64,000 nucleotides of DNA, taken from an uncultured delta proteobacterium. GTDB taxonomy: Bacteria; Desulfobacterota; Binatia; DP-6. The translations under genes and the position numbers were made by a program. The DNA lies in assembly GCA_963815115.1 (NCBI GenBank), contig CAWFFN010000009.1:480001-544000 (forward strand), given 5' to 3'. Under the pieces are notes generated by a model. It worked only from the letters and a program-made list of their open reading frames with translations. It did no database searches and was not told the origin of the DNA. This document shows, in pieces, positions 1 to 64,000 of the stretch; the first letter of the stretch is position 1; each line of letters begins with the position of its first letter.

Positions 1-1
1 C

Positions 2-1375
2 GCGAACGTCGTCCTCACGATCGGCAGCGACCGCTACTGCCTCGACTTCGTCACCCCGGCGAACCCGAACACCACCGCGTCGGCCAAGTGGGGCGCGCAG
101 CTCGCGGGGGGGACCTGTCCCGCTCCGCCGACGACGAGCACGACGAGCACCAGCTCGACGACCACGACCACGGTGGCGGGTACCTGTGGCGACGGGTCGG
201 TGAACAGCCCGAGCGAGCAGTGTGACGACGGCAACACGGATGCGTGCGACGGCTGCACCGGGTGCAAGTTCGACACCTGCGGCGACGGCACCGTCTGCGC
301 CAACGAGGGCGAGCAGTGCGACGACAGCAACACCACCCCGGGCGACGGCTGCAACGCCTCGTGCGAGACCGAAGGCAGCACCTGCACCAGTCCGCCGATC
401 GGCAACCGGCTGGTCGTGGTCAGCCTGACCACGCCGTCCGCGCTCGCGGGCGTGCAGATCCGCCTCGAGTACCCCCAGCTCCAGTCGAGCCTCCCGGGGA
501 GCGGCACCTCGAGCGTCGTCCAGGACAACGTCTTCTTCTTCCAGAAGCCGAGCAGCGGCATCACGCTGGCGAACGACAGCGATAGCGATCTGACGACCGT
601 GATCGCCGGCGCCGGCGCGCCCGGCAGCGAGTTCATCCACACCGGCGTGCTGTTCGCGGCCAACTTCGACGATTGCATCTCGTCGGACCAGGGCGTCTGC
701 AACCGCATCCAGTTCGTCACCGGCTGCTGCAACAATCCCGCCGATCCGAACCAGTTCGGCAACTCGTGCGCCGGGTACACGCCGACGCTCACCTGCGAAG
801 GTGACGAGGACTGTCCGAATCGCACCAACGCCATCTGCACCGGCACCGGCGCGCCCTACGCGTGCTGCACCGGCGCGGGCATCGGTACGTGTGACAGCAC
901 CGGCTGCACCGGGCCCGGCGCGCCCTTCGCCTGCTGCACCGGCGTCGGGACCGGGAACTGCGAGGCCCAGACGACCGGCTGCACGGGCCCCGGAACACCC
1001 TTCCCCTGCTGCACGGGCTTGAATACGGGCAGCTGCCCGGCGTTCGCCGGCTCGTGCACCTTCAAGTGCCCCGGCAACCCGCCGATCTGCGGCATCAACA
1101 ACGACCGCAACGTCTTCAACTTCTCCACCACCGTCGCCGGACCGTGCCAGGGCAAGGTCTGCTCCAACAACAACCAGCGGGCCTGCGTGGTGGATGCCGA
1201 CTGCGTCTCGCCGGGCACCTGCACTCTCAACCAGCCTGCCGGCGCGTGCCCCGGTGAGAGCGCGTGCGTTCCCCAGGTCGGCCCCGACGGCATCACCCAG
1301 TGCTTCGTGACGGATCCCGTGGACGCGCTCGGGAATCCCATCGCCGGCGTGAGCTGCAGCGTCACCGTGCTGTGA
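2..1375 (+). CDS. Secreted Cys-rich DUF4215 (myxococcal Cys-rich repeat) protein with split cohesin-like C-terminal domain; 5' truncated by window edge
   Basis: Frame is open from base 2 (ANVVLTIGSDRYC...), then a Thr-rich linker, two EQCDDxN repeats and a C-terminal domain shared with neighbours. Confidence 0.85.
   Translation, partial: ANVVLTIGSDRYCLDFVTPANPNTTASAKWGAQLAGGTCPAPPTTSTTSTSSTTTTTVAGTCGDGSVNSPSEQCDDGNTDACDGCTGCKFDTCGDGTVCANEGEQCDDSNTTPGDGCNASCETEGSTCTSPPIGNRLVVVSLTTPSALAGVQIRLEYPQLQSSLPGSGTSSVVQDNVFFFQKPSSGITLANDSDSDLTTVIAGAGAPGSEFIHTGVLFAANFDDCISSDQGVCNRIQFVTGCCNNPADPNQFGNSCAGYTPTLTCEGDEDCPNRTNAICTGTGAPYACCTGAGIGTCDSTGCTGPGAPFACCTGVGTGNCEAQTTGCTGPGTPFPCCTGLNTGSCPAFAGSCTFKCPGNPPICGINNDRNVFNFSTTVAGPCQGKVCSNNNQRACVVDADCVSPGTCTLNQPAGACPGESACVPQVGPDGITQCFVTDPVDALGNPIAGVSCSVTVL
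836..1036 (+). repeat. Three intragenic Cys-rich repeats CTGxGxPxxCCTGxxxGxC
   Basis: CTGTGAPYACCTGAGIGTC / CTGPGAPFACCTGVGTGNC / CTGPGTPFPCCTGLNTGSC starting at 836, 905 and 980. Confidence 0.9.
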
Positions 1376-1430
1376 GCGATGGCTCCGGAACTCAACTCAA
1401 CGATCCGAGACTGAGGACAAGGAGAGGAAC

Positions 1431-3050
1431 ATGGGAAAACTGAAGGGCTTCTTCGTGGGCCTGGCGGCGCTCGGCCTCGCGGCCTTCGCGCCGGCGGCGG
1501 CCCACGCCGCGGTGTGTGGCGACCTGAACGGCAACGGCGTGCTGGACGCGGGCGACACCGTGATCCTCACGCAGCGCGTCTTCGGTGGCGTCAGCGCCGC
1601 TGACTGCGGCGGTCTGGGAACGCTCCAGTGCGGCGATATGAACGGCACCGGGACGGTAACCGTCGCCGACCTGGTGGTGCTCTTGAACGCGGTCGCCGGC
1701 AACCCGGTGGTGTTCAACTGCGCCGCGCAGGGCACTCCGGTGTGCAACGTCACGCGCAGCAGCAGCATCAACGCGAACGAGACCTGGCAGTCCGGCTGCA
1801 CGACGACCATCAACGGCACCACCTTCGTCCAGCCCGGCGTCATCGTCACCGTCCAGCCCGGCGCGCGGGTCGAGGGCGTGAAGGGCGCCGCGACGCCGTC
1901 CGTGCTGGTCTTCCTGCCCGGCTCCAAGATCAATGCGGCCGGCACGCCGGCTCAACCGATCGTGATGACCAGCAACCAGCCCGACGGCAGCCGCGGGATC
2001 GGTGACTGGGGCGGCCTCGTGCTGAACGGCAAGGCGCCCGTGAACTGCCCGACCGGCAAGTGCCTGGCGGAGGGCCTGACCGGCATCGAGTTCGGCGGGA
2101 CCGACCCGAACGACTCGAGCGGCGTCGTGCAGTACACCCGCATCGAGTTCTCGGGCATCGAGCTGTCCGCCGACAACGAGCTCAACATCTTCACCCAGAA
2201 CGGCATCGGACGCGGCACGCTGGTCGACCACGTCCAGTGCAACCACGGCTTCGACGACTGCTTCGAGTGGTTCGGCGGAACGGTCAACGAGAAGTTCCTG
2301 GTCGCCTCCTCGTGCGGTGACGACGACTTCGACTGGCAGCTCGGCTACGTCGGCTCCGTCCAGTTCGGGCTCAGCATCAAGGACGCCTCCAACTCCGACA
2401 ACAACGGGCGTCACGGCTTCGAGGCCGACAACAACGAGACCGGGTTCAACTTCCTGCCGCGCTCGAATCCGAAATTCTGCAACATTACCACCATCGGCAC
2501 GGTGCCGCAGGGCCAGACCGGCACCGGGCGCCGTGGAGCGCTCCTGCGCCGTGGAACTGCGGGCAAGATCTACAACACCATCATCGACGGCTACACGCAG
2601 TCGGCCATCCAGCTCGACGACAACGCCACCGCCGAGCAGGCGTGCGTGAACGCCACCACGCTCAAGACGACGGAGCCGTTCCTGCGCGTCCAGGACAGCA
2701 TCCTGTTCGGCAACACGGCGCTGGCCAGCGGCAGCGCGACGGCTCCGTGCACGGGCGCTCAGTGGGTCGGCCTCCTCCAGGCCGGGGCCAACGTCAGCAC
2801 GGCCGATCCCAACCTCAACGAGCTCTCGGTCGGGTACCCCGTCACCACCCCGCTCGGCGCCTCCGCGGCGGACGGCTACGTGCCGACCGCCGCGGGGCTC
2901 GTGCCGTCGCAGGACTGCACGGGACTCGATCCGTCCTTCTTCACCGCGGCGCCCTACGTCGGCGCTTTCGCACCGGGGACGGGCTCGGCCGGCAACTGGC
3001 TGCGCGACGCCGGCGCCGGAACCGCCTGGATCAACTTCGACACCAACTGA
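1431..3050 (+). CDS. Secreted protein: dockerin-like double Ca-binding repeat plus beta-helix domain of an uncharacterised lipoprotein-like family
   Basis: Signal peptide; GDLNGNGVLDAGD and GDMNGTGTVTVADL repeats; GDWGGLVLNG, SSGVVQYTRIEFSG, DNELN and DDCFEWFGGTVN motifs; RBS GGAGAGG. Confidence 0.85.
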   Translation: MGKLKGFFVGLAALGLAAFAPAAAHAAVCGDLNGNGVLDAGDTVILTQRVFGGVSAADCGGLGTLQCGDMNGTGTVTVADLVVLLNAVAGNPVVFNCAAQGTPVCNVTRSSSINANETWQSGCTTTINGTTFVQPGVIVTVQPGARVEGVKGAATPSVLVFLPGSKINAAGTPAQPIVMTSNQPDGSRGIGDWGGLVLNGKAPVNCPTGKCLAEGLTGIEFGGTDPNDSSGVVQYTRIEFSGIELSADNELNIFTQNGIGRGTLVDHVQCNHGFDDCFEWFGGTVNEKFLVASSCGDDDFDWQLGYVGSVQFGLSIKDASNSDNNGRHGFEADNNETGFNFLPRSNPKFCNITTIGTVPQGQTGTGRRGALLRRGTAGKIYNTIIDGYTQSAIQLDDNATAEQACVNATTLKTTEPFLRVQDSILFGNTALASGSATAPCTGAQWVGLLQAGANVSTADPNLNELSVGYPVTTPLGASAADGYVPTAAGLVPSQDCTGLDPSFFTAAPYVGAFAPGTGSAGNWLRDAGAGTAWINFDTN

Positions 3051-3064
3051 GCAAGTGACCCCTG

Positions 3065-3090
3065 GGGGGCGGGGCCACGGCCCCGCCCCC
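3065..3090 (+). terminator. GC-rich hairpin (terminator or mRNA stabiliser)
   Basis: GGGGGCGGGGCC-AC-GGCCCCGCCCCC perfect inverted repeat just after the stop codon; no U tract. Confidence 0.5.
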
Positions 3091-3108
3091 GACACGGGAG
3101 TTCGAGAC

Positions 3109-3630
3109 ATGCCACGAATCCGAATCACCATCGGGCTGCTGACCCTGCTTCTGGTCTCGCCGGCGCTGGCGAAGGCGAACGCACCGACTCCGAGTCTCAC
3201 GGGCGGCACGAAGACGAAGGAGGAGCTGGTGAGCCGCCTGGTGGACGCGCTCGCGCATCAGGATCGCGACAAGCTGCGGGCGCTGCGCGTGAACCAGGAG
3301 GAGTACATCGACATCATCCTCCGCGGCTCGGTTCCTCCGGGCCAGCCGCTGCGCAACTGGCCGCCGGACGTGAGCGGGTACTTCTTCCGGGATCTCGACA
3401 CCAAGAGCCGTTACGCCGAGCAGCACCTGCTCGAGCTCTTCGGCGGCCACGACATGAAGGTCGAATCGTTCGAGTTCGCCAAGGGGACGACGCAGTTCGC
3501 CAATCACGTCGCGTACCGGCAGCTCCGCGTGAAGGTGAAGGACCCCGCAGGACAGGACGTGGAGCTCGCGACAGGCTCCATCGCCGAAGTGAATGGACGT
3601 TACAAGTTCATCTCGTTCCTGGCCAACTGA
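3109..3630 (+). CDS. Secreted hypothetical protein
   Basis: ATG 3109 after GGGAG; signal peptide MPRIRITIGLLTLLLVSPALA; host-like codon usage. Confidence 0.8.
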   Translation: MPRIRITIGLLTLLLVSPALAKANAPTPSLTGGTKTKEELVSRLVDALAHQDRDKLRALRVNQEEYIDIILRGSVPPGQPLRNWPPDVSGYFFRDLDTKSRYAEQHLLELFGGHDMKVESFEFAKGTTQFANHVAYRQLRVKVKDPAGQDVELATGSIAEVNGRYKFISFLAN

Positions 3631-3665
3631 GCCCGGAAGCCGACGATGAGAAGGAGGATCGAAGG

Positions 3666-4931
3666 ATGAGCAGAACCGGAATCCGCGCCGTCTCGGCCGC
3701 GCTGGGGGGCGCGGCGTTGCTGGCGATCACCGGCTCGGCCGGCGCGCAGGTCATCCCTCCCACGGCCAAGTGCGAGGGAGGCAAGCTCAAGTGTGCGACC
3801 ACGTTCTGGACCGGGCTGCTTGGCTGTCAGTCGAAGGATTCGGGGAAGCCCGATGCGACGGCGCTGGCAGCGTGCAACACGAAGGGCCAGACGAAGTACG
3901 ACGGGGGACTGGCGCCGGAGAAGGGATGCTTCGCCAAGCTCGAGGCCAAGCCTCCGTGCCTGACGAACGGTGATTCCGGCCTGGTGGACTCCCTCATCAC
4001 GAGTTCCCAGGGCCCCGTGGTGCAAACGACCCTCAACCTGGACCCCGCATTCCCGCCGTCCACCTTGAGCAAGTGTACCTCGGGCCAGAAGAAGTGCGTC
4101 ACGAACCTCGTGAAGGGACTGCTCGGGTGCTACTCGAAGAACGCCACCAAGCCCGACCCGGTGAAGACGCCTGCCTGCGTGCAGAAGGCGCTGGACAAGT
4201 TCACCGGTGGCGCCGAACCCACGAAAGGCTGCTTCCAGAAGCTCGAGGCCAAGATGCCCAACGACTGCGTGACCACCGGGCAGTCAGGTGCTCTGCTGAC
4301 CGCCACGCAGAACTACGTCAACAATCTCGTCGCCACGCTCGAGTGCGGCAACCATCGCATCGACGCGGGCGAGAGCTGCGACGACGGCAACCAGACCTGC
4401 GGCGACGGCTGCAGCGCGACCTGCAAGACCGAGGCGTGCGGCAACAGCACCGTCGACTGCGGCGAGACCTGTGACGACGGCAACACCAATAACTTCGACA
4501 ACTGTCCGTCCAACTGCATGATCGCCGCCTGCACGCCCAACAGTGGCAGCAGCCAGTTCGCCACCGTGAGCTTCGCCACCACGGGTGGCAAGCAGGTCGC
4601 GGGTATCGTGGTCTTCGTCGACTACCCCGAGGGCCTCGTATCCATCCCGGGCAGCGGCGGCACGCCCCCGGTCCCGAGCCACATCAGCGGGAACCCGGGC
4701 GGCACGACGGCAGTCCCCAACGACCTCGACCACGCACTGCGCGCGGTCGTCACGGAGAATGCGCCGTTCACCACGATGCCGGTAGGACAGCTGTTCCGGA
4801 TCAACTTCGAGACCTGCCAGGGCGCACCCGCGCCGACGGCGGGCCAGTTCACCTGCACCGTGCTCTCGGCCTCGGACGTGAACGGTGCAGACATCACCGC
4901 CAACGTCACGTGTTCGGTCAGCGTTCCGTGA
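3666..4931 (+). CDS. Secreted DUF4215 protein: duplicated helical Cys/Lys domain, ExCDDGN repeats, cohesin-like C-terminus
   Basis: Signal peptide; two KC...K.KC...LLGC.SK...GCF.KLEAK..C units; GESCDDGN and GETCDDGN. Confidence 0.88.
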   Translation: MSRTGIRAVSAALGGAALLAITGSAGAQVIPPTAKCEGGKLKCATTFWTGLLGCQSKDSGKPDATALAACNTKGQTKYDGGLAPEKGCFAKLEAKPPCLTNGDSGLVDSLITSSQGPVVQTTLNLDPAFPPSTLSKCTSGQKKCVTNLVKGLLGCYSKNATKPDPVKTPACVQKALDKFTGGAEPTKGCFQKLEAKMPNDCVTTGQSGALLTATQNYVNNLVATLECGNHRIDAGESCDDGNQTCGDGCSATCKTEACGNSTVDCGETCDDGNTNNFDNCPSNCMIAACTPNSGSSQFATVSFATTGGKQVAGIVVFVDYPEGLVSIPGSGGTPPVPSHISGNPGGTTAVPNDLDHALRAVVTENAPFTTMPVGQLFRINFETCQGAPAPTAGQFTCTVLSASDVNGADITANVTCSVSVP

Positions 4932-4959
4932 TTCCGGATTCCGCTCGGGAGTGAGCCAT

Positions 4960-5001
4960 GATGATGCGGGCAGCCCCCGAAGGGGGGCTGCCCGCATCAT
5001 C
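4960..5001 (+). terminator. 19-bp perfect hairpin
   Basis: GATGATGCGGGCAGCCCCC-GAAG-GGGGGCTGCCCGCATCATC between two co-oriented genes. Confidence 0.65.
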
Positions 5002-5019
5002 GGTTCTGGAGAGATCGAT

Positions 5020-6495
5020 TTGCGGAAGTGCAAGCAGTGGTCGGTGGGGACCGGGCGGTTGGTTCTGGGCGGGGTCCTGTTGCTCGGGATGACCACCACG
5101 GCGCTCGCGGCAATGTCCGAACGGAAGCAGGCCCTCCAGTGCCGCGCGGGGATCCCGAACTCCGTGCGACGCTTCCTGGTCGACCGTGGTCTCGAGAGCC
5201 TCGGCCGCTGCGTGCATGGCGCCGAAGCGGCGCCGGATACCTGCAACACCATCGTGACCGGACCCGCCGGCGCTCCGACCACACCGTACGGGCTCGGCGA
5301 GAACCGGGCGCAGAAGGCGATCGACATCCTCTGTGCACCGGGAAACCCCGTGCTCGAGAACTACGTTGGCGGGACGCCATCGGACCTGGTGATCCCGACG
5401 GTGAAATCATTGCTCGAACGTGGTGCTCCCGCCGGTCCGCCGGCGGCCGTGCAGACCGCCGCCAAGTCGGGCTCACGCCGCGGGGCGAACGACCGGTGCG
5501 TGCGCGTGGCGACGCACGCGCGAAACATGGTCGTCCGCTCGGCATTCGACCGGGCGGTGGCCTGCCAGACCCGGCTCGACCGGAAGTCGCAGCCACTCGG
5601 CCCCCTGAGCGATGCCTGCCTGCGCGGTGCGGGAGGCGCTGCGCGGGCGGCGCGCAAGGCGCTGCGCCAGGGGTGTCGCTCGAGCACGGCGGGAGTGTGC
5701 GGACCTCTCCCCGGCTGTGTGGTCGATACGGCGGTCGTCACCGGGGAGAACCTCGCCCGCGTCAGCTACTCGCTCGATGTCCAGCAGCAGGTCGTCGAGA
5801 ACGTCTGTGGTGACGGGCGCAAGGGCGGCGACGAGCAGTGCGACGACGGCAACACCGTGTCGAACGACGGGTGCTCGAGCACCTGCACGCAGGAGGGCTG
5901 TTTCATCGACGACAACGTCGTCGGCGGCGAGGCGTGTGACGACGGCAACACCACGGACGACGACTGCTGCAACAACATGTGCATGCCTCCCGTCTGCGGC
6001 GACGGCCAGCGCGCGCTCGGCTGCGACGAGCAGTGTGACGACGCGGTCGATCCGGGATGCATCGGCTGCAAGTTCCCGGCGGTGACCTGCGACGGCCGGG
6101 GAATCGTCCTGCGTGTGCGCGTCGACTACGACAAGGTCCTCGCGCCACAGCTGGCCGGGGTACGCCTCGAGATCGGCTATCCCTCGCAGGTGAGCATCCC
6201 GGTGATGGAGGGCGGCTTCGTCGACTCTTCACGCCTGGTCGACCTGACCGGCAAGGGCGTCTTCCTGGTGGGGCAGGTGGCGACCAGCGGAACGCTCGGA
6301 ATCGTGATCGGCCTCGCCGGCGGCACGTTCGACTCCGGGGATGTCTTCACGGCCCTCCTCGACTGCTCCACGGGCACGTCGACGAGCTTTGCGGACTACC
6401 AGTGCCGCGTGCTGAGCGCCTCCGATCAGGTGGGTAACGACGTCATGCACGCCACCGACATTCCGTGCTCGGTGGCCCAGGTGTCGCTGCCATGA
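5020..6495 (+). CDS. Secreted DUF4215 protein with cohesin-like C-terminus
   Basis: Probable TTG start at 5020 after GGAGAG, followed by a signal peptide; three ExCDD repeats; shared C-terminal domain. Confidence 0.8.
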   Translation: MRKCKQWSVGTGRLVLGGVLLLGMTTTALAAMSERKQALQCRAGIPNSVRRFLVDRGLESLGRCVHGAEAAPDTCNTIVTGPAGAPTTPYGLGENRAQKAIDILCAPGNPVLENYVGGTPSDLVIPTVKSLLERGAPAGPPAAVQTAAKSGSRRGANDRCVRVATHARNMVVRSAFDRAVACQTRLDRKSQPLGPLSDACLRGAGGAARAARKALRQGCRSSTAGVCGPLPGCVVDTAVVTGENLARVSYSLDVQQQVVENVCGDGRKGGDEQCDDGNTVSNDGCSSTCTQEGCFIDDNVVGGEACDDGNTTDDDCCNNMCMPPVCGDGQRALGCDEQCDDAVDPGCIGCKFPAVTCDGRGIVLRVRVDYDKVLAPQLAGVRLEIGYPSQVSIPVMEGGFVDSSRLVDLTGKGVFLVGQVATSGTLGIVIGLAGGTFDSGDVFTALLDCSTGTSTSFADYQCRVLSASDQVGNDVMHATDIPCSVAQVSLP

Positions 6496-6520
6496 GCGCG
6501 AAGACGATGGAGGACCACAG

Positions 6521-8224
6521 ATGATTCGCCGTGCCACGCTGATCTGCGCGCTGGCTGCGCTCTGGTTGGGGACTGGCTCACGCCCCGCAGCCGCGCAGCC
6601 GAGCGCCGCGCTCGAGAACTACGCGCTCTTCGTGCTGGAAGGCTATCGCGGCAAGGGCTCGCACGTCGTCAGCGGCGACGTGGGAGTCAACGCCGGCTCC
6701 CTGGTCTCGTCCGGCAAGCTCGATGCGCCGACCTCGCGCCTCGTCGGTGACCAGGTGACGCTCGCGCGACCCTCGCAGTGTGCAGCGCTGTTCGCGAACC
6801 AGGCCGCGCTGCGCGGCCCGGGGTGTGGGCCGCCGACGTCGTTCGCCAGCCCGATCATCGCCGACGTGGAAGCGGCCTGCGGCTTTCCTCGTCCATTTCC
6901 GACCTGCGACGCCGCCAGCTCGATCCAGGTGGACCACGGCGCCACCCTCGATCTGGCGCCCGGGGTGTACGGCGCCGTCGTGGTGAGCGGGGGCGGCCGC
7001 GGGCCGGGAATGCTGCGCCTCACCGCAGGACACTACGTCTTCTGCAGCCTGAAGGCGTCGCGGCACGCGCAGGTCGTCGTCTCCGGACCGGCCGAGATCG
7101 ACGTCGCCGGCTCGCTCGTCCTCGACAACGGCTCTGGCTTCGGAGCCGAAGAGGGTGGGCCGACGCCCGGCGAGATCGTGGTTCACGTGGCCGGCGATGC
7201 CGTGCGCTTCTCGCGCAAGGCCACGGTGGGAGCCTTGCTCTGCGCACCCGACGCGGAATTGCGCCTCACCGCCGGCGCCGACCTGACCGGCCGTTTCGTG
7301 GCCCGGAGCATCCTGAGCGATCGTGTCACCGTGCGAGCGGTGAGCACGCCGCCGTCGAGCACGACGTCCAGCACCACCCCGACGTCCTCCACGACCAGCT
7401 CGACGAGCTCGACGACCACGTCGACGGCCGCCTCCTCCTCGACGACGACGTCCACGACCACGACCACCGCCTCCACGTCCACGACGACGGCCCCGAGCAC
7501 CTCCAGCACGACGACGATCTCGGCGACCACGTCGACGACGACGGCCCCGAGCACCTCCACGACCACCACCAGCACGACGACCAGCACCACGTCGGCACCC
7601 AGCTCCACCACGACCACGACCGTCACCACGACCAGCACCGCCGCCCCGACCACCAGCACCACGACGGCCAGCACGACGACGCTTCCCAGCTCCACCACGA
7701 CGAGCACCGCCGCCTCGACCACGAACACCACGAGCACCACCACCACGACCGCCCCGCCCACCAGCACGACCACGACGACCAGCGCGTCGACCACCACCAC
7801 GACGCTGGGTGGCGGCGAATGCAGCGGCGGCGGAATCACGGCGCGGCTGGTGGTGAACTATGCCGACGTCGGCGCCCCGGCGCTGTCGGGGCTCCGGCTC
7901 CGGCTGGGCTATCCGTCGTCGCTCAGCCTGCCGAACATTCCCGGCACCGACTTCGTGGACTCGTCCCGGATTCAAGATCTGACCGGGGCCAACGGCTTCC
8001 TGGTCGGTCAGAACGTCAACCAGACCCTCGACGTGGTCTACGGGGTGACCGGTGCCACGTTCCCCTCGGGTGATTTCGTCGAGGTGCAGTTCGATTGCGC
8101 CGGAGGAACCGTGTTGCCGGCCGACTTCGAGTGCAGCGTCGTCAGCGCGTCCGATCAGGTCGGCAACGACGTCCAGAACCCGGGAGCGATCCCCTGCGCC
8201 GTGAGCAGCCTCACGGGGCTGTGA
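6521..8224 (+). CDS. Secreted protein: beta-solenoid (ice-binding/choice-of-anchor-A-like) domain, long Thr/Ser stalk, cohesin-like C-terminus
   Basis: Signal peptide; GDVGVN, LAPGVYG, G.YVFCSL, GALLCAPDA and GRFVA motifs; 154-aa T/S linker. Confidence 0.8.
   Translation: MIRRATLICALAALWLGTGSRPAAAQPSAALENYALFVLEGYRGKGSHVVSGDVGVNAGSLVSSGKLDAPTSRLVGDQVTLARPSQCAALFANQAALRGPGCGPPTSFASPIIADVEAACGFPRPFPTCDAASSIQVDHGATLDLAPGVYGAVVVSGGGRGPGMLRLTAGHYVFCSLKASRHAQVVVSGPAEIDVAGSLVLDNGSGFGAEEGGPTPGEIVVHVAGDAVRFSRKATVGALLCAPDAELRLTAGADLTGRFVARSILSDRVTVRAVSTPPSSTTSSTTPTSSTTSSTSSTTTSTAASSSTTTSTTTTTASTSTTTAPSTSSTTTISATTSTTTAPSTSTTTTSTTTSTTSAPSSTTTTTVTTTSTAAPTTSTTTASTTTLPSSTTTSTAASTTNTTSTTTTTAPPTSTTTTTSASTTTTTLGGGECSGGGITARLVVNYADVGAPALSGLRLRLGYPSSLSLPNIPGTDFVDSSRIQDLTGANGFLVGQNVNQTLDVVYGVTGATFPSGDFVEVQFDCAGGTVLPADFECSVVSASDQVGNDVQNPGAIPCAVSSLTGL
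7343..7804 (+). repeat. Low-complexity Thr/Ser-rich (mucin-like) coding linker
   Basis: Runs of ACC/ACG/AGC/TCG codons inside 6521..8224. Confidence 0.9.
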
Positions 8225-8251
8225 GGCATCGCAAGCGGAAGGAGTAGCGAG

Positions 8252-8533
8252 ATGATCCATCGATTCCGGCTCGTCACGGCGAGCCTCGTACTGCTCGGCG
8301 CGGTCGCCTGGATGCCGGCGCTCGCGCGCGGTGCCGATGCCGTGCAGGCGGCGAGCAAGCCGGGTGACGTGAGCTGCAGCTGCCACGCCTGCACCCAGCC
8401 GGTGTGCTGTCAGGGCCCCACCGGCTTCGCGCCGCTCGACGACAAGTGCCGTACGCTGTGCGACACGAAGCACTGGGTGGTGTCCGACAACGGTAGCTGC
8501 GGCACCCAGCCCGGCTGCTGTCCGGCGAAGTGA
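8252..8533 (+). CDS. Small secreted Cys-rich protein (10 Cys)
   Basis: RBS AAGGAG; signal peptide; CSCHAC..CC..C..C..C..CC. Confidence 0.75.
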   Translation: MIHRFRLVTASLVLLGAVAWMPALARGADAVQAASKPGDVSCSCHACTQPVCCQGPTGFAPLDDKCRTLCDTKHWVVSDNGSCGTQPGCCPAK

Positions 8534-8733
8534 GCGCCGCGCGAACCGTTGGAAGTCGGCGTGCTGTTACGGCGATGTTTCGGCGACGTGAAGAACTCCC
8601 GCCGCGAATTGACGATTTCCTCGCGTGCGGGAATCCTGGCACGAGCGGCGCTTGCCCGTGCCGCTGCCGGATCAGCGCATCTCGTCGCGATACGGATGTG
8701 CGTGGAATCCGACTCGAACTGCGGAGGAAGTGG

Positions 8734-10032
8734 ATGCGACGATCGACGTTGATCTCCCTGGCGCTCGCGACGAGCGCTCTCGTTGCCACGGTGACCCCGG
8801 CGGTGGCCAAGCCGCCGCCGGCGTGCGCGCCGGGCCGCTTTCTACTCGACTCGGCCGCGCTGCCCTTCGCGTCGAGCGGCTCCGAGTTCGTGCCGCTGGT
8901 CTTCTCCTCGTCCGCCAATCCGAAAAAGCCCGGCGTGAGCCTCGGAACCTGCGGCGGAGGCAAGACCAGGGTCTACAAGGGGACCAAGGCGGGAACCAAG
9001 CTGCAGCTCTTCTGGCCGAGCTGCGGGGAGAAGAAGAAGGTGCTCGTGGCGGGCTCGATCGGCTCCGATTGCAAGAGCCTGCACGCCACCGTCAAGGCGA
9101 AGAAGACGCCGAAGACGTCCGTGGGCGGCAGCCTGGCGACGGGCTGCGGAGACGGCCTGGTCGACGCGGGCGCCGGCGAGACCTGCGAGGGGACGACGGG
9201 CTGCGGCCCGGGTGAGGAATGCTCCTCGTGTCATTGCCAGCCCGTTCCGACCACGACGACGACCGCCCCCACCGTCACCACGACCACCGGCTCCGGCGAG
9301 ACCACGACCACGACCGCGACCACCACCTCGACGACGTCGACCACGGTGCCGTCGCTCTGCACCAACGGGGTGCGCAACGGAACCGTCGATGGGGTCGAGG
9401 AGTGCGACGACGGCAACGACGTCTCCGATGACGGCTGCACCAACTCCTGCACCAAGTGCGACAACCACACGATCACGCCGCCCGAGGCGTGTGACGACGG
9501 AAATCTCACCTGCGGCGACGGGTGTGACGGCGCCTGCCGCATCGAGGCGTGTGGCAACGGCATCATCGACTGTGGCGAGACGTGCGACGACGGTGACCTC
9601 GACGACGACAACGCCTGTCCTGGGGACTGCGTCATCGACTCCTGCTCGCCCGATACGGCATCGTCCCGTCAGGTGACCGTGAGCTTCACGGCGCCCGCCG
9701 GGAGCTCGGTCGCCGCGCTGGTCGTGCTGCTCGACTACCCCGAGGGCAAGGTGAACATCCTCGGCAGCGGCGCCGCCGCCGCTCCGAGCGTCACGACCGT
9801 GCCTGCCGGCGTCAGCAGCGCCGTCAACGATCTCGATCACAAGGTCCGGGTGGTCGTGACCAAGAGCACGCCCTTCCAGTCGATCGCGGCGGGCGACCTC
9901 TTCCGCGTGGACTTCAAGAACTGCGACGGCGCGCAGAACCCGAACATCGACGAGTTCCCGTGCAAGGTGGTGAGCGCGAGCAGCCCGACGGGTGCCAACG
10001 TGACCGGCGTCACCTGTACCGCCTCGATGTAG
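8734..10032 (+). CDS. Secreted DUF4215 protein with cohesin-like C-terminus
   Basis: ATG 8734 after GGAGG; signal peptide; Thr linker; three ExCDDG repeats; C-terminus closely similar to that of 3666..4931. Confidence 0.88.
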   Translation: MRRSTLISLALATSALVATVTPAVAKPPPACAPGRFLLDSAALPFASSGSEFVPLVFSSSANPKKPGVSLGTCGGGKTRVYKGTKAGTKLQLFWPSCGEKKKVLVAGSIGSDCKSLHATVKAKKTPKTSVGGSLATGCGDGLVDAGAGETCEGTTGCGPGEECSSCHCQPVPTTTTTAPTVTTTTGSGETTTTTATTTSTTSTTVPSLCTNGVRNGTVDGVEECDDGNDVSDDGCTNSCTKCDNHTITPPEACDDGNLTCGDGCDGACRIEACGNGIIDCGETCDDGDLDDDNACPGDCVIDSCSPDTASSRQVTVSFTAPAGSSVAALVVLLDYPEGKVNILGSGAAAAPSVTTVPAGVSSAVNDLDHKVRVVVTKSTPFQSIAAGDLFRVDFKNCDGAQNPNIDEFPCKVVSASSPTGANVTGVTCTASM

Positions 10033-10077
10033 GGGTCGTGCTTCCATGTGGTGCCGCCGACGCGCTATGAGCAGCGC

Positions 10078-11004
10078 ATGCGCATCGGCATAGGCATCGG
10101 GGACATCGCGGGCGCTCCCGCGGACGTCGACGGCCTGGTGGCGCAGGCGCAGCGCGCCGAGGCCGACGGCTTCGCGAGCGGCTGGTTCGCCAACATCTTC
10201 GGCATGGACGCCATCATGGCGGCGGCGGTGTGCGGCCGGGAGACGGCGCGCATCGAGCTCGGGACCGCCGTCGTGCCGACCTACCCGCGCCACCCGGTCG
10301 CCATGGCGCAGGCCGCGCTCTCCGCGCAGGCGGTCGCGCGCGGGCGCTTCACCCTCGGGGTCGGGCTGTCGCACCAGCTCGTCATCGAGCCGATGCTCGG
10401 GCTGTCGTTCGCCAAGCCCTACAGCCACATGAAGGAGTACCTGGCGGTGCTCGGACCGCTCATCCGCGGCGGCAGCGTCCAGTTCTCGGGCGACGAGTTC
10501 CGCGTCGCAGCGAACGTCTCCGTCCCCGGAGGGACGCCCTGTCCCATCCTGGTCGCCGCGCTGGCGCCGCGCATGCTGGCTCTCGCCGGCCGCGAGACCG
10601 AGGGCACCATCACCTGGATGACGGGACCGCGCACGGTCCGCGACCACACGGTGCCGCGCATCGGCGAAGCGGCGGCCAAGGCCGGCCGGCCGGCGCCGCG
10701 CGTCGTCGTCGGCCTGCCGGTCGCGGTCACCGCCGAGGTGGCGGCTGCCCGCGAGTCCGCCGCCCGCGGCTTCCAGGTCTATGGCATGCTGCCTTCCTAT
10801 CGCGCGATGCTGGATCGGGAGGGGGCCGAGGGACCGGCCGACGTGGCCATCGTCGGGGACGAGAGCGCCGTCGGGGAGGCGCTGGAGCGCCTGGCGGAGG
10901 TCGGAGCGACCGACTTCCTGGCGGTTCCCTTCGGTGTCCACGGAGATCCGGGCGCACTCGAGCGCACGCGGTCCGTCCTGGTCCGACTGGCCGGATCTCG
11001 TTGA
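10078..11004 (+). CDS. LLM-class, probably F420-dependent, oxidoreductase (TIGR03564-like)
   Basis: IELGTAVVPTYPRHP, GRFTLGVGLSH and VAALAPRML motifs. Confidence 0.9.
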   Translation: MRIGIGIGDIAGAPADVDGLVAQAQRAEADGFASGWFANIFGMDAIMAAAVCGRETARIELGTAVVPTYPRHPVAMAQAALSAQAVARGRFTLGVGLSHQLVIEPMLGLSFAKPYSHMKEYLAVLGPLIRGGSVQFSGDEFRVAANVSVPGGTPCPILVAALAPRMLALAGRETEGTITWMTGPRTVRDHTVPRIGEAAAKAGRPAPRVVVGLPVAVTAEVAAARESAARGFQVYGMLPSYRAMLDREGAEGPADVAIVGDESAVGEALERLAEVGATDFLAVPFGVHGDPGALERTRSVLVRLAGSR

Positions 11005-11137
11005 GACGGGGAAACCAGGCCGTCCGCTGGGACGGTCAAACGGCCATATAGACCCTCTGGGAGGCGGCACAGCCCGCAGGGATTGGCCAGATTCCCGATT
11101 TTCCGGTAGCCAACTCCACACTGGGGGAACCACGCGC

Positions 11138-13687
11138 ATGCGCCATGTGACCGCTGCAACGCTCTCCACCATCCTGAGCCTCTTCGTCTCGACTGGAGCT
11201 GCCAGGGCCGCCGATACACCCGAGCATCAGGTGCCGCTCGCGTCCAGCAAGCTGACGCTGGCCGGCGGAACCAAGCCGGGGGCCCGGCGCCTCAACTTCA
11301 CGGCGCGCTGGTCGGGCTCGATGAGCCCGATGCCCAACCCGGCCTTTCCCGGGACGACCCTGCGGATCATCGGGGGACCGGGCGAGGGAGACAGCGGCGT
11401 CATCCACTTGAACCAGCTCAACTGGAGGTCGCTGCCCAAGGGGAAGGGGTACCGCTACAGCGACCCCAAGGGCACGGCCGGCGGCATCAAGAGCATCCTC
11501 ATCCGGACGACCAAGGACGGCGGCCGCGTGAAGATCGCCGGCGGCACCGGAAACCTGCGATATCAGGTCACCAAGCCGCAGAGCGTGATCACGATCACCA
11601 TGATCAGCGACACGACGCGCTGGTGCGCACAGCTGAGTAGCCCCAAGACCACCAAGACGAAGGTGCATGGAGTTGCCCAGGCGGCGCTCGCGAGCTGCCC
11701 GTGCGACACCTACGCCAGCACGTGGGAAGCCATCCAGGGAGCGCTCATCGCTCGACACGGCTGCACCAATCAAAACTGCCATGACAGCAGCGGTGCAAAG
11801 TCCTCGGGCGGCCTCGATCTCACGCCCGAGAAAGCCTATGCGGACCTCGTCAACGCCGCGTCATCGTACGGAACGACGCGAGTCCTTCCCTTCGCCCCGA
11901 ACGACAGCCTCCTCTGGCAGAAGCTCGCGGCGTCCACGGAAGGGTTCCAGCTCAACGGCAAGGGATCGCCGATGCCGTCGGGACTGCCGGCCATCTCCGA
12001 GGACGAGCTGACCGCGGTCCGGCTGTGGATCCAGCAGGGCGCGCCCGACACCGGCGTGGTGCCCGATACCCAGGGGCGCCTCGACTCGTGCCTCCCCAAG
12101 CCGGAGCCGCCGGTCGACGAGCCGCTCGCGGCGCCGCCGCCCGATCAGGGCGTGCAGCTCTACGCGCCGCCGTGGACGATCAAGCCGCACAGCGGCACGA
12201 CCAACGGCGAGGACGAGGTCTGCTACTCCACCTACTACAACCTGATCGGCAAGGTCCCGACCGTGCCGTGCAACACCCCCCTGTTCACCGGCCCGACCAA
12301 CCCGACCGGACTGTGCTTCGCCTGGAATCATCAGCTGCTGCGCCAGTCGCCCAACTCGCACCACAGCATCATCCACGTCTACACCGGCGCCTATCCGTCG
12401 AACCATCCGAGCTGGCGCTACGAGTGCAACGGGGGAACGGTGGCGGACGGGACGTTCTGTGACCCGACGGTCCCTGGCGTGGCGGCTCCGGCGGGCGCGG
12501 ACTGCGGCGGCGGCTACTGCCGAGGCAAGCCGATCTCCGGTCCCGCCTGCTTCTCGCTCATCGGCTACGGGCCGCCCGACTACCAGGGCGGTGCCACCGG
12601 CAACGGCGGTCAGACGGCGCCCGCGTTCAGCGGCTCTCAGCAGCCGCGCTTCGAGCGCATCAATCCGTCGGGCGTCTACTCGGAGCTGCCGGTCGAAGGC
12701 ACCATCGTGTGGAACTCCCACGCCTTCAACGTCTTCGACGTGCCGATCCAGAACCAGCAGTGGCTCAACCTGTGGTTCACCAACGACCTGCGCTACCCGC
12801 TGCGCGGCGTGTTCGACGCCGACGACATCTTCATCCAGAACGTGCCCCCGTTCCAGGAGGTCGAGTACTGCCGGACGACGCTGTTCGGGAAGGGCACGCG
12901 CATGGCGGATCTGAGCTCGCACACCCACAAGCGGGGGCGGCTCTTCCGCATCTGGGGTCCGGACAAGCAGGGCGACCCCGGTGTCGCCCAGGCCTGCGAC
13001 AGCACCACGGCCACCCCGGCGGCGTGCCTGCCCGAGCCGACGCCTCCGATCATGACCACGACGACGTACAACGACCCGTCGCAGATCATCTACACGCTGC
13101 CGGATGGGCAGCTCGACCAAGACGATCCGGCGTCGCGGCGGTTCAAGTTCTGCGCCATCTACGACAACGGCTACACCGATCCGGAGGCCGTGAAGCGCAA
13201 CTCGACGTCGCCGAACTCGACGCTGCAGGGCATCGGCATCGGCGGCAAGTGCTGGACGACCGGCGCTCAGGGCCAGCACATCTACTGCATGAACGCCGCC
13301 AAGCGCGGTCAGGAGTGCTTCGGCAACGACCGGCTGTGTGACAGCGCGCCGGGCGCGAACGACGGCGTGTGCGACGCGTGCGCGCTGAAGGGCGGCGTCA
13401 CCACCGAGGACGAGATGTTCATCATGCTCGGCAGCTACTACTGCGATCCGAGCGTGCCGGGCGAGACCTGCACCGGCGTCTGCGCCGGCGGTGTGAACAA
13501 GGGACAGGCCTGCCACGACAGCGACGCCAACTGCCCGACGACGACGTGCGTCACCACGCAGCCCGCGAACTGCAGCAACGGCTCGACCACCGGAGGGTGG
13601 TGTGCCACCGGTCGCAATCGCTGCACCAGCTGCACCACCGACACCGACTGCGGCACGTCCACCTGCCTGCCGTACACGAACAACTGA
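11138..13687 (+). CDS. Secreted protein: c-type cytochrome-like domain plus type II copper monooxygenase (PHM/DBH)-like domain
   Basis: Signal peptide; CTNQNCH...SPMP; SHHSIIH, WNSHAFN, SHTHKRG and EDEMF metal-ligand motifs; Cys-rich inserts. Confidence 0.75.
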   Translation: MRHVTAATLSTILSLFVSTGAARAADTPEHQVPLASSKLTLAGGTKPGARRLNFTARWSGSMSPMPNPAFPGTTLRIIGGPGEGDSGVIHLNQLNWRSLPKGKGYRYSDPKGTAGGIKSILIRTTKDGGRVKIAGGTGNLRYQVTKPQSVITITMISDTTRWCAQLSSPKTTKTKVHGVAQAALASCPCDTYASTWEAIQGALIARHGCTNQNCHDSSGAKSSGGLDLTPEKAYADLVNAASSYGTTRVLPFAPNDSLLWQKLAASTEGFQLNGKGSPMPSGLPAISEDELTAVRLWIQQGAPDTGVVPDTQGRLDSCLPKPEPPVDEPLAAPPPDQGVQLYAPPWTIKPHSGTTNGEDEVCYSTYYNLIGKVPTVPCNTPLFTGPTNPTGLCFAWNHQLLRQSPNSHHSIIHVYTGAYPSNHPSWRYECNGGTVADGTFCDPTVPGVAAPAGADCGGGYCRGKPISGPACFSLIGYGPPDYQGGATGNGGQTAPAFSGSQQPRFERINPSGVYSELPVEGTIVWNSHAFNVFDVPIQNQQWLNLWFTNDLRYPLRGVFDADDIFIQNVPPFQEVEYCRTTLFGKGTRMADLSSHTHKRGRLFRIWGPDKQGDPGVAQACDSTTATPAACLPEPTPPIMTTTTYNDPSQIIYTLPDGQLDQDDPASRRFKFCAIYDNGYTDPEAVKRNSTSPNSTLQGIGIGGKCWTTGAQGQHIYCMNAAKRGQECFGNDRLCDSAPGANDGVCDACALKGGVTTEDEMFIMLGSYYCDPSVPGETCTGVCAGGVNKGQACHDSDANCPTTTCVTTQPANCSNGSTTGGWCATGRNRCTSCTTDTDCGTSTCLPYTNN

Positions 13688-13700
13688 GACCCGGCGCGAT

Positions 13701-13734
13701 CGCGTGAGGGGCGCCCCGGTGCGCTCCTCACGCG
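13701..13734 (+). terminator. Hairpin after the monooxygenase-like gene
   Basis: CGCGTGAGGGGCGC-CCCGGT-GCGCTCCTCACGCG, 14-bp stem with one G-U pair. Confidence 0.55.
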
Positions 13735-13764
13735 CCTCGGCCTCGCCCGATCAGCCGTTCCTGC

Positions 13765-13809
13765 TTGACATGTCGCTCGATTGAATTGTACTGAATGGTC
13801 AGGTCAATT
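13765..13809 (+). promoter_or_regulatory. Promoter region with candidate TetR operator
   Basis: TTGACA at 13765; AT-rich imperfect palindrome AATTGnnCTGAnnnnTCAGnnCAATT (13784-13809) directly abutting the TetR ATG. Confidence 0.65.
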
Positions 13810-14484
13810 ATGACGAGCCGCCCGGCCGCCCGTCCTGCGCAGCGTTCGCGCCCGCGGCGCGGGGCGGCTCGATCGCGCCAGGAGCGTGGCGTCCGCACCG
13901 AGGAGGCCATCCTCAAGGCGACCATGCGGCTGCTCGCCACGCGCGGCATTCACGGCACGTCCCTCGATCTGCTGGCCGAGGAGGTGGGCGTCGCGAAGAG
14001 CTCCATCCTCTGGCACTTCGGGTCGAAGGAAGAGCTGCTGCTGCGGGTCGCGGAGCGCGTCTACGACGAGGTCGCGCGCGGGCCCGCGCAGAAGATCCTC
14101 GCCATCCCGACCTTCGAGGAGCGCGCCGAGGCGAGCTGGCGCTTCTTCTCCGAGACGCTGCGCCAGAACCCGGAGCTCCGTCGCGTCATGCTCTACCTGA
14201 TCTTCGAGAGCGTCGAAGGACGGCCCGAGCTGCGCGCGCGCCTCCAGCAGCTCTATCGCGGAATCCGCGACATGTACGAGACGGGTCTGCGCGGCGTGGT
14301 GCCCGACGAGCACCAGCGCCGCAGGCTGGCGGTCATCTCGGTCGCGTCCCTCGACGGTCTCTTCCTGCAATGGTTGCTGGAGCCCGAGGCGATCGACCTG
14401 GAGGCCATGCACGACGAGCTGCGTGCCCTGCGCGAGGGCGCGCGGCACATGGTCCGCCGCAACAAGGGGAGCACGGAACGATGA
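13810..14484 (+). CDS. TetR/AcrR family transcriptional regulator
   Basis: HTH signature GTSLDLLAEEVGVAKSSILWHFGSKEELL. Confidence 0.93.
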   Translation: MTSRPAARPAQRSRPRRGAARSRQERGVRTEEAILKATMRLLATRGIHGTSLDLLAEEVGVAKSSILWHFGSKEELLLRVAERVYDEVARGPAQKILAIPTFEERAEASWRFFSETLRQNPELRRVMLYLIFESVEGRPELRARLQQLYRGIRDMYETGLRGVVPDEHQRRRLAVISVASLDGLFLQWLLEPEAIDLEAMHDELRALREGARHMVRRNKGSTER

Positions 14485-15134
14485 CCGAGCCCGAGAACGC
14501 CATCGACATCGACCTGGCCGGCTTCCGCGAGGTGGTTCGCCATCCCCGGGCGCACGCCCTGGTCCTGCAGCAATATCGTGTCGGCGAGTATGCCGGCGTG
14601 GTCGGCCTGAAGCGCCTGCTGGGCGAGATGCAGCCCGAGGGCAAGCTGCATCGCGCGATGGAGATCCACCATCGCGACGAGGAGCGGCACTCACGGGTGT
14701 TCACCGACTGGATCTACCGACTCGGCGTGCAACCGGAGCCCATGCCGGTGGAGGTCGAGGCCTACTTTGCGAGCAGCCCCGAGGAGTTTCAGCGCAACCG
14801 CGAGATGCTCACGCAGCTCCCCCCGGACATCCGGCGCATCGTCACGTTCGCCGCCATCAACGCCGTCGAGCGGCTTGCCTACAACCAGTTCGAAGCCCAC
14901 CTGCTCTGTCTCGATCGTCCCGAGGACGTCGACACGCTGGAGAGCGTGATGGCGGAGGAGAAGTTCCATCTGAGCTACGTCGAGGGCGAGCTGGAGCGAG
15001 TGCAGAAGGGCGAGCACGGCGCGTTCGTCACCATCGCGCTCGAGCAGGCGCGCACCCGCTTTGCCGAGTTCCAGGAGATGAAGCGGCGCGAGGGCGGCGC
15101 GGCGCTGGAGAAGATCCTGGGCGGCGGGGCGTGA
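14481..15134 (+). CDS. Ferritin-like (di-iron carboxylate) domain protein
   Basis: E...DEERH and E...EEKFH ligand pattern; ATGA overlap with tetR. Confidence 0.8.
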   Translation: MTEPENAIDIDLAGFREVVRHPRAHALVLQQYRVGEYAGVVGLKRLLGEMQPEGKLHRAMEIHHRDEERHSRVFTDWIYRLGVQPEPMPVEVEAYFASSPEEFQRNREMLTQLPPDIRRIVTFAAINAVERLAYNQFEAHLLCLDRPEDVDTLESVMAEEKFHLSYVEGELERVQKGEHGAFVTIALEQARTRFAEFQEMKRREGGAALEKILGGGA

Positions 15135-15162
15135 GCCGCGATCCGCGTCGGAGGACCACGAC

Positions 15163-16440
15163 ATGAAGTTCGGCATCTTCTACGAGCACCAGATCCCGCG
15201 ACCCTGGGGACGCGAGGGCGAGCACCGCCTGTTCAAGGAGGCCCTCGACCAGGTCGAGCTCGCCGACCGGCTCGGCATCGACTACGCCTGGGAGGTCGAG
15301 CACCACTTCCTGGAGGAGTACTCGCACTCCTCGGCGCCCGAGGTCTTCCTCGCCGCCTGCAGCCAGCGCACCAAACGGATCCGCCTCGGCCACGGCATCA
15401 CCCTCATGCCGCCCGGCTACAATCATCCCGCGCGGGTCGCGGAGCGCATCGCCACCCTCGACCTGGTGAGCGACGGCCGCGTCGACTGGGGCACGGGCGA
15501 GTCCAGCTCGCGCATGGAGATGGAAGGCTACGGCGTCGACTACATGGAGAAGCGCGAGGCCTGGGAAGAGGCGGTCCGCGAGTGCGCGAAGATGATGTGC
15601 ATGGAGCCGTATCCGGGTCACGACGGCAAGTACTTCTCCATGCCGGTGCGGAACGTGGTGCCCAAGCCCGTGCAGTCACCGCATCCGCCGCTCTGGGTGG
15701 CGTGCTCGAATCGCGACACCATCAAGCTCGCCGCGCGCCTCGGCATGGGCGCGCTCACCTTCGCCTTCGTCGATCCGGCCGAGGCGAAGTTCTGGGTGGA
15801 CGAGTACTACGACACGTTCAAGAACGAGTGCACCCCCATCGGCCGCGCCGTGAACCCGACCATCGCCATGGTGACGGGCTTCATGTGCCACGAGGACAGC
15901 GAGCGCGCCGTGGCCCAGGGGCTCGAGGGCTTCAAGTTCTTCGGATTCGCGCTGGCGCACTACTACATCACCGGGACGCACGTGCCGGCGCGCACGAACA
16001 TCTGGGAAGACTTCAAGCAGGCGCCGCCGTTCCCGCCGCTGCCGTACGGCGGCATCGGCAATCCCGACGAGGTGCGCGCCACGATGCGGACGTTCGAGGA
16101 CGTCGGCGTGGACCAGGTGGTCTTCATCCAGCAGGGCGGCAACAACCGCCACGCGGACATCTGCTCCTCGCTCGAGCTGTTCGCGGACCGGGTCATGCCC
16201 GAGTTCAAGGAGCGACACGACGCCCGCGCCCGCCGCAAGGCCGAGGAGCTGGCGCCCTACGTCGAGAAGGCGATGGCGCGCATCCCCGTGCTCTCTCCGG
16301 CGAAGGACGAGCCCATCGAATCGTATCCCGTGCTGATGTCGCGGCTCGGCGTCGACATGACGCAGCTTCCGCAGCGCCGCCGGATGGGACCGGCACTGGA
16401 CCAGATCGAGCGCGCCGCCACCGGCACCTCGTCCAGCTAG
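15163..16440 (+). CDS. LLM-class flavin-dependent oxidoreductase
   Basis: MKFGIFYEHQ, WEVEHHFLEEYSHSSAPE, RVAERIATLDLVSDGR and VVPKPVQSPHPPLW motifs. Confidence 0.93.
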   Translation: MKFGIFYEHQIPRPWGREGEHRLFKEALDQVELADRLGIDYAWEVEHHFLEEYSHSSAPEVFLAACSQRTKRIRLGHGITLMPPGYNHPARVAERIATLDLVSDGRVDWGTGESSSRMEMEGYGVDYMEKREAWEEAVRECAKMMCMEPYPGHDGKYFSMPVRNVVPKPVQSPHPPLWVACSNRDTIKLAARLGMGALTFAFVDPAEAKFWVDEYYDTFKNECTPIGRAVNPTIAMVTGFMCHEDSERAVAQGLEGFKFFGFALAHYYITGTHVPARTNIWEDFKQAPPFPPLPYGGIGNPDEVRATMRTFEDVGVDQVVFIQQGGNNRHADICSSLELFADRVMPEFKERHDARARRKAEELAPYVEKAMARIPVLSPAKDEPIESYPVLMSRLGVDMTQLPQRRRMGPALDQIERAATGTSSS

Positions 16441-16463
16441 CGTCCTCCGACTTCACCTGAACG

Positions 16464-16498
16464 CCCCGGCCGCGTGGACCCCTCGCCCGCGGCCGGGG
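16464..16498 (+). terminator. Intergenic hairpin
   Basis: CCCCGGCCGCG ... CGCGGCCGGGG, 11-bp stem. Confidence 0.45.
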
Positions 16499-16586
16499 TT
16501 CCCTGCGCTGCTGGCGCCGGAGCCGGCGCCCGCAGGTCGCGACGCGCGCCTTGACTGCGGCGATGCCGGCTCGCTAGCTCCTCCCG

Positions 16587-17477
16587 ATGGCGATCGCTCC
16601 CCGCTTCGGCACGAGCCTTCCCGGCATCCAGCAGATCCCGTCGCGCGTCCGGCCCTGGGAACGCGAGGTCGGCGGCGACGAGATCCTGGCCGCGGCCCGC
16701 GCGGCCGAGGCCGCGGGCTTCGAGTGGGTGTCGTGCAGCGATCATCCGATGGTGCCGGTGTCGCGCGCCGAGGCGATGGGTCCGACCTGGTACGACGCGG
16801 GGAGCACGCTCGCCTTCGTCGCCGGTGCAACCTCGCGCATCCGGCTGCTGTCGCACGTCCTCGTGCTGCCGTACCGCCATCCCCTGCTGGTGGCCAAGCA
16901 ATACGGCACGCTCGACCACCTCTCCGGCGGCCGCGTGATCCTCGGCGTCGGCAGCGGGCATCTGAAGCCCGAGTTCAAGACGCTGGGCGCCGACTTCGAG
17001 CGCCGCGGCCGCATCAGCGACGAGTACCTGCGCGCCATCGCCGCCGCCTGGGAGCAGGACGTCGCCCGCTTCGACGGGGACACCGTCTCCTTCCGCGACG
17101 TCATGGTGTCGCCGCGCGTCGCCCAGCGGCCGCGCCCGCCGTTCTGGGTCGGCGGCAACTCGCCGGCGGCACTGCGGCGCGCCGCCCGACTGGGCGAGGG
17201 CTGGGTCCCGTGGCAGCTGGGACCCGAGGAGTTCGCCGGCCTCGCCGAGCGCGCGCGCCGCCTGCGCGAGGAGAGCGGCCGCTCGGGTCCGTTCGAGCTC
17301 GTCGCGCCGCTCTCCGTGCAGTCGCAGGCGACGGCCGAGGCGGTCGTCGCCGAAGCCGCCCGCTGGCGGGAGGCGGGTGCCACGGCGTTCCACGTCGGTG
17401 TCGGCGCGGACACCTTTGCCGATTACCTCCGCCGCGTCGCGTGGTTCGGCGCGGAGGTCGCGTCGCGCATCGCATGA
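16587..17477 (+). CDS. LLM-class F420-dependent oxidoreductase (TIGR03619/Rv2161c-like)
   Basis: SDH, VLVLPYRHPLLVAKQYGTLDHLSGGRVILGVGSG and WVGGNS motifs. Confidence 0.9.
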   Translation: MAIAPRFGTSLPGIQQIPSRVRPWEREVGGDEILAAARAAEAAGFEWVSCSDHPMVPVSRAEAMGPTWYDAGSTLAFVAGATSRIRLLSHVLVLPYRHPLLVAKQYGTLDHLSGGRVILGVGSGHLKPEFKTLGADFERRGRISDEYLRAIAAAWEQDVARFDGDTVSFRDVMVSPRVAQRPRPPFWVGGNSPAALRRAARLGEGWVPWQLGPEEFAGLAERARRLREESGRSGPFELVAPLSVQSQATAEAVVAEAARWREAGATAFHVGVGADTFADYLRRVAWFGAEVASRIA

Positions 17478-19612
17478 CGGCGGGTCGCAGCGCCAGGGAA
17501 GGTCACGATCCTCTGCTCGGGACGCACGTCACCGAGTCGGCTGGCGGGCTGGCCGGGACCTACGCCGGCTTCCTGCTCGCCGAGCTCGGCGCCACCGTGC
17601 ACACGCTGCACGCGGCGGGTGGCCCCGTGCTCGACCGCCGCAAGCAGCGTGCGGCGGCGCGGACGAGCGCGGATGCGGTGCTGTGCGATGAGGAGCGGCC
17701 TCCGGTCGACAGCGCCGCACCGGTTCGCTGTCGGGTGAGTGCCTGGGGCGCGCGCGGGCCACGGCGTCACCTGCCACCGGACGAGGCACTGATCGCGGCC
17801 GCGACCGGCGTGCAGTCGTTGCAATGGTCGTGGTCCGGGCGGCCGGTGTGGCTGGTGACGCCGATGATCGGCTACATGACCGGCATCCTCGCCGCCCTCG
17901 GCACCACGGCGGCCCTCCTGGGACTTCGCCGCGGGCTTCCACCGCAGGAGCTGCGCGTGAGCGGACTCCAGGGAGCCCTCGCGCTCAATGCGGGCTCGTA
18001 CGTCACCGGTCCCGGTCACCGCGGCTCGCTTCTCCATCAGGGCGACCCGCGCGGGGCCTATCCGACCTACGGGCTCTATCGCACCGCCGACGGCTGGCTC
18101 TTCGTGGGTGCGCTCACCCAGGCGTTCTGGGTGAAGCTCATGAGCGCGCTCGAGCGCACCGACCTGCTGGCCCACCCCGACCTCCAGTCGGATCCGCTGA
18201 CGTTCTCGGGAAGGAAGATCCGCGCGTTCGTGCGCGCGGCGCTCGAGCCGCTCTTCGCCGCCCGCTCGACGGCGGCCTGGGTCGAGCTGCTCCGGGCTGC
18301 CGACGTGCCGTGCGGGCCGGTGCAGTCGCGGGAAGACTTCCTGCGCGATCCCGAGGCACGCGCACTCGGCCTCGCGCTCCCGGTGCGCGACCCGGAGCTG
18401 GGAGCGACCTGGCAGCCGCCCGCGCCGGCGCGGTTCGTGCGCGTCCCCGCCGATGGCGCGCCGCGCGCCCCGATCCGTCCGCGCGCGGCGTGCCTGGAGG
18501 GCATGCGTGTCCTCGACCTGACCAGCTTCATCGCCGGGCCCTTCTGCCCTCTCCTCCTCGCCGATCTGGGCGCCGACGTGATCAAGGTCGAGAGCGCCGA
18601 CGGCGATCCCTTCCGCCTCGCCGCCTTCGGCTTCATCGGGTGGAATCGCGGCAAGCGCTCCCTGGTGCTCGATCTGAAGCGACCGCAGGGGCGTGACCTG
18701 CTGCTCGACCTCGCGCACACCGCCGACGTGCTGGTCGACAACCTGCGGCCCGGCGTGCTCGACCGGCTGGGACTCGGCGCGGACGCACTGCGCGCGGCGA
18801 ATCCGCACCTGGTACACACCTCCATCACGGGCTTCGGCACCGAGGGCCCGCTCGGCGCGCTCCCGGGCTTCGATCCGATCTTCCAGGCCCGTTCGGGGTT
18901 GATGGCCGCCCAGGGCGGCGGCGACGAGCCGGTCTTTCACACCATCGCGTACAACGACTACTGCGCCGGCGCGCTCGGCGCGCTCGCCACCGTCGCCGCC
19001 CTGCTCGACCGCGAGCGCAGCGGATGCGGCGCCCGTGTCGACCTGAGCCTCTTCCGCACCGCCTTCGTCGACCAGGCCGCGCACCTCCTCCTGCATGCGG
19101 GCGGCATGGCGGAGGAGGCGAGCGGCGGCCGCGACTTCCTCGGGCCGTCGGCGGCCGAGAGGCTGTACGCCTGCGCCGACGGCTGGCTCTGCCTGTCGGC
19201 GCGGACGCCGGCGCAGCGCGGTGCGCTCGCGGCGATGGCGCACGCCGGGATGGCGAGCGAGGACGCCGTGTCGGCGGCCGTCGAACGCACGCTGGCCGGC
19301 CAGTCCAGGACGGACGCCCTCGCGGCGCTCGACGCCGCCGGCATTCCGGCTGCGCCGTGTCTCGGTTTCGACGACCTCTTCTCCGATCCGCACCTCGTGG
19401 CGAACGGCTGCTTCACCACCGTCGAGGACGACACGATCGGTCGGGTGACCGTGGGCGGTCCGCTGGTCGATTTCGAGCACACGCCGATCCGACCGCACGC
19501 GTCGGCGCCCCGCCACGGCGGGGATGCGGAGGCGATCCTCGGGGAGCGCGGGGTGTCCCCGGATCGTCTCGCCGCGCTGATGGACGCCGGCGTGGTCGGC
19601 CGTGCGCGCTGA
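17474..19612 (+). CDS. CaiB/BaiF (family III) CoA-transferase with two domains
   Basis: VLDLTSFIAGPFC..LLADLGADVIKVE, NRGKRSLVLDL and DNLRPG motifs; ATGA overlap with the upstream gene. Confidence 0.9.
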   Translation: MTAGRSAREGHDPLLGTHVTESAGGLAGTYAGFLLAELGATVHTLHAAGGPVLDRRKQRAAARTSADAVLCDEERPPVDSAAPVRCRVSAWGARGPRRHLPPDEALIAAATGVQSLQWSWSGRPVWLVTPMIGYMTGILAALGTTAALLGLRRGLPPQELRVSGLQGALALNAGSYVTGPGHRGSLLHQGDPRGAYPTYGLYRTADGWLFVGALTQAFWVKLMSALERTDLLAHPDLQSDPLTFSGRKIRAFVRAALEPLFAARSTAAWVELLRAADVPCGPVQSREDFLRDPEARALGLALPVRDPELGATWQPPAPARFVRVPADGAPRAPIRPRAACLEGMRVLDLTSFIAGPFCPLLLADLGADVIKVESADGDPFRLAAFGFIGWNRGKRSLVLDLKRPQGRDLLLDLAHTADVLVDNLRPGVLDRLGLGADALRAANPHLVHTSITGFGTEGPLGALPGFDPIFQARSGLMAAQGGGDEPVFHTIAYNDYCAGALGALATVAALLDRERSGCGARVDLSLFRTAFVDQAAHLLLHAGGMAEEASGGRDFLGPSAAERLYACADGWLCLSARTPAQRGALAAMAHAGMASEDAVSAAVERTLAGQSRTDALAALDAAGIPAAPCLGFDDLFSDPHLVANGCFTTVEDDTIGRVTVGGPLVDFEHTPIRPHASAPRHGGDAEAILGERGVSPDRLAALMDAGVVGRAR

Positions 19613-20417
19613 GCGTCCCAGCGTCGCGCTCGCGGCGACCCTGCACGACGCCACCGGCGTGCTCGCGAACGACATCCGCCGCCTGCTGCCGCGGCTCCAG
19701 GGCGTCTACGCCGCCGTCGCCGTGACCACCAGCCCGCCGACCGCGGCACGCGTCGTGGCGGTGCTGCGCGAGGCCGGCGTGCACGCGGGCTCGCCGCCGG
19801 CCAACACGCGCGGCCCGCTCTACCGCCTGAGCGTGCGCCGGGCGCTGGCGAGCGGTGCGGAGCGCGTGCACTACCTCGACTTCGACCGGGCGCTGCACTG
19901 GATCGACAAGGCGCCGCGCGAGCTCCGCCATGCGTTGCGCGCCGGCCGCCGCGGGACGCCACTCCTGGTCGGGCGGACCCGCCGCGCCCACCAGTCTCAC
20001 CACCGCCCGCTGCATGCCACCGAGGGCATCGTGAACCGGCTCCTCGCATCGCGGCTCGGATTCGCGGGTCGTGTCGACTTCCTGGTTCCCTCCTTCGTCG
20101 TTCGACGTGACACGGCGACGCTGCTTCTCGCTCGTTCCCGGGCGCGCGACGTCGCCATCTACGGGGAATGGGCAGCGCTCCTCCCCGGCGTCGCGGAGAC
20201 GCTCGACTACGTCGAATGCCGCGGGCTCGACTGGGAAACGCCCGACCGCCACCGCCGCGCGGTGCGGCGGCTCGGTCTCGCGGAATGGCGCCGACGGCAG
20301 GAGACGGCCGCCGAGTGGGGCCTGCGCATCGACGTCGCCGCCGCCGTCGTGCGCGGCTTCACTCGGGCGCTGGCACGATTCCCGGTGAAGCGCTGCACGC
20401 TCGCGCGGCTGCGCTGA
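19602..20417 (+). CDS. Conserved-looking hypothetical protein (possible GT-A-like fold)
   Basis: Operonic overlap with the CoA-transferase; LHD, HYLDFDRALHW and GLDWETPD motifs. Confidence 0.65.
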   Translation: MRAERPSVALAATLHDATGVLANDIRRLLPRLQGVYAAVAVTTSPPTAARVVAVLREAGVHAGSPPANTRGPLYRLSVRRALASGAERVHYLDFDRALHWIDKAPRELRHALRAGRRGTPLLVGRTRRAHQSHHRPLHATEGIVNRLLASRLGFAGRVDFLVPSFVVRRDTATLLLARSRARDVAIYGEWAALLPGVAETLDYVECRGLDWETPDRHRRAVRRLGLAEWRRRQETAAEWGLRIDVAAAVVRGFTRALARFPVKRCTLARLR

Positions 20418-20541
20418 CGTTTGCATGCTGCTCGCCGCGGCGCGTCGCGCGCGCGAGATCGCGCCCGAAGGTTGCCACGGCCAGCGGGGTGGGCTACTCC
20501 CGTCGCAATCCCACGTTCCAACCCGTAGCGAGGAGACTCCC

Positions 20542-21948
20542 ATGAGCTCGTATTCGATGCTGATCAACGGCCGCTCGGTCACCACGCCCGAGCAGGACGA
20601 CGTCATCAACCCCGCGCGCGGGGAGCCCTTCGCAACCTGTCCGCGGGGCAGCACGGCCCACGTCGACGACGCGGTGAACGGCGCCGCCGAGGCCTACAAG
20701 ACCTGGAAGAAGGACGAGGCGTTCCGGCGCGCGAAGCTCAACGAGTGCGCGGCGGCCATCCAGGCGCGCGCCCAGGACATCGCCACCGTGCTGTCGCAGG
20801 AGCAGGGGAAGCCGGTCACCGCGGCGATGGCGGAGACCTTCGGCGCTTCGATGTGGTTCAGCTACTACGCCAACCTCCAGGTCGAGCCCGAGGTCCTGCA
20901 GGACGACGGCGAGAAGCGCATCGAGGTGGTGCGCAAGCCGCTCGGCGTGGTGGCCGCGATCACGCCGTGGAACTTCCCGGTGATCCTGCTCGCATGGAAG
21001 CTGGCGCCGGCGTGGCTCGCCGGCAACACGGTGGTCGCGAAGCCGTCGCCCTACACCCCGCTCACCTCGCTCATGGTCGCCGACATCCTGAAGGACGTGG
21101 TGCCGCCGGGCGTGCTGAACGTTCTCTCGGGCGGCAACGAGCTCGGCGCGTACCTCGCCGGCCATCCCAGCGTGCGCAAGATCTCCTTCACCGGCAGCGT
21201 CGCGACGGGCAAGAAGATCATGGGCTACGCGGCGGAGGACCTGAAACGCGTCACGCTCGAGCTGGGCGGCAACGACCCGGCCATCGTGCTCGACGACGTC
21301 GACCCCGATGCCATCGCGGAGGGGCTCTTCTGGGGGGCCTTCCAGAACTCCGGCCAGGTGTGCACGGCGATCAAGCGACTCTACGTGCACGAGAAGGTCT
21401 ACCAGCCCATCGTGCAGGGGCTCGTCGAGCGCGCCAAGAAGGTGCGCGTCGGCGACGGCATGGACCCCGAGACGCAGCTCGGCCCGATCAACAACAAGAT
21501 GCAGCTCGAGCGCGTGATGGGGCTGGTCGACGACGCCAGGAAGAGCGGCGGCCGGATCGAGGCCGGCGGCACGCGGCTCGAGGGCTCGGGCTACTTCTAT
21601 CCCCCGACGATCGTCACCAACGTCGGCGCCGGCGTCCGGCTGGTCGACGAGGAGCAGTTCGGCACCGCGCTTCCGGTGCTCAAGTACTCGAAGCTCGACG
21701 ACGCGCTCGAGCAGGCCAATCGCACCCACTACGGCCTCGGCGCCTCGGTGTGGAGCGGCGACGTCGAGCGTGGCCGGACGATCGTCCAGGAGCTCGACTC
21801 GGGCACCGGCTGGGTGAACCAGCACATGGACATCACGCCCTTCGCGCCCTTCGGCGGCGCCAAGTGGAGCGGGATCGGCTACGAGAACGGGCGCTGGGGC
21901 TACGAGGCGTTCACCGAGCTGCAGGTGGTGAACACCAAGAAGGCCTAG
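20542..21948 (+). CDS. Aldehyde dehydrogenase
   Basis: ITPWNFP, FTGS, LELGGND, NSGQVC and EEQFG motifs; RBS GAGGAG. Confidence 0.95.
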   Translation: MSSYSMLINGRSVTTPEQDDVINPARGEPFATCPRGSTAHVDDAVNGAAEAYKTWKKDEAFRRAKLNECAAAIQARAQDIATVLSQEQGKPVTAAMAETFGASMWFSYYANLQVEPEVLQDDGEKRIEVVRKPLGVVAAITPWNFPVILLAWKLAPAWLAGNTVVAKPSPYTPLTSLMVADILKDVVPPGVLNVLSGGNELGAYLAGHPSVRKISFTGSVATGKKIMGYAAEDLKRVTLELGGNDPAIVLDDVDPDAIAEGLFWGAFQNSGQVCTAIKRLYVHEKVYQPIVQGLVERAKKVRVGDGMDPETQLGPINNKMQLERVMGLVDDARKSGGRIEAGGTRLEGSGYFYPPTIVTNVGAGVRLVDEEQFGTALPVLKYSKLDDALEQANRTHYGLGASVWSGDVERGRTIVQELDSGTGWVNQHMDITPFAPFGGAKWSGIGYENGRWGYEAFTELQVVNTKKA

Positions 21949-21953
21949 GAGAG

Positions 21954-21978
21954 CGACCCGAGACTTCGTCTCGGGTCG
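21954..21978. terminator. Hairpin between convergent genes
   Basis: CGACCCGAGAC-TTC-GTCTCGGGTCG. Confidence 0.6.
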
Positions 21979-22224
21979 GGGTGAAGGGCGAGAATGAGAC
22001 GTGGTGAACAGGGCGGCCGTCGTGCCGCGGCCGGCCGAGCCGGCGCGGCACACGTTCCGGAGCGCGAGGCCGTCGCTGAGACGGCATGCTGGCACGCGCC
22101 GTAGGCCGCACGAGGCCCGCGCTTCGGCCGTGCCACTGCATCCGCCCGATCCACCGAACGCCACACGCCCGCTTTCGACCCGAGACGGAGCGTCGGGTCG
22201 CGCGCCTAGTCGCGCCCGGCGCTC

Positions 22225-23649
22225 TCACGAGGTCGGTGCCGCGCGCCCCGGCGTCGCGGGGCGATCGCCGCGGCCACCCCGCCGTTTGCGGCGCCGGCGC
22301 TTCTTCGGTTCGCCGGCGGCTCCGGCTGGCGCGGCGACTCGCGGGCGCGGTTCGGGGGCGTGCGCCGCGGGTCCGTGGGCCGGTCCGTGCTCGGTGCGCC
22401 GTGGGCGCGGTGCCTGCCGTCCGTGCGTGCGACGGTCGCGATCGTCGCGCGGCGGCCGCGGCGCGTGGCGCAGGTCGTGCGCCAGCATGCGGTCGTCCGG
22501 GAAGTCGTGCGGCAGCTTGAAGCCGATGTAGCCCTCGATGGCCTCGAGCCCGTCGACGTACTCCTCGCACGCGAGCGTGATGGCGTGTCCCGACGCGCCC
22601 GCGCGCGCCGTCCGGCCGGCGCGGTGCACGTAGTCCTGCGGATCGAAAGGCAGGTCGTAGTTGATGACGTGGCTCACGCCCTCGATGTGAAGGCCGCGTG
22701 ACGCCACGTCGGTCGCGACCAGGATGGGGAGGGTGCCGTCCTTGAACTCGCCGAGGATGCGCAGCCGCCGGCGCTGGTCGACGTCGCCGGTGATGGCGGC
22801 CGCGGAGATGCCGTTGGCGAGCAGGTTGCGCTCGAGGCGTTCGGCGGTGCGCTTCATGTTCGTGAAGATGAGCACGTGCGCGCCCGGCGTCGCTCGCAGA
22901 AAACCGACGAGCAGCGGCAGCTTCTCGTGCGTGCCGACGTGGTAGACCAGATGCTCGATGTTCTCCGCGGTGATCTGTTCGGGCGTCACCGAGACCTTCT
23001 CGGCGTCGTTCATGAACACGTACGCGAGCTCCATCACGTCGAAGCCCAGCGTGGCCGAGAAGAGCATGGACTGTCGGCGGTCGTAGGGCGGCAGCCGGCG
23101 CAGCAGGTAGCGCAGGTCCTTGATGAAGCCCATGTCGAACATGCGGTCGGCCTCGTCGATGACGAGCATCTCCACGACGCGCAGGTCGAGGACGTGCTGG
23201 CGGTGATAGTCGATCAGCCGGCCGGGGGTGCCGACCAGGAGATCCGTGCCGGCCTCTACCTGATCGCGCTGCTTCTTGTAGTCGACGCCGCCGTAGACCG
23301 CGTTGATGGTGAACGGTGTCGCCTGCCCGAGCAGGCGGGCGTCGTCGGTGATCTGCACGACCAGCTCGCGGGTCGGCGCGATGACGAGCGCACGCGGTCC
23401 GGCGCCGCGCGCGGCACGCTCGCGCTGCAGCAGGCGGGTGAAGATCGTGATCAGGAATGCCGCGGTCTTGCCGGTGCCGGTCTGCGCCTGTCCGGCGACG
23501 TCGCGGCCGGCCAGCGACAGCGGCAGCACCTTTTCCTGGATCGGAGTGCAGTGCGTGAACCCCGCCGCCTGCACGCCGGCCATGACGGGCGCGGGCAGCG
23601 CGAAGCTCGTGAAGAGGCGCCCCTCGGGTTGGGGCTTGTCGGTACTCAC
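22225..23649 (-). CDS. rhlB: DEAD-box RNA helicase, RhlB-like
   Basis: AQTGTGKT, PTREL, TPGR, DEAD, SAT and HRAGRTAR motifs; CTPIQ...GRDVAGQAQTG is typical of RhlB. Confidence 0.85.
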   Translation of the reverse strand: MSTDKPQPEGRLFTSFALPAPVMAGVQAAGFTHCTPIQEKVLPLSLAGRDVAGQAQTGTGKTAAFLITIFTRLLQRERAARGAGPRALVIAPTRELVVQITDDARLLGQATPFTINAVYGGVDYKKQRDQVEAGTDLLVGTPGRLIDYHRQHVLDLRVVEMLVIDEADRMFDMGFIKDLRYLLRRLPPYDRRQSMLFSATLGFDVMELAYVFMNDAEKVSVTPEQITAENIEHLVYHVGTHEKLPLLVGFLRATPGAHVLIFTNMKRTAERLERNLLANGISAAAITGDVDQRRRLRILGEFKDGTLPILVATDVASRGLHIEGVSHVINYDLPFDPQDYVHRAGRTARAGASGHAITLACEEYVDGLEAIEGYIGFKLPHDFPDDRMLAHDLRHAPRPPRDDRDRRTHGRQAPRPRRTEHGPAHGPAAHAPEPRPRVAAPAGAAGEPKKRRRRKRRGGRGDRPATPGRAAPTS

Positions 23650-23758
23650 GCGGCCTCAATGACCGCCGCCACCCTGACAGTCAAGCGCGCTCCCGGCGCC
23701 GTTTCGTCGCCGTCCATCTTGACGACGGCGCGCGAGGCGTGGGACAAGACCGCCCAAA

Positions 23759-24016
23759 ATGGCCGAAGCGTGCGAGCCGCTGCGTATCATGCTCGGGTTC
23801 GTGGTGCGCCAGTGTGCGCGCCGACTCGGGCATGCGCCGCGGCCCGAAGAGCTCGCCGAGTGGGCCAACAACCAGTACGACGAGCGCGGGTGCTATCGCA
23901 TCTTCGGACGTCCCATCAGCCCCGAGGAGGCGCGCATCATCCTCCGCCATCCGGAACGCGTGGTGACGGTCCGTCCCAGTCCGCGATGGGAGTTCACGAC
24001 GACGCTGGGCCGTTAG
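23759..24016 (+). CDS. Small hypothetical protein
   Basis: Divergent from the helicase; LGFVVRQC..LGH.P.PEELAEWANNQ; start may be 23789. Confidence 0.6.
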   Translation: MAEACEPLRIMLGFVVRQCARRLGHAPRPEELAEWANNQYDERGCYRIFGRPISPEEARIILRHPERVVTVRPSPRWEFTTTLGR

Positions 24017-24498
24017 GGGCGGGCTCCCCTCGCCTCCCGGTCATCACCGGACGCGCCTGGAGCTTCTCCGACGGGCTGCGGGCGAGCGACGTGCTGCCGA
24101 GCGAGGCGGCGGACGAACCGGCGGCCGCGGCGGCGCGCAGCCTGTTCGCCGCGCTCGACCCCACGCTCGCGGCGCGACTCGTCCCGGGCGACGTGCTGGT
24201 GGCGGGCCAGCAGCTCGGCGGCGGTCCCGGCGGTGCGGCCGCCGCGCGCGCGCTGCGCGCCGCCGGCATCGTGGCCGTGATCGCCGCGAGCTACGCCGAC
24301 GGCTTCGCGGAGGCGCTCCTCGAGAGCGGTGTGCCGGCGCTCGAGGTGGACGCGCCGGCCGTCTTCCACACCGGGCAGCGCCTGCGGATCAATCTCGAGG
24401 GCGGCACGATCGCCAACCTCTCCAGCGGCGACCGTCAGCCGGTGCGCAACCTCACCGAGCCGCTGCTGGCGAGGCTCCGAGATCTGCTGGCAAGGTGA
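23986..24498 (+). CDS. LeuD/aconitase small-subunit (swivel)-like protein, degenerate
   Basis: ITGRAWSFSD, GDVLVAG.LGGG, AGIVAVIAASYA.GF and G.PAL motifs. Confidence 0.75.
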   Translation: MGVHDDAGPLGAGSPRLPVITGRAWSFSDGLRASDVLPSEAADEPAAAAARSLFAALDPTLAARLVPGDVLVAGQQLGGGPGGAAAARALRAAGIVAVIAASYADGFAEALLESGVPALEVDAPAVFHTGQRLRINLEGGTIANLSSGDRQPVRNLTEPLLARLRDLLAR

Positions 24499-25777
24499 CG
24501 TCGGCCGTGAGCGGTAGGTCGAGCCGGCGCAGCTCGCGCTGCTCGTCACCGGTGTGGTAGCCCGGTAGCCCGAGGATGCGGAGCTGGAAGGTGTAGCGTC
24601 CCGCTTCGAGACGCTGGCCGTCGCGTCCCTCGATGCCCACCAGCGGCACGCTGCCGGGGACGAACTCCGGCGGGGCCCTGTGCTGGGCATCGTCGAGGTA
24701 CACCAGCGACAGCGGGATGGCCTTGCGGAGGTTCTCGCTCATGGTCATCGCCACCAGGATGGCCTGGTCGCCGCCGACGAGCGCAAACCAGGACCCGTGA
24801 CCGTCGAAGGCGCGCTCCCGCGCGTCCATGTGGCCGTCGATCGGGAAGCCCGGCGGCGTCACCCCGGGCGCCAGGTAGTGCCAGCCCTCGAGACCTTGCA
24901 GGTCGACGCCGCCGAGGGCGGTGATGTCGCGGAAGAAGACCGAGGGCGAGAACGGCAGCTTGAGCGCGCCGGGCGCGTAGACGTGCTCGGCGTAGAAGAA
25001 GGTGTGCGCCAGACCCGCGGTGAGACGGATGCCGAGGCCGATGTCGACCGCGTGGCGCGAGCGGCGTACCACCCGCACCGGACCCGCCGTCCACGCGACC
25101 AGCGCGTGGCGGCCGTCGCGCTCGGAGATGCTCCAATGCGCCAGCCCGGCGTGCAAGGTCGCCTCGGCTCGCAGCCGCAGGCCGTCGATCAGGTTTGCCC
25201 CGATCGGACCCGCGAGCCCGACCCGGAACTCGGCGGGCAGCGCTCCCACCATCCCGATGCGGTAGCGAGCGGCGGCGACCCCGTCGTGTGCGGCGTCGTA
25301 CTCCACGTAGCGGCGATCCGTGTGCGGCGGCGGGTCGGCCACCATCAGATAGGCCCAGCCGACGTGGTGATCGAGCGGGTCGTCGATCCGGATCTCGCGT
25401 CCCACGGCGGCTCGAGGCGTGCCGCTCGGAGCGCGCTCGCCGGCATCGCATGCCATGAAGACGAGCTGGTCGTCCGGATCGAGTACACCCGGACGATCGT
25501 CGGATGAGGGCTCCGGCCCTCCCGCCATCGCGATGTTCGAGCCGATGCGCTCGTCGATCTGGAAGGGGATCGGCACCGCGACGCCGCCGCGGTACGCAAC
25601 CAGCCCCAGGTGCGCGAGGGGGGTGCCGCCGAGGCGGCGCAGCCGGATGGCGGACAGCTCGATCGCCTCGTGCGGCCGGCCGATGGGACCGCAGGACCCG
25701 AGCGGCACGAGCTCCCCGGCACCGTGCCGTGCGCTCGCGACCGCGAGCAGGCACGCCAGCAGCACGCGCGCGCGCAT
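24452..25777 (-). CDS. Secreted hypothetical protein
   Basis: ATG 25777 coupled to the upstream stop; signal peptide; PIPFQIDER and DQLVFMACDAG motifs. Confidence 0.75.
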   Translation of the reverse strand: MRARVLLACLLAVASARHGAGELVPLGSCGPIGRPHEAIELSAIRLRRLGGTPLAHLGLVAYRGGVAVPIPFQIDERIGSNIAMAGGPEPSSDDRPGVLDPDDQLVFMACDAGERAPSGTPRAAVGREIRIDDPLDHHVGWAYLMVADPPPHTDRRYVEYDAAHDGVAAARYRIGMVGALPAEFRVGLAGPIGANLIDGLRLRAEATLHAGLAHWSISERDGRHALVAWTAGPVRVVRRSRHAVDIGLGIRLTAGLAHTFFYAEHVYAPGALKLPFSPSVFFRDITALGGVDLQGLEGWHYLAPGVTPPGFPIDGHMDARERAFDGHGSWFALVGGDQAILVAMTMSENLRKAIPLSLVYLDDAQHRAPPEFVPGSVPLVGIEGRDGQRLEAGRYTFQLRILGLPGYHTGDEQRELRRLDLPLTADVTLPADLGASPAAAR

Positions 25778-26937
25778 CAGCCGGCGAGCGTGGCCGTCAG
25801 GGTCGGTGCCGCCAGCGCCCGGCGCCACGCGCGGTCGACGTCCGGGAGCTCGAGCGCGTCGAGGACCATGGCAGCCTCGGCCAGCGACGGCTGCCGCCCC
25901 ACGGCTCGCACGGCGTGCGCCAGCGCTCGATCGAGCCGCGAGTCGGCGAGGCGGGCGAAGCGGTAGCGGAGCTTCTTGCGCGCCCGCGCCAGCTCCTCGC
26001 GGGAGAACCCGGCGGCCGCATCGCGACACGTCCGCTCGACCGTGTCGAGCAGTCGGCCCTCGTGCTCGCGGGCGGCGCTCGCCGAGATCACCGCGACGGC
26101 CCAGTCGGCGCCATGCTCGACGCTCGCTCCGACGTCGTACCCCAGCCCGAGCCGCTCGCGAATCTCCTGGAAGAGGCGCGCGTCGGGGTCGGCGCCGACG
26201 ATCTCGATGGCGAGCGAGAGGGCGAGCACGCTGCGCGCATCCGGCGGCGCGGCCGCGATGCGGACGAGATAGCTCTGCGCGAGATCGCGGCGTCGCAGGC
26301 GTACCGTGCCGCAGGCACCGCGAAGCGGCAGGCGCGGGCGCGCCGTCGGCCTGGTGCCCGAGATCGGGAACGTGCGGGCGATCGCGCGCCGCACGCGAGC
26401 CCGGGAGACGCCGCCCACCAGCGCCAGCGTCATGTTCGCTGGCACGAACTGGCGCGCGATGAACCGCCGCACCGCTCGCGACGTCAGGCTGCGCAGGCTC
26501 CGCATCGTCCCGCAGATCGGATGGCCCAGCGGTCCGCCGAAGAAACGGCTCCAGGCGCGCTCGTGGACCACGCTCGCCGGATCCTCCTGACGGCCGCGAA
26601 TCTCGTCGATCACCACGCGCCGCTCCTTCCGGAAGCGATCCTCGGGCACGGTCGAGTGGAAGAGCTGCTCGGCGATCAGCCCGAGCGCGTCCTCGACGTC
26701 GTGATCGAAGACCTCGAAGTGCAGCGTCATGTCCTCGTAACCGGTGTCGGCATCGTGCTCGCCGCCGAGGTCGCCCGCGCGCCGGTTGAGCGCCCCCTGG
26801 TCGTGCGCGCGCGTGCCCTGGAAGAGCATGTGCTCCGCCATGTGGGCGATGCCGGCGTGCTCGCCGTCGAAGCGCGATCCGGCACGGATCGCAACGGCGA
26901 TGGCGGTCAGCGGACCCGGAGCGGGCTCGTGCAGCAC
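25777..26937 (-). CDS. M16 family zinc peptidase
   Basis: GIAHMAEHMLFQGT (HXXEH); ERRVVIDE; LFQEIRERLGLGY; true start may lie slightly upstream. Confidence 0.9.
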   Translation of the reverse strand: MLHEPAPGPLTAIAVAIRAGSRFDGEHAGIAHMAEHMLFQGTRAHDQGALNRRAGDLGGEHDADTGYEDMTLHFEVFDHDVEDALGLIAEQLFHSTVPEDRFRKERRVVIDEIRGRQEDPASVVHERAWSRFFGGPLGHPICGTMRSLRSLTSRAVRRFIARQFVPANMTLALVGGVSRARVRRAIARTFPISGTRPTARPRLPLRGACGTVRLRRRDLAQSYLVRIAAAPPDARSVLALSLAIEIVGADPDARLFQEIRERLGLGYDVGASVEHGADWAVAVISASAAREHEGRLLDTVERTCRDAAAGFSREELARARKKLRYRFARLADSRLDRALAHAVRAVGRQPSLAEAAMVLDALELPDVDRAWRRALAAPTLTATLAG

Positions 26938-27052
26938 CGTGAGCGCGCCGTGGTGGAGGCGGGTCGGTTCGTGGAGCAGACCGGCGAGCGCTCCGTTGCG
27001 GTCCGCCGCCGTGTCCGATCGCCCGGACGACCGGAGGCGCCCGCCGCCGCGG

Positions 27053-28573
27053 CTAGCGCCAGCCGTACAGCGCTCCCATCACGCGCTCCATCATCCGTGC
27101 CCGCCCCGGCGAGTACGGGAACCAGGGTTGCTCCCGCTTCCGCCGCCGCGACTCGACCAGGATCGCCTGCCGGACGCAGAACTGCCGCAGGCCCTCGGCG
27201 CCGCCGTGACGAGTCCCGACGCCGCTCTGCTTGACCCCGCCGAACGGCAGGCCGGGGATCCCGGCGGAGACGAGACACTCGTTGACGCACGCGTTGCCGC
27301 TCTCGATGCGCTGCGCGAGGGCGATGCCGCGCTCGACGTCACGCGTCCACACGCTGGCGTTGAGCCCGTAGCGGCTGTCGTTCGCGAGCCGCAGCGCCTC
27401 GTCGGCGTCGCGCACGGTCATGACCGGGACCACGGGCCCGAAGGTCTCCTCGCGCATGACGAGCATCGAGTGATCGACGCCGCCGAGGACCGTGGGCTCG
27501 TAGAAGTGTCCGGGACCGCTCCCGGTCCGCCGGCCGCCCAGCAGCACCTGTGCCCCCCTCGTCCGCGCATCGTCGACGTGGCGCTCGACGATCTCGATCT
27601 GCCTCGGGCTGGTGAACGCGCCGTAGTCGATGTCGGCGTCCGGACCGTTCGGCCCGACGCGCAGCACCCGCATCTGCTCGACGAGCTTCTCGGTGAAGGA
27701 CCGTGCGACGGGCTCCTCCACGTAGACCCGCTCGACCGACATGCAGACCTGGCCGGCCATCATGCAGCCGCCCCAGGCTGCGGCGCGGGCCGCACGGTCG
27801 AGGTCGGCGTCGCGCAGCACGATCATCGGATCCTTGCCGCCCAGCTCGAGCAGGACCGGGGTGAGGCGGCGGCTGGCTCGCTCCATCACGCGGCGTCCGG
27901 TCTCCGGCGAGCCGGTGACGCAGATCATGTCGACGTGGTCGACCAGCGCCGCCCCGGTGTCGCCGGCGCCGATGACCACCTGCAGGAGATCGGGCGGAAG
28001 GGCGCGCTGCATCGCCTCGACCGCGCGCTGCACGGCGAGTGGTGCCAGCTCCGAAGGCTTGATGACCACCGCGTTGCCCGCGAGCAGGGCCGGCACGGCG
28101 TCACCCAGAGCGAGGTTGAGGGGGGCGTTCCAGGGGCTGATGATGCCGACGACGCCGCGCGGGCGGTAGGCGACGAGCGCGCGTTTGCCGAGGAGCGGCC
28201 GCGAGCTGACGCGCTCGGTCGCCAGCCAGCGTGGCGCGCGCCGAACGAGTCCCCCGAGGTCGAGGCACACGCCCATCAGCTCGCCCACGACGTCGAAGCG
28301 GGCCTTGCCGGTCTCGCGCTCGAGGCGGTCGAAGATCTCGCGGCGCGCCCGCACCAGCTCGCGCCGGGCACGGCGGAGCATCCGGCCGTGTTCGCGGACG
28401 GGCAGCGCGCCCCAGGCGACCTGCGCAGCGCGGGCGCGCTCGACGGCGACTGCGACCGCCTCGGCGTCGTCGATCGCCAGCTCCTGGACGAGGCCCCCGC
28501 GCGCCGGATCGTGCACCCGAAGCGTCGCCGGGTGCAGGGCAGGCTCGCCGCTGACTCCTTGGGCCATGCTCAT
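27053..28573 (-). CDS. Aldehyde dehydrogenase
   Basis: ISPWN, TGS, LELGGKD, AGQVC and EETFGP motifs. Confidence 0.95.
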   Translation of the reverse strand: MSMAQGVSGEPALHPATLRVHDPARGGLVQELAIDDAEAVAVAVERARAAQVAWGALPVREHGRMLRRARRELVRARREIFDRLERETGKARFDVVGELMGVCLDLGGLVRRAPRWLATERVSSRPLLGKRALVAYRPRGVVGIISPWNAPLNLALGDAVPALLAGNAVVIKPSELAPLAVQRAVEAMQRALPPDLLQVVIGAGDTGAALVDHVDMICVTGSPETGRRVMERASRRLTPVLLELGGKDPMIVLRDADLDRAARAAAWGGCMMAGQVCMSVERVYVEEPVARSFTEKLVEQMRVLRVGPNGPDADIDYGAFTSPRQIEIVERHVDDARTRGAQVLLGGRRTGSGPGHFYEPTVLGGVDHSMLVMREETFGPVVPVMTVRDADEALRLANDSRYGLNASVWTRDVERGIALAQRIESGNACVNECLVSAGIPGLPFGGVKQSGVGTRHGGAEGLRQFCVRQAILVESRRRKREQPWFPYSPGRARMMERVMGALYGWR

Positions 28574-28582
28574 CCTCCTCGC

Positions 28583-29008
28583 TCAGAACTGCATGCGGTA
28601 GAGCATGTAGTAGACGATCCAGCCGCTCGCGGCCACGTACAGCCAGATCGGCAGCGTCACGCGGGCCAGGCGGCGGTGCGCGCGGAAGTCGCGCTTCGCG
28701 AGCGCCAGGTAGATCAGCCGGACGGCGAGCGGGCCGACCACGATGGCGAGGATCACGTGCGGGATCAGGTTGGCGAAGTACAGGGTGCGCCACTCGCCGG
28801 TGCCCTCGAAGCGTTTCGTCCCGAAGACGGCCCAGCGCGTCACGTATGCGACCAGGAACAGACCGGCGAGGCTGGTCGCGAGGAGCATCACGTTGCGATG
28901 CCAGGCGACGCGCCGCGGCACGCGGATGAGGAACCATCCCGCGAGGAGGAACACGCCACTTCCCACGATGCATCCGGTGCTGATGAGGGTGAGACGCTCG
29001 AGCGTCAT
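28583..29008 (-). CDS. DUF420 family membrane protein
   Basis: Four TM segments; H...M, FLVAY, H..LA and HRRLARVTLPIWLYV..SG..VY motifs. Confidence 0.88.
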   Translation of the reverse strand: MTLERLTLISTGCIVGSGVFLLAGWFLIRVPRRVAWHRNVMLLATSLAGLFLVAYVTRWAVFGTKRFEGTGEWRTLYFANLIPHVILAIVVGPLAVRLIYLALAKRDFRAHRRLARVTLPIWLYVAASGWIVYYMLYRMQF

Positions 29009-29035
29009 CGCGTCACGTCATTCCACGGGCAGGGC

Positions 29036-29348
29036 GCAAGAAGAACCCCGACGGCCTTTTGCGGCTCCGAGAGCCGCCCCGCCGGTGATTGCGGGGGCCG
29101 CCGGGGTTCGGTGGTGCCTGGGTCCCCTAAGGGTGACCCAGCGACGTTGAAGCGGGTCGACCCTAGGAGGCCACCACCTCACAGATCACCGTAGGGGATA
29201 ACGTCACTGGATCACCTCCTTTCTTCCGGCGAGAGCACAGGCGGGCCCAAGCCCCGCCGCCGGAGTACGACCGCCGTTGCCGTCCTCCGACCCCGACCAC
29301 CGGCTTCGCCGGCTCTGAGGCCTGTGTACGCCCCGGTCGGGAACCCAT
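29036..29348 (-). ncRNA. Candidate structured RNA of about 310 nt containing a 14-aa small ORF
   Basis: Sigma70-like promoter upstream; several nested hairpins; multibranched 3' stem (29043-29056 with 29096-29109) followed by UUCUU. Confidence 0.55.
29163..29207 (-). CDS. Candidate small peptide MTLSPTVICEVVAS
   Basis: GTG preceded by an extended Shine-Dalgarno AGAAAGGAGGTGATCCA, 7 nt after AGGAGG. Confidence 0.5.
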   Translation of the reverse strand: MTLSPTVICEVVAS

Positions 29349-29354
29349 GGCGAT

Positions 29355-29383
29355 AGCGTAGCGCCGAGACGGCTACGTGTAAA
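29355..29383 (-). promoter_or_regulatory. Sigma70-type promoter TTTACA-N17-TACGCT
   Basis: Minus strand -35 at 29383-29378 and -10 at 29360-29355, with an exact 17-nt spacer. Confidence 0.6.
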
Positions 29384-29394
29384 TCGCTTCGTGC

Positions 29395-30252
29395 TCACGC
29401 GCGGCCGGTCACCAGCCAGGCCGCGCCTTCCATGCGCACGCCGGCGCTCGTCTGGTACGGCGCGAGCGCCTCGCGCACCGCCGCCGCCACCGCCGCCCGA
29501 GCCGCGGGGTCGGCCTGGCGCATCGCGGCGCTGGTCGGCCCCACGCCGGTCAGCAGGATCTCGGTCACGTCGTCGAGGCCCTTCCCCCCGCCGATGGTGA
29601 GCATCGCGCGATGATCGGCGAACGCCAGGTCGGTGAAGCCGGCGCGCTCCAGGATGCCGCGAACTCGCGCCGCGTCGGCGAACGAGAGCGGCCCCGGCGC
29701 GCCGGGCTCGGGAGGCGGCGGCAGGGTGATGTGGCGCGCGGCGGCGGCGAGCGGAACCCGCATCCACGGATTGTCCGCCAGGGCTTGCCAGCAGACGAAG
29801 CCGAGCCGGCCACCCGGACGCAGCGCCGCGTGCAGGTTGGTGAACGCGGCCGCCGGCTCGACGAAGAACATCACGCCGAAGCGCGAGAAGCACACGTCGA
29901 AGCGCGCCGGCTCGAACCGTGTCGTCTGGGCGTCGGCGGCCTCGAAGGTCACGTTGCGGAGACCCGCGGCGCTGGCGCGCTCGCGCGCGCTGGCGAGCAT
30001 CACGGCGGAGAGGTCGACGCCGGTGACCGCGCCGGTCGGTCCGACGCGGCGGCCGAGCTCGACCGTCGAATCGCCGGTGCCACAGCCGACGTCGAGCACG
30101 CGCTCGCCCGGCGCGATGCCGGTTCGGTCCATCGCCGCCTGTCCGAGCGGTCGGATCTGCTGGTCGAGAACGTCCCTCAGTCCGACCCATTTCGGGCCGG
30201 CGGTCTCGTTCCAGTAGGTGATCTGCTCCGCGTTCGGACCGGTCGCCTGCAT
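29395..30252 (-). CDS. Class I SAM-dependent methyltransferase
   Basis: VLDVGCGTG, GVDLS, ADAQ and FSRFGVMFF motifs; ATG 30252 after GGAGGG. Confidence 0.92.
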   Translation of the reverse strand: MQATGPNAEQITYWNETAGPKWVGLRDVLDQQIRPLGQAAMDRTGIAPGERVLDVGCGTGDSTVELGRRVGPTGAVTGVDLSAVMLASARERASAAGLRNVTFEAADAQTTRFEPARFDVCFSRFGVMFFVEPAAAFTNLHAALRPGGRLGFVCWQALADNPWMRVPLAAAARHITLPPPPEPGAPGPLSFADAARVRGILERAGFTDLAFADHRAMLTIGGGKGLDDVTEILLTGVGPTSAAMRQADPAARAAVAAAVREALAPYQTSAGVRMEGAAWLVTGRA

Positions 30253-30287
30253 GGGGCCCTCCTCGCCTCCCGCTTCGGGCTCACGAC

Positions 30288-32975
30288 TCATCGTCCGTTC
30301 CTCGCGCGGGCGATGTCGTCGATGCATTGCACCACGAGCGACGTCCATCCGGTCTGGTGGCTCGCGCCGCAGCCGCGACCGGTATCGCCGTGGAAGTACT
30401 CGTAGAGGAGCACCAGCTCGCGAAAGTGCGGATCATCGGCGTAGCGGCGCTCGTCGCCGTGACAGGGCCGCCGTCCCGCGGCGTCGGGGAGGAAGAGACT
30501 CGCCAGGCGGCGCCGGATCTCGCGCGCGGCCTCGAGGAGGGTCACGCGCCGGCCCGACCCCGTCGGCAGCTCCACCAGCAGGTCGTCGCCGTAGAAGTGG
30601 TGATATCGCTCCAGCGCCTCGACGAGGAGGTAGTTGAGCGGGAACCAGACGGGACCCCGCCAGTTCGAGTTCCCTCCGAAGATCCCGATGGTGGACTCTC
30701 CCGGCATGTAGCTCACGCCGAGGTTCTGCTCCTCGAAAACGCACTCGAATGGCTGGCTGGCGTGGATGCGGGAGAGCGAGCGGATCCCCCATGGGGAGAG
30801 GAACTCGTTCTCGTCGAGCAGGTAGCGCAGCAGACGCTCGAGCCGTGCGCGGGCGGGAATGGCGAGGAGGCGGCGGCCGTCGCTCTGCTGCATGCACGCG
30901 ATCTGGTAGGCCAGGTCGCTGCGGTTCTCGAGGAACCATCGCATGCGCTTCGAGAACGCCGGCAGGCGGTCGAGCGTGTCCTGCTCGAGCACCTCGACGG
31001 CAATGAGCGGGATCAACCCCACCAGCGAGCGGATGCGCAGCGGCAGGTTTCGCCCGTCGGCATGGAGCTGGTCGTAGTAGAAGCCGTCCTCGTCGTTCCA
31101 CAGGCCCGTCCCACCGAGCTCGTTCATGGCATCGGCGATGGCGACGAAGTGCTCGAAGAACTTGGACGCCATGTCCTCGCAGGCGGGATACTCGTGCGAC
31201 AGCTCGAGCGCCATCGACAGCAGCGTGCCGCAGTAGAATGCCATCCAGGCGGTGCCGTCGGCTTGCTCGAGATTCGCGCCGTTGCGCAGCGGCCGCGAGC
31301 GGTCGAAGACGCCGATGTTGTCGAGACCGAGGAAGCCGCCGCCGAAGAGGTTGTTGCCCTCGACGTCCTTGCGGTTCACCCACCAGGTGAAGTTGAGGAT
31401 GCACTTCTGGAAGACCCGGGCGAGAAACATGGTGTCACGCTCGCCGCGCGCGGCGGTCATCTTGTAGACGCGCCAGGCCGCCCACGCGTGCACCGGCGGG
31501 TTGACGTCGCCGAACGCGAACTCGTAGGCCGGAAGCTGCCCGTTCGGGTGCATGAACCATTCGCGCAGGAAGAGCACGAGCTGCTCCTTGGCGAAGTGCG
31601 GATCGGCGCGCGCGAAGACGACCGTGTGAAAGGCGAGGTCCCACGCGGCGTACCACGGATACTCCCACGCGTCCGGCACCGAGATGATGTCGCGGTTGTA
31701 GAGGTGCCGCCAGTCGGCGTTGCGTCCGGTCTTGCGCGCGGCCGGCGGCGGTGGCTGTCCCGGATCGCCGTCGAGCCATGCCGCGACCGAGTAGCCATAG
31801 AACTGCTTGGTCCAGAACAGCCCGGCGCTGGCCTGCCGCGCGACCCGCAGCTCGGCATCCGTGGCCCCGGACGCGACGAGCGTGGCGTGGAACGCGTCGG
31901 CCTCGGCCCGCCGCATCGCGAAGGTCTCGGCGAAGTTGCCGTCGAACGGGGTGCGCGGCGCTTCCGCGTCGGCGGAGAGCCGCAGCCGGACGACGGCTTC
32001 GCCGCCGGCCGCGAGCGCGAGCTGGAAATTCGCGGCGGCCTTGCTGCCGGTGCCGGCCGGATTCACGGCACCGGCCTCGCCCGCCACCAGGTGGCGGTGG
32101 AAGGCGTCCTTCACGTACGGAGACGGATCCGGCGTTCCCCAGAGTCGCGAGAAGTTGCTCTCGTTCTCCGTGAACAGCAGCGCCGGCGCGGGATGGCCCG
32201 CAGGCGGCTCGATCGCCAGCCGGAAGGTGCCGAGCGAAGCGTGCGCGGCGCTGAGCGAGGCGTCGTCGCGTCGCGTGATGCGGCCACGCGGCCAGTAGCC
32301 TTCGCCCGTGCGACCCCAGGACCAGGTGTTGCGGAACCAGAGCGTGGGAAGCAGGTGCAGCGTGGCCGGGTCGGGTCCGCGGTTCGTCACCGTCAGCTGG
32401 ATGAGCACGTCGTCGGGCGACGCCTTGGCGTACTCGGCGACCACGTCGAAGTACCGGTTGCCGTCGAAGACGCCGGTGTCGAGCAGCTCGAACTCGGGGT
32501 CGCGGCGCGAGCGGCGACGGGTCTCCTCCACCAGCTGGCAGTACGGAAACGCCGCCTGCGGGTACTTGTAGAGCGCCTTCAGATACGAGCTCGTGGGCGT
32601 CGCGTCGAGGTAGTAGTAGAGCTCCTTCACGTCCTCGCCGTGGTTGCCCTCGGGGCCGGTGAGCCCGAACAGGCGTTCCTTCAGGATCGGGTCGCGTCCG
32701 TTCCACAGTGCGAGCGCGAAGCACAGCCGGCCCTGGCGATCGGTGATCCCGAGCAGGCCGTCCTCGCCCCAGCGATAGGCCCGGCTGCGGGCATGATCGT
32801 GGGTGAGGTAGTCCCAGCAGGTCCCGTCGGCGGAGTAGTCCTCGCGCACGGTGCCCCACTGCCGTTCGGACAGGTAGGGACCCCAGCGCTTCCAGTCGAG
32901 GACGCGGCGAGCGTCCTCGTCGAGACGCCGTCGCTCGGCGCCGGCGTCGCCGTCGGGGTGCTCGCCGTTGCTCAT
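30288..32975 (-). CDS. GH63/MGH1-like glucosidase
   Basis: [49 protein letters not shown] and GASHQTGWT motifs. Confidence 0.92.
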
Positions 32976-33013
32976 CCTGGGTCTGGAGGTTTGCGCGACC
33001 GGGACCGCCGCCG

Positions 33014-34840
33014 TCAACCGGCATGACCGGCGGCGGAGAGCCGCCGATCGAGGTCGAAGGCGGCGCTGATGAGCGCGAGATGGGTGAAGGCCTGCGGGAA
33101 GTTTCCCAGGTGCTGGGCCTGCGGGCCCAGCTCCTCGCCGTAGAGCCCGAGGTGATTGGCGTAGCCGAGCATCTTCTCGAAGAAGAAGCGCGCCTTGTGC
33201 AGGTCGCCCATGCGCGACAGGCACTCGACGTACCAGAAGGAGCACATGGAGAAGGTTCCCTCCTGGCCGCTGAGCCCGTCGGTGAAGGAGTCGCCCAGCC
33301 GGTAGCGGTAGACGAGCGAGTCGCTCACCAGCTCGCGCTCGATCGCGCGCAGCGTGGACACCCAGCGCGGATCGGTTGGAGAGATGAAGCGCACCAGCGG
33401 CATCAGCAGCGCCGACGCGTCGAGCGTGGTCGCGCCGGGATGCTGGACGAAGGCGCTGCGCTTCGCGTCCCAGAAGCGCTCGTAGACGTCGCGGTAGATC
33501 GTGTCGCGCACGTCGTACCAGCGTGCCTGGGGCGAGGGGAACGAGCGCTTCTGTGCCAGCCGGATGGCCCGGTCCATGGCGACCCAGCACTGGACGCGCG
33601 AGTAGAGAAACTCCTGCCGCCCCCCGCGCACCTCCCAGATGCCCTCGTCCTTCTCGCGCCAGTGCTCGCATACCCAGTCGATCAGCCGGACGATGTTCGT
33701 CCAGCCATCGTAGCCGATCGGGGAGCCGTACTTGTCGAACAGGTACACCGAGTCCATCAGCTCGCCGTAGATGTCGAGCTGCAGGTGCTTGTAGGCGGCG
33801 TTGCCGATCCGCACCGGACGCGAGCCCATGTAGCCCTCGAGGTGATCCAGCGTCTCCTCGAGCAGCTCGTGACGCCCGTCGAGGCCGTACATGATCTGCA
33901 ACGACCCGTCGGGACCGAGCTCCTTGCAGCGATCCATGACCCAGCCCATGAAGGCCCCCGCCTCGGCCGTGAAGCCGAGCCGCATGAGGCCGTAGAGCGT
34001 GAAGGACGAGTCCCGGATCCAGGTGTATCGGTAGTCCCAGTTGCGCACGCCGCCGATGGTCTCCGGCAGGCCGAAGGTCGGTGCGGCGACGATGGAGCCG
34101 TACCGGCGAGACGTCAGGAGCTTCAGGGTGAGGGCGGAGCGGTTCACCGTCTCGCGCCAGCGCCCCTGATACGTGCTGCGGTCGATCCAGCGACGCCAGA
34201 AGTTGACCGTCTGCTTGAATGCCTCGCGGACATAGTGGGGCTGCTCGCTGGGCGACGGCTCGCCCGGCATCACCACCTCGAGCACGAACCACGCCGAGCG
34301 ATTCTCCGCGAGCGTGAAGTCGGCGACGGCCGCGCCTTCCACGACCCGCATCGGTACCGACGCCTTCAGGCGCAGGGCCAGCTCGTTGCCCCCCGCGCTT
34401 CCGACGAACAGGACGTCGCGCTCGCCGCGCGCCTCCACCGTGTGCGGGGCGCGTCCGTAGTCGAAGCGCGGGTCGCAGCACATGCGGAAGCGCAGCTCGC
34501 CGCGCACGGTCTTCGCCCGCCGCACCATGTTGTGCGCCTGTCCGGCGTCCTCGACGGGCATGAAGTCGCACAGCTCGGCCACGCCGTCGTTCGACAGGAA
34601 GCGGGTGAGGAGCACGTTGGTGTCGGGCAGGTAGAGTTGCTTCCTGGCCGCCCCGTCGAGCACCGGCACGACCTGGAACCGACCGCCGTGCTCGGCGTCG
34701 ACGAGCGCCGCGAACACCGACGGTGAGTCGAAGGCCGGCAAACAGAGGTAGTCGACGGAGCCGTCCAGGCCGACGAGCGCGACGGTGTGGAGATCACCGA
34801 TGACGCCGTAGTCGCCGATGGGCCGATAGCAATTCGCCAC
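33014..34840 (-). CDS. GH15 glycoside hydrolase (trehalase/glucoamylase-like)
   Basis: IGDYGVIGDL, RNWDYRYTWIRD, QLDIYGE, GIWEVRG and LGNFPQAFTH motifs. Confidence 0.93.
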   Translation of the reverse strand: MANCYRPIGDYGVIGDLHTVALVGLDGSVDYLCLPAFDSPSVFAALVDAEHGGRFQVVPVLDGAARKQLYLPDTNVLLTRFLSNDGVAELCDFMPVEDAGQAHNMVRRAKTVRGELRFRMCCDPRFDYGRAPHTVEARGERDVLFVGSAGGNELALRLKASVPMRVVEGAAVADFTLAENRSAWFVLEVVMPGEPSPSEQPHYVREAFKQTVNFWRRWIDRSTYQGRWRETVNRSALTLKLLTSRRYGSIVAAPTFGLPETIGGVRNWDYRYTWIRDSSFTLYGLMRLGFTAEAGAFMGWVMDRCKELGPDGSLQIMYGLDGRHELLEETLDHLEGYMGSRPVRIGNAAYKHLQLDIYGELMDSVYLFDKYGSPIGYDGWTNIVRLIDWVCEHWREKDEGIWEVRGGRQEFLYSRVQCWVAMDRAIRLAQKRSFPSPQARWYDVRDTIYRDVYERFWDAKRSAFVQHPGATTLDASALLMPLVRFISPTDPRWVSTLRAIERELVSDSLVYRYRLGDSFTDGLSGQEGTFSMCSFWYVECLSRMGDLHKARFFFEKMLGYANHLGLYGEELGPQAQHLGNFPQAFTHLALISAAFDLDRRLSAAGHAG

Positions 34841-35100
34841 GTCGTCAGCATACCACGGCGGCGTGCGCCTCGGGCAGCGGGGGTGCACGATCCCGCCCAG
34901 GCTGGGAACGGGCCGCCGACGGGCGTGCTCGGGTCGCCGTCGACGATCTCGGAGACGGGCCCGGCCCGGCGTCGCGTCACGGCAGCGCAGGCCCGGCGTC
35001 TTCCCCTCCCCCGCCGTCCCGGGGCAGAGTACTTGACGGGCGACTCCATAGAGGCGTAGTGCGGGATCGGTCTGGTCAGATAGCAAGGAAGGGGGACCTC

Positions 35101-36273
35101 ATGAGAGTCTTTGCTGCGCTGACACTCGGGCTGGGGCTGGCCGCGGCGAGCGAGGCGGCCGTCACCCACTACCTCCACAGGGGCGCGTCACCCGTGCCCA
35201 TACCCGGGGGCAGCTCCGTCTTCTTCCTCGACGGGACGCCGCCTGCGGGCAGTACCGCGGTCGCCGAGAAGATCCAGGTGAGCAAGAAGACGCGAATCGC
35301 CTTCCCCGACTTCATCGCCGGGCCGTTCGGCGGCGGCACCGTCCTCGGGGCTCAGCTCGGAGCGCTCGTGCATCTGTCGGCAAACCTCCAGATGTCGCAG
35401 TGCGCCAGCGTCACCGCGCAGATTCTCGCCGTCGATCCGACGGGCGCCGTGAAGGTCGCCGGCAGTCTGCTCCTCGCCGGCGCGACGATCCCCCAGGGCT
35501 CGGGCGACGGCACGACGGGCTTCGCGCCCCTGACGTTCGGCGGCCCCGCCCGCTGCGCGTTCCTCGACGGCATCCCCGTCGAGGAGGGCGGATCGGTGGG
35601 CCTGCGCCTGCTCGTGTCCAACCTCTGCAAGGCGAATCGCGCCGTCTCGCTGGTCTACGACGCCGTCGGGGCGCCGTCGGCGATCAGCTTCGATGTGCTC
35701 GGGCTGAGCCCGGAGGAGATCCTGGAGCGGCGGCTCGAGTGCCAGAAGGATTGTGCCCCCGACAAGATCAAGGCGGCGAGCAAGAAGATCAGCGACATCG
35801 CCAAGTGCTTCGCCAAGGCGGTCAAGGACGGTGTCGATCCGGACTGCTTCTTTAAGGCGGAGATCAAGTTCGTGACGGCGTTCGACAAGGCCGAGGAGAA
35901 GCGCGACTGCGTGACCGTTGGCGACGCGGGCGCCGTCGAAGGCAACGTCGATGCCGCCGTGGGCGCGTTCGTCGCGGCGCTCGCTCCTGCCATGCTGCCG
36001 GAGGAGAGCCAGAAGTGCGCGGTCGCGAAGATCGGCCTCGCGGCCAAGAAGGCGACCGCGAAGCTCGCCTGTCAATCGAAGGCGGTGAAGAAGGCCCTGC
36101 CGGTCGACGTCGAGTGTCTCACCAAGGCGGAGGAGAGGTTCGCGATCGCCTACCAGAAGCTCGACGGCAAGGGGGGCTGTGTCACCACCGGCGATGCGCC
36201 GGGCGTCGAGGCCATCATCGACGGGCTGGTCGACGCGCTCGTGACGATGCTCGCCCCCCTGACTCCGCCCTGA
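35101..36273 (+). CDS. Secreted hypothetical protein with duplicated helical Cys/Lys domain at the C-terminus
   Basis: Signal peptide; C..KA....D..C..KA..KF...F.K.E.K..C...GD units twice, as in 3666..4931. Confidence 0.8.
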   Translation: MRVFAALTLGLGLAAASEAAVTHYLHRGASPVPIPGGSSVFFLDGTPPAGSTAVAEKIQVSKKTRIAFPDFIAGPFGGGTVLGAQLGALVHLSANLQMSQCASVTAQILAVDPTGAVKVAGSLLLAGATIPQGSGDGTTGFAPLTFGGPARCAFLDGIPVEEGGSVGLRLLVSNLCKANRAVSLVYDAVGAPSAISFDVLGLSPEEILERRLECQKDCAPDKIKAASKKISDIAKCFAKAVKDGVDPDCFFKAEIKFVTAFDKAEEKRDCVTVGDAGAVEGNVDAAVGAFVAALAPAMLPEESQKCAVAKIGLAAKKATAKLACQSKAVKKALPVDVECLTKAEERFAIAYQKLDGKGGCVTTGDAPGVEAIIDGLVDALVTMLAPLTPP

Positions 36274-36290
36274 GCGGTTCGCCGGCGCCC

Positions 36291-37370
36291 TCACACCATC
36301 GCGACGACGTTCTTGACGCCCCGCGGCGGGCCCTGCAGGAGCTCGCCTTGGGCGTCGAGCGGGAAACGTCCCGTGATGAGGTTCCGCGCGACGCCCGGCC
36401 AGCGTGACTCGAACACCGCCAGATCGCCGATCGCCGCCTCGAAGGCCTCGCGGCCGGCGTTGATGGTGCCGAGGACGACCTGATTGCGTAGCACGAGGTT
36501 GCGCATCATCGCCGCGGCGTCGATCTCGAGCGGCCTGCGACCGCCGGGAAGCCCGGTGAGCACGAGCATGCCGTTGTGGCCGAGGGCCTCGAGCGCCTGG
36601 AACACGACCGGGGGCGCGCCGGTCGCCTCGTAGAGCACGTCGATGCCGCCGAGGCGCGTCCCGAGCTGCGCGAGCGGCGCGCGCTCCGAGCTCACGTAGC
36701 GCACCCCGGCGGACGCGAGCAGGGCGGCCTGCGGGCTCGATTCGGGCTCCAGCGACCACACGTGGGTCTCGAAGCCGGCCGCGGCGAGGACGAGCGCGCC
36801 GAGGATCCCGACTGCTCCCGCGCCTGCCACCACCGCCGTACCGCCGCCGCGTCCGGTCCGTTCCCGGACCCCACGGATCTGACCGAGCGCCTTTTCTGCG
36901 ATCGTGAGCGGTTCGACCAGCACGGCGACGTCGCGCAGCGCCGGCGCCACGCGATGGAGATAGCGTGCGTCCTCGACCACCTCCTCGGCCAGGAAGCCGT
37001 GGCGCTCCTTGATGCCATGCTCGACGAAGTCGCCGGTGGTGCAGAGGTCCTGCCGCGCGCTGCGGCACGGGACGCAGGCGTCGTGCGGGCAGGGGCGCCG
37101 CACCGCGGGAACGACGAGGTCGCCGCGCGCGAGCTGCGTCACGGCGGGTCCGACCTCGACCACCTCGGCGAGACACTCGTGCCCGAGGACCAGATGATCG
37201 GAGCCCGCGGGAGGGGTACCGAACTCGAAGCGGCAGATCTCCCGGTCGGTCCCGCAGACGCCGACCTCGAGGACGCGGAGCCGGACGTCGGCGGGCGAGG
37301 AGAGACGGGGCGGGTCGTGCTCCACGAGGCGCACCGCGCGCTCGCGAGGAAAGACGGCGAGGGCCCTCAT
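36291..37370 (-). CDS. Zn-dependent glucose 1-dehydrogenase (MDR family)
   Basis: VGVCGTDRE, LGHE, VRRPC, VLVEPL and GAGAVG motifs. Confidence 0.88.
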   Translation of the reverse strand: MRALAVFPRERAVRLVEHDPPRLSSPADVRLRVLEVGVCGTDREICRFEFGTPPAGSDHLVLGHECLAEVVEVGPAVTQLARGDLVVPAVRRPCPHDACVPCRSARQDLCTTGDFVEHGIKERHGFLAEEVVEDARYLHRVAPALRDVAVLVEPLTIAEKALGQIRGVRERTGRGGGTAVVAGAGAVGILGALVLAAAGFETHVWSLEPESSPQAALLASAGVRYVSSERAPLAQLGTRLGGIDVLYEATGAPPVVFQALEALGHNGMLVLTGLPGGRRPLEIDAAAMMRNLVLRNQVVLGTINAGREAFEAAIGDLAVFESRWPGVARNLITGRFPLDAQGELLQGPPRGVKNVVAMV

Positions 37371-39679
37371 CGACTGCGTCCCAGCCACCACGTGAAGAGC
37401 GCCTTCACCCTCGGCGTGAGCCGCGTCCGGTTGTAAGCGTCGGCGGCCTTCTTCATCACCTCGGCCTGCGTCGGGTAGGGATGGATCGTGCTCCCGATCG
37501 CCCCGAGGCCGATCCCGGCCGTCATCGCCAGGGTGAGCTCCGATATCAGGTCGCCCGCGTGGGTGGCGACCAGCGTGGCCCCGACGATCCTGTCGCTGCC
37601 CGCGCGCAGGTGAACGCGCAGGAAGCCGTCGTCCTCGCCGTCGAGGACCGCGCGGTCGACCTCGCGGAGCGGGACCGTGAGGGTGGTGACGGCGATGCCG
37701 CGCCCGGCGGCATCGTGCTCGGACAGCCCGACGTGCGCGACCTCCGGCGTGGTGTAGGTGCACCAGGGCACGTGGAGGGCGCTCGCCTTCTTCCGCCCGA
37801 AGGCGCCGAAGAGCGCGTTCTGCACGACGATGCGCGCGAGAGCGTCCGCGGTGTGGGTGAACTGGAAGCGCGATGCCACGTCGCCGGCGGCGTAGATGCG
37901 CGGGTTCGTGGTCCGCAGGTGATCGTCCACGACCACTCCCGCGGCCTCGTGGCGTACCCCCGCGGCCTCGAGCCCGAGCCCTTCCAGGTTGGGCGCGCGG
38001 CCGACGCCGACGAGGATGCGATCTCCGACCGCCTCCGACGTGGCGCCGCCCACGCCGTAGCGGACGACGACCTCCGTGCCGCGACGCTCGGCGCCCAGCA
38101 CGCGGGCTCCGTTCACCAGCCGCACGCCGTCGCGCTCCATGCGCCGCTCGACCACCGCCGCCGCATCCGCGTCCTCGCGCGGCAGCGCGTGCGGGGCGTC
38201 GTGCACGACCGTCACCTCGGCCCCGAAGCTCCGGAAGACCTGGGCCATCTCGCAGCCGATCGGACCGGCGCCGATGACGACCAGACGCCGCGGGAGCTCC
38301 GTCAGCCAGAAGACGGTCTCGTTGGTGAGGTAGCCGGTCTCCTCCAGGCCGGGGATGGGCGGAGCGGCGGCTCGCGCGCCCGTCGTGATCACGGCGCGCG
38401 CGAACTCGAGCGTTCTTCCGTCGACCTCGAGCGTGGTCGGGCTCGTGAAACGCCCGCCCCCGATGTAGACGTCGACCCCCAGCTTGGTGAAGCGTTGCAC
38501 GCCGTCGTTGGGCGCGAGCTCGGCGCGCAGGCGGCGCATGCGGGCCATCACGGCGGGGAAGTCGACCTCGACGGAGCCGACCCGGACGCCGAGCTCGCCC
38601 GCCTGGCGCGCGCTCGCGGCCGCGCGGGCGGCGGCGATGAGCGCCTTCGACGGCACGCAGCCGACGTTCAGACAGTCCCCACCGAGGAGGTGACGCTCGA
38701 CGAGCGCGACCTTCGCGCCGAGTCCCGCCGCCCCGGCGGCGGAGACCAGCCCCGCGGTTCCTCCGCCGACCGCCACCAGGTTGTAGCGCCCGCTCGGACG
38801 CGGATTCTGCCGGCCGCCGGGGTGCACGTGCGACAGCAGCGTCCGGTTGAACTCGTCGTCGGGAAGGACGAGCGGCCCGGGCGCGTGGCCGGCGACCGGC
38901 GCCGGGTGCGCTTCCTCGGCGCTGCGTTCGACCGTGGCCTCGTCCAGGGCACGCCGGGCGATGCGCGTGACGACGACCGTGACCGCCACCGTGGCGGCGA
39001 AGCCGAGGAAGGTGAGCGCCTGCTTCGCCGTTCCGCCCGAGGGCGCACCCGAGGCGAGCTGGCTCACGCTCGTGATCAGCGATCCCAGGTAGACGTACAT
39101 GACCGTGCCCGGCACCATGCCGACGAGCGAGCCGATCACGTAGTCGCGGAAGGTCACCCGGGTGAGGCCGTACGCGTAGTTGAGGAGATTGAAGGGGAAG
39201 GCAGGCGAGAGTCGCGTGAGCAGCACGATCTTCAGCCCTTCGCGGCCCACCGCGCGATCGATGGCGGCGAAACGGGCGTTGCCGGCCACGCGCGCCGCGA
39301 TCCGGTCGCGAGCCAGCGTGCGCCCGAGGAGGAACGCGACCGCGGCGCCGAGATTGGCGGACACCCAGACCAGCGGGACGCCCACGGCGACGCCGTAGGC
39401 GAAGCCGGCGCCGAGCGTGAGGATGAGTCCCGGCAGGAGGAGGATGCACGCGATGACGTAGGCGGCAACGAAGACCGCCATGCCGGCGAGCCCGGCGCCC
39501 CGGATCCAGGCGACGAAGCCCAGCAGCCAGTCGTTGACGGGGAGGAGCTTCAGGGCGCCGAGCACCGCGACCAGGACGAGAGCGAGCAGGACGAGGCGGC
39601 CCGTGCCGCCGCCCTGCGGCCGCGCCTCGGGGGATGCGAGCGTCGCTGGTCCGGGCGGGGCGCTCATGGACTCCGTCAT
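37367..39679 (-). CDS. TVP38/TMEM64 (DedA-like) membrane domain fused to a pyridine nucleotide-disulfide oxidoreductase (MerA/Lpd-like)
   Basis: LTRLSPAFPFNLLNYAYG; GGGTAG; GGDCLNVGCVPSK; GAGPIG; HPYPTQAE. Confidence 0.9.
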   Translation of the reverse strand: MTESMSAPPGPATLASPEARPQGGGTGRLVLLALVLVAVLGALKLLPVNDWLLGFVAWIRGAGLAGMAVFVAAYVIACILLLPGLILTLGAGFAYGVAVGVPLVWVSANLGAAVAFLLGRTLARDRIAARVAGNARFAAIDRAVGREGLKIVLLTRLSPAFPFNLLNYAYGLTRVTFRDYVIGSLVGMVPGTVMYVYLGSLITSVSQLASGAPSGGTAKQALTFLGFAATVAVTVVVTRIARRALDEATVERSAEEAHPAPVAGHAPGPLVLPDDEFNRTLLSHVHPGGRQNPRPSGRYNLVAVGGGTAGLVSAAGAAGLGAKVALVERHLLGGDCLNVGCVPSKALIAAARAAASARQAGELGVRVGSVEVDFPAVMARMRRLRAELAPNDGVQRFTKLGVDVYIGGGRFTSPTTLEVDGRTLEFARAVITTGARAAAPPIPGLEETGYLTNETVFWLTELPRRLVVIGAGPIGCEMAQVFRSFGAEVTVVHDAPHALPREDADAAAVVERRMERDGVRLVNGARVLGAERRGTEVVVRYGVGGATSEAVGDRILVGVGRAPNLEGLGLEAAGVRHEAAGVVVDDHLRTTNPRIYAAGDVASRFQFTHTADALARIVVQNALFGAFGRKKASALHVPWCTYTTPEVAHVGLSEHDAAGRGIAVTTLTVPLREVDRAVLDGEDDGFLRVHLRAGSDRIVGATLVATHAGDLISELTLAMTAGIGLGAIGSTIHPYPTQAEVMKKAADAYNRTRLTPRVKALFTWWLGRSR

Positions 39680-39810
39680 CGCCGTCTTCGATGACCACGG
39701 CGGATCGTCGTTCGAGGACATAGCACGCGGCGGCGCGTGCCTGCCAAGCGCTGGTCCCGTGCGCGTCGAGCGCGCGCCGCCCGGGCGCGGCGCGCTCCCG
39801 CGGCAGTTTC

Positions 39811-40545
39811 TCAGGCCTCCGGGGCGTCTCGCCGGACGGGGGTGACCCGGTTCCTCGCGATGTCGAGGTAGACCTCCTCGTAGTCCACCCGATCCGCTAT
39901 CAGACCGTGGAACGCGTTCAGCATCGCGGAGGCGACGGCGAGGTTGGTGAAGAGGAGCTGCGGCGCGCCCGCCGTCGCCAGCCGGCCGCAGCCGGGGGTG
40001 CTCGGGACGACTGCCGGAGCGTCGGCGATCTCCGGATGGTGGCGGGTGAGCGAGCTGGACAGCCAGACGCCGTCCGCGCGCCTGACGACCTGCACGTTGC
40101 CGTAGGTCCCGCTCCGCCCGGCCTCGGGCTCGACGCCGTCGTTTCCGCCCGACAGCAGCACGACGTCGCGCAGGCGCTCCACCGCCTCGGAGACCACCCG
40201 GCGGCTGGCGTGATTGTCGACGGCCAGGAACACGATCTGTCCCTCCCGGATGATCGTCCCCACGTTCTCCGGCGTCACGTACTCCGGCACGGGCTCGATC
40301 GTGACGACCTCGCCGAATGCCTGAGCCAGCTCGCGCGCCATGGCGACGGCCTTGTTCTCGAGGCTCACGAACCGCATTCGGCTCCGGTTGCTCTCCTCGA
40401 ACGCGTCGCCGTCGACGAGCGTCAGGTGGGAGAGCCGTCGCTCCGCGTGCAGGTAGTGGCAGAGGTGGCGCGCGACATGGCCGCCGATTCCGCCGCAACC
40501 GACGACGGTGATCTCAGTAGGACCACGCATATCCGTGCTTGCCAT
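39811..40545 (-). CDS. ThiF/E1-like activating enzyme (E1-b, PRTRC-type)
   Basis: VVGCGGIGG, DGD.FEESNRSR, NKA and AVDN motifs; candidate catalytic Cys in PSTPGC followed by PQL..TN. Confidence 0.88.
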   Translation of the reverse strand: MASTDMRGPTEITVVGCGGIGGHVARHLCHYLHAERRLSHLTLVDGDAFEESNRSRMRFVSLENKAVAMARELAQAFGEVVTIEPVPEYVTPENVGTIIREGQIVFLAVDNHASRRVVSEAVERLRDVVLLSGGNDGVEPEAGRSGTYGNVQVVRRADGVWLSSSLTRHHPEIADAPAVVPSTPGCGRLATAGAPQLLFTNLAVASAMLNAFHGLIADRVDYEEVYLDIARNRVTPVRRDAPEA

Positions 40546-41245
40546 CGGTCCGGCGCTCCTCGACGACCTGGATCCGCTCGAGCCATTCGGGTGGCCATGC
40601 GCGGCTCGCGTGCGCCGGCTCGAGCACCTGCTCCGGGGGGACGGGGAAGCGCGTCCCCGCGACGACGAACGCGGCGTCGAACTCGGGCAACGTCGAATCG
40701 ACGTAGCCCACCGTCACGTGCAGCCCGGTCTCGAAGAGCTCGTCGTGCTCGTCCACCAGGCTGTGGCGCGGGCTGAGCTCGGCGTGGCTGTGCATCGTGC
40801 CCAGCTTCCGCCATTCGGGCCCCGGGCGTGCGCACGGCCCGTAGCTCAGGCGCAGATCGGCGCGAAACCGCCCGTGCTCCACCCGACCGCGAATGGTCTG
40901 GGGCGGCGCTTCGACGCGATAGCGAGCCCGGCGGCCGTCGGCGGCGGGTGCGTAGAACATGAACAGCACGGCCTCGCCCTCCCAGCGATCGTAGACGGAG
41001 CGGAAGAAGCCCAGCGCCGTCTCGACGAGACTGCGGGGCAACCGGCGAGGGAGCCGGAGGTCGAGGCGTGCCTCGTGGGGAAGCAGGCCGGGAACGCCGC
41101 CGTCCACCCGGACCGTCGCAGCATACAGCTCCGTGCGCCGGTCGAGAAAGAGACCATTGCCCGCGATCACGTAGGAGGTGTCGGCGTCGGACGGTGTGAA
41201 CGCGTCGTCCTTCAGCAGCACGGGAAACATCGGCGCTGCGAGCAT
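40514..41245 (-). CDS. JAB/JAMM metallopeptidase (JAB-b, PRTRC protein A-like)
   Basis: Upstream Glu (GEAV) and an exact H-S-H-x7-S-x2-D motif (HSHAELSPRHSLVD); GLHVTVG. Confidence 0.88.
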   Translation of the reverse strand: MLAAPMFPVLLKDDAFTPSDADTSYVIAGNGLFLDRRTELYAATVRVDGGVPGLLPHEARLDLRLPRRLPRSLVETALGFFRSVYDRWEGEAVLFMFYAPAADGRRARYRVEAPPQTIRGRVEHGRFRADLRLSYGPCARPGPEWRKLGTMHSHAELSPRHSLVDEHDELFETGLHVTVGYVDSTLPEFDAAFVVAGTRFPVPPEQVLEPAHASRAWPPEWLERIQVVEERRTDGKHGYAWSY

Positions 41246-41247
41246 CG

Positions 41248-42387
41248 TCACGGCTCCAGCTGCATGAGCGTCACCAGCTGCTCGACACGCTCGACGGGAT
41301 GCCAGGGGGCCACGCGGTCCAGCATGTACTCGAGCGTGCCACCGACGGTGCGGGACGCCCGGCGCCAGTGCACCTGGAGCGCGAAGTAGGGATCGGCGCA
41401 GGTCGCCTCTTCCCACGCGTCCGCGCTCGCAAGTCGCGCGTCGATCGATGCGGCCGACTCCCAGTACGAGTTGCCCTCGTGCATCTCGGCCGAGCGGTTG
41501 AAGGCCGCGTGCCAGAAGTGATCGGTCACGGCCTTCAGGCGAGCAGACGACGACAGCCGACGCAGGCTCCGGTTGCTCAGCGCCACCAGACACACCCAGC
41601 TCTCCTGGTCCTCGTAGGCCGGCGCCTGCGCGCAGTTGAGCAGACAGGTGAAGGAGAGGTGGTCGTCGAGCGACTCGATGGGGGTGCTCCGGAAGAAGGC
41701 CTGCTGCATGCCGGTGAGCATCCCGTCGCGAAGGACCAGGAACAGCACCACCCAGGGGAACGACAGCCGGCGCTGGCGGTAGCGCGCTTCGGCCCCGAAC
41801 GCGTCCGGCGAATCGTCGGCGATCCACCGGACCACGCGAGGGCCCGGAGGCATCTCGATGACTGCCCCGAGCACCGTCCCCCCGGCGCGCTCGGCCATGA
41901 GCCGGACGTTCGGCGGGTGGACGCGCCACGTCGCCGGCCCGCTGCCCGTCGCGACGACCCGGTCGAGCAGATGGCGGACCGGCGTGGAGCCCATCATGCG
42001 ACCATCGCGGCGCCACACGGCGCTCGTGTCGGCGATCTCGATCGCCGACCGGGCGGCCCGCACGGAAGCCTGCGCGCCGGCGCCCTTCTCGCCGGCGTAC
42101 TTGACGAACTCGAGATGCTCGCCCACGGCGAGCACGTGGTCGTCCGGCACCTGACGGCCGCCTACGAGTGCCACGGCGGCGGGATGGATGCCGAAGAGTG
42201 CTGCCGCGATCGCCCGGGCCGCTCCGACGCAGCGGCCGGCGAGATCCAGGTCCTGCACGTCGGCGCCCGCGATCACGCGGACGCGTGCGGCGGCGGCGGT
42301 TCCGGCGACCGCGGGATCGGTGGCGACCGGGTCGGAGGGTGGCGCCTCGAGCGGGAGCGAAGGACGCTGCTGTTGCTGCTGTGTCAT
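41248..42387 (-). CDS. Ubiquitin-like domain (ending ...LEFVKYAGEKG) fused to a prokaryotic E2-like domain
   Basis: Beta-grasp-like segment RVRVIAG...ALVGG...LAVGEHLEFVK.AGEKG; LSFPWVVL, FFR, LLNC...WVCL, FW..AFN; ATGA coupling. Confidence 0.72.
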   Translation of the reverse strand: MTQQQQQRPSLPLEAPPSDPVATDPAVAGTAAAARVRVIAGADVQDLDLAGRCVGAARAIAAALFGIHPAAVALVGGRQVPDDHVLAVGEHLEFVKYAGEKGAGAQASVRAARSAIEIADTSAVWRRDGRMMGSTPVRHLLDRVVATGSGPATWRVHPPNVRLMAERAGGTVLGAVIEMPPGPRVVRWIADDSPDAFGAEARYRQRRLSFPWVVLFLVLRDGMLTGMQQAFFRSTPIESLDDHLSFTCLLNCAQAPAYEDQESWVCLVALSNRSLRRLSSSARLKAVTDHFWHAAFNRSAEMHEGNSYWESAASIDARLASADAWEEATCADPYFALQVHWRRASRTVGGTLEYMLDRVAPWHPVERVEQLVTLMQLEP

Positions 42388-44048
42388 CTCGGAGTTCCTC
42401 CTCGTGCCGTGTGTTCGACCTTGGTCAGGGCCTGGTCCTCGGGCAGGCGACCGGCGAGAGCGCTGCGGACGTTGTCGCGGGTGATGGAGCGACAGCGCTC
42501 GACGAAGTACGCCGTCGTGGCGGCGGTGAGGTCGTCGAGGGTGAGCGGACCGGGCTCCTCGCGGCCGGCGCGGAGATCGCGCTGCGCGAGCCGAGCGAGA
42601 AGCGGCCGCACGACGCCGTCCGCGATCGCGGCCGCCGTTGCGAGGTCGCGCGCTCCGAACGACAGCATGCGGCCGTCGGCGAGCTGCACGCGAAGCAGCT
42701 CGGCGAGCGTGCCGTTGGGCGCGAACACGAGGTCGCTCACGGCTGCCCCGAACTCGCGTGACAGGCGATCGTGAGCCGGCTTCCGGGCGTCCTCCGGGGA
42801 CGCGAGCGGGATCCGGGTGAGGCACTTCGCCACCAGCGTCGCCACCTGCGCCGCGTCCAGGGTGTGCGGCAGCTGCACGATCGGCAGGCGGCCGTCGCGC
42901 GTGAGCGCCGTGTCGAGGTAGCGGTCGGCGAGGTTGGAGATGCCGATCAGGCGGCCCTGTGAACGCGTGAGCAGCGCGAGCAGCGTGTCGAGGACGTCGA
43001 GGTAGCCGCCGTGCAGCATGAAGCCCTGGCTGCGATCGAGGGCGATGGCCTCGAGCTCGTCGATGACGAGGAGGGGCCTCACCCCGGACTCCTCCCAGGC
43101 GCGGTCGAGGGTCATGAAGTCGGCGCGGAGCCGGGCCGCGCCCTCGCCCACCCACTTGGAGAGAAACGACGAAGCGGTCCGCACCAGCGCCGTACCACCG
43201 CGAGCCCGGATGCGATCGACGAAGTAGTCGGCGAGCAGGCTCTTGCCACAGCCCGGCGGCCCGCACAGGACGGCGCCGGCAGCAGCGCGCTCGGCCTCGC
43301 CCAGCAGCGCCGCGTACGCCGGCGATGGCGGGGTCAGGAACAGTCGCTCGAGGCGCTCGATGACGTCGTCGAGGCCGACGATGTCCTCGCGCCGGACCGG
43401 ACGAGGCACGCCCATCTCCGGTGCCGCGGGCCGCTGCGCCGGTCCGAGCCGCCGCGTGACCAGCACCACGTTGCCAAGCGCAAGCCCGCCGTAGCCGAGG
43501 ACGCGGTCCTCGAAGGCGAGCGTGTCCAGATCGACGCTGTCGGCGACGACGCCGAGCAGGCGCGCCTCCTCCTGGCCGGCTTCGCGGAGCGGACGCACCA
43601 GCACGTGGCGGCCGTCGAGACGCTCGCACACGGCATAGGCGGAGCCCCCGATCAGGTACTCCCCCGCCCCGACGACCGTCTGGGCCCCGGCATCGGTGTA
43701 GACGATCTGGCCGATCCCGAGCGTCATGTCGGCGGGCCGCACCAGGACGCGCTCGGTGGGGCCGATCTGCAGGCACACCCGGCCGTTCTGCACCGCCGTC
43801 ACGATGCCACGCAGCTGCGCGCCTCCCCCGAGCATGCGCTCGAGCTGCTCGCGCGTGCCGCTGAGCTCTCGTCGAGCCGCCGCCGTGCGCGTCGCGGCAC
43901 GCAGGAGGCCGTCCGCAGCGGGGCCGAACGCGTCGAAGGCGATGCGGCGCGCCTCGGCCTGGCGCTCCGGCGGAACGTCGGGATCACACAGGACGTCGAG
44001 CAATCCGTCGATGTCGGACGGCGACTCCGTCTTGGCGCGTGACCTCAT
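42384..44048 (-). CDS. AAA+ ATPase, ARC/Mpa (proteasomal ATPase)-like
   Basis: Coiled coil and beta-rich (OB-like) N-terminus; Walker A GPPGCGKS; pore loop LSKWVGE; Walker B IDELE; ISN; TRDGRL; ARC-like insert LRVQLADGR....RDL. Confidence 0.85.
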   Translation of the reverse strand: MRSRAKTESPSDIDGLLDVLCDPDVPPERQAEARRIAFDAFGPAADGLLRAATRTAAARRELSGTREQLERMLGGGAQLRGIVTAVQNGRVCLQIGPTERVLVRPADMTLGIGQIVYTDAGAQTVVGAGEYLIGGSAYAVCERLDGRHVLVRPLREAGQEEARLLGVVADSVDLDTLAFEDRVLGYGGLALGNVVLVTRRLGPAQRPAAPEMGVPRPVRREDIVGLDDVIERLERLFLTPPSPAYAALLGEAERAAAGAVLCGPPGCGKSLLADYFVDRIRARGGTALVRTASSFLSKWVGEGAARLRADFMTLDRAWEESGVRPLLVIDELEAIALDRSQGFMLHGGYLDVLDTLLALLTRSQGRLIGISNLADRYLDTALTRDGRLPIVQLPHTLDAAQVATLVAKCLTRIPLASPEDARKPAHDRLSREFGAAVSDLVFAPNGTLAELLRVQLADGRMLSFGARDLATAAAIADGVVRPLLARLAQRDLRAGREEPGPLTLDDLTAATTAYFVERCRSITRDNVRSALAGRLPEDQALTKVEHTARGGTPR

Positions 44049-45049
44049 GTGTTGCTCCTCGGCTCTCGGTCGAGCACCCAGTAACCCGGTTCCTCCTCGA
44101 CGGTGCCGTCGGGCGTGTATCCGTAGAGCCTGACGACGCGACCGTCGGGGTAGAGGGACACGATCACGCTCGCGGCGAACGGGTCCGTGAAGGTCGTGAG
44201 ATGCGTCACGACGTCGGCGATCGAGATGATCGGCGTCTCGCCGGCCTGGTGGAGGTGCGTGTGCACCGAGCACGTGACGCTCGGCACGTCGGGGGGAGGC
44301 GCGGCCAGGAATTCGGCCCATGATCCCGCGGGAGAGACCACGGTCGAGTCGGTCGCCTCGCCGGCCCGTATCGGGACGAGCCGGTGGAGAATGCGCACGA
44401 ACGTCCGCCGCATGCGATCGAAGCCCACGCGCGCGTGCATCCTGCCGGAGGTCTCGACCCCGCGCGCCCGGCTGGCACGCTCGAGCTCGCCGAAGGCCTC
44501 CACGACGTCGGCGGACAGGAAGGTCGCCATCCACTCCCGGGATGGATTGCCCTCGGCCGTGGCACCGGCCGCGAGCGCGTCGACCGACATCGCCGGGAGC
44601 GCGGGGATGGAGACCCGCAGCGGTGGATCGGCGCACTCGGCAGCATGCAGTGAATAGGCGATCCGGGCGGTCGCTGCGCCGGTGCCGCGTGACGCACCCG
44701 TGACGTGCAACGCGCGCGCGCTCACGAAGGGTGCGAAGACGTCGCGTGGAAACTCGCCGCGGGACACCACCCGCCCGCGATCGTCGCGCAGCTCGACGAT
44801 GCAGGAGTCGAGGCAGAGGGTGCTCCCGTGTCGATCACGGAGCCGGCCGGGGCGGAACCACGCATGAGCCGATTCCGGGATCCCGAGCAGACCGTCGCGC
44901 ACGCCCACGAGCGCGGCCGTGCGCACGAGCCACTCGCAGTGGGGAAGCTCGAGCACGACCACGTCGGCCGAGCTGCCCACCACGAGCGGGAGCGACATGG
45001 CAATGCCGTCCGGCGCGGCGCCGGCGAGCGGCATCGGATGCGCGCTCAT
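44045..45049 (-). CDS. JAB/JAMM domain protein with long N-terminal region (JAB-a)
   Basis: VETSG Glu; SVHTH...ISIAD; F..PF; coupled to both neighbours. Confidence 0.75.
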   Translation of the reverse strand: MSAHPMPLAGAAPDGIAMSLPLVVGSSADVVVLELPHCEWLVRTAALVGVRDGLLGIPESAHAWFRPGRLRDRHGSTLCLDSCIVELRDDRGRVVSRGEFPRDVFAPFVSARALHVTGASRGTGAATARIAYSLHAAECADPPLRVSIPALPAMSVDALAAGATAEGNPSREWMATFLSADVVEAFGELERASRARGVETSGRMHARVGFDRMRRTFVRILHRLVPIRAGEATDSTVVSPAGSWAEFLAAPPPDVPSVTCSVHTHLHQAGETPIISIADVVTHLTTFTDPFAASVIVSLYPDGRVVRLYGYTPDGTVEEEPGYWVLDREPRSNT

Positions 45050-45050
45050 C

Positions 45051-45320
45051 TCAAAGGAGCGCGTTGGCATACTCCGGGCCGATGACGACCCGTCCGCCGG
45101 GACGGACGGCGGTGCCGACCTTCGCCATCCTGGGCAGCTCGTGGCCCTCGTGGAGCGCCGCGTAGCGCAGCGGCTTGTTCGACGCCACGTCGCGGGTGGG
45201 GAGCCGGAGCTTCGGGACCGCGGCGTCGGTCAGGCGCTCGACTGACCAGTCCTCCGGCACCGTGTCGTCGAACGACACGGCCTCGTCGTGACGTGTGAGA
45301 TGAATTGCGATTGCCTGCAT
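45051..45320 (-). CDS. Small ubiquitin-like (beta-grasp, YukD/EsaB-like) protein (Ubl-a)
   Basis: 89 aa with RBS AGGGAGG; VP.D.SV..L......L.LP......Y.....G..L.....VG..V..G..V.I.P pattern; lies between the E2 and JAB genes. Confidence 0.72.
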   Translation of the reverse strand: MQAIAIHLTRHDEAVSFDDTVPEDWSVERLTDAAVPKLRLPTRDVASNKPLRYAALHEGHELPRMAKVGTAVRPGGRVVIGPEYANALL

Positions 45321-45324
45321 GGTT

Positions 45325-45702
45325 TCACCCTCCCTGTTCGGTGTCGGTCACTGCGTCGCCGCCGGCGACGCGAAGATCCATCAGCTCGAGATAGCTGCGT
45401 GCGACGTCCTCGTCGCCGAGCGCGCGCAATCCGCGGGCGAGCTCGTGCACCTCGGCGGCCAGTGCGTCGCGCCCGTCGGGGGCGCACCGCTCGACGAGCG
45501 CGCCCGGGCCGTCGTGCCAGCCACCGGCGCAGCGCCGGAGATCCGCCGAGGCGGCGCAAAGGAATGCCCTCCTCGCGCGATCGACGACGAGGCCGCCCGG
45601 TCGTCCGAGCCTCAGGAAGAGGGGCGCCGTGATGGACGGAAGCGTCGTCGCCAGCACGCCGGCCGTGACGTCGACGATGGGAAGCGGGATCGAAGCGGTC
45701 AT
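45325..45702 (-). CDS. Hypothetical protein within the Ubl operon
   Basis: ATGA overlap with the E2 stop; ends 4 nt before the Ubl start. Confidence 0.65.
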   Translation of the reverse strand: MTASIPLPIVDVTAGVLATTLPSITAPLFLRLGRPGGLVVDRARRAFLCAASADLRRCAGGWHDGPGALVERCAPDGRDALAAEVHELARGLRALGDEDVARSYLELMDLRVAGGDAVTDTEQGG

Positions 45703-46211
45703 CGTGGGTCCGCGGGGTAGAGGGGGCGGTGATCGGCGGGTCCGTCCGGCAGGTGGCTGCGGACGTAGTCGGCGGCGACCGGGTCGACGCAGTGATCGAG
45801 GCGCCGGTTGCGGATCCGGAGGTTGTCGTAGAGCAGCTCGGCGAGCCGGTGCGGACGAACGCCCCGAACGTCGAGGCACAGGCGCTTCTCGCCGTAGTTC
45901 GGCGCGACGAAGTCGAACGGGGTCAGCACGATCGGCACGAGCGCCGCCTCGCGGTCGAACGGCCAGAGCGGCGGACATACCACCACGACCTGGAAGTCGC
46001 GCGTGGCGATGGTCGGGCCGCCATCGGTTGCGACCAGGGTCCGCACGTCACGGTAGTGCAGCAGGACGCCGTCGGCCATGCCCTGGACCTCGAGACGCCC
46101 CTGGGTTCGCCGCGCGTCGTCGTACAGGACGAGGAGCATGTTGGTGAGCGCGCGGCGGCGGATCGCGAGGCGCCCTGCCTCGAGCCTCTCGGTCTCCGGC
46201 CCGAACGTCAT
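45699..46211 (-). CDS. Ubiquitin-conjugating enzyme E2-like protein (E2-a)
   Basis: CPPLWPF (cf. P.xYP), FVAPN.....LCL (cf. FHPN...ICL), DPVAADY, P.D.RPL; ATGA coupling. Confidence 0.78.
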   Translation of the reverse strand: MTFGPETERLEAGRLAIRRRALTNMLLVLYDDARRTQGRLEVQGMADGVLLHYRDVRTLVATDGGPTIATRDFQVVVVCPPLWPFDREAALVPIVLTPFDFVAPNYGEKRLCLDVRGVRPHRLAELLYDNLRIRNRRLDHCVDPVAADYVRSHLPDGPADHRPLYPADPR

Positions 46212-47308
46212 GGGACCTCCGACCATCTGAAGCGCGCGCGCAGCCGCACGACGCCCTTTCGGCCGACGGCGAGGATCTCCTCGCCGGGCCCGCTCCCGAA
46301 CTGTCGCAGCGTGATCGCTGCGACCTCCGGAGCGAGAAGCTCACGAGCCCCGACCTGGGAGCGCGTCGCCAGCGGTCGGCGGGGCTCCGAACAGGAGCAG
46401 CCACGCTCGATGGCTGCGGCCGGCAGCAGCCGGAGGGGCGCGGGCGACACGAGGCGGCAGCGCAGGCATTCCATGCCGAGCATGGGGATGCTCCGCCGTC
46501 CGAGCAGCACGGTCGCATCGTCGCCGGCCTCGGCGATGAGCCGCTCGACGATCGCGCCGACGGTCAGGTCGTCGATCCCGCCGTCGAGTTCGATCACGCG
46601 CGACTCGTCGGGGTGATGTGCGACGGGACAGCCGGGTACCGGGTGCGGTGGCATGCGGATCACGTACTCCGGTCCAGCGGAATCACGCTGGTGACGGCCG
46701 CCGGCCACGGATCGGTCGCCCTCGAGCCAGCGCAGGAGCAGCCGCACGCCGGCGTCGGCTGCTGCCGCGGCGGCTTCGGCCGATGCACGCGGCGCCGTCG
46801 TCTCGTCGCAGCTCGTCGCCGACGCCAGGCGATCCGCGTGCCGCTCCGTCTCCCCCCACAGGCACACGGGGCACGAGGCGTTCCGGCCCGTCGCGAAACA
46901 CCGCACCTGGTATCCGCCGCGAGTCGACTGGTTCCCGCAGGTGAGAACCAGGAGCAGCGGCCCGGTCACGGCGCCGCCCCAGATTGCCTCGACGACGTCG
47001 CGGATCGCGGTGGGATTGTCGAGCGCCAGGACGACGGCGTCGAGCGCGCGCACCAGCCCGGGCCGCACCGTGAAGCGTACGTCGCCGTGGAGAGCACGAG
47101 CGATCGCCCCCCGCGCACGCCGCCGATCCGCGGTGACGACGGCCTTCGGCCGGAAGCAGTCGGCGGCGTCGAAGAGCGACGTGGACAGGTTCTCGGGCAG
47201 GACCTGCTGAGCATCGGCGACGGTGACGGCGATGGACGCCGGCAGCAGCCCGGCGACGCGCGAGCCGATGGCGCCGGCGCCGAAGAGGCCCACCTCCGCG
47301 CCGCTCAC
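46208..47308 (-). CDS. E1-like ThiF-family enzyme with Zn sites and C-terminal UFD-like region (E1-a)
   Basis: FGAGAIG, ENL, PKA, ALDN, CPVC, candidate catalytic TSC, GCPVAH and CLRC...CSC; GTGA coupling. Confidence 0.8.
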   Translation of the reverse strand: MSGAEVGLFGAGAIGSRVAGLLPASIAVTVADAQQVLPENLSTSLFDAADCFRPKAVVTADRRRARGAIARALHGDVRFTVRPGLVRALDAVVLALDNPTAIRDVVEAIWGGAVTGPLLLVLTCGNQSTRGGYQVRCFATGRNASCPVCLWGETERHADRLASATSCDETTAPRASAEAAAAAADAGVRLLLRWLEGDRSVAGGRHQRDSAGPEYVIRMPPHPVPGCPVAHHPDESRVIELDGGIDDLTVGAIVERLIAEAGDDATVLLGRRSIPMLGMECLRCRLVSPAPLRLLPAAAIERGCSCSEPRRPLATRSQVGARELLAPEVAAITLRQFGSGPGEEILAVGRKGVVRLRARFRWSEVP

Positions 47309-47742
47309 GGTGACGCCTCCGGGGTCTCGTCCTGGACGGGCGCAGCGCATCCGGAGCAGGTGATGGCGAGCGTGGCGCAGTCCGTGTGGGCCGGCGCCTC
47401 GCACCGGCACGCCACGATCGGCTCCCCGGCCGCGATCGCGCCGAAGCACACCGCGCACTCGAGCCCGGCCGGCGCCGTCCGCCACTCGCGTGCGGACTGC
47501 CACCGCACCTCCACGCGCCACTCGCCGGCGCGCACCAGCGCCCCGGCACCACGGTCGACCACCCCGAGCCCTCCCAGCATCGGCCGACCATCGATCCGTG
47601 CGCCGGACGGCGGCGCCAGCACGACGGCATCGCCGCCTGTCATGCGGACGAAGCGCAGAACCGGGACCTGGCCGCTGCGACCGACCTCGACGATGTCTCG
47701 CAGGACGAGGGACGCAGCCGGCGTGACGATGACGTGCGGCAT
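47305..47742 (-). CDS. Degenerate FHA-like domain plus C4HC3 RING finger (candidate E3 ligase)
   Basis: C-x2-C-x12-C-x-C-x4-H-x2-C-x6-C-x2-C; N-terminal VGR...ARIDG..M..GL.VV..G..VR.G beta pattern; RBS AGGAGG. Confidence 0.75.
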   Translation of the reverse strand: MPHVIVTPAASLVLRDIVEVGRSGQVPVLRFVRMTGGDAVVLAPPSGARIDGRPMLGGLGVVDRGAGALVRAGEWRVEVRWQSAREWRTAPAGLECAVCFGAIAAGEPIVACRCEAPAHTDCATLAITCSGCAAPVQDETPEASP

Positions 47743-47852
47743 GCCCGACCTCCTAGCGCGCGACGATCACCGTCCGCGCACATTTCGCGGGAAGCGGTCG
47801 CGAGGGAGGCGAAAGCGGCCGGACCTGGGGCCAGCGGGATGCGGAAGAACGG

Positions 47853-48365
47853 CTAGGTGAGGAGCTCGACGAGCCTGCGGGCTCCGCGCCGGGAGCACAG
47901 CACCCAGTCGATCGTCGGCGCGGGCCCCGTGAGCTCGCCCGTGCGCATCCCGCACATCCGCTCGTCCACGTTCGGCACGAGCACGTTGGTGAGCGACACC
48001 AGGATGCCGCGCTGAGCCAGCGCGAACCCGCTCCCGAGGTGGTCCGAGAGCGCCTTCAGCGACGGGCTGTTGGCGCGGAGCGTGAGCCCCTTCACCTCGA
48101 GGAGCCCGAAGATGCGTGACCATGCGTAGTAGCGGTCGTCGCGCGGCGGGACCAGAGCGATCCACGCGGCCTGGACGTATCGGTGCAGCCATTTGCCGGA
48201 GCCCAGGATCGTCACGTCGCCCGTGACCGGCAGCAGCAGTCGCTTGCCCCGGAACGGGCCGGCGAGAGGTGCGGCGAGGATCGTGACGCGTGCCGGAACG
48301 AACCCCTCGCAAAACCTTGCGCCGCAGTGCTCCCAGCGGCCGGGACGGCTACAATCCGTTGACAT
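47853..48365 (-). CDS. Hypothetical protein upstream of the RING gene
   Basis: ATG 48365 after GAGGAG; same strand as the operon; no recognisable motif. Confidence 0.55.
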   Translation of the reverse strand: MSTDCSRPGRWEHCGARFCEGFVPARVTILAAPLAGPFRGKRLLLPVTGDVTILGSGKWLHRYVQAAWIALVPPRDDRYYAWSRIFGLLEVKGLTLRANSPSLKALSDHLGSGFALAQRGILVSLTNVLVPNVDERMCGMRTGELTGPAPTIDWVLCSRRGARRLVELLT

Positions 48366-48606
48366 GTGCGCGGCTCCTCGCCGGATCGACTCGGGCGCAG
48401 CGTCGCACGCGCGCGACGCCACGGCGGCTGACTCACCGGACGACGAGACGTGACGAGATCTACGTGCGATGGCTGCGATGACCGGGCGCCCTGCGGCGCC
48501 GCGGTTCCCCCCTGAGCGCGGAGGACAGCACATATTCTTTCGCACGTCGAGGTTTTTCCACGTGCACGATCACCAGACACGACGCGTCACGAGTCGACGC
48601 CACATC

Positions 48607-48666
48607 GAATCGGCGTGCACGCCAGAACGATCGGCGTGGACGCCGATTCGAACTGGCGTGCACCCG
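48607..48666. promoter_or_regulatory. Three-copy palindromic element GGCGTG[C/G]AC[G/C]C[C/G], candidate operator array
   Basis: Copies start at 48612, 48633 and 48655 (21-22 bp period), between the Xre gene and the Ubl operon. Confidence 0.55.
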
Positions 48667-48670
48667 AGCG

Positions 48671-49675
48671 CTACTCGCCGACGAGCGCCCAGCTCACCGG
48701 CACACGATCGTCGAAGCCGGGATCATCGGAGCCAGACTCCGTCAACGGACGCGAGTAGATTGCCGTGAATGCTCGCATCATGCCGCGCTTGCGCTTCTCT
48801 GGGTAGAGCGCGCTCGCGGACGAGTCATCGCACGCGAGCATCGTGCCCGCGAGCGTCCCGCAACCGCTGTGGCCCATGATCGCGATGATGATGCGGTCGT
48901 CGCCCTCGGATGGACGGCTGTCCGGATTGAAGCGGTAGGCGAAGATGAGCCCGCAGTCCTCGCCCACGTCGCCGCGGCCGACCACGGTGCGGCGCGCGAC
49001 GAGCCTCGCCGATCCCTCCCGCAGTATACCGAGCTCGGCCGTTGCGGCTGCCTCGTCGCTGAACGACGACGCGTGCTTTCGATCCGAGCGGAAACGATAC
49101 GGAAATCCGTCGCGCCGGCTGCGACTCCGCGGCGGCACGCCGAATCCCCGGCAGACCGCGTCCTCGGCGATGGGATTCACGATGGGCGATCCGAGGATGA
49201 GATGGCAGCCGTCGGCGTAGAGCTTCTCGACCCGTGCGGGGTCGTGCAGGGCGTCCATGTGCTCCTGGAAGGTGAACACCACGCCCCGGCCGGGGGGACG
49301 ATTCAGGTACTCGTAGACGTGGAACAGCGCTCGCACGTCCCAGGTGCCGATGCCCTGGCGATCGAGGGGGATCCCGACCGGCTTCCCCTTCACGGACTCG
49401 AGCGACGTCGACCCCACGTGCACGGTCAGCTTCCCGCTGCGGCGGATCGGGTACCAGATGTCGGCAGGGACCGCCTGCAGGAGCTCGTGCAGCTCGATCC
49501 TGAGTGCGGCGCAGAGCTTTCCGAGCGTTTCCGGTTTCACGGCGCCCCAGGTGCCATCGCACAACGCGCTGATCCGCTCGGTGTCGACCGTGCTGAGTTC
49601 GGAGAGCTCCTTCTGCGTCAGCCGGCGCGCGCGCATGATTTCGTCGAGCCGACACACGATGCGCTTCGGTACCAT
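48671..49675 (-). CDS. Cro/Xre-type HTH regulator with C-terminal putative sensor domain
   Basis: RLDEIMRARRLTQKELSELSTV....ISALC......TLGKLCAALRIELHELL; C-terminal LILGSPIVN, DCGLI and IMGHSGCGT. Confidence 0.85.
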   Translation of the reverse strand: MVPKRIVCRLDEIMRARRLTQKELSELSTVDTERISALCDGTWGAVKPETLGKLCAALRIELHELLQAVPADIWYPIRRSGKLTVHVGSTSLESVKGKPVGIPLDRQGIGTWDVRALFHVYEYLNRPPGRGVVFTFQEHMDALHDPARVEKLYADGCHLILGSPIVNPIAEDAVCRGFGVPPRSRSRRDGFPYRFRSDRKHASSFSDEAAATAELGILREGSARLVARRTVVGRGDVGEDCGLIFAYRFNPDSRPSEGDDRIIIAIMGHSGCGTLAGTMLACDDSSASALYPEKRKRGMMRAFTAIYSRPLTESGSDDPGFDDRVPVSWALVGE

Positions 49676-49752
49676 CGATCCCCCCGGCGCTCGTCCACTG
49701 CCCCAAGTGGCCGCGCGGACGCAAGCGGGCGCGTCGTGTCGGCGCGAGACGA

Positions 49753-52134
49753 CTAGGGAATCAGGCCGGCGACCCGGCTCCGCGCCAGGAGCTCGATGGC
49801 GTCGGCGCGGCGGATGGTGGCCCGGATCTCGTCCGCGAACGCGCGCCGGCGCTCGGCCAGCTCCGGCGTGCCGCGCTCGAGCAGCCCGCGGTTGCCCGCC
49901 AGCCGCAGCGCGGTCTCGAAGAGCACCTTGGAGACCGACTCGCCGCTCTGGATGCGGCGCTGCAGGAGATACTGCTTGCCGAGCGCGAGGCAGCGTCCCA
50001 GAAACGCGTTCTGGTCGAACGGCGCGTCCGGGCTCTCGCGCACCAGGGCGTCGGCGACCACCCGGTACGCGTGCAGAAACGGGCGCAGCACGCGGTGCGC
50101 GTTGAACGGCCGGAACGAGCGCACCACCCCCTGGATGGCGGCGGGGCCGCGGGCCAGCGCGGACTCCCACTTGTCGTCGTGCAGCGCGACCTCGTCCGCG
50201 ATCTCCTCGCGGAAGCGCTCCTTGTCGGCGAAGAAGAACTCGAACTTCAGGAGATCGCGGAGCCCCATCGCCTCGTCCCAGAAGGTCTGACGGCGGTGCT
50301 CGACGTGATCCTCGCCCGCGCGCAGCAACGCGATCTCGGCGATGGCGGAGGTGACGAAGAAGTGCACGATGGTGTTGCGGTAGTAGGCCGCGGTCAGATG
50401 CTGGTCGGGCCCGACCGCGTACACGGCCTCCGGCCCCTCGGCGTAACAGGTGACGACGCCGTTCTCGACCAGCGCGTCGAGCGTGCGCTGCACGCTCTCG
50501 GGCGAGTCGAGCCCGAGGTCGACGGTGGTCGGCAGTGCGCGCCGGCGGATGTACTGCACGAGATTCTGCAGCGCGACGAGGATATCCGGGACGCTGAGGG
50601 CGCGGTCGCCGCGGCCGAGCAGCGCCAGCGCCACCAGCGACGTCGGCGTGATCGGCGTGACGCGGTTGATGCGGACGGCCACCTCGAAGGCCAGCTTCTG
50701 GACCGTGAGGTGCTGCTCCTCCGTGTCGTCTCCGGAGAGGTGCTCGGCGGCGAGCGGGTCCGGTGGCCCGAGGGTCTGGGCCAGCGAGATCGGCTTGCCG
50801 AAGCGGATGTAGATGTCGCCGAAACGCGAGCGCAGGCCGCGCACCACCCCGACGAACCAGCCGAAGCTCTCGCGCTCCTTCTTGCCGCCGTGCTGCTCGG
50901 CGGTGTATGAGCCGACGTCCTGGATCTGGTCGTAGGCGATCGCGACCGGCAGCAGGATGACGTCCTCGCTCTTGCCGCGCCGGTAGGCGTCGACGACGTT
51001 GGCGAGGAGCCCGAAGCGCGGCGGCAGCAGCTTGCCCGAGCGCGAGCGGCCGCCCTCGATGTACCACTCCAGGGAGAAGCGCTTCTCGATCAGGTAGTCG
51101 ATGTAGCTCCGCAGCACGAACTTGTAGATCGGGTTGTCCTTGAACGTCCGGCGAATGAAGAACACGCCGCTGCGGCGCACCAGCGGACCGACCGGAAAGA
51201 AGTTCATGTTGATGCCGCCGGCGGTGTGGTTCGGTGGATGGCCGTTCTCGTGCAGCGCGTACTGCAGGACCAGGTGGTCGAGGTTCGACTTGTGGGAGGG
51301 GAGGAAGACCACCGGGGAGCGCTGGGCGAGGGCGTAGGTGCGCTCCAGGTCGCCGCGGTCGTAGTGCAGCGCCTCGGTGTACGCCCGCGTGTAGAGGAGA
51401 TGGATGAGCTGCGCGCTGAGGTCGATGACGTAGGGGCTGTGGGTCGCGGCGATCTCCTTCAGATAGCGCTCCGCATCGCGCTGGGCCGCCGGCACGGGAC
51501 GTCCGACCTGCTGCGCCAGCCGTGCGATCCCGCCGCGGAACGCGGGCCGGGAGACGATGTCCTCGCGCACGAAGCGAGGCACCTTGTAGCGCATCCCGCG
51601 GACGCGGCGCTCGGCGCGCTCGAGCGCCAGACCCGCCTGGCGCGTGACGAAGTCGGCCAGTCCCGTGGTCTCGCCGAGGTCGGCGCCGCCCGCGCGGCGC
51701 CAGCGCTCTCGCAGCTCCGAGGCCAGCGCCGCCTCGCCCGCCACCACCTGGTAGCGGGCCGAGCGCCGCGCGCCGAGCGCCTGGCGCATCCGGCCGGGAT
51801 CCCGCGGATCCCCCAGCAACAGCAGCCGGAGCAGCCGGCGGCGGGGGCCGCCCCGGGCCGGACCCTGGAGCCAGGCCACCCGGAGCGGCGTGAGGAGCGG
51901 GTCGTCGTCCGCCGCCAGGCACGCCTCCAGGCGCCCGTCGAGGCGCGGACGGCGCGGGCGGCGTCGCGTCGGAGGGATCGCGATGATCTCGTACGGGATG
52001 CCCGTCGGGACGTGATGCTCGAAGACCCACTGGCGCAGGATGCGCCGCTCGATGCCGCTGCAGGCGTCGAGGAGAAACACGACGCGCCGGCTGCCGACCT
52101 CTTCCCGGGGCTGCTGTCGGGTCGCTTGCGCCAT
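49753..52134 (-). CDS. plsB: Glycerol-3-phosphate acyltransferase
   Basis: PSHKSNLD (HxxxxD), GVFFIRR, YIEGGRSRSGKLLPP and LPVAIAYD motifs. Confidence 0.9.
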   Translation of the reverse strand: MAQATRQQPREEVGSRRVVFLLDACSGIERRILRQWVFEHHVPTGIPYEIIAIPPTRRRPRRPRLDGRLEACLAADDDPLLTPLRVAWLQGPARGGPRRRLLRLLLLGDPRDPGRMRQALGARRSARYQVVAGEAALASELRERWRRAGGADLGETTGLADFVTRQAGLALERAERRVRGMRYKVPRFVREDIVSRPAFRGGIARLAQQVGRPVPAAQRDAERYLKEIAATHSPYVIDLSAQLIHLLYTRAYTEALHYDRGDLERTYALAQRSPVVFLPSHKSNLDHLVLQYALHENGHPPNHTAGGINMNFFPVGPLVRRSGVFFIRRTFKDNPIYKFVLRSYIDYLIEKRFSLEWYIEGGRSRSGKLLPPRFGLLANVVDAYRRGKSEDVILLPVAIAYDQIQDVGSYTAEQHGGKKERESFGWFVGVVRGLRSRFGDIYIRFGKPISLAQTLGPPDPLAAEHLSGDDTEEQHLTVQKLAFEVAVRINRVTPITPTSLVALALLGRGDRALSVPDILVALQNLVQYIRRRALPTTVDLGLDSPESVQRTLDALVENGVVTCYAEGPEAVYAVGPDQHLTAAYYRNTIVHFFVTSAIAEIALLRAGEDHVEHRRQTFWDEAMGLRDLLKFEFFFADKERFREEIADEVALHDDKWESALARGPAAIQGVVRSFRPFNAHRVLRPFLHAYRVVADALVRESPDAPFDQNAFLGRCLALGKQYLLQRRIQSGESVSKVLFETALRLAGNRGLLERGTPELAERRRAFADEIRATIRRADAIELLARSRVAGLIP

Positions 52135-52219
52135 CCGCGCCGATACTACGACGACTGCCCACCGGGGTGATAGGGCGTCGGTGGCCGAGCCTCGGCGGCG
52201 ACGCTATGCTCCGCGTTCG

Positions 52220-53650
52220 GTGTCGGGGTACGAGGACATCACGCGGGAGATCGACGAGGGACCGGCCGGTCCCTCCATCGGAGCCTTCTTCGATCTCGAC
52301 CGCACCCTCATCGCCGGGTTCTCGGTGATGCCCATGCTCTTCGACGGGCTGGTCAGCGGACGCATCGGGCCCGCCGGGCTCGCGCTCACCACGGTGGCCG
52401 GGCTTCGCTTCCAGCTCGGCCAGCTGGGCTTCTCGGAGCTCCTCGCCGAGGCGGCCGGATTGCTGAAGGGCGAGTCCGAGGCGACGATGCGGGAGGTCGG
52501 AGAGCGTCTCTACTCCGACGCCCTCGCGTCGGAGGTCTATCCCGAGGCCCGGGCCATCGTGCGCGCCCATCTGCGCCGCGAGCACACCGTGGCGGTCATC
52601 TCGTCGGCCACGCGCTACCAGGTCGAGCCGCTGGCACGGGATCTCGGCATCGAGCACGTGGTGTGCAGCCGCCTGGAGGTGCGCGACGGCCGCTTCACCG
52701 GCGGCGTCGAGCCGCCGCTGTGCTACGGCGAGGGCAAGCTGGAGGCTGCGCGCGGCCTCGCCGCCAGCCGCGGCCTCGAGCTGGCGGAGAGCTACTTCTA
52801 CACCGACAGCGACGAGGACCTGCCGCTGCTCGAGCACGTCGGCCGCCCGAGGCCGACGAACCCGAACCGGCGCCTCGCCGCCCTCGCCGCGCGGCGCGGC
52901 TGGCCCAGCCGCACGTTCACCACCCGCGGCATGCCCGGCGCGCTCGACGTCCTGCGCACGTCGCTCGCGGTGGGCAGCCTGGTGCCGGCGTTCCTCCTCG
53001 GGCTGCCGGCGGGCGCGCTCGAGGGCAGCTGGCGGCAGGTCGTCAACCTCGCCGCCACCACCTTCGGCGAGCTCGGCAGCGCGCTCGCCGGCATCCGCCT
53101 GCGGGTGACGGGCGAGGAGCACCTGTGGTCGCATCGCCCCGCGGTCTTCATCTTCAACCACCAGAGCGGGATCGACATGCTGATCCTGTGCAAGCTGCTG
53201 CACCGCGACTTCGTCGGCATCGCCAAGCAGGAGATCCGCCGCAACCTGGTCTTCGGCCCGTTCTTCGCCCTCGCCGGCACGGTGTTCATCGATCGCTCGG
53301 ACCACGTGCGCGCCGTCAACGCGCTCGAGCCCGCGGTCCAGGCTCTGCGCGAAGGGCTGTCGATCGCGATCGCGCCCGAGGGCACGCGCAGCACCACCGG
53401 GAGGCTCGGTCGGTTCAAGAAGGGGGCGTTCCACCTGGCCCTGGAGGCGCGCAGGCCGATCGTTCCGATCGTCATCCACAACGCCCTCGACGCGCTGCCG
53501 AAGCACGCCTGGGTCGTGCGGCCGGCGACCATCGACGTCGTGGTGCATCCGCCGATCGCGACCGACGACTGGCAGGTCGAGACCATCGACGAGCGCATCG
53601 CCGAGGTGCGCAAGCTTTACGAGGACACCCTCCAGGCATGGTCAAGCTGA
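52220..53650 (+). CDS. HAD-IB hydrolase / 1-acylglycerol-3-phosphate acyltransferase (PlsC-like) fusion
   Basis: FFDLDRTL, YTDSDEDLP, NHQSGID, FIDR and APEGTRS motifs. Confidence 0.9.
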   Translation: MSGYEDITREIDEGPAGPSIGAFFDLDRTLIAGFSVMPMLFDGLVSGRIGPAGLALTTVAGLRFQLGQLGFSELLAEAAGLLKGESEATMREVGERLYSDALASEVYPEARAIVRAHLRREHTVAVISSATRYQVEPLARDLGIEHVVCSRLEVRDGRFTGGVEPPLCYGEGKLEAARGLAASRGLELAESYFYTDSDEDLPLLEHVGRPRPTNPNRRLAALAARRGWPSRTFTTRGMPGALDVLRTSLAVGSLVPAFLLGLPAGALEGSWRQVVNLAATTFGELGSALAGIRLRVTGEEHLWSHRPAVFIFNHQSGIDMLILCKLLHRDFVGIAKQEIRRNLVFGPFFALAGTVFIDRSDHVRAVNALEPAVQALREGLSIAIAPEGTRSTTGRLGRFKKGAFHLALEARRPIVPIVIHNALDALPKHAWVVRPATIDVVVHPPIATDDWQVETIDERIAEVRKLYEDTLQAWSS

Positions 53651-54324
53651 TCTTTCTCTGCCGGCGCCGTCCGGAGCTGACGCACGAGCAGTACGTCGAG
53701 CGTCTGCTCGGCGACCACGTGCCGCTGGCGCTGCGCCACCATCCCGCCATGCGCGGCTACGTGGTGAACGTCGTGGAGACGTCCGGGCCCGGCCTGGAGC
53801 CGCTCGACAGCATCGCCGAGCTGTCCTTCGAGACGCTCGCCGACTTCGAGGACCGGCTCTACGACTCCCCCGACGGACGGGCCGCGATCGAGCGCGACGT
53901 CGCCGGGTTCCTCGGCGCCGCGGATGCCTACCTGACCGTGGAGCGGGTGCAGCTGGACGCCGGCGAACGCCATGCCAGCGGGACCCGGTCACCCGGCGTG
54001 AAGATCGTCTGCCCGGTTCGCCGCCGGCCCGACCTGAGCCGGGAAGCCTTCCTCGAGCACTGGCTCGGGACGCATGCTCCGATCGCGCGCGTGCACCATC
54101 CCGGGCTGACGCGTTACTTCACCAACGTGGTCGAGCAGCATCTCGGCTCCGGGGACGAGGACTGGGACGGCTTCACCGAGCTGCACTTCGCCTCGGCGGC
54201 GTCCATCGCGGGCGGCCTGTTCGACTCGCCCGAGGGCGAGCGTGCGGTGCGCGACGACATCGCGCTCTTCATCGGCCACGCGGGAGCGTACCGGGTGGCG
54301 GAGTACGTCTTCAAGCTCCCCTAG
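53638..54324 (+). CDS. Tandem EthD-domain protein
   Basis: Two RRRP.L..E.....W/L...H.PLA..H units with D...EL.F. Confidence 0.88.
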   Translation: MVKLIFLCRRRPELTHEQYVERLLGDHVPLALRHHPAMRGYVVNVVETSGPGLEPLDSIAELSFETLADFEDRLYDSPDGRAAIERDVAGFLGAADAYLTVERVQLDAGERHASGTRSPGVKIVCPVRRRPDLSREAFLEHWLGTHAPIARVHHPGLTRYFTNVVEQHLGSGDEDWDGFTELHFASAASIAGGLFDSPEGERAVRDDIALFIGHAGAYRVAEYVFKLP

Positions 54325-55404
54325 TGCTCCGCCGTCGAGATGCGCTCAAGCATTCGACGATGCGACCGGATGATCGCCGCGGCAGGTTTCGTCCAGGCGA
54401 ACGGCGTCGGGTTCTTCTTCCAGGCGCGCATGTAGGCGTTGAGATGATCGCGCAGGGCCTTCGCCGAGTGGAAGTCCGTCAGGCTCAGGGATTGTTTGCC
54501 GAGAATGCCGAAGAACCCTTCCACTTGATTGAGCCACGACGCGCTCGTCGGGGTGTAGTGGAAGCGAACCAAGGGGGGGCGTATCGAGCCAGGCGCGCAC
54601 GGCGGGGGTGCGGTGGGACGACGAATTGTCGAGAATGACGTGCAGTTCGCGGCCCGGATACGCCCGCACGACTTTCTCCATGAACGCGAGGAAGTCCGCG
54701 GCGGTGTGCCGAGCGCTGAGCCGATGCGTAACGTCGCCGGTCGCGACTTCGAGGGCGGCGTACAGATCGACGACCCCATGGCGCTTGTAGTCGTGGGTGT
54801 GCCGCACGGCGCGGCCGGAGCGCAGCGGGAGCGGCCGTTGCGTCCGCTCCAACGCTTGGATCGACGTCTTCTCGTCCACGCTGAGGACCACGGCGTGCTC
54901 GGGGGGATGGAGGTAGAGCCCCACGATGTCGTGCACCTTCGCGACAAAGTCCGGGTCGCGGCTCACCTTGTACGTGCGCACGTGATGGGGCTTGAGCCCG
55001 TGGCGCCGCAGGAGATCGGACACGCAGCCACTCGTCAGGCCGACTTCCTTCGCGAGCAGGCGCGTCGTCCAGCGGCTGCGGCCCGCCGGCGGGGGCGACA
55101 TAGCCAGCTCGACCACGCGCTCCACCGTCGCGGCGGGGACGGCGTGATCCGTGCGCCCGCCCTTCGGTCGCGTGGCGAGGCCGGCGACCCCGCCGTCGAG
55201 AAACCGGCGTCGAATCCGCGACACAGCCTCGGCCGACAGCTGCAGGCGGCGGGCGATGTCGGCGCCCGCCACGCCGTCGGCACTCCACAGCACCACATGC
55301 GCGCGCCGGATCACCTGCGCCGAGTCAGTCGCCCGCGCCACGAGGGTCTCCAACTCGCGCCGCTGCTTCGCCGTAAGCCCCACCACCATCCGCCGTCGTC
55401 TCAT
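54321..55404 (-). pseudogene. IS630 transposase, frameshifted (one extra C in a C7 run near 54573-54579)
   Basis: SVDEKT, YKRHG and ILDN..SH in one frame; RFHYTPTSASWLNQVE continues in the other frame. Confidence 0.85.
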
Positions 55405-55459
55405 GCCACATTGGACGCACGTGCGTCATATTGATTCGATGACGACGGCGGTGCACTAG
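54321..55459 (-). mobile_element. IS630-family insertion sequence
   Basis: 17-bp terminal inverted repeats CTAGTGC[T/A]CCGCCGTCG at 54321-54337 and 55443-55459, each including the CTAG/TA target. Confidence 0.9.
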
Positions 55460-55671
55460 CTAGTGCGCCTCAACGCCGCGGTTCGAGGACCTTGTCGATG
55501 ACTCCCATCGCCACCGCGCAGGCGAAAACTTGCGAACTCGTGAGCCCGGCCACCGCGGCGATCCTGTCGAGACGCGCGACGGCCTCGAGCGGCAAGTCGG
55601 CGGCGACTTCGACGCCCTGAGCGCCGTTGCATTTCCCATCAATTCGTCAATAGACACGCAAAGGAGGAAGA

Positions 55672-56052
55672 ATGACAAAAACTATCGGAAAGGCCGGTCC
55701 CAAGGCTAAGCTCACGGTAAGTCTGGAGCGCCACCCATTCGATGTCGATGGTCTGCCAGCGAGTTACCGACACTCGGTTGAACTCCTGGTGGGACGAGTC
55801 GGGCCGCGCGAAATGAAAAAAGCTCAGGTCGATGCCGAAATGATCGCATCTTTGTTTCGGAAGCACCCGAAAGAGCTCACTGCGATAGCCAATCATGTGG
55901 CGGCGGGGGAGACGGCAGCCGCCATGGAAATCGCCTCAACGATTGGTCTGACCGAGGAAAGGTTCCAAGAACACGGCGGCGGCCTCTGGTGGTGGATCAT
56001 CCTTATTGTCGGAGTCGCGATTCTCACATGGGCCGCTGAAACAAGGAAGTAA
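55672..56052 (+). CDS. Hypothetical protein with C-terminal hydrophobic segment after GGG
   Basis: Strong RBS AAGGAGG; AT-richer codons than the host genes; ...EERFQEHGGG-LWWWIILIVGVAILTWAAETRK. Confidence 0.75.
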   Translation: MTKTIGKAGPKAKLTVSLERHPFDVDGLPASYRHSVELLVGRVGPREMKKAQVDAEMIASLFRKHPKELTAIANHVAAGETAAAMEIASTIGLTEERFQEHGGGLWWWIILIVGVAILTWAAETRK

Positions 56053-56486
56053 ATCGCTCCGTGTAAGATAGACCGCCACGGCGTCAATTGCCCGGAATCC
56101 CGTCGATCTCCCCGTGAGAAGACCGGGAGGACAGCCAGCGTCCGGCCACGCGATTGACACCGCAGAGCATCTTTCGCACGACGCGATTCACGTCCAGGAA
56201 CCCCGCCGCTCAATCCGGGATCACGTCGGCGCCTTCGGCTCTCTATACTACGAGAGCTAGCCCTTGCCGTCATATCGCGAAGGCCGTGCGCCTCACCCGG
56301 CCCCTCCCCACTCAGCCTCGCGAGGACCTTGAAACGGCGAGACGAAGGTTGATAGTCACAACACTATGCGGCCCGTTGTCGGAGCCCTCACCATGCTCCT
56401 CACCATCTGCGGCTGCATGGTCCCGTGCGGGGATGAGGGCTCGCGACTCGCGGGAATTAGCTAGTGCTCCGGGTGACGGAAGGTCG

Positions 56487-58637
56487 TCATCGGACGTGCA
56501 GCCCCTTCCGGCTCGGCGCGAAGGTCGCTTCTGCGGCCGCACACCGGCCGGCCTGGGTCTCGATCGCGATCCTCAGGGTCCCTGGAGGCGGCACCGCGAA
56601 GGCTACGCCGTTGCCACCGAGGACGAGGCTCGCGCCACCCTTCTTCTTCCGGGCGAGGGTCAGCTGATCGAGCCCGCGCGCGCTCGCGACCGCGTTCGTC
56701 TTGTCCCGGAAGCGCAGCCTCGCCTTCTTGAGCGCGAGCGACGCAGCCGGCAGCTCCGCGCAGAGGAGCGGCCGTCCGCCCGGCGGCCCGATCTGGACGT
56801 GCGCGTCGGTCAGGGTTCCGGCGCTCGGCAGGAGGCTCGCGTCGGCGAGCGTCGCCTTGAGGGCAACCCTGGTGCCGCTCCGCTTGGTGCCGCGGATGGT
56901 GGCAACGTTGATCTTCAGGAGGCCGTTCGTGCCGCAGCACGCGGCGTCCTCGAGATCGGTGAGCCCGTTGCCGTCGTCGTCGATGCAGTTGTCACAGACT
57001 TCTTGCCGCGACGGCGGAAGCGTGGTCGTGGTGGGCGTCCCGCCCGGGAGCGTCGTCGTGCTGCCGCCCGTCGGCAGCGTGGTCGTCGTGGTGGTGGGCT
57101 CCTGCGCCTCGGTGCCGTCGCTCACGCGCAGCTGGATGCTGCCGTCCGAGAGCTGGAACTCGAACACGATCGATGCGCGGTCGGGAGTGAACTCGAAGTC
57201 GGTGGCGAACTCGCTGTCGCGCGCCTTGGTCAGGTTCCGCAAATCACCACCGAAGATCTGCTCGCTGATCAGGTCCGAATTGTTGCCGCCCAGGGTCTCG
57301 AAGAGGACGCGGCTGCTGTCGGGTGAGATCGCGCTGTCCCTCCCGGTTCCGAGGCGCGTGGAACTCCCACCGGTCGGCGGGATCGAGGAGAGCGACTGCG
57401 TGTCGTCCGCGAAGACCACCCAGTTGCTGTCCGGGCTGAGGACGAACCCCGCGGCAGCGTTCCCGGACGTCGGGAAGAAGAGCGTCGTGTGGCTTCCGTC
57501 GAGCCCGGAGGAGTCGAGTCTCCGCAAGGAGCTGTCGTTTCTCTGGAAGACGTACACCACGCGGCTGCTGTCCGGCGTGAACTGGAACTGTGCGCCGAAC
57601 GTACCGAATTCCGGATCAGCCGAATCCGTGATCAGCGTGGACGTTACGCCTCCGATCAACACGCTGTAGAGCACGCCCAGCTGCGGAAAGCCCGGGATCA
57701 TCGCGGAGTCCGTGACCACGTTGTACACGACGTGCGCCCCGTCGGGGCTGATGCGGAACCCGAACACGCTCTGGTTCGCGGCGAGCGGGAAGCTGAGCGT
57801 GTTGAAGAGCCCGCCGACGACGGCATTCGAGAAGAGGCCGGACTGGTCCGAGCCGACGTTCCTCGCCTGGAAGACGAGCACGGGGACCCCGGGGTCGATC
57901 TCGAAGCTTCCGCTCGTCACCACTGTTCCATCGGCGTTGAGCTTCGTCGACGTCCCGCCGGTCGCGGGGACGCTGAACAGCTCGGTGCGGCCGTTGACCT
58001 CCTGATCGGCGAGGTAGACGGCGCGCTTGGTGCTCGGGTCGACGCGCAGGCTGTTCGAGAAGACGTTGCCGCCCGCCACCAGCGGCGGGTTGAGCTTGAC
58101 GGCGGAGCCGCCCGCGAAGGGTACGCTGTAGAGCTCCACGGTCTCGTTGGTGTCCTGATCGGCGAGGTACAGGGCCCGCTTGGTGGCGGGATCCAGCACG
58201 AAGACGTTGACGTCGCCGCCCGCCACGAGCGGGCCGTTGAGCTTCGTCGCCTGCCCGCCGGCGATCGGCACGACGTAGAGCTCGCGGCGATTGGCGGTAT
58301 CCTGGATCGCCGTGTAGACGACGCTCGCACCGTCGGGTGTGATCCTGAACTGGTCGACGCCACCCTGGGCGACCAGCGGCGGATTGAGCTTCTTCGGCAT
58401 GCCGCCCGCGAGGGGGACGCTGAAGAGCTCCACGGGTGCTGTCGCCGTCTCCTCCGCCGTGTATACGACGAACTGCGAGTCGGAGCTGATGGCGAAGTCG
58501 GCGACCCGGTCTACCGGGCCGGCCAGGTTCCGCCACACCGCCTGCGCGGGGCGAACCCAGAGAGACGTCGTCGAGAGGAAGAGGGCAAGAAGGAACGTCG
58601 CCCGGGGCGCGATATGTCTTTCGTCACCGTAGTCCAC
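56487..58637 (-). CDS. Secreted beta-propeller (TolB/PD40-like repeat) protein with Thr linker and EVCDNCIDDDGNG motif
   Basis: Signal peptide; repeated ELY/FSVP..GG...KLN.PLVAGG.V and SPDS..VVF units. Confidence 0.85.
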   Translation of the reverse strand: MDYGDERHIAPRATFLLALFLSTTSLWVRPAQAVWRNLAGPVDRVADFAISSDSQFVVYTAEETATAPVELFSVPLAGGMPKKLNPPLVAQGGVDQFRITPDGASVVYTAIQDTANRRELYVVPIAGGQATKLNGPLVAGGDVNVFVLDPATKRALYLADQDTNETVELYSVPFAGGSAVKLNPPLVAGGNVFSNSLRVDPSTKRAVYLADQEVNGRTELFSVPATGGTSTKLNADGTVVTSGSFEIDPGVPVLVFQARNVGSDQSGLFSNAVVGGLFNTLSFPLAANQSVFGFRISPDGAHVVYNVVTDSAMIPGFPQLGVLYSVLIGGVTSTLITDSADPEFGTFGAQFQFTPDSSRVVYVFQRNDSSLRRLDSSGLDGSHTTLFFPTSGNAAAGFVLSPDSNWVVFADDTQSLSSIPPTGGSSTRLGTGRDSAISPDSSRVLFETLGGNNSDLISEQIFGGDLRNLTKARDSEFATDFEFTPDRASIVFEFQLSDGSIQLRVSDGTEAQEPTTTTTTLPTGGSTTTLPGGTPTTTTLPPSRQEVCDNCIDDDGNGLTDLEDAACCGTNGLLKINVATIRGTKRSGTRVALKATLADASLLPSAGTLTDAHVQIGPPGGRPLLCAELPAASLALKKARLRFRDKTNAVASARGLDQLTLARKKKGGASLVLGGNGVAFAVPPPGTLRIAIETQAGRCAAAEATFAPSRKGLHVR

Positions 58638-58742
58638 GGGGCGAGGATACTCGCCCCGTCGGGGGGACTGTCAACGCCGCGCGTGGACAGGGCCCCGCCG
58701 ACCCTTGCACGCGCCGGGCGATTCGGGGCAGACACCCCAGCC

Positions 58743-60389
58743 ATGAATCTCGGACTCGCCCAGCAGGCCATCGCCGCCCGCAATCCCGACCGGGAGTGCA
58801 TCGTCACCCCGACGCGCCGTCTCACCTATGCCCAGGTCGCCGAGCGCGCCCGCCGGCTCGCCAACGTGCTCCATGCCAGCGGGCTGGGCTGCCACCGCGA
58901 GCGCGCGGAGCTCCAGAGCCACGAATCGGGACAGGACCACCTCGGCATCTACATGCTCAACTGCCCCGAGTACTTCGAGAGCATGCTCGGCGCGTACCTC
59001 GCCCGCGTCGCGCCCTTCAACATCAACTACCGCTACGTCGACGACGAGCTGCTCTACCTGCTCGCCGACTCGGACGCGGTCGCGGTGGTCTACCAGGCGC
59101 GCTACGCCCCCACCCTGGCGCGCATCCGGGATCGGCTTCCGAAGCTGCGCCTCCTGATCCAGCTGGCGGACGAGAGCGGCAACGCCCTGCTGCCGGGCGC
59201 GATCGACTACGAGGCTGCGCTCGCCGGCGCGCCCGACACCATGCCGCCCGTCGAGCCGTCGCCCGACGACCTGTACATCCTCTACACGGGCGGAACGACG
59301 GGCGCGCCGAAGGGCGTGCTCTGGCGGCAGGAGGACATCTTCCACGGCGCGATGACCGGTGGCGCCCCCGGCATGCCGGGACCTGCGACCGTCGAGGAGC
59401 TGGCGGAGAACGCCACCACGAACGGCGGTTTCATGCGCGTGATGACCACGCCGCCGCTCATGCACGGCGCGGCGCAGTGGCTCGGCTTCGGCGCGCTCCA
59501 CCAGGGCGGCACGGTGGTCCTCCAGGGCAAGCCCGAGAAGCTCGACCCCGAGGAGGTCCTGGGGCTGGTCGAGCGCGAGCGCTGCAACACGCTCACCATG
59601 GTGGGCGACGCCTTCGCCCGCCCGCTCGTCGAGGAGCTGAAGCGCGGCACCTACGATCTCTCCCGGCTCTTCGTCATCGGCTCGGGCGGCGCCATCCTGT
59701 CGCCCCACATGAAGGAGGCGCTGCTCGAGTTCGTGCCGCATGCCATGGTGGTCGACGGCTTCGGCGCGTCCGAGACCGGCGCGCACGGCTCGCACGCCAC
59801 CCGGGCGGGTGACACGGCCCAGACCGGCAAGTTCGCGATGACCAACACGCTCATCCTGAAGTCCGACCTGTCCGGCCCGCTCGACGAGGGCGTCGACGAG
59901 ACCGGCTGGGTGGCGCGCAGCGGACACGTTCCGCTGGGCTACTACAAGGACCCGGCGAAGACGGCGAAGACCTTTCCCACCGTCGACGGCGTGCGCTACG
60001 CGGTGCCGGGCGATCACGCGCGCTTCAACCCCGACGGCTCGATCAACGTGCTCGGACGCGGCTCGGTGTGCATCAACTCCGGCGGGGAGAAGATCTACCC
60101 GGAGGAGGTGGAGCAGGTGCTGCGCAAGCACCCGGCGGTGTACGATGCCGTCGTCGTCGGCACGCCCGACGAGCGCTTCGGCGAGCAGGTGACGGCGGTG
60201 ATCCAGCCGCGTGCGGGAGAGGTGATCGATCACGCCGAGCTGGCCGATTTCGCGGGCCGCCACCTCGCACGCTACAAGCTGCCGCGCACGATCGTGCTCG
60301 TCGACGAGATGGTGCGCAGCCCGAGCGGCAAGCCGGACTACCGCTGGGCGAAGGCGCGCGGCATGGAAGCGAGGGGGCACGGGGCCTAG
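58743..60389 (+). CDS. Acyl-CoA synthetase (FadD19/PRK07798-like)
   Basis: YTGGTTGAPKG, GFGASETG, GYYKDP.KT, GD and INSGGEKIYPEEVE motifs. Confidence 0.93.
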   Translation: MNLGLAQQAIAARNPDRECIVTPTRRLTYAQVAERARRLANVLHASGLGCHRERAELQSHESGQDHLGIYMLNCPEYFESMLGAYLARVAPFNINYRYVDDELLYLLADSDAVAVVYQARYAPTLARIRDRLPKLRLLIQLADESGNALLPGAIDYEAALAGAPDTMPPVEPSPDDLYILYTGGTTGAPKGVLWRQEDIFHGAMTGGAPGMPGPATVEELAENATTNGGFMRVMTTPPLMHGAAQWLGFGALHQGGTVVLQGKPEKLDPEEVLGLVERERCNTLTMVGDAFARPLVEELKRGTYDLSRLFVIGSGGAILSPHMKEALLEFVPHAMVVDGFGASETGAHGSHATRAGDTAQTGKFAMTNTLILKSDLSGPLDEGVDETGWVARSGHVPLGYYKDPAKTAKTFPTVDGVRYAVPGDHARFNPDGSINVLGRGSVCINSGGEKIYPEEVEQVLRKHPAVYDAVVVGTPDERFGEQVTAVIQPRAGEVIDHAELADFAGRHLARYKLPRTIVLVDEMVRSPSGKPDYRWAKARGMEARGHGA

Positions 60390-60700
60390 GACGCCCGCGG
60401 CGCTGTCACTGCTCCATGCCATAGTACCCGACGAACGCTGGCCCGTCCGAGCCCACCGGGTGCATGAGTAGGCGGAGATGCGCCCTCAAGCCGGCGAGGC
60501 CAATGGCAGCGGATGGCTCGCCGTGGCCTCCTGAGGAGGTACGTGCGGTATCCCACTCGGCCTCCTGCTTCTGGGTATCCTGGAAATTCCCGCCGGATGT
60601 CGCGCAATACCCGCGAGAGTCTAGGGCGCATGCCGAACGCTGCCAGCACGGCTTTGACCGGATTGTGGGTCGTCGAGTCCCGAGGTAAGGAGGACGTCCG

Positions 60701-63700
60701 TTGGCCGAGCTCGACGCCCCCGACGTCCAGAGCATCCGATCTGCAAAGGGACCGACGGACCCCGCGCGGATTGAATGTGCGCGATACTGGGCGTTCATCT
60801 CCTATAGCCATCAAGATCGTGCGTGGGCAGCCTGGCTCCATAAGGCGCTTGAGATCTACCATATTCCGCGGCGACTGAGGGGACGTGTATCCGTCATCGG
60901 GACGGTACCACGTAAGCTGTTCCCGATCTTCCGTGACCGTGAGGAGCTATCTACATCTTCCGACCTCGGCGCCAGTATCAAGGATGCCCTCGCGGACTCG
61001 CGGTATCTGATCGTCGTCTGCTCGCCCGACGCCGTACGATCGAAATGGGTCAACGAGGAGATTCGGCAATTCAAGGCCCTGGGCCGCGAGGATCGCGTTC
61101 GCTGTCTCATCGTCCGCGGCGAACCCGGCGGTGCGAACGGGGCGGCGGAGGGCGAGTGCTTTCCGGAAGCGCTCCGTCATCGCGTCGCTACCGACGGTTC
61201 CGTAACCGGTGAGCAGATCGAGCCGATCGCGGCCGACGTTCGTCCCAGCAAGGACGGGAAGAGTGACGCACGACTCAAATTGATCGCCGGCATGATCGGG
61301 GTGGAGTTCGATGAACTCCGGGCACGCGAGCGACAACGGCGGAACCGCCGACGACTCGGGGTTGCCGCGACCGCGATCGTCGTGCTGGGGGCCATTGCGG
61401 GCGTCTACCTCTACCAGGAACGTGCAAAGGAACGGCTCGCAAATGAATCCCGAATCGAACAGCTCCAAGAGGCGGGGCGCAGCGAGTACCTCGCGGGTCT
61501 TCCCGGACGCGCCGCCGTCTACCTGACCCATGCATACGGTCGAGGCGACGATCGGCCTTCCCTCCGCTACCTGCTTGGTCGCTCGATGGCCTCGCTCGAG
61601 GGCCAAGCGATCCAGCTCGAAGCGCATACCGCGAAGGTGTCTGTCGTCGCGTTCTCCCCGGACGGAAAGCACCTCGTCTCCGCAGGTGAGGACGGCCTCG
61701 CGAAGGTCTGGGACGTCAACGACACCACCGCCAGCCTCGCGCGCGTTTTGCAGTCTTCGCGCCGCGATGGCGGATCGGCGGCGAGCATCGGTGCGGCGGC
61801 GTTCTCGCACGATGGCTCGCTGCTGGTGACTGGCGGAAGCGGGCGAACCACCGTCTGGAGCGTCGCGCGGGGAGAGTCCGTCGCCAGCGGCCCGCTCGGC
61901 GACTATGTGCACGAGGTGGAATTCAGCCGGGACGATTCGCGAGTCCTCGCTGCAGCTCTCGGAGGAAGCATTACGATCTTCGATGCAACGACGGGATTCC
62001 GGATCGCCGACATCAGCGGCCATCGTGCTCCGGTGGTCGCCGCGCACGCCACGTTCAGCCCCGATGGGAATCTCGTGCTCGCGGGCGGTGGAGACGGGAC
62101 CGTACGGCTCTGGGATGCCGGCCATGACGACCGAGAGGTCCGACGATTGTGGACCGACGCCGGCGAGATCGTGGGCGTGGCCTGGAGTGCCGACGGAACG
62201 CGCGCGGCAGCCCTGAGTCAGTCCCGCACCGTCAAGCTCTGGGAGACGGGAGCATGGCGAGAACTCGGATCCGCGCAGGCGCGAAGTCTCTCCGTCGACG
62301 GGGTGGCGCTCTCGCCCACGGCCGCTCGGCTGCTCATCGTTGGCACCGTTCCCGATCTCGTCGAGCTGACGACTAGGCAACCCGCGCCATCGCTCGGCGA
62401 TCAGCACTCGGGCGATGTCAATACGGCGACGTTCGGCCTGAGCGGCGACATCGTTGCGACCGCGTCGAGCCACGGACAGGTGGCCGTCTGGGACGCCGCC
62501 ACGGGCGCGCGGCTGGCTCTCTTCTCGGGGTCGCGCGTGCGCCTGAAGACCGTCGCAGTCGGTGGTGATGGCGATCGCTGGGTCGCCACGGGCGATGACG
62601 AAGGCATCGTTCGCCTCTGGGACTGGAAGGCAACGAACCAGGGCACGCGTGACTACTCCGGGAAGGACGACACCGTCCATGCCCGAGCGGTCCCGGACGA
62701 CGACGGGTTCGTCGGCACCTTCTGTGCAAGCGGAACCCCGCTCGCACGGTCGAGCGGCGGTGTCGTGGAGATCCGCGACACGGAGAGCGCACGGTTGCTG
62801 TCCTCGTTCGAACTCGGCAATACCGTCACCGTCTTCTCCGGAGCATTCAGCCCGGACTGTCGCTCGTTCGCGCTCGCGACGAACGGCCCCCGCGCGGCGG
62901 TCTTCGAGGTCGCCACCGGCACTCCTCTCTTCGGGCTCGATCCGGCCGAAACCCCGGACCAGTGGTCGACGGAGGCATACTCCGACACCTATCAGCATCC
63001 GCAGCACGCACCGACGGTGGCCTGGAGTCCCGCCGGGCACTTGGTAGCCGCGGCGCTTCGTACACATGCCGTCGAGCTCTGGAACGTCAGCACACACCTT
63101 CGCGAGCGAACGCTCCAGCACGCAGGCGTCGTGTCTTACGTGGCATTCAGCAAGAGCGGGAAGAGGCTGCTCGGCTTCGGCCCAGACAAGCCGGTGGTCT
63201 CGGTGTGGGAGGTCGATGGTCCCCGAGTTGCCGAGCTCGGGGCGTCCCGGGCACGCGTGGACGGGGCAGCTTTGTCGACGACGACCGCATCGTCGTCGTG
63301 CGTGACGACGGGTCCGGTGAGCTCTGGGACGTCGCATCCCGCACGCGCGTCGCGGAGCTCAAGGGCCATGACAAGCGCATCAACAGCGTGTGGGTGTCCG
63401 GAGATGGGCGGTGGATCGTCACCGCCAGCGACGACGAGACCGGAAGTGTCTGGGATGCGCGCACGGGGGCCCGCACCGTCGTTCTCGAACGTCCTGCCGT
63501 TCAAGCCGCCGAGGGCGGTGTCGCCTTGTACTCAGCAATCTTCAGTCCGGACGGCGAGCGCATCGCAACCGCGAGCGCAGATCGCAAGGTGAGGATCTGG
63601 GACGCGCGGAGCGGCACGATGCTCGATGAGTTCAGGCCGTTCCGCGAGCAGAACCCGATCCAGCACCTGGCCTTCGACCCCGAGGGAAGACGGTTGCTGA

Positions 63701-64000
63701 TCACGGGTGGGTACGTGCCGGCTACCCTGCGCGACCTGGGACTCGAGACACGGAGCGCGCCGGTCGTTGCCGGCATCGTGGCGGCGCGCGTTCCGCTCGA
63801 GCTACGTGACATGGATCTCGTCTCGACGGCGCCCACGACCGCGCCGGCACCGGCACCGCCACCCGGGACGCCGCCGTCGAACCAGGTCTCGACCGCGAAG
63901 GTCATCGACTGGTCGGGTGCCCCGACGACACCGGCGTTGGACCTACACGAAGATGGCGCCGCGGGGCTCGCGTTCAGCCCGGAGGGAGCGCGGGTAGCGA
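60701..64000 (+). CDS. TIR domain-TM-WD40 repeat protein; apparent 1-nt frameshift near 63262-63270; 3' truncated
   Basis: AFISYSHQD, IFRDREEL, LIVVCSP..VRSKWVNEEI; TM helix; many GH...FSPDG...WD repeats; WD40 repeats resume at 63271 in another frame and stay open to the window end. Confidence 0.85.

What the first reader, a model, noticed from the sequence alone, without database searches (positions are those of the whole stretch)
39811..49675. Bacterial ubiquitin-like operon with two conjugation cascades, a RING E3 and an embedded ARC-like unfoldase
Seen: 12 co-oriented minus-strand genes, the last ten nearly all joined by ATGA/GTGA overlaps or gaps of 4 nt or less. Order: Xre-HTH, hypothetical, FHA-like/RING, E1-a, E2-a, hypothetical, Ubl-a, JAB-a, AAA+ ATPase, Ubl-b/E2-b fusion, JAB-b, E1-b. 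Established: bacterial Ubl/E1/E2/JAB operons exist (Bil and Bub systems, CBASS Cap2/Cap3, PRTRC clusters), and RING-containing versions have been predicted computationally in planctomycetes, acidobacteria and actinobacteria. Inference: a eukaryote-like E1-E2-RING cascade and a PRTRC-like cascade are joined in one operon around a proteasomal-type ATPase. This would be a self-contained tag-and-unfold pathway, possibly with sequential or dual tagging, for stress response or anti-phage defence. I know of no experimentally characterised system with this architecture.
Basis: partly seen in the sequence, partly recalled or inferred. Interest (0 to 1): 0.95.

Follow-up and report, generated by a model that had tools for sequence, protein, structure and literature searches.

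The report
Two ubiquitin-like cascades around an unfoldase
A rare but conserved bacterial gene cluster combines two different ubiquitin-like tagging toolkits, one with a RING ligase and a eukaryote-style E2 enzyme, with a protein-unfolding ATPase, so it may be a bacterial counterpart of tag-and-unfold pathways that can now be tested.

Summary
Twelve co-oriented minus-strand genes fill 39811-49675. They lie inside a 10.1-kb insert (39621-49754) that is missing at this locus in same-genus genomes.

The last ten genes (G3-G12) form a conserved cassette. The order is the same in 4 of 4 related loci long enough to show it, and 11 shorter contigs agree.

Supported by tools or invariant motifs:
- a RING (C4HC3)
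- two diverged E1s
- a UBC-type E2 ([H/A]PN-x6-Cys, aligned in register with canonical E2s)
- a classical AAA ATPase with ARC/Mpa-like layout
- a beta-grasp Ubl fused to a Cys-bearing domain
- a canonical JAMM peptidase

Ubl-a is a new small family. It ends in a conserved Asn-Ala followed by 0-5 variable residues, which is typical of a processed modifier.

Supported only by motif or position: JAB-a, "E2-b" and the fold of Ubl-a.

The cluster fails sequence membership for PRTRC, Bil, Bub and CBASS. No defence context, protease partner or expression data were found.

Verdict: a real, probably undescribed composite variant of bacterial ubiquitination-like operons. The tag-and-unfold mechanism is plausible but inferred.

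The parts
39621..49754 (.). Variable insert that carries all 12 genes. Nucleotide homology to same-genus genomes stops at 39620 and at 49755.
   Evidence: In G002 the two flanks (plsB-like and the 36.3-39.6 kb block) lie 3.2 kb apart. In G001 they lie 16 kb apart, with a kdp-like operon and other genes between them. No tRNA and no flanking direct repeats were found.
48671..49675 (-). G1: Xre/Cro-type HTH protein (334 aa) with an uncharacterised C-terminal region of about 260 aa. Local to this genome, not part of the conserved cassette; candidate regulator.
   Evidence: Pfam HTH_26 9e-9, 35.9 bits, above the cut-off of 22. No tblastn match in any related locus.
47853..48365 (-). G2: hypothetical protein (170 aa), local to this genome.
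   Evidence: GC3 of 0.85 in this frame. No Pfam, NCBIfam or PADLOC hit. No match in related loci.
47305..47742 (-). G3: RING-type (C4HC3) zinc finger protein, the candidate E3. It has a conserved N-terminal domain of about 90 aa of unknown family.
   Evidence: Invariant ligands C96-x2-C99...C112-x-C114-x4-H119-x2-C122-x6-C129-x2-C132. The family profile hits RING E3 ligases in the PDB: RNF24 at 1.4e-4, Arkadia/RNF165 at about 2e-3, and 31 hits at E<=1. Among the 5 orthologues, zf-RING_2 hits 4 and Prok-RING_1 hits 3, all below Pfam's cut-offs.
46208..47350 (-). G4: E1-a, a diverged ThiF/E1-superfamily adenylating enzyme with a C-terminal extension of about 130 aa. An alternative GTG start at 47308 gives a 4-nt overlap with G3.
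   Evidence: Pfam ThiF 5.4e-8, 32.7 bits, above the cut-off of 28.1. Invariant residues: G24xG26xxG29, D111, C138, C181, and the CxxC pairs 160/163 and 295/298. PDB matches are weak and limited to the nucleotide-binding part: TcdA, UBA7, MccB, the NEDD8 E1 and Cap2.
45699..46226 (-). G5: E2-a, a UBC-type E2 candidate. The active-site motif in this window is APN-x6-C117-LD. An alternative ATG start at 46211 gives a 4-nt overlap with G4.
   Evidence: N110 and C117 are invariant in 46 aligned homologues. HPN-x5-8-C occurs in 50 of 72 family clusters and APN-x5-8-C in 13 of 72. hhalign against 70 canonical UBC E2s gives score 27.0, P 0.002, with 40 columns in register. None of 150 + 150 column shuffles reach that score, and other families score P 0.09-0.5. 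There are no Pfam or PDB HMMER hits.
45325..45702 (-). G6: conserved small protein (GW-x-DGPG motif) of unknown fold. It is fused to the C-terminus of E2-a in some relatives, so it is an E2-a accessory domain.
   Evidence: Conserved in all loci that reach it. Of 72 E2-a family clusters, 14 are 255-321 aa long. P0088 residues 203-320 match G6 at 2e-19.
45051..45320 (-). G7: Ubl-a, an 89-aa candidate modifier. The conserved C-terminal motif is [E/D/Q][Y/F]-x-N-A followed by a short variable tail (LL in this window).
   Evidence: 108 family clusters, none with a Pfam domain. 103 of 108 carry the motif. The tail after NA is 0 residues in 19, 1 in 37, 2 in 19, 3 in 19, 4-5 in 6, and longer in 3. 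N86 is invariant and A87 is present in at least 90%. The beta-grasp fold was not tested, and the PDB profile search found nothing significant.
44045..45070 (-). G8: 'JAB-a', a 341-aa protein with a JAMM-like motif and a long N-terminal region. It is the candidate Ubl-a processing and deconjugating peptidase.
   Evidence: Invariant E206, H270-T-H272 and S283-x-x-D286. Between HxH and SxxD lies an insert of variable length: 10 residues here, up to about 39 in relatives. There is no HMM support: 0 of 7 orthologues hit Prok-JAB, no PDB hit, and no hhalign similarity to the G11 family.
42384..44048 (-). G9: classical-clade AAA ATPase (554 aa) with an ARC/Mpa-like N-terminal region. It is the candidate unfoldase or segregase.
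   Evidence: Pfam AAA 5.7e-13. Walker A GPPGCGKS at 263, Walker B LLVIDE at 326, pore loop KWVG at 298, RDGR at 384. The family profile scores 1.4e-25 against p97 D2. It matches Mpa/ARC over profile positions 24-483 at 3.6e-15. It is single-copy in the genome.
41248..42387 (-). G10: fusion of Ubl-b (about residues 30-102, ending LEFVKYAGEKG) with a variable linker and a 260-aa Cys-bearing domain ('E2-b', invariant C266 and H290).
   Evidence: See for the alignment. The superfamily has 2117 representatives at E<=1e-3. Tandem-repeat relatives P0238 and P0243 match the N-domain and score over Pfam's cut-offs for ThiS and TGS. Each of their repeats ends in KG, and the stand-alone Ubl in L078 ends KGV. 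The C-domain has no Pfam, NCBIfam or PDB hit and no hhalign similarity to UBC.
40514..41245 (-). G11: JAB-b, a canonical JAMM metallopeptidase with an N-terminal alpha+beta domain (R82, W88). It is the candidate protease that frees Ubl-b after KG.
   Evidence: Invariant E91 and H152-S-H154-x7-S162-x2-D165. Read together, assign the Prok-JAB hits to 6 of 6 orthologues (best 5.8e-5) and the DUF2016 hits to 4 of 6. PRTRC_A scores only 0.029.
39811..40545 (-). G12: E1-b, a compact ThiF-family adenylating enzyme with invariant C186.
   Evidence: Pfam ThiF 1.8e-16, 60.5 bits. PRTRC_ThiF aligns full-length at 4.2e-15, but its 55.7 bits fall below the cut-off of 144.75. Against the PDB, Uba4 and MoeB score about 3e-6. 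In PADLOC, the E1 part of Cap2 scores 2e-9 and BilD 0.0086.

Best explanation
The window holds a horizontally acquired 10.1-kb insert. Its core is a conserved ten-gene operon (G3-G12) that works as one protein-modification machine. The operon has two unrelated ubiquitin-like conjugation modules, one on each side of a classical AAA+ unfoldase.

**Module a** is the eukaryote-like one.
- A JAMM-motif peptidase (G8) trims the 0-5 residue tail of the small modifier Ubl-a (G7), exposing a conserved C-terminal Asn-Ala.
- A diverged E1 (G4) adenylates that terminus.
- A UBC-type E2 (G5, Asn110/Cys117) carries Ubl-a as a thioester. The accessory domain G6, which is sometimes fused to G5, assists it.
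- A RING (C4HC3) protein (G3) directs transfer to targets.

**Module b** is of the Ubl / Cys-domain / JAMM / E1 type, which also occurs elsewhere as a stand-alone four-gene operon.
- The canonical JAMM G11 cuts the G10 fusion after ...AG-x-KG and releases Ubl-b.
- E1-b (G12, Cys186) activates Ubl-b.
- The C-terminal domain of G10 (Cys266) acts as its E2-like carrier.

**The ATPase.** The ARC/Mpa-like AAA ATPase (G9) then engages proteins marked by one or both modifiers. It unfolds them or extracts them from complexes.

**Shown versus inferred.**
- Shown: the gene set, the conserved order, intact catalytic motifs, RING/UBC/JAMM/E1/AAA family signals, and modifier-type C-termini.
- Inferred: every biochemical step, the coupling of tagging to unfolding, the division of labour between the two modules, and the biological role. 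My ranking of roles is conflict or anti-phage defence first, then stress proteostasis.
For: **Conserved unit.** G3-G12 occur in the same order in 4 of 4 complete loci and in 11 partial loci. Start and stop codons are translationally coupled.

**Accessory island.**
- The ATPase was found in 1 of 40 relatives and in 0 of 400 other genomes sampled from the phylum.
- The insert is bounded at 39620 and 49755 when compared with same-genus genomes.

**Per-gene support.**
- RING: eight invariant ligands. The PDB profile hits are RING E3s, led by RNF24 at 1.4e-4.
- E2-a: invariant Asn and Cys. It aligns in register with canonical UBC (P 0.002; 0 of 300 shuffles reach the score).
- G6: fused to E2-a in 14 of 72 clusters by length, and one fusion is confirmed at 2e-19.
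- Ubl-a: 103 of 108 homologues carry ...xNA plus a short variable tail. Bil Ubls show the same logic, a conserved Gly followed by up to nine variable residues (passages of PMC10557695).
- Ubl-b: it is homologous to tandem ThiS/TGS-scoring repeats, each ending in KG like a polyubiquitin precursor.
- JAB-b: exact JAMM motif, and Prok-JAB hits in 6 of 6 orthologues.
- Both E1s score above Pfam's ThiF cut-off and have invariant Cys residues.
- ATPase: Walker A and B motifs, KWVG pore loop, and a full-length Mpa/ARC match.

**Related arrangements elsewhere.**
- Module b exists alone, in the same gene order, in L078.
- In L076 and L077, a G10-C-like gene sits directly after another classical AAA ATPase with a KWVGE pore loop.

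**Not housekeeping.** Housekeeping ThiF/MoeB genes lie elsewhere in the genome.
Against: **Weak points, gene by gene.**
- G8 has no HMM or PDB support, and the spacing inside its JAMM-like motif is non-canonical and variable.
- The G10 C-domain shows no similarity to UBC (hhalign P about 0.5) or to any Pfam or NCBIfam family. In L076 and L077 no JAB or E1 match was found in the 18-19 kb fetched around its relatives (tblastn with the window's G11 and G12). It may therefore not be an E2.
- Ubl-a has no beta-grasp hit, and no known Ubl ends in Asn-Ala.
- The window's own E2-a has APN in place of HPN.
- The RING hits are all below Pfam's gathering scores.

**No downstream or functional evidence.**
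- The cassette has no protease gene, and the genome has a single PF00227 match. The last residues of G9 are not conserved across the family (consensus).
- PADLOC recognises no system.
- The flanks and the alternative cargo at this locus are housekeeping genes.
- One relative (L009) carries a decayed copy.
- hhalign finds no paralogy between the two modules, so nothing in the sequences links them apart from synteny.
Confidence: 0.6

Rival explanations
1. Only module a is a true conjugation cascade. The G10 C-terminal domain is not an E2. It is instead an adaptor, substrate-delivery factor or regulator of the AAA ATPase. In this reading Ubl-b, JAB-b and E1-b control the ATPase, for example through release or adenylation of Ubl-b, and do not tag third-party proteins.
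For: - The G10 C-domain has no detectable similarity to UBC or to Pfam's prokaryotic E2 families.
- In L076 and L077 a stand-alone homologue lies directly downstream of a different classical AAA ATPase. No JAB or E1 match was found in the 18-19 kb fetched around it.
- In the cassette, G9 and G10 overlap by 4 nt.
Against: - In L078 the stand-alone homologue sits in the order Ubl / C-domain / JAB / E1, with no ATPase in the 4.6-kb contig. That order matches the Bil-type order quoted from PMC11601603.
- Cys266 is invariant in the family and present in at least 90% of 40 diverse superfamily members. A conserved His follows it, as Iyer et al. 2006 describe for their '6d' E2-like proteins (passage).
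Confidence: 0.15
2. Two or three independent systems (a RING-type Ubl system, an AAA ATPase, and a Ubl/JAB/E1 system) travel together as a defence-island-like mosaic without acting on each other.
For: - hhalign shows no paralogy between the modules.
- Module b exists alone elsewhere (L078).
- The ATPase family is split into two ORFs in many relatives, which shows that the cassette's parts can change.
Against: - The order is identical in 4 of 4 complete loci and 11 partial loci at only 30-64% identity, with no locus showing one module without the others apart from the decayed L009.
- Coding regions overlap across the module borders G8/G9 and G9/G10.
- The family sizes are similar: 63 ATPase, 72 E2-a and 108 Ubl-a clusters.
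Confidence: 0.12
3. The E1-like enzymes and small proteins serve in sulfur transfer, cofactor synthesis or peptide natural-product synthesis (ThiS/MoaD/MccB-like chemistry), not in protein tagging.
For: - E1-b's best solved relatives are Uba4 and MoeB. E1-a weakly matches MccB and TcdA.
- Relatives of the Ubl-b domain score as ThiS.
Against: - The cassette has no biosynthetic enzyme.
- A RING, a UBC-type E2 motif, two JAMM-motif proteins and an unfoldase have no role in those pathways.
- Housekeeping ThiF/MoeB genes with scores of 231-287 bits lie elsewhere in the genome.
- Ubl-a ends in Asn-Ala, not the Gly-Gly of sulfur carriers.
Confidence: 0.04

Closest known systems
Eukaryote-like E1/E2/RING/Ub/Rpn11 operons of Caldiarchaeum and some bacteria (Nunoura 2011 PMC3082918 and Hennell James 2017 PMC5654768, seen only as search listing and abstract start; Burroughs, Iyer and Aravind 2011, not held, known here only from other papers' reference lists and from recall)
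   Same: Module a has the same five functions in one operon: RING E3, E1, an E2 with the [H/A]PN...Cys active-site signature, a small modifier, and a metallopeptidase-motif protein.
   Different: - The modifier ends in Asn-Ala, not Gly-Gly, and has no detectable ubiquitin or beta-grasp similarity.
- There are no Pfam UQ_con, ubiquitin or JAB hits.
- There is an extra E2-associated domain, G6.
- The RING protein has a soluble N-terminal domain.
- The whole module is welded to an AAA ATPase and a second cascade.
- I recall Pfam describing bacterial Prok-RING_1 proteins as membrane-anchored. That comes from no call.
Bil (BilABCD) anti-phage ubiquitination-like operons, types I and II (passages of PMC10557695, and PMC11601603)
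   Same: - Module b has the same four functions in the order Ubl, Cys-bearing E2-like domain, JAMM, E1.
- The modifier has a conserved C-terminal Gly followed by removable sequence.
- Tandem multi-beta-grasp relatives exist.
   Different: - There is no sequence membership. PADLOC BilD scores only 0.0086, G10 and G11 hit no PADLOC model, and the G10, G11 and G12 family profiles returned no Bil-named chain from the PDB.
- Ubl and E2-like domain are fused.
- E1-b is a compact single-domain ThiF of 244 aa.
Iyer, Burroughs and Aravind 2006 operon type '6d', and the PRTRC cassette (passages of PMC1779556; NCBIfam TIGR03735/03736)
   Same: - The 6d description fits module b. It specifies a Ubl, JAB, E1 and an E2-like protein that lacks the classical His but has a conserved His after the Cys. 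It also specifies a JAB with an N-terminal alpha+beta domain marked by a conserved Arg and Trp.
- The matching residues here are G10 LLN...C266...H290 and G11 R82/W88.
- E1-b aligns full-length with PRTRC_ThiF.
   Different: - All PRTRC scores are far below their cut-offs, and there is no PRTRC B or C hit.
- No ParB-like gene is present, and none of the 12 proteins has such a Pfam hit.
- The link to 6d is by the description in the paper. It was not tested against 6d sequences.
Bub operons (Summary of PMC11601596; passages of PMC11601603)
   Same: Type I Bub also encodes a Ubl-E2 fusion, followed by JAB and E1 functions.
   Different: - Bub works through oxyester (serine) intermediates and carries a DUF6527 serine protease.
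- Here the candidate catalytic residues are invariant cysteines (C266, C186), and no protein hits DUF6527 in Pfam.
Pup-proteasome ATPase Mpa/ARC, archaeal PAN and Cdc48/p97
   Same: G9 has the classical AAA core with a KWVG pore loop. Its match to Mpa/ARC spans the N-terminal region as well as the ATPase.
   Different: - Identity is low, and NCBIfam scores of 37-46 bits fall far below cut-offs of 500 or more.
- The genome shows no 20S pair (one PF00227 match).
- The C-terminal residues are not conserved across the family.
- In 28 of 63 family clusters the protein is 460 aa or shorter, and in relatives the C-terminal 125 aa form a separate ORF.

Membership tests
RING finger (binuclear cross-brace zinc finger) | Eight Cys/His metal ligands with RING spacing | tested here: met
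   C-x2-C-x12-C-x-C-x4-H-x2-C-x6-C-x2-C is invariant in 5 of 5 orthologues. This is the C4HC3 variant.
RING finger (binuclear cross-brace zinc finger) | Sequence match to curated or solved RING domains | tested here: inconclusive
   PDB profile hits are led by RNF24 at 1.4e-4, and the best-ranked hits are RING E3s. Pfam Prok-RING_1 scores 18.2 bits against a cut-off of 29.1. zf-RING_2 hits 4 of 5 orthologues with a best E of 0.011.
UBC-type E2 | HPN motif with a catalytic Cys 6-8 residues downstream | tested here: met
   N110 and C117 are invariant in 46 sequences. HPN...C occurs in 50 of 72 family clusters and APN...C in 13 of 72. The window itself has APN. The canonical motif is recalled, but it is reproduced in the 70 giant-virus E2s fetched.
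UBC-type E2 | Profile or fold similarity to UBC | tested here: inconclusive
   hhalign gives P 0.002, probability 14%, with 40 columns in register. 0 of 300 shuffles reach the score. There are no Pfam UQ_con or PDB HMMER hits.
Ubiquitin-like modifier (for G7) | Conserved C-terminus exposed by removal of a variable tail | tested here: met
   103 of 108 homologues carry ...xNA followed mostly by 0-5 residues.
Ubiquitin-like modifier (for G7) | Beta-grasp fold and a C-terminal Gly | tested here: not met
   The terminus is Asn-Ala, not Gly. No beta-grasp family hit came from Pfam, from precomputed Pfam on 108 relatives, from the PDB or from hhalign against the G10 family.
Ubiquitin-like modifier (for the G10 N-domain) | Beta-grasp homology and a C-terminal Gly | tested here: met
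   Tandem-repeat relatives matching profile positions 30-98 score 43.2 bits for ThiS (cut-off 22.5) and 42 bits for TGS (cut-off 22.2). The L076 stand-alone relative scores 23.7 bits for ThiS. The motif AG-x-KG ends each repeat and each stand-alone form. This evidence is transitive: G10 itself has no Pfam hit.
JAMM/MPN+ metallopeptidase | E...HxH-x7-S-x2-D motif | tested here: met
   G11 has E91 and H152-S-H154-x7-S162-x2-D165, invariant in 6 of 6 orthologues. Prok-JAB hits 6 of 6 with a best E of 5.8e-5. G8 has E206, HTH and SxxD invariant, but with 10 to about 39 residues between them and 0 of 7 HMM hits. G8 is therefore inconclusive.
E1/ThiF superfamily | Pfam ThiF over its cut-off, nucleotide-binding Gly motif, conserved Cys | tested here: met
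   G4 scores 32.7 bits and G12 60.5 bits against a cut-off of 28.1. The GxGxxG motifs and C138/C181 (G4) and C186 (G12) are invariant. Which Cys is catalytic was not tested.
PRTRC system | NCBIfam PRTRC_ThiF, _A, _B and _C over their cut-offs, and a ParB-related gene | tested here: not met
   PRTRC_ThiF scores 55.7 against 144.75 and PRTRC_A 13.9 against 101.8. There are no B or C hits for G10 or for 40 superfamily members. No ParB-like hit was found in the 12 proteins.
Bil (BilABCD) | Match to Bil protein models or structures | tested here: not met
   PADLOC BilD scores only 0.0086 for G12, and G10 and G11 hit no PADLOC model. The G10, G11 and G12 profiles return no Bil-named chain from the PDB. 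Only the gene order is alike.
Bub | Ser-based E1/E2 and the DUF6527 protease | tested here: not met
   The candidate catalytic residues are invariant cysteines. No protein hits DUF6527 in Pfam.
CBASS type II (Cap2/Cap3) | E2-E1 fusion with a CD-NTase and an effector | tested here: not met
   Only the Rossmann part of the E1s matches PADLOC E1-E2 models (7e-5 for G4, 2e-9 for G12). There is no CD-NTase among the 12 genes.
Classical AAA unfoldase (ARC/Mpa, PAN, Cdc48) | Walker A/B, aromatic-hydrophobic-Gly pore loop, SRH arginines | tested here: met
   GPPGCGKS, LLVIDE, KWVG and RDGR are present. Pfam AAA scores 49.9 bits. The PDB profile scores 1.4e-25 against p97 D2 and matches Mpa/ARC full-length at 3.6e-15.
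Classical AAA unfoldase (ARC/Mpa, PAN, Cdc48) | Equivalog-level membership, or a proteasome partner | tested here: not met
   NCBIfam scores for pup_AAA, PAN and CDC48 are 37-46 bits against cut-offs of 500-800. There is one PF00227 match in the genome.

The most novel reading that the evidence does not exclude
This cassette is a bacterial ubiquitin-plus-segregase pathway that evolved independently of Pup. Two orthogonal modifiers are written by separate cascades. One is a new Ubl family activated at a C-terminal Asn-Ala and placed by a RING E3 and a UBC-type E2. The other is a ThiS-like Ubl released from its own E2-like carrier. The doubly or sequentially marked proteins are read by a dedicated ARC-like AAA unfoldase. 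That would make it the first prokaryotic system in which RING-dependent ubiquitin-like tagging is hard-wired to ATP-dependent unfolding, and a natural example of a two-key (dual-modifier) degradation or disassembly signal.
Probability: 0.3. Interest if true: 0.92.

Novelty: new variant of a known kind. Interest (0 to 1): 0.78.

Why it matters
**What is already known.** Bacterial ubiquitination-like operons (CBASS Cap2, Bil, Bub) have recently been shown to conjugate proteins. RING-containing versions have only been predicted: PMC10557695 says in a passage that such operon families remain uncharacterised.

**What this cassette would add if the reading holds.**
- It would bring a RING E3 and a canonical-motif UBC E2 in bacteria to the bench.
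- It would add a modifier family with an unprecedented Asn-Ala terminus.
- It would give a direct genetic link between ubiquitin-like tagging and an AAA unfoldase. That link is the central logic of the eukaryotic ubiquitin-proteasome and Cdc48 pathways.

**Why it is testable.** The invariant residues provide ready-made mutants: C117, N110, C266, C186, the RING ligands, the JAMM motifs and the Walker B motif. The conserved ends (...NA and ...KG) define the mature modifiers to express.

**Novelty of the architecture.**
- Five full-text searches found no description of this architecture.
- The key 2011 and 2012 Aravind-laboratory papers are not held, and supplementary operon tables were closed.
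- Prior computational mention therefore cannot be excluded.

Tried and rejected
**Structure and complex prediction.**
Each retry came after the twenty other calls that the tool asked for.
- No fold or binding test could therefore be made.

**ESM Atlas.** It did not hold G7 or the homologues P0286 and P0069.

**HMMER profiles against the PDB.**
- Nothing for the G5 family or the G8 family.
- For G10 (best E 0.042), G7 (best E 1.4) and G11 (best E 0.88), only non-significant matches to unrelated proteins.

**hhalign between the two modules** (JAB-a vs JAB-b, E2-a vs G10, Ubl-a vs G10). No similarity, so the cascades are not recent duplicates.

**Searches that added nothing.**
- Prok-RING_1 across 401 genomes of the phylum gave only sub-threshold noise.
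- A 301-genome search centred on the genome of L008 re-found the same hits. It showed that this genome lies in the window's own phylum, so I make no cross-phylum claim.
- tblastn of G10 and G5 against 72,556 plasmids found no match.
- E1-b found distant X/JAB/ThiF trios on a Rubrobacter plasmid and a ThiF on Bacillus thuringiensis plasmids. The neighbouring 282-aa protein is not detected by the G10 profiles.

**Other negatives.**
- The promoter and terminator scan was uninformative.
- No tRNA or att-like repeats flank the insert.
- No RNA holder is listed among public runs, and only small-share soil and peat DNA runs appear.

**Ideas dropped.**
- 'G6 is the modifier because it ends in GG' was dropped. 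The GG is not conserved.
- 'Defence hotspot' was dropped. The alternative cargo in same-genus genomes is a kdp-like operon, a methyltransferase and a deoxyhypusine-synthase-like gene, all read by eye from the translations.

Full report
**What is in the sequence.**

The window is about 70% G+C, so I called genes by third-position G+C. The minus strand codes without a break from 49675 to 39811, with frame changes at the proposed borders. Twelve genes result:
- G1 48671-49675
- G2 47853-48365
- G3 47305-47742
- G4 46208-47350
- G5 45699-46226
- G6 45325-45702
- G7 45051-45320
- G8 44045-45070
- G9 42384-44048
- G10 41248-42387
- G11 40514-41245
- G12 39811-40545

Among the last ten genes, six junctions can be 4-nt ATGA/GTGA overlaps. 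One is a 4-nt gap, and one is a 1-nt gap or a 20-nt overlap. G11/G12 overlaps by 17-32 nt.

**It is an acquired insert with a conserved ten-gene core.**

The G9 ATPase is single-copy in the 6.9-Mb genome. With the ATPase as query, I found it in 1 of 40 relatives and in none of 400 other genomes sampled from the phylum.

Same-genus genomes share the flanks at about 77-84% nucleotide identity, but only up to window positions 39620 and 49755. Between the flanks:
- G002 has 3.2 kb.
- G001 has 16 kb of other genes, which by eye are kdp-like and others.
- The window has this 10.1-kb cluster.

No tRNA or att-like repeat marks the borders.

In the large protein collection the ATPase family has 63 clusters at 50% identity or more, almost all metagenomic. 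Scans of genome and metagenome contigs gave 16 related loci, and the G020 contig fetched makes 17.
- tblastn with all twelve proteins finds G3-G12 in the same order in each of the four loci long enough on both sides (L008, L025, L028, L029).
- It also finds them, as far as the contig reaches, in L007, L020-L024, L026, L027, L030, L032 and L033.
- L031 holds only part of G9.
- L009 is decayed: G3, a fragment of G4, then a truncated G9 followed by G10-G12.

G1 and G2 have no counterpart anywhere. Three of five loci instead have a divergently transcribed regulator-like gene upstream of G3. I read it by eye as SorC-like. The genome of L008 belongs to the window's own phylum, so I claim rarity, not cross-phylum spread.

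**Module a (G3-G8).**

*G3.* It keeps eight invariant metal ligands in C4HC3 RING spacing. Its family profile finds RING E3 ligases in the PDB: RNF24 at 1.4e-4, Arkadia/RNF165 at about 2e-3, and 31 hits at E<=1. The Pfam RING models hit its orthologues only below their cut-offs. No FHA signal exists.

*G4.* It passes Pfam's ThiF cut-off. It keeps the Gly-rich loop, Asp111, two CxxC pairs and two further invariant cysteines. Its solved relatives match only the nucleotide-binding part.

*G5.*
- It has no HMMER hit anywhere.
- Its 72-cluster family carries [H/A]PN-x6-C-L-D, with Asn110 and Cys117 invariant. The window's own copy reads APN.
- To test this against real E2s, I fetched 70 canonical UBC genes from giant-virus contigs with a motif scan.
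- hhalign aligns the G5 family to them over 40 columns in register (PPxWPF with YPF, HPN, CLD). The score is 27.0 and P is 0.002.
- No column shuffle of the query or the template reaches that score (0 of 150 each; maxima 21.0 and 22.2). Seven other families from this operon score P 0.09-0.5.
- The template set was chosen by the motif, so this shows local active-site homology, not the whole fold.

*G6.* It is conserved and is fused to the C-terminus of E2-a in some relatives. Fourteen of 72 clusters are 255-321 aa, and P0088 is confirmed at 2e-19.

*G7.* It defines a family of 108 clusters with no Pfam domain. Of these, 103 end in [E/D/Q][Y/F]-x-N-A followed by a tail of 0 residues (19), 1 (37), 2 (19), 3 (19) or 4-5 (6), or longer (3). 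Processed modifiers show this signature. Bil Ubls, for example, have a conserved Gly followed by up to nine variable residues (passage of PMC10557695). Here, however, the conserved end is Asn-Ala.

*G8.* It keeps E206, H270-T-H272 and S283-x-x-D286, with an insert of variable length between the last two elements. It has no HMM, PDB or hhalign support.

**The ATPase (G9).**

G9 has a Walker A motif, a Walker B motif, a KWVG pore loop and an RDGR motif. Its family profile scores 1.4e-25 against p97 D2. It matches Mpa/ARC from profile position 24 to 483 at 3.6e-15, so the N-terminal region is ARC-like too. NCBIfam equivalog scores are far below their cut-offs.

The genome has one PF00227 match, so no 20S pair is evident, and the cassette holds no protease. 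In many relatives the last 125 residues or so are a separate, overlapping ORF. In line with this, 28 of 63 clusters are 460 aa or shorter.

**Module b (G10-G12).**

*G10.*
- It has an N-terminal domain ending LEFVK-x-AG-x-KG, then a variable linker (L029 carries a long insert there), then a 260-aa domain with invariant Cys266 and His290.
- A full HMMER scan of 1.84 billion representatives finds 2117 relatives at E<=1e-3. They occur both fused and as stand-alone proteins of about 270 aa.
- Two relatives are tandem repeats of the N-domain. They score over Pfam's cut-offs for ThiS and TGS, and each repeat ends in KG like a polyubiquitin precursor. A stand-alone copy ends KGV.
- The C-domain matches no Pfam or NCBIfam model in 40 members, no PDB chain and not UBC.

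*G11.* It has the exact JAMM motif, plus an N-terminal domain with conserved Arg82 and Trp88. Read together, searches show that all six orthologues hit Prok-JAB and four hit DUF2016.

*G12.* It is a compact ThiF with invariant Cys186. It aligns full-length with PRTRC_ThiF but well below the cut-off.

*Related arrangements.*
- In L078 the same four functions occur alone in the order Ubl, C-domain, JAB, E1.
- In L076 and L077 a C-domain homologue directly follows a different classical AAA ATPase with a KWVGE pore loop. A ThiS-scoring Ubl lies 6 kb away.
- The description of operon type '6d' in Iyer et al. 2006 fits module b. That type has an E2-like protein without the classical His but with a conserved His after the Cys, and a JAB with an N-terminal domain bearing a conserved Arg and Trp (passage). 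I did not test this against 6d sequences.

**How it most likely works.**

See Best explanation for the steps. The steps that rest on sequence evidence are these:
- The modifier-type ends of G7 and of the G10 N-domain.
- The intact active-site residues of two E1s, one UBC-type E2, one canonical JAMM, one RING and one unfoldase.
- The obligatory co-inheritance of these genes.

The following are inferred:
- G8 and the G10 C-domain are a peptidase and an E2.
- The ATPase reads the tags.
- The two cascades cooperate.

Nothing in the surroundings points to phage defence. PADLOC recognises no system, and the neighbours are housekeeping genes. The sparse, island-like distribution does resemble what the Aravind laboratory describes for mobile Ub-like operons (passage of PMC3417536).

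**Comparison and novelty.**

The cassette fails sequence membership for PRTRC, Bil, Bub and CBASS (see Membership tests). Module a works like the Caldiarchaeum-type E1/E2/RING/Ub/Rpn11 set. Module b works like Bil or '6d'.

Five full-text searches found no paper that joins a RING-type cascade, a second cascade and an AAA ATPase in one bacterial operon. Burroughs et al. 2011 and 2012 are not held, and supplements were closed. An earlier computational listing therefore remains possible.

I rate the finding as a new variant of a known kind. Its most unusual single features are the Asn-Ala-ended modifier family and the hard-wired unfoldase.

Noticed in passing
L024:54-1657, L025:10001-11625, L026:3224-4848 (also L007, L027, L031-L033): In one branch of the cassette, the ATPase is split after about residue 416 into two overlapping ORFs. 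The second ORF (about 125 aa, with its own start codon) corresponds to the C-terminal region that is fused in the window. 28 of 63 family clusters are 460 aa or shorter.
   Followed up: partly
P0088 and 13 other clusters of 255-321 aa; window 45325-46226: Natural fusions of E2-a with the small conserved protein G6 mark G6 as an E2-associated domain of unknown fold.
   Followed up: partly
L008:4324-5646(-), L009:4922-6211(-), L029:3608-4822(-): A homologous regulator-like gene (27-37% identity; SorC-like by eye) is transcribed divergently upstream of the RING gene in 3 of 5 loci. The window has an Xre-HTH gene in its place.
   Followed up: partly
L076:9665-12448 and L077:7945-10716: In another family of the same phylum, a 584-599-aa classical AAA ATPase (Pfam AAA 8.8e-21 for the L076 copy, the only one scanned; KWVGE pore loop) is followed directly by a stand-alone homologue of the G10 C-domain. 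A ThiS-scoring Ubl ending ...AGEKG lies about 6 kb away, next to a thioesterase-family gene.
   Followed up: partly
P0238 (212 aa), P0243 (277 aa): These are poly-Ubl proteins with three and four head-to-tail beta-grasp repeats. Each repeat ends EFVK-x-x-G-x-KG, like a polyubiquitin precursor.
   Followed up: partly
L009:6400-11254: This is a decayed copy of the cassette: a truncated RING gene, a 92-aa remnant of E1-a, no E2-a/G6/Ubl-a/JAB-a, and an ATPase that starts at residue 138. Module b is intact.
   Followed up: no
L029:11663-13012: A long insert of about 70 residues sits in the linker between Ubl-b and the C-domain of the G10 orthologue. This fits a dispensable linker downstream of a cleavage site.
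   Followed up: no
window 36291-39620 and 49753-53650: The flanks are housekeeping genes. One side has a GPAT/PlsB-like acyltransferase (Pfam GPAT_C 2.4e-83) and a HAD-acyltransferase fusion. The other side, by eye only, has a DedA-like membrane domain fused to a pyridine-nucleotide-disulfide oxidoreductase, plus a zinc alcohol dehydrogenase-like gene. The space between these flanks varies among same-genus genomes (3.2 kb, 10.1 kb, 16 kb).
   Followed up: partly
L228:4081-6849 (Rubrobacter marinus plasmid NZ_CP045122.1): A trio of a 282-aa hypothetical protein, an annotated Mov34/MPN/PAD-1 protein and a ThiF protein occurs in the same order as G10-C/G11/G12. The E1 matches the G12 profile at 3.8e-26 and the JAB matches the G11 profile at 9.6e-7. 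The 282-aa protein is not detected by the G10 profiles.
   Followed up: partly

Follow-up and report, generated by a model that had tools for sequence, protein, structure and literature searches.

[quoted passage not shown]

Introduction

A locus in an uncultured delta proteobacterium raises the question of why a ubiquitin-like modifier (Ubl) should be encoded in one chain with an E2-like enzyme, and whether the peptidase encoded next door takes the two apart. The locus lies in a stretch of 64,000 nucleotides (contig CAWFFN010000009.1, positions 480,001 to 544,000), which we call the window. A prediction made earlier from the letters alone (hereafter the original prediction) had proposed that one gene in it encodes a Ubl–E2 polyprotein that a JAB peptidase cleaves after an internal GEKG motif. 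The gene concerned is the following:

41248-42387, minus strand: Ubl–E2 precursor gene, ATG at 42387, stop codon at 41248-41250, 379 amino acids

A single reading frame shared by many relatives

The Ubl–E2 gene is preceded by GGAGG, 9-13 nt 5′ of its start codon, which overlaps the stop codon of an upstream AAA ATPase gene in the sequence ATGA. All strings quoted from the protein in the original prediction are present in the translation: LEFVKYAGEKG, which ends at residue 102 (nt 42082) and is followed by the Ala-rich AGAQASVRAARSA, and further along the chain RRLSFPWVVLFLVL, CLLNCAQ, SWVCLVAL and HFWHAAFNRS.

Long spurious frames arise in high-GC DNA, and two genes occupy the same place in some relatives. 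The long frame might thus be an assembly or sequencing artefact in which a lost stop codon or a frameshift has joined two genes, and the original prediction had itself suggested looking for a lost stop in sequencing data. Among sequencing runs, only DNA runs with a small share of the sequence were listed, and no RNA run. An independent, unrelated soil run (X5) provided a metagenome contig of 233 nt (positions 41945-42177). This contig differs from the window by five substitutions, the two of these that were decoded being synonymous, and it crosses the KG codons at the junction with neither an indel nor a stop codon. The artefact is also contradicted by 136 fused relatives from many sources and by the state of 14 independent loci, of which 12 carry the fusion; the two parts are separate genes in locus L003 and, as an additional case, in L005. 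Given these observations, we regard an artefact as barely conceivable. The fusion is more than a chance event because the same architecture recurs in the 136 relatives, down to about 30% identity. By this comparison, the fusion is conserved and its junction is a natural domain boundary.

A predicted beta-grasp domain ending in Lys-Gly

To describe the N-terminal part of the protein, we divide it into four features:

42292..42387, minus strand: N-terminal tail, residues 1-32, disordered and Gln/Pro-rich, pLDDT 36-38
42082..42291, minus strand: predicted beta-grasp of the modifier (Ubl-b), residues 33-102, ending in AGEKG; AlphaFold2 pLDDT 80-95 and fold matches
42082..42087, minus strand: proposed processing site, codons of K101-G102, with the cut after G102; invariant [KR]G and ends of fold alignments
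42055..42081, minus strand: Ala-rich linker of variable length, residues 103-111; pLDDT below 50 for residues 98-110

An AlphaFold2 model of the full protein, built on a 40-sequence alignment, had a mean pLDDT of 81.8, with low confidence confined to residues 1-31 and 98-110. The segment that it folds as a beta-grasp, residues 33-102, coincides with the stretch that the original prediction had marked as ThiS/MoaD-like (about 42290-42082). Searched with VIA-align against 48,161 chains, this segment matched Fubi (8bs3_B) with a Z of 9.1 and an rmsd of 1.7 over 66 residues, followed by many chains of ubiquitin, SUMO, ISG15 and MoaD (1fm0_D, Z 8.1). The top Foldseek match was the Caldiarchaeum Ub (6fnn_C), with a probability of 1.00 but an E of 0.015; across CsUb and ubiquitin, the probability was 1.00 and E ranged from 0.015 to 0.08. 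The predicted structure thus supports a ubiquitin-like beta-grasp for residues 33-102, and the proposed ThiS/MoaD-like character stands, with K101-G102 as the last aligned residues.

The position of the end is informative. The VIA-align alignments stop at model residues 97-103, mostly 100-102, where Ub-like chains themselves end, and G99, K101 and G102 are invariant (n = 40 sequences). Residues 33-102 thus combine a beta-grasp fold with a conserved Gly at the place of a modifier's C terminus, the terminal motif being Lys-Gly, not Gly-Gly. In the tail, by the same 40-sequence alignment, M1 is invariant, Q3 is nearly invariant and the other positions vary.

A candidate UBC-type domain with an invariant Asn and Cys

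The remainder of the protein was assigned as follows:

41251..42054, minus strand: E2-like (UBC-like) domain, residues 112-379, from fold matches and invariant residues
41635-41637, minus strand: codon of N251, invariant
41590-41592, minus strand: codon of C266, invariant

When the domain (268 aa) was modelled alone with 53 diverse relatives, the pLDDT was 93.1, and the layout showed a small beta-beta-beta-alpha subdomain at the N terminus and helices at the C terminus. The best VIA-align match was the weak one to UbcH10 (5a31_Q; Z 5.1, rmsd 4.2 over 119 residues), and weaker ones followed to the bacterial CdnG-E2 (Z 4.6), BubB (9eav_D, Z 4.1) and Cap2 (Z 3.6). About 25 of the 50 VIA-align rows are E2s by entry title; with the known identities of further entries added, about 37 of the 50 are E2, UEV or RWD proteins. 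Foldseek gave no match at E ≤ 0.001, and its best rows were E2s at E 0.04-0.4. It is the make-up of the match list, rather than any single weak match, that suggests a UBC/E2-like fold. We also considered the N-terminal subdomain as a degenerate Ubl repeat and dropped this idea at an hhalign probability of 0.3%.

Profile searches returned no assignment. Pfam (E ≤ 0.1), NCBIfam and PADLOC found no match for the fusion protein; for 53 C-domain relatives, Pfam (E ≤ 0.01) turned up nothing relevant, with the E2 profiles (UQ_con and the Prok-E2 families) unmatched; and a PDB sequence search with the C-domain profile had 0 matches at E ≤ 10. In the alignment of the 53 diverse relatives, only P211, N251, C266 and W325 are invariant, and N251 and C266 are so in the 40-sequence orthologue alignment as well. 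An Asn with a Cys 11–15 residues further on would be the pattern expected of a UBC active site, whose catalytic Cys lies downstream of a conserved, HPN-like Asn; Asn251 and Cys266 are candidates for these two residues.

The original prediction had likened this domain to prokaryotic E2 family D/PRTRC protein B. The likeness to the UBC/E2 fold, with its invariant Asn and Cys, survives in our analysis, and membership of Prok-E2_D/PRTRC does not. PF14460 (Prok-E2_D) matched nothing in the genome at E ≤ 10 and none of 401 genomes of the phylum, whereas a control genome matched. The cassette does resemble PRTRC in bringing together a small ThiF, a JAB, an E2-like protein and a Ubl, and the best NCBIfam match of the ThiF protein of the locus is PRTRC_ThiF over its full length; its score is 55.7 bits against a cut-off of 144.75. 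PRTRC_A scored 13.9 bits against a cut-off of 101.8, and the NCBIfam scan gave no match to PRTRC_B, PRTRC_C or any other PRTRC model. The only link to Prok-E2_D came from a language-model neighbourhood, in which 11-22% of the members of the nearest clusters carry PF14460. With profile scores far under the cut-offs or absent, an identity with Prok-E2_D/PRTRC protein B is not supported.

Fused, split and tandem forms share the same terminal motif

Relatives of the Ubl–E2 protein were collected to compare the junction. A word-seeded search returned 63, nearly all of 360-380 aa, and a profile search of 1.84 billion representatives (50% identity) returned 2088 proteins at E ≤ 0.001. The 288 proteins collected from these searches and a further one were sorted by local HMMs of the Ubl and E2-like parts: 136 are fused, 146 have just the E2-like part, 3 have just the Ubl, and 3 are operon proteins that are unrelated. 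The family is large and is without a Pfam or NCBIfam model.

The Ubl of all 136 fused relatives ends in [KR]G: GxKG in 124, xxKG in 11 and LRG in one, so that 135 have KG. Among the 124 with GxKG, 77 have Ala next. The first profile position of the C-domain lies at a median distance of 5 and a maximum of 80 from KG (negative distances are profile-edge effects).

The two parts also occur apart. At least 72 of the 146 E2-only relatives look complete, with a start Met that lies a few residues ahead of the conserved first strand, just after where the linker would be; a few begin at Val or Leu start codons. The other 74 are fragments or have an N terminus too diverged to judge. The original prediction had asked whether homologues have a stop codon after GEKG, and for some the answer is positive: among separate Ubl genes, counted from four loci only, L005 ends GEKGV-stop and L003 ends GERGAG-stop. 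GEKG is followed by 26 aa in L011 and by 31 aa in L012, the two long tails being unrelated to each other. A search for further stand-alone Ubls scored none of its 775 candidates. Finally, two proteins carry Ubls in tandem, with four (P0169) and three (P0181) head-to-tail repeats, each ending in G-x-K-G.

No Ubl-b form that we saw ends exactly at the glycine. Every form has residues beyond it, and each would therefore need trimming to free the Gly. The invariant [KR]G, the variable linker and the split and tandem forms fit the proposal that GEKG is a processing site.

A JAMM peptidase, an E1-like enzyme and an AAA ATPase accompany the fusion

A JAMM-motif gene and a ThiF gene lie directly downstream of the Ubl–E2 gene, as the original prediction had read them:

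40514..41245, minus strand: JAB-b, JAMM/MPN+ metallopeptidase, 243 aa, its start 2 nt beyond the Ubl–E2 stop codon
39811..40545, minus strand: E1-b, minimal ThiF-type adenylating enzyme, 244 aa, overlapping the JAB-b ORF

JAB-b had no Pfam match, and a PDB profile search gave only 2kcq (Mov34/MPN) at E 0.1. Its metal-binding and catalytic JAMM motif (E ... HxH x7 S xx D) is intact: each of the 14 sequences compared has E91, H152, S153, H154, S162 and D165. JAB-b is the next gene after Ubl–E2 in all 13 assessable loci among the 14 related ones. E1-b matches Pfam ThiF (PF00899) with 60.5 bits, above the cut-off of 28.1, and its Cys186 is invariant in 9 of 9 sequences. The gene is found downstream in nine of ten assessable loci; L037 is without it.

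Upstream of the fusion lies the AAA gene, and beyond it a second set of genes:

42384..44048, minus strand: AAA ATPase of the classical p97/PAN clade, 554 aa, its stop codon overlapping the Ubl–E2 start
44045..47742, minus strand: module a as a whole, neighbouring module b
47305-47742, minus strand: RING-like protein of module a, Prok-RING_1 at 18.2 bits, under its cut-off
46208-47521, minus strand: E1-a, start uncertain, ThiF at 32.3 bits
45699-46226, minus strand: E2-a, no family match, named from its position
45325-45702, minus strand: conserved 125-aa ORF, no family match
45051-45320, minus strand: small protein, possible Ubl-a, no family match, named from its position
44045-45070, minus strand: large protein, possible JAB-a, no family match, named from its position

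The AAA ATPase matches Pfam AAA with 49.9 bits; PAN, pup_AAA (Mpa) and CDC48 were matched below threshold in NCBIfam, and the closest PDB match is p97 D2 (7.6e-20). An AAA gene precedes Ubl–E2 in all ten assessable loci, nine of them by tblastn and L003 by Pfam. In L003, the protein has a proteasomal-ATPase OB domain above the Pfam cut-off, and in L012 the AAA gene adjoins a stand-alone E2-like gene. On this linkage, the AAA ATPase is a constant partner of module b (Ubl-b, the E2-like part E2-b, JAB-b and E1-b). The original prediction did not remark on this partner. A 20S proteasome gene is not part of the array: the one match to PF00227 in the genome lies on another contig, unlinked, and may be HslV-like, the E. 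coli control matching too.

The whole array is collinear in loci L002, L030, L032 and L039. In four genomes of family f17, module b is dispersed into a Ubl gene, an AAA–E2 pair and, on another contig, a JAB–E1 pair. Two queries did not find module a in these four genomes, in which all module b genes are present, and Ubl-b is consequently the only evident substrate of E1-b there. The distribution of the family is sporadic. Seven of 401 genomes sampled from the phylum have it, five of the seven falling among 12 genomes of one family, and MAGs labelled delta-proteobacterium and Spirochaetales carry it as well. The genes that flank the array in the window serve housekeeping rather than defence. 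The C-domain had no tblastn match among 72,556 plasmids or 50,697 phage records, and a scan of viral contigs found no relative.

These neighbours bear on two related alternatives: that the Ubl is processed and the C-domain is a non-catalytic, UEV/RWD-like binding or adaptor domain, or that the Ubl, E1 and JAB form a sulfur-carrier system of the ThiS/MoaD type. JAB, E1 and ThiS/MoaD genes are known to share operons devoted to sulfur chemistry (PMC1779556, Table 1, rows 4a-4e), the weak fold matches of the C-domain include non-catalytic UEV and RWD proteins, and no E2 HMM matches it. Asn251 and Cys266, invariant across the 53 diverse relatives, speak against a non-catalytic domain. As for sulfur transfer, ThiF is the sole domain matched over the 244 aa of E1-b, which has no rhodanese domain; none of the 14 loci has a linked gene of sulfur metabolism; and the constant partner is an AAA ATPase. 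We consider this pair of alternatives, taken together, distinctly improbable.

Probable cleavage after Gly102

We then asked what the residues beyond Gly102 imply for the enzymes next door. An E1 requires a free C-terminal carboxylate on its modifier. Because of this requirement, the extension of every Ubl-b form past the Gly and the constant adjacency of a JAMM enzyme, cleavage by JAB-b after Gly102 is the most economical reading of the sequences. A predicted complex of JAB-b with residues 30-125 scored 0.50, and the best of three controls scored 0.00; in the calibration of this score, 58 of 80 solved complexes reached the mark, as did 2 of 110 mismatched pairs, and scores at 0.60 or under came from only 7 of those 80 solved complexes and from both mismatches. 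The runs share at least 90% of contacts, and the pLDDT of the partner is at least 72. The score may reflect memorised structures, as JAMM-Ub complexes have been solved, and the prediction offers weak support for the pairing. Against the cleavage reading, the terminal motif is Lys-Gly, not Gly-Gly, and JAB-b could also serve only to remove conjugates.

A different possibility is that the fusion stays intact. The beta-grasp would then be an uncleaved, built-in domain, docking for example on the AAA ATPase or the E1, and the modifier on which JAB-b and E1-b work would be a different one, such as module a's small protein, a second candidate nearby. The two parts are indeed kept in one chain in 136 relatives, and uncleaved Ubl domains on enzymes are known, for example a ThiF bearing a Ub-like domain at its N terminus next to a separate ThiS (as given in PMC1779556). 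An uncleaved domain accords poorly with an invariant [KR]G end that gives way to a linker of variable length, and with the existence of split and tandem-repeat forms. Another modifier is difficult to name where module b occurs without a detectable module a, as in the f17 genomes and L003, in which Ubl-b is the sole candidate substrate of the E1. For these reasons, we think an intact fusion unlikely. Comparison lends good support to the processing hypothesis, and the neighbouring protease probably cuts the Ubl–E2 protein apart.

Comparison with known precursors

The principle of processing a Ubl–E2 precursor is not new, as it has already been demonstrated for Type I Bub, which the original prediction did not mention. 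There, BubCD cuts the Ubl–E2 fusion BubAB immediately after a conserved Gly, as determined by Edman sequencing (PMC11601596, Ye et al.), and polyUbl–E2-like fusions already appear as operon type 6e in Table 1 of Iyer et al. 2006 (PMC1779556). The present family shares with Type I Bub (6E.1) a Ubl and an E2 in one chain and an operon-encoded JAMM peptidase. It differs in several respects. BubCD is a JAB–E1 fusion, whereas JAB-b and E1-b are encoded apart here, in ORFs of 243 and 244 aa, and likewise in related loci. Bub uses Ser/Tyr oxyesters, with a Ser-based E2 and a crossover loop without Cys in its E1, whereas invariant Cys residues stand here in the E2-like domain (Cys266) and E1-b (Cys186). 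The Ubl is a single predicted beta-grasp ending in KG, with a constant p97/PAN-like AAA partner, and Pfam found no DUF6527 serine protease (BubE) among the 28 distinct window proteins scanned, which took in 9 genes of the cluster and one more cluster ORF, 15 flanking genes and 2 flanking ones scanned again, together with the segment of residues 108-379 by itself. Of five testable Bub features, four are absent from the present family and one, the Ubl–E2 fusion, is present.

In Caldiarchaeum subterraneum, a Ub-like precursor is likewise described as losing its C-terminal extension to a JAMM enzyme of the same operon, CsRpn11, which trims CsUb after its Gly-Gly motif; that extension is given as nine residues and is not an enzyme (PMC6043591). 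With its RING E3, the Caldiarchaeum operon is closer to the neighbouring module a than to module b. In eukaryotes, polyubiquitin and ubiquitin–ribosomal protein fusions release the modifier by cleavage after its terminal Gly. The likeness to these precursors lies in the use of fusions or head-to-tail repeats, tandem members being known in the Ubl-b family too; the difference is that the fusion partner here is the putative conjugating enzyme itself and the candidate protease is a JAMM enzyme encoded next door. Our literature searches found no paper on the Ubl–E2/AAA module. Burroughs et al. reportedly described bacterial RING/E1/E2 operons in 2011 and may describe the module.

Discussion

The analysis gave predicted folds for the domains, their conserved residues, the linkage of the genes, and relatives in fused, split and tandem form; from these we infer the cleavage, a thioester relay, the existence of targets and a role for the ATPase. 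Ubl-b (residues 1-102) would be translated as a single chain together with an E2-like enzyme of its own (residues ~112-379), and JAB-b would cut after Gly102, exposing the C-terminal Gly of the Ubl. E1-b would adenylate this Gly and probably take the Ubl onto Cys186, from which it would pass to Cys266 of the released E2-like domain and then to targets. The p97/PAN-like AAA ATPase would most likely act on the Ubl-tagged products. We favour this account, a precursor cut by JAB-b with a relay through E1-b and Cys266 and the AAA ATPase downstream, as the best explanation of the locus and consider it fairly likely to be right. The original prediction had also suggested that the cut could serve as an activation switch, which would be a further step beyond this account, and had named a 1:1 ratio of Ubl to E2, which follows trivially from the fusion.

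A more far-reaching and more tentative idea, to which we give a modest chance, is that module b and the AAA ATPase form a self-contained tag-and-unfold pathway. JAB-b would free the Ubl from its E2, Cys thioesters would carry it to its conjugates, and its conserved disordered N-terminal tail would be where the ATPase engages in order to unfold or extract the tagged protein. In this genome the pathway would operate in series with the eukaryote-like RING/E1/E2 module. Such a pathway would be comparable to ubiquitin–Cdc48/proteasome or Pup–Mpa.

A shared precursor for a modifier and its E2 is now a design that recurs in bacteria, and it has been proven for Bub with its oxyester chemistry. The Ubl-b family would add a second case, independent of the first and with Cys at the positions expected of an E1 and an E2, and its main interest would lie in the constant AAA ATPase partner together with this putative Cys-based chemistry. 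Given its constant linkage to an AAA ATPase of the proteasome or p97 type, the family could offer a simple bacterial model of how ubiquitin-like tagging came to be coupled with ATP-dependent unfolding.

A second, putatively conjugation-type module beside the cluster

Directly upstream of module b (the Ubl–E2 fusion, JAB-b and E1-b genes) and the AAA ATPase gene lies a second module, listed here with an ORF situated between its putative E2-a and Ubl-a genes.

44045–47742, minus strand: module a
45325–45702, minus strand: 125-aa ORF of module a

Module a comprises genes for a RING-like protein, a ThiF E1 (a 437-aa frame) and then proteins of 175, 125, 89 and 341 aa, none of the last four of which matched a family. 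The match of the RING-like protein to Prok-RING_1 in Pfam scored 18.2 bits, which is under the cut-off. The entire array, together with module b, was found in the same order in the related loci L002, L030, L032 and L039. The 125-aa ORF, which had no match in Pfam, exhibits 34–53% identity across the four loci with a complete module a. Module a resembles operons of the eukaryote-like Ub/E1/E2/RING/JAB type, an assignment that is putative.

At the other end of the cluster, E1-b is adjoined by a gene (37367–39460, minus strand) encoding a VTT/DedA-type membrane domain fused to a pyridine nucleotide-disulphide oxidoreductase. A DDE_3/HTH transposase gene (54346–55404, minus strand) is located approximately 7 kb from the cluster.

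Ubl tail, E2-like relatives and AAA partner

Two further features concern the Ubl and a relative of the AAA gene.

42292–42387, minus strand: disordered Ubl N-terminal tail, approximately 30 residues (columns 1–35 of A1, the 40-sequence orthologue alignment)
L003 5737–7878, plus strand: AAA gene upstream of split Ubl and E2 genes, in a Spirochaetales-labelled MAG

The tail is rich in Gln, Arg and Pro, and its M-x-Q start is conserved in A1. A tail of this kind is also present in the stand-alone Ubls of loci L011 and L012, and is absent from the tandem-repeat Ubl proteins. The tail could be a site at which the AAA ATPase engages the Ubl. In L003, a hit to the proteasomal ATPase OB C-terminal domain (34.4 bits versus a cut-off of 23) gives the AAA gene product an Mpa/PAN-like architecture.

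Among relatives of the E2-like protein, P0206 (713 aa) has its E2-like domain at residues 391–602. The N-terminal region ahead of the domain is long and hydrophobic, so this variant may be anchored in the membrane. P0180 (561 aa) reads like E2-like, JAB and E1 genes merged through frameshifts.

A dispersed module in one family

In one phylum family (genomes G051, G373, G009 and G300; loci L011–L014 and L015–L024), the module occupies three chromosomal places: one holds the Ubl gene, another the AAA–E2 pair and the third the JAB–E1 pair. This layout is more suggestive of a function resident in the cell than of a mobile cassette for defence.
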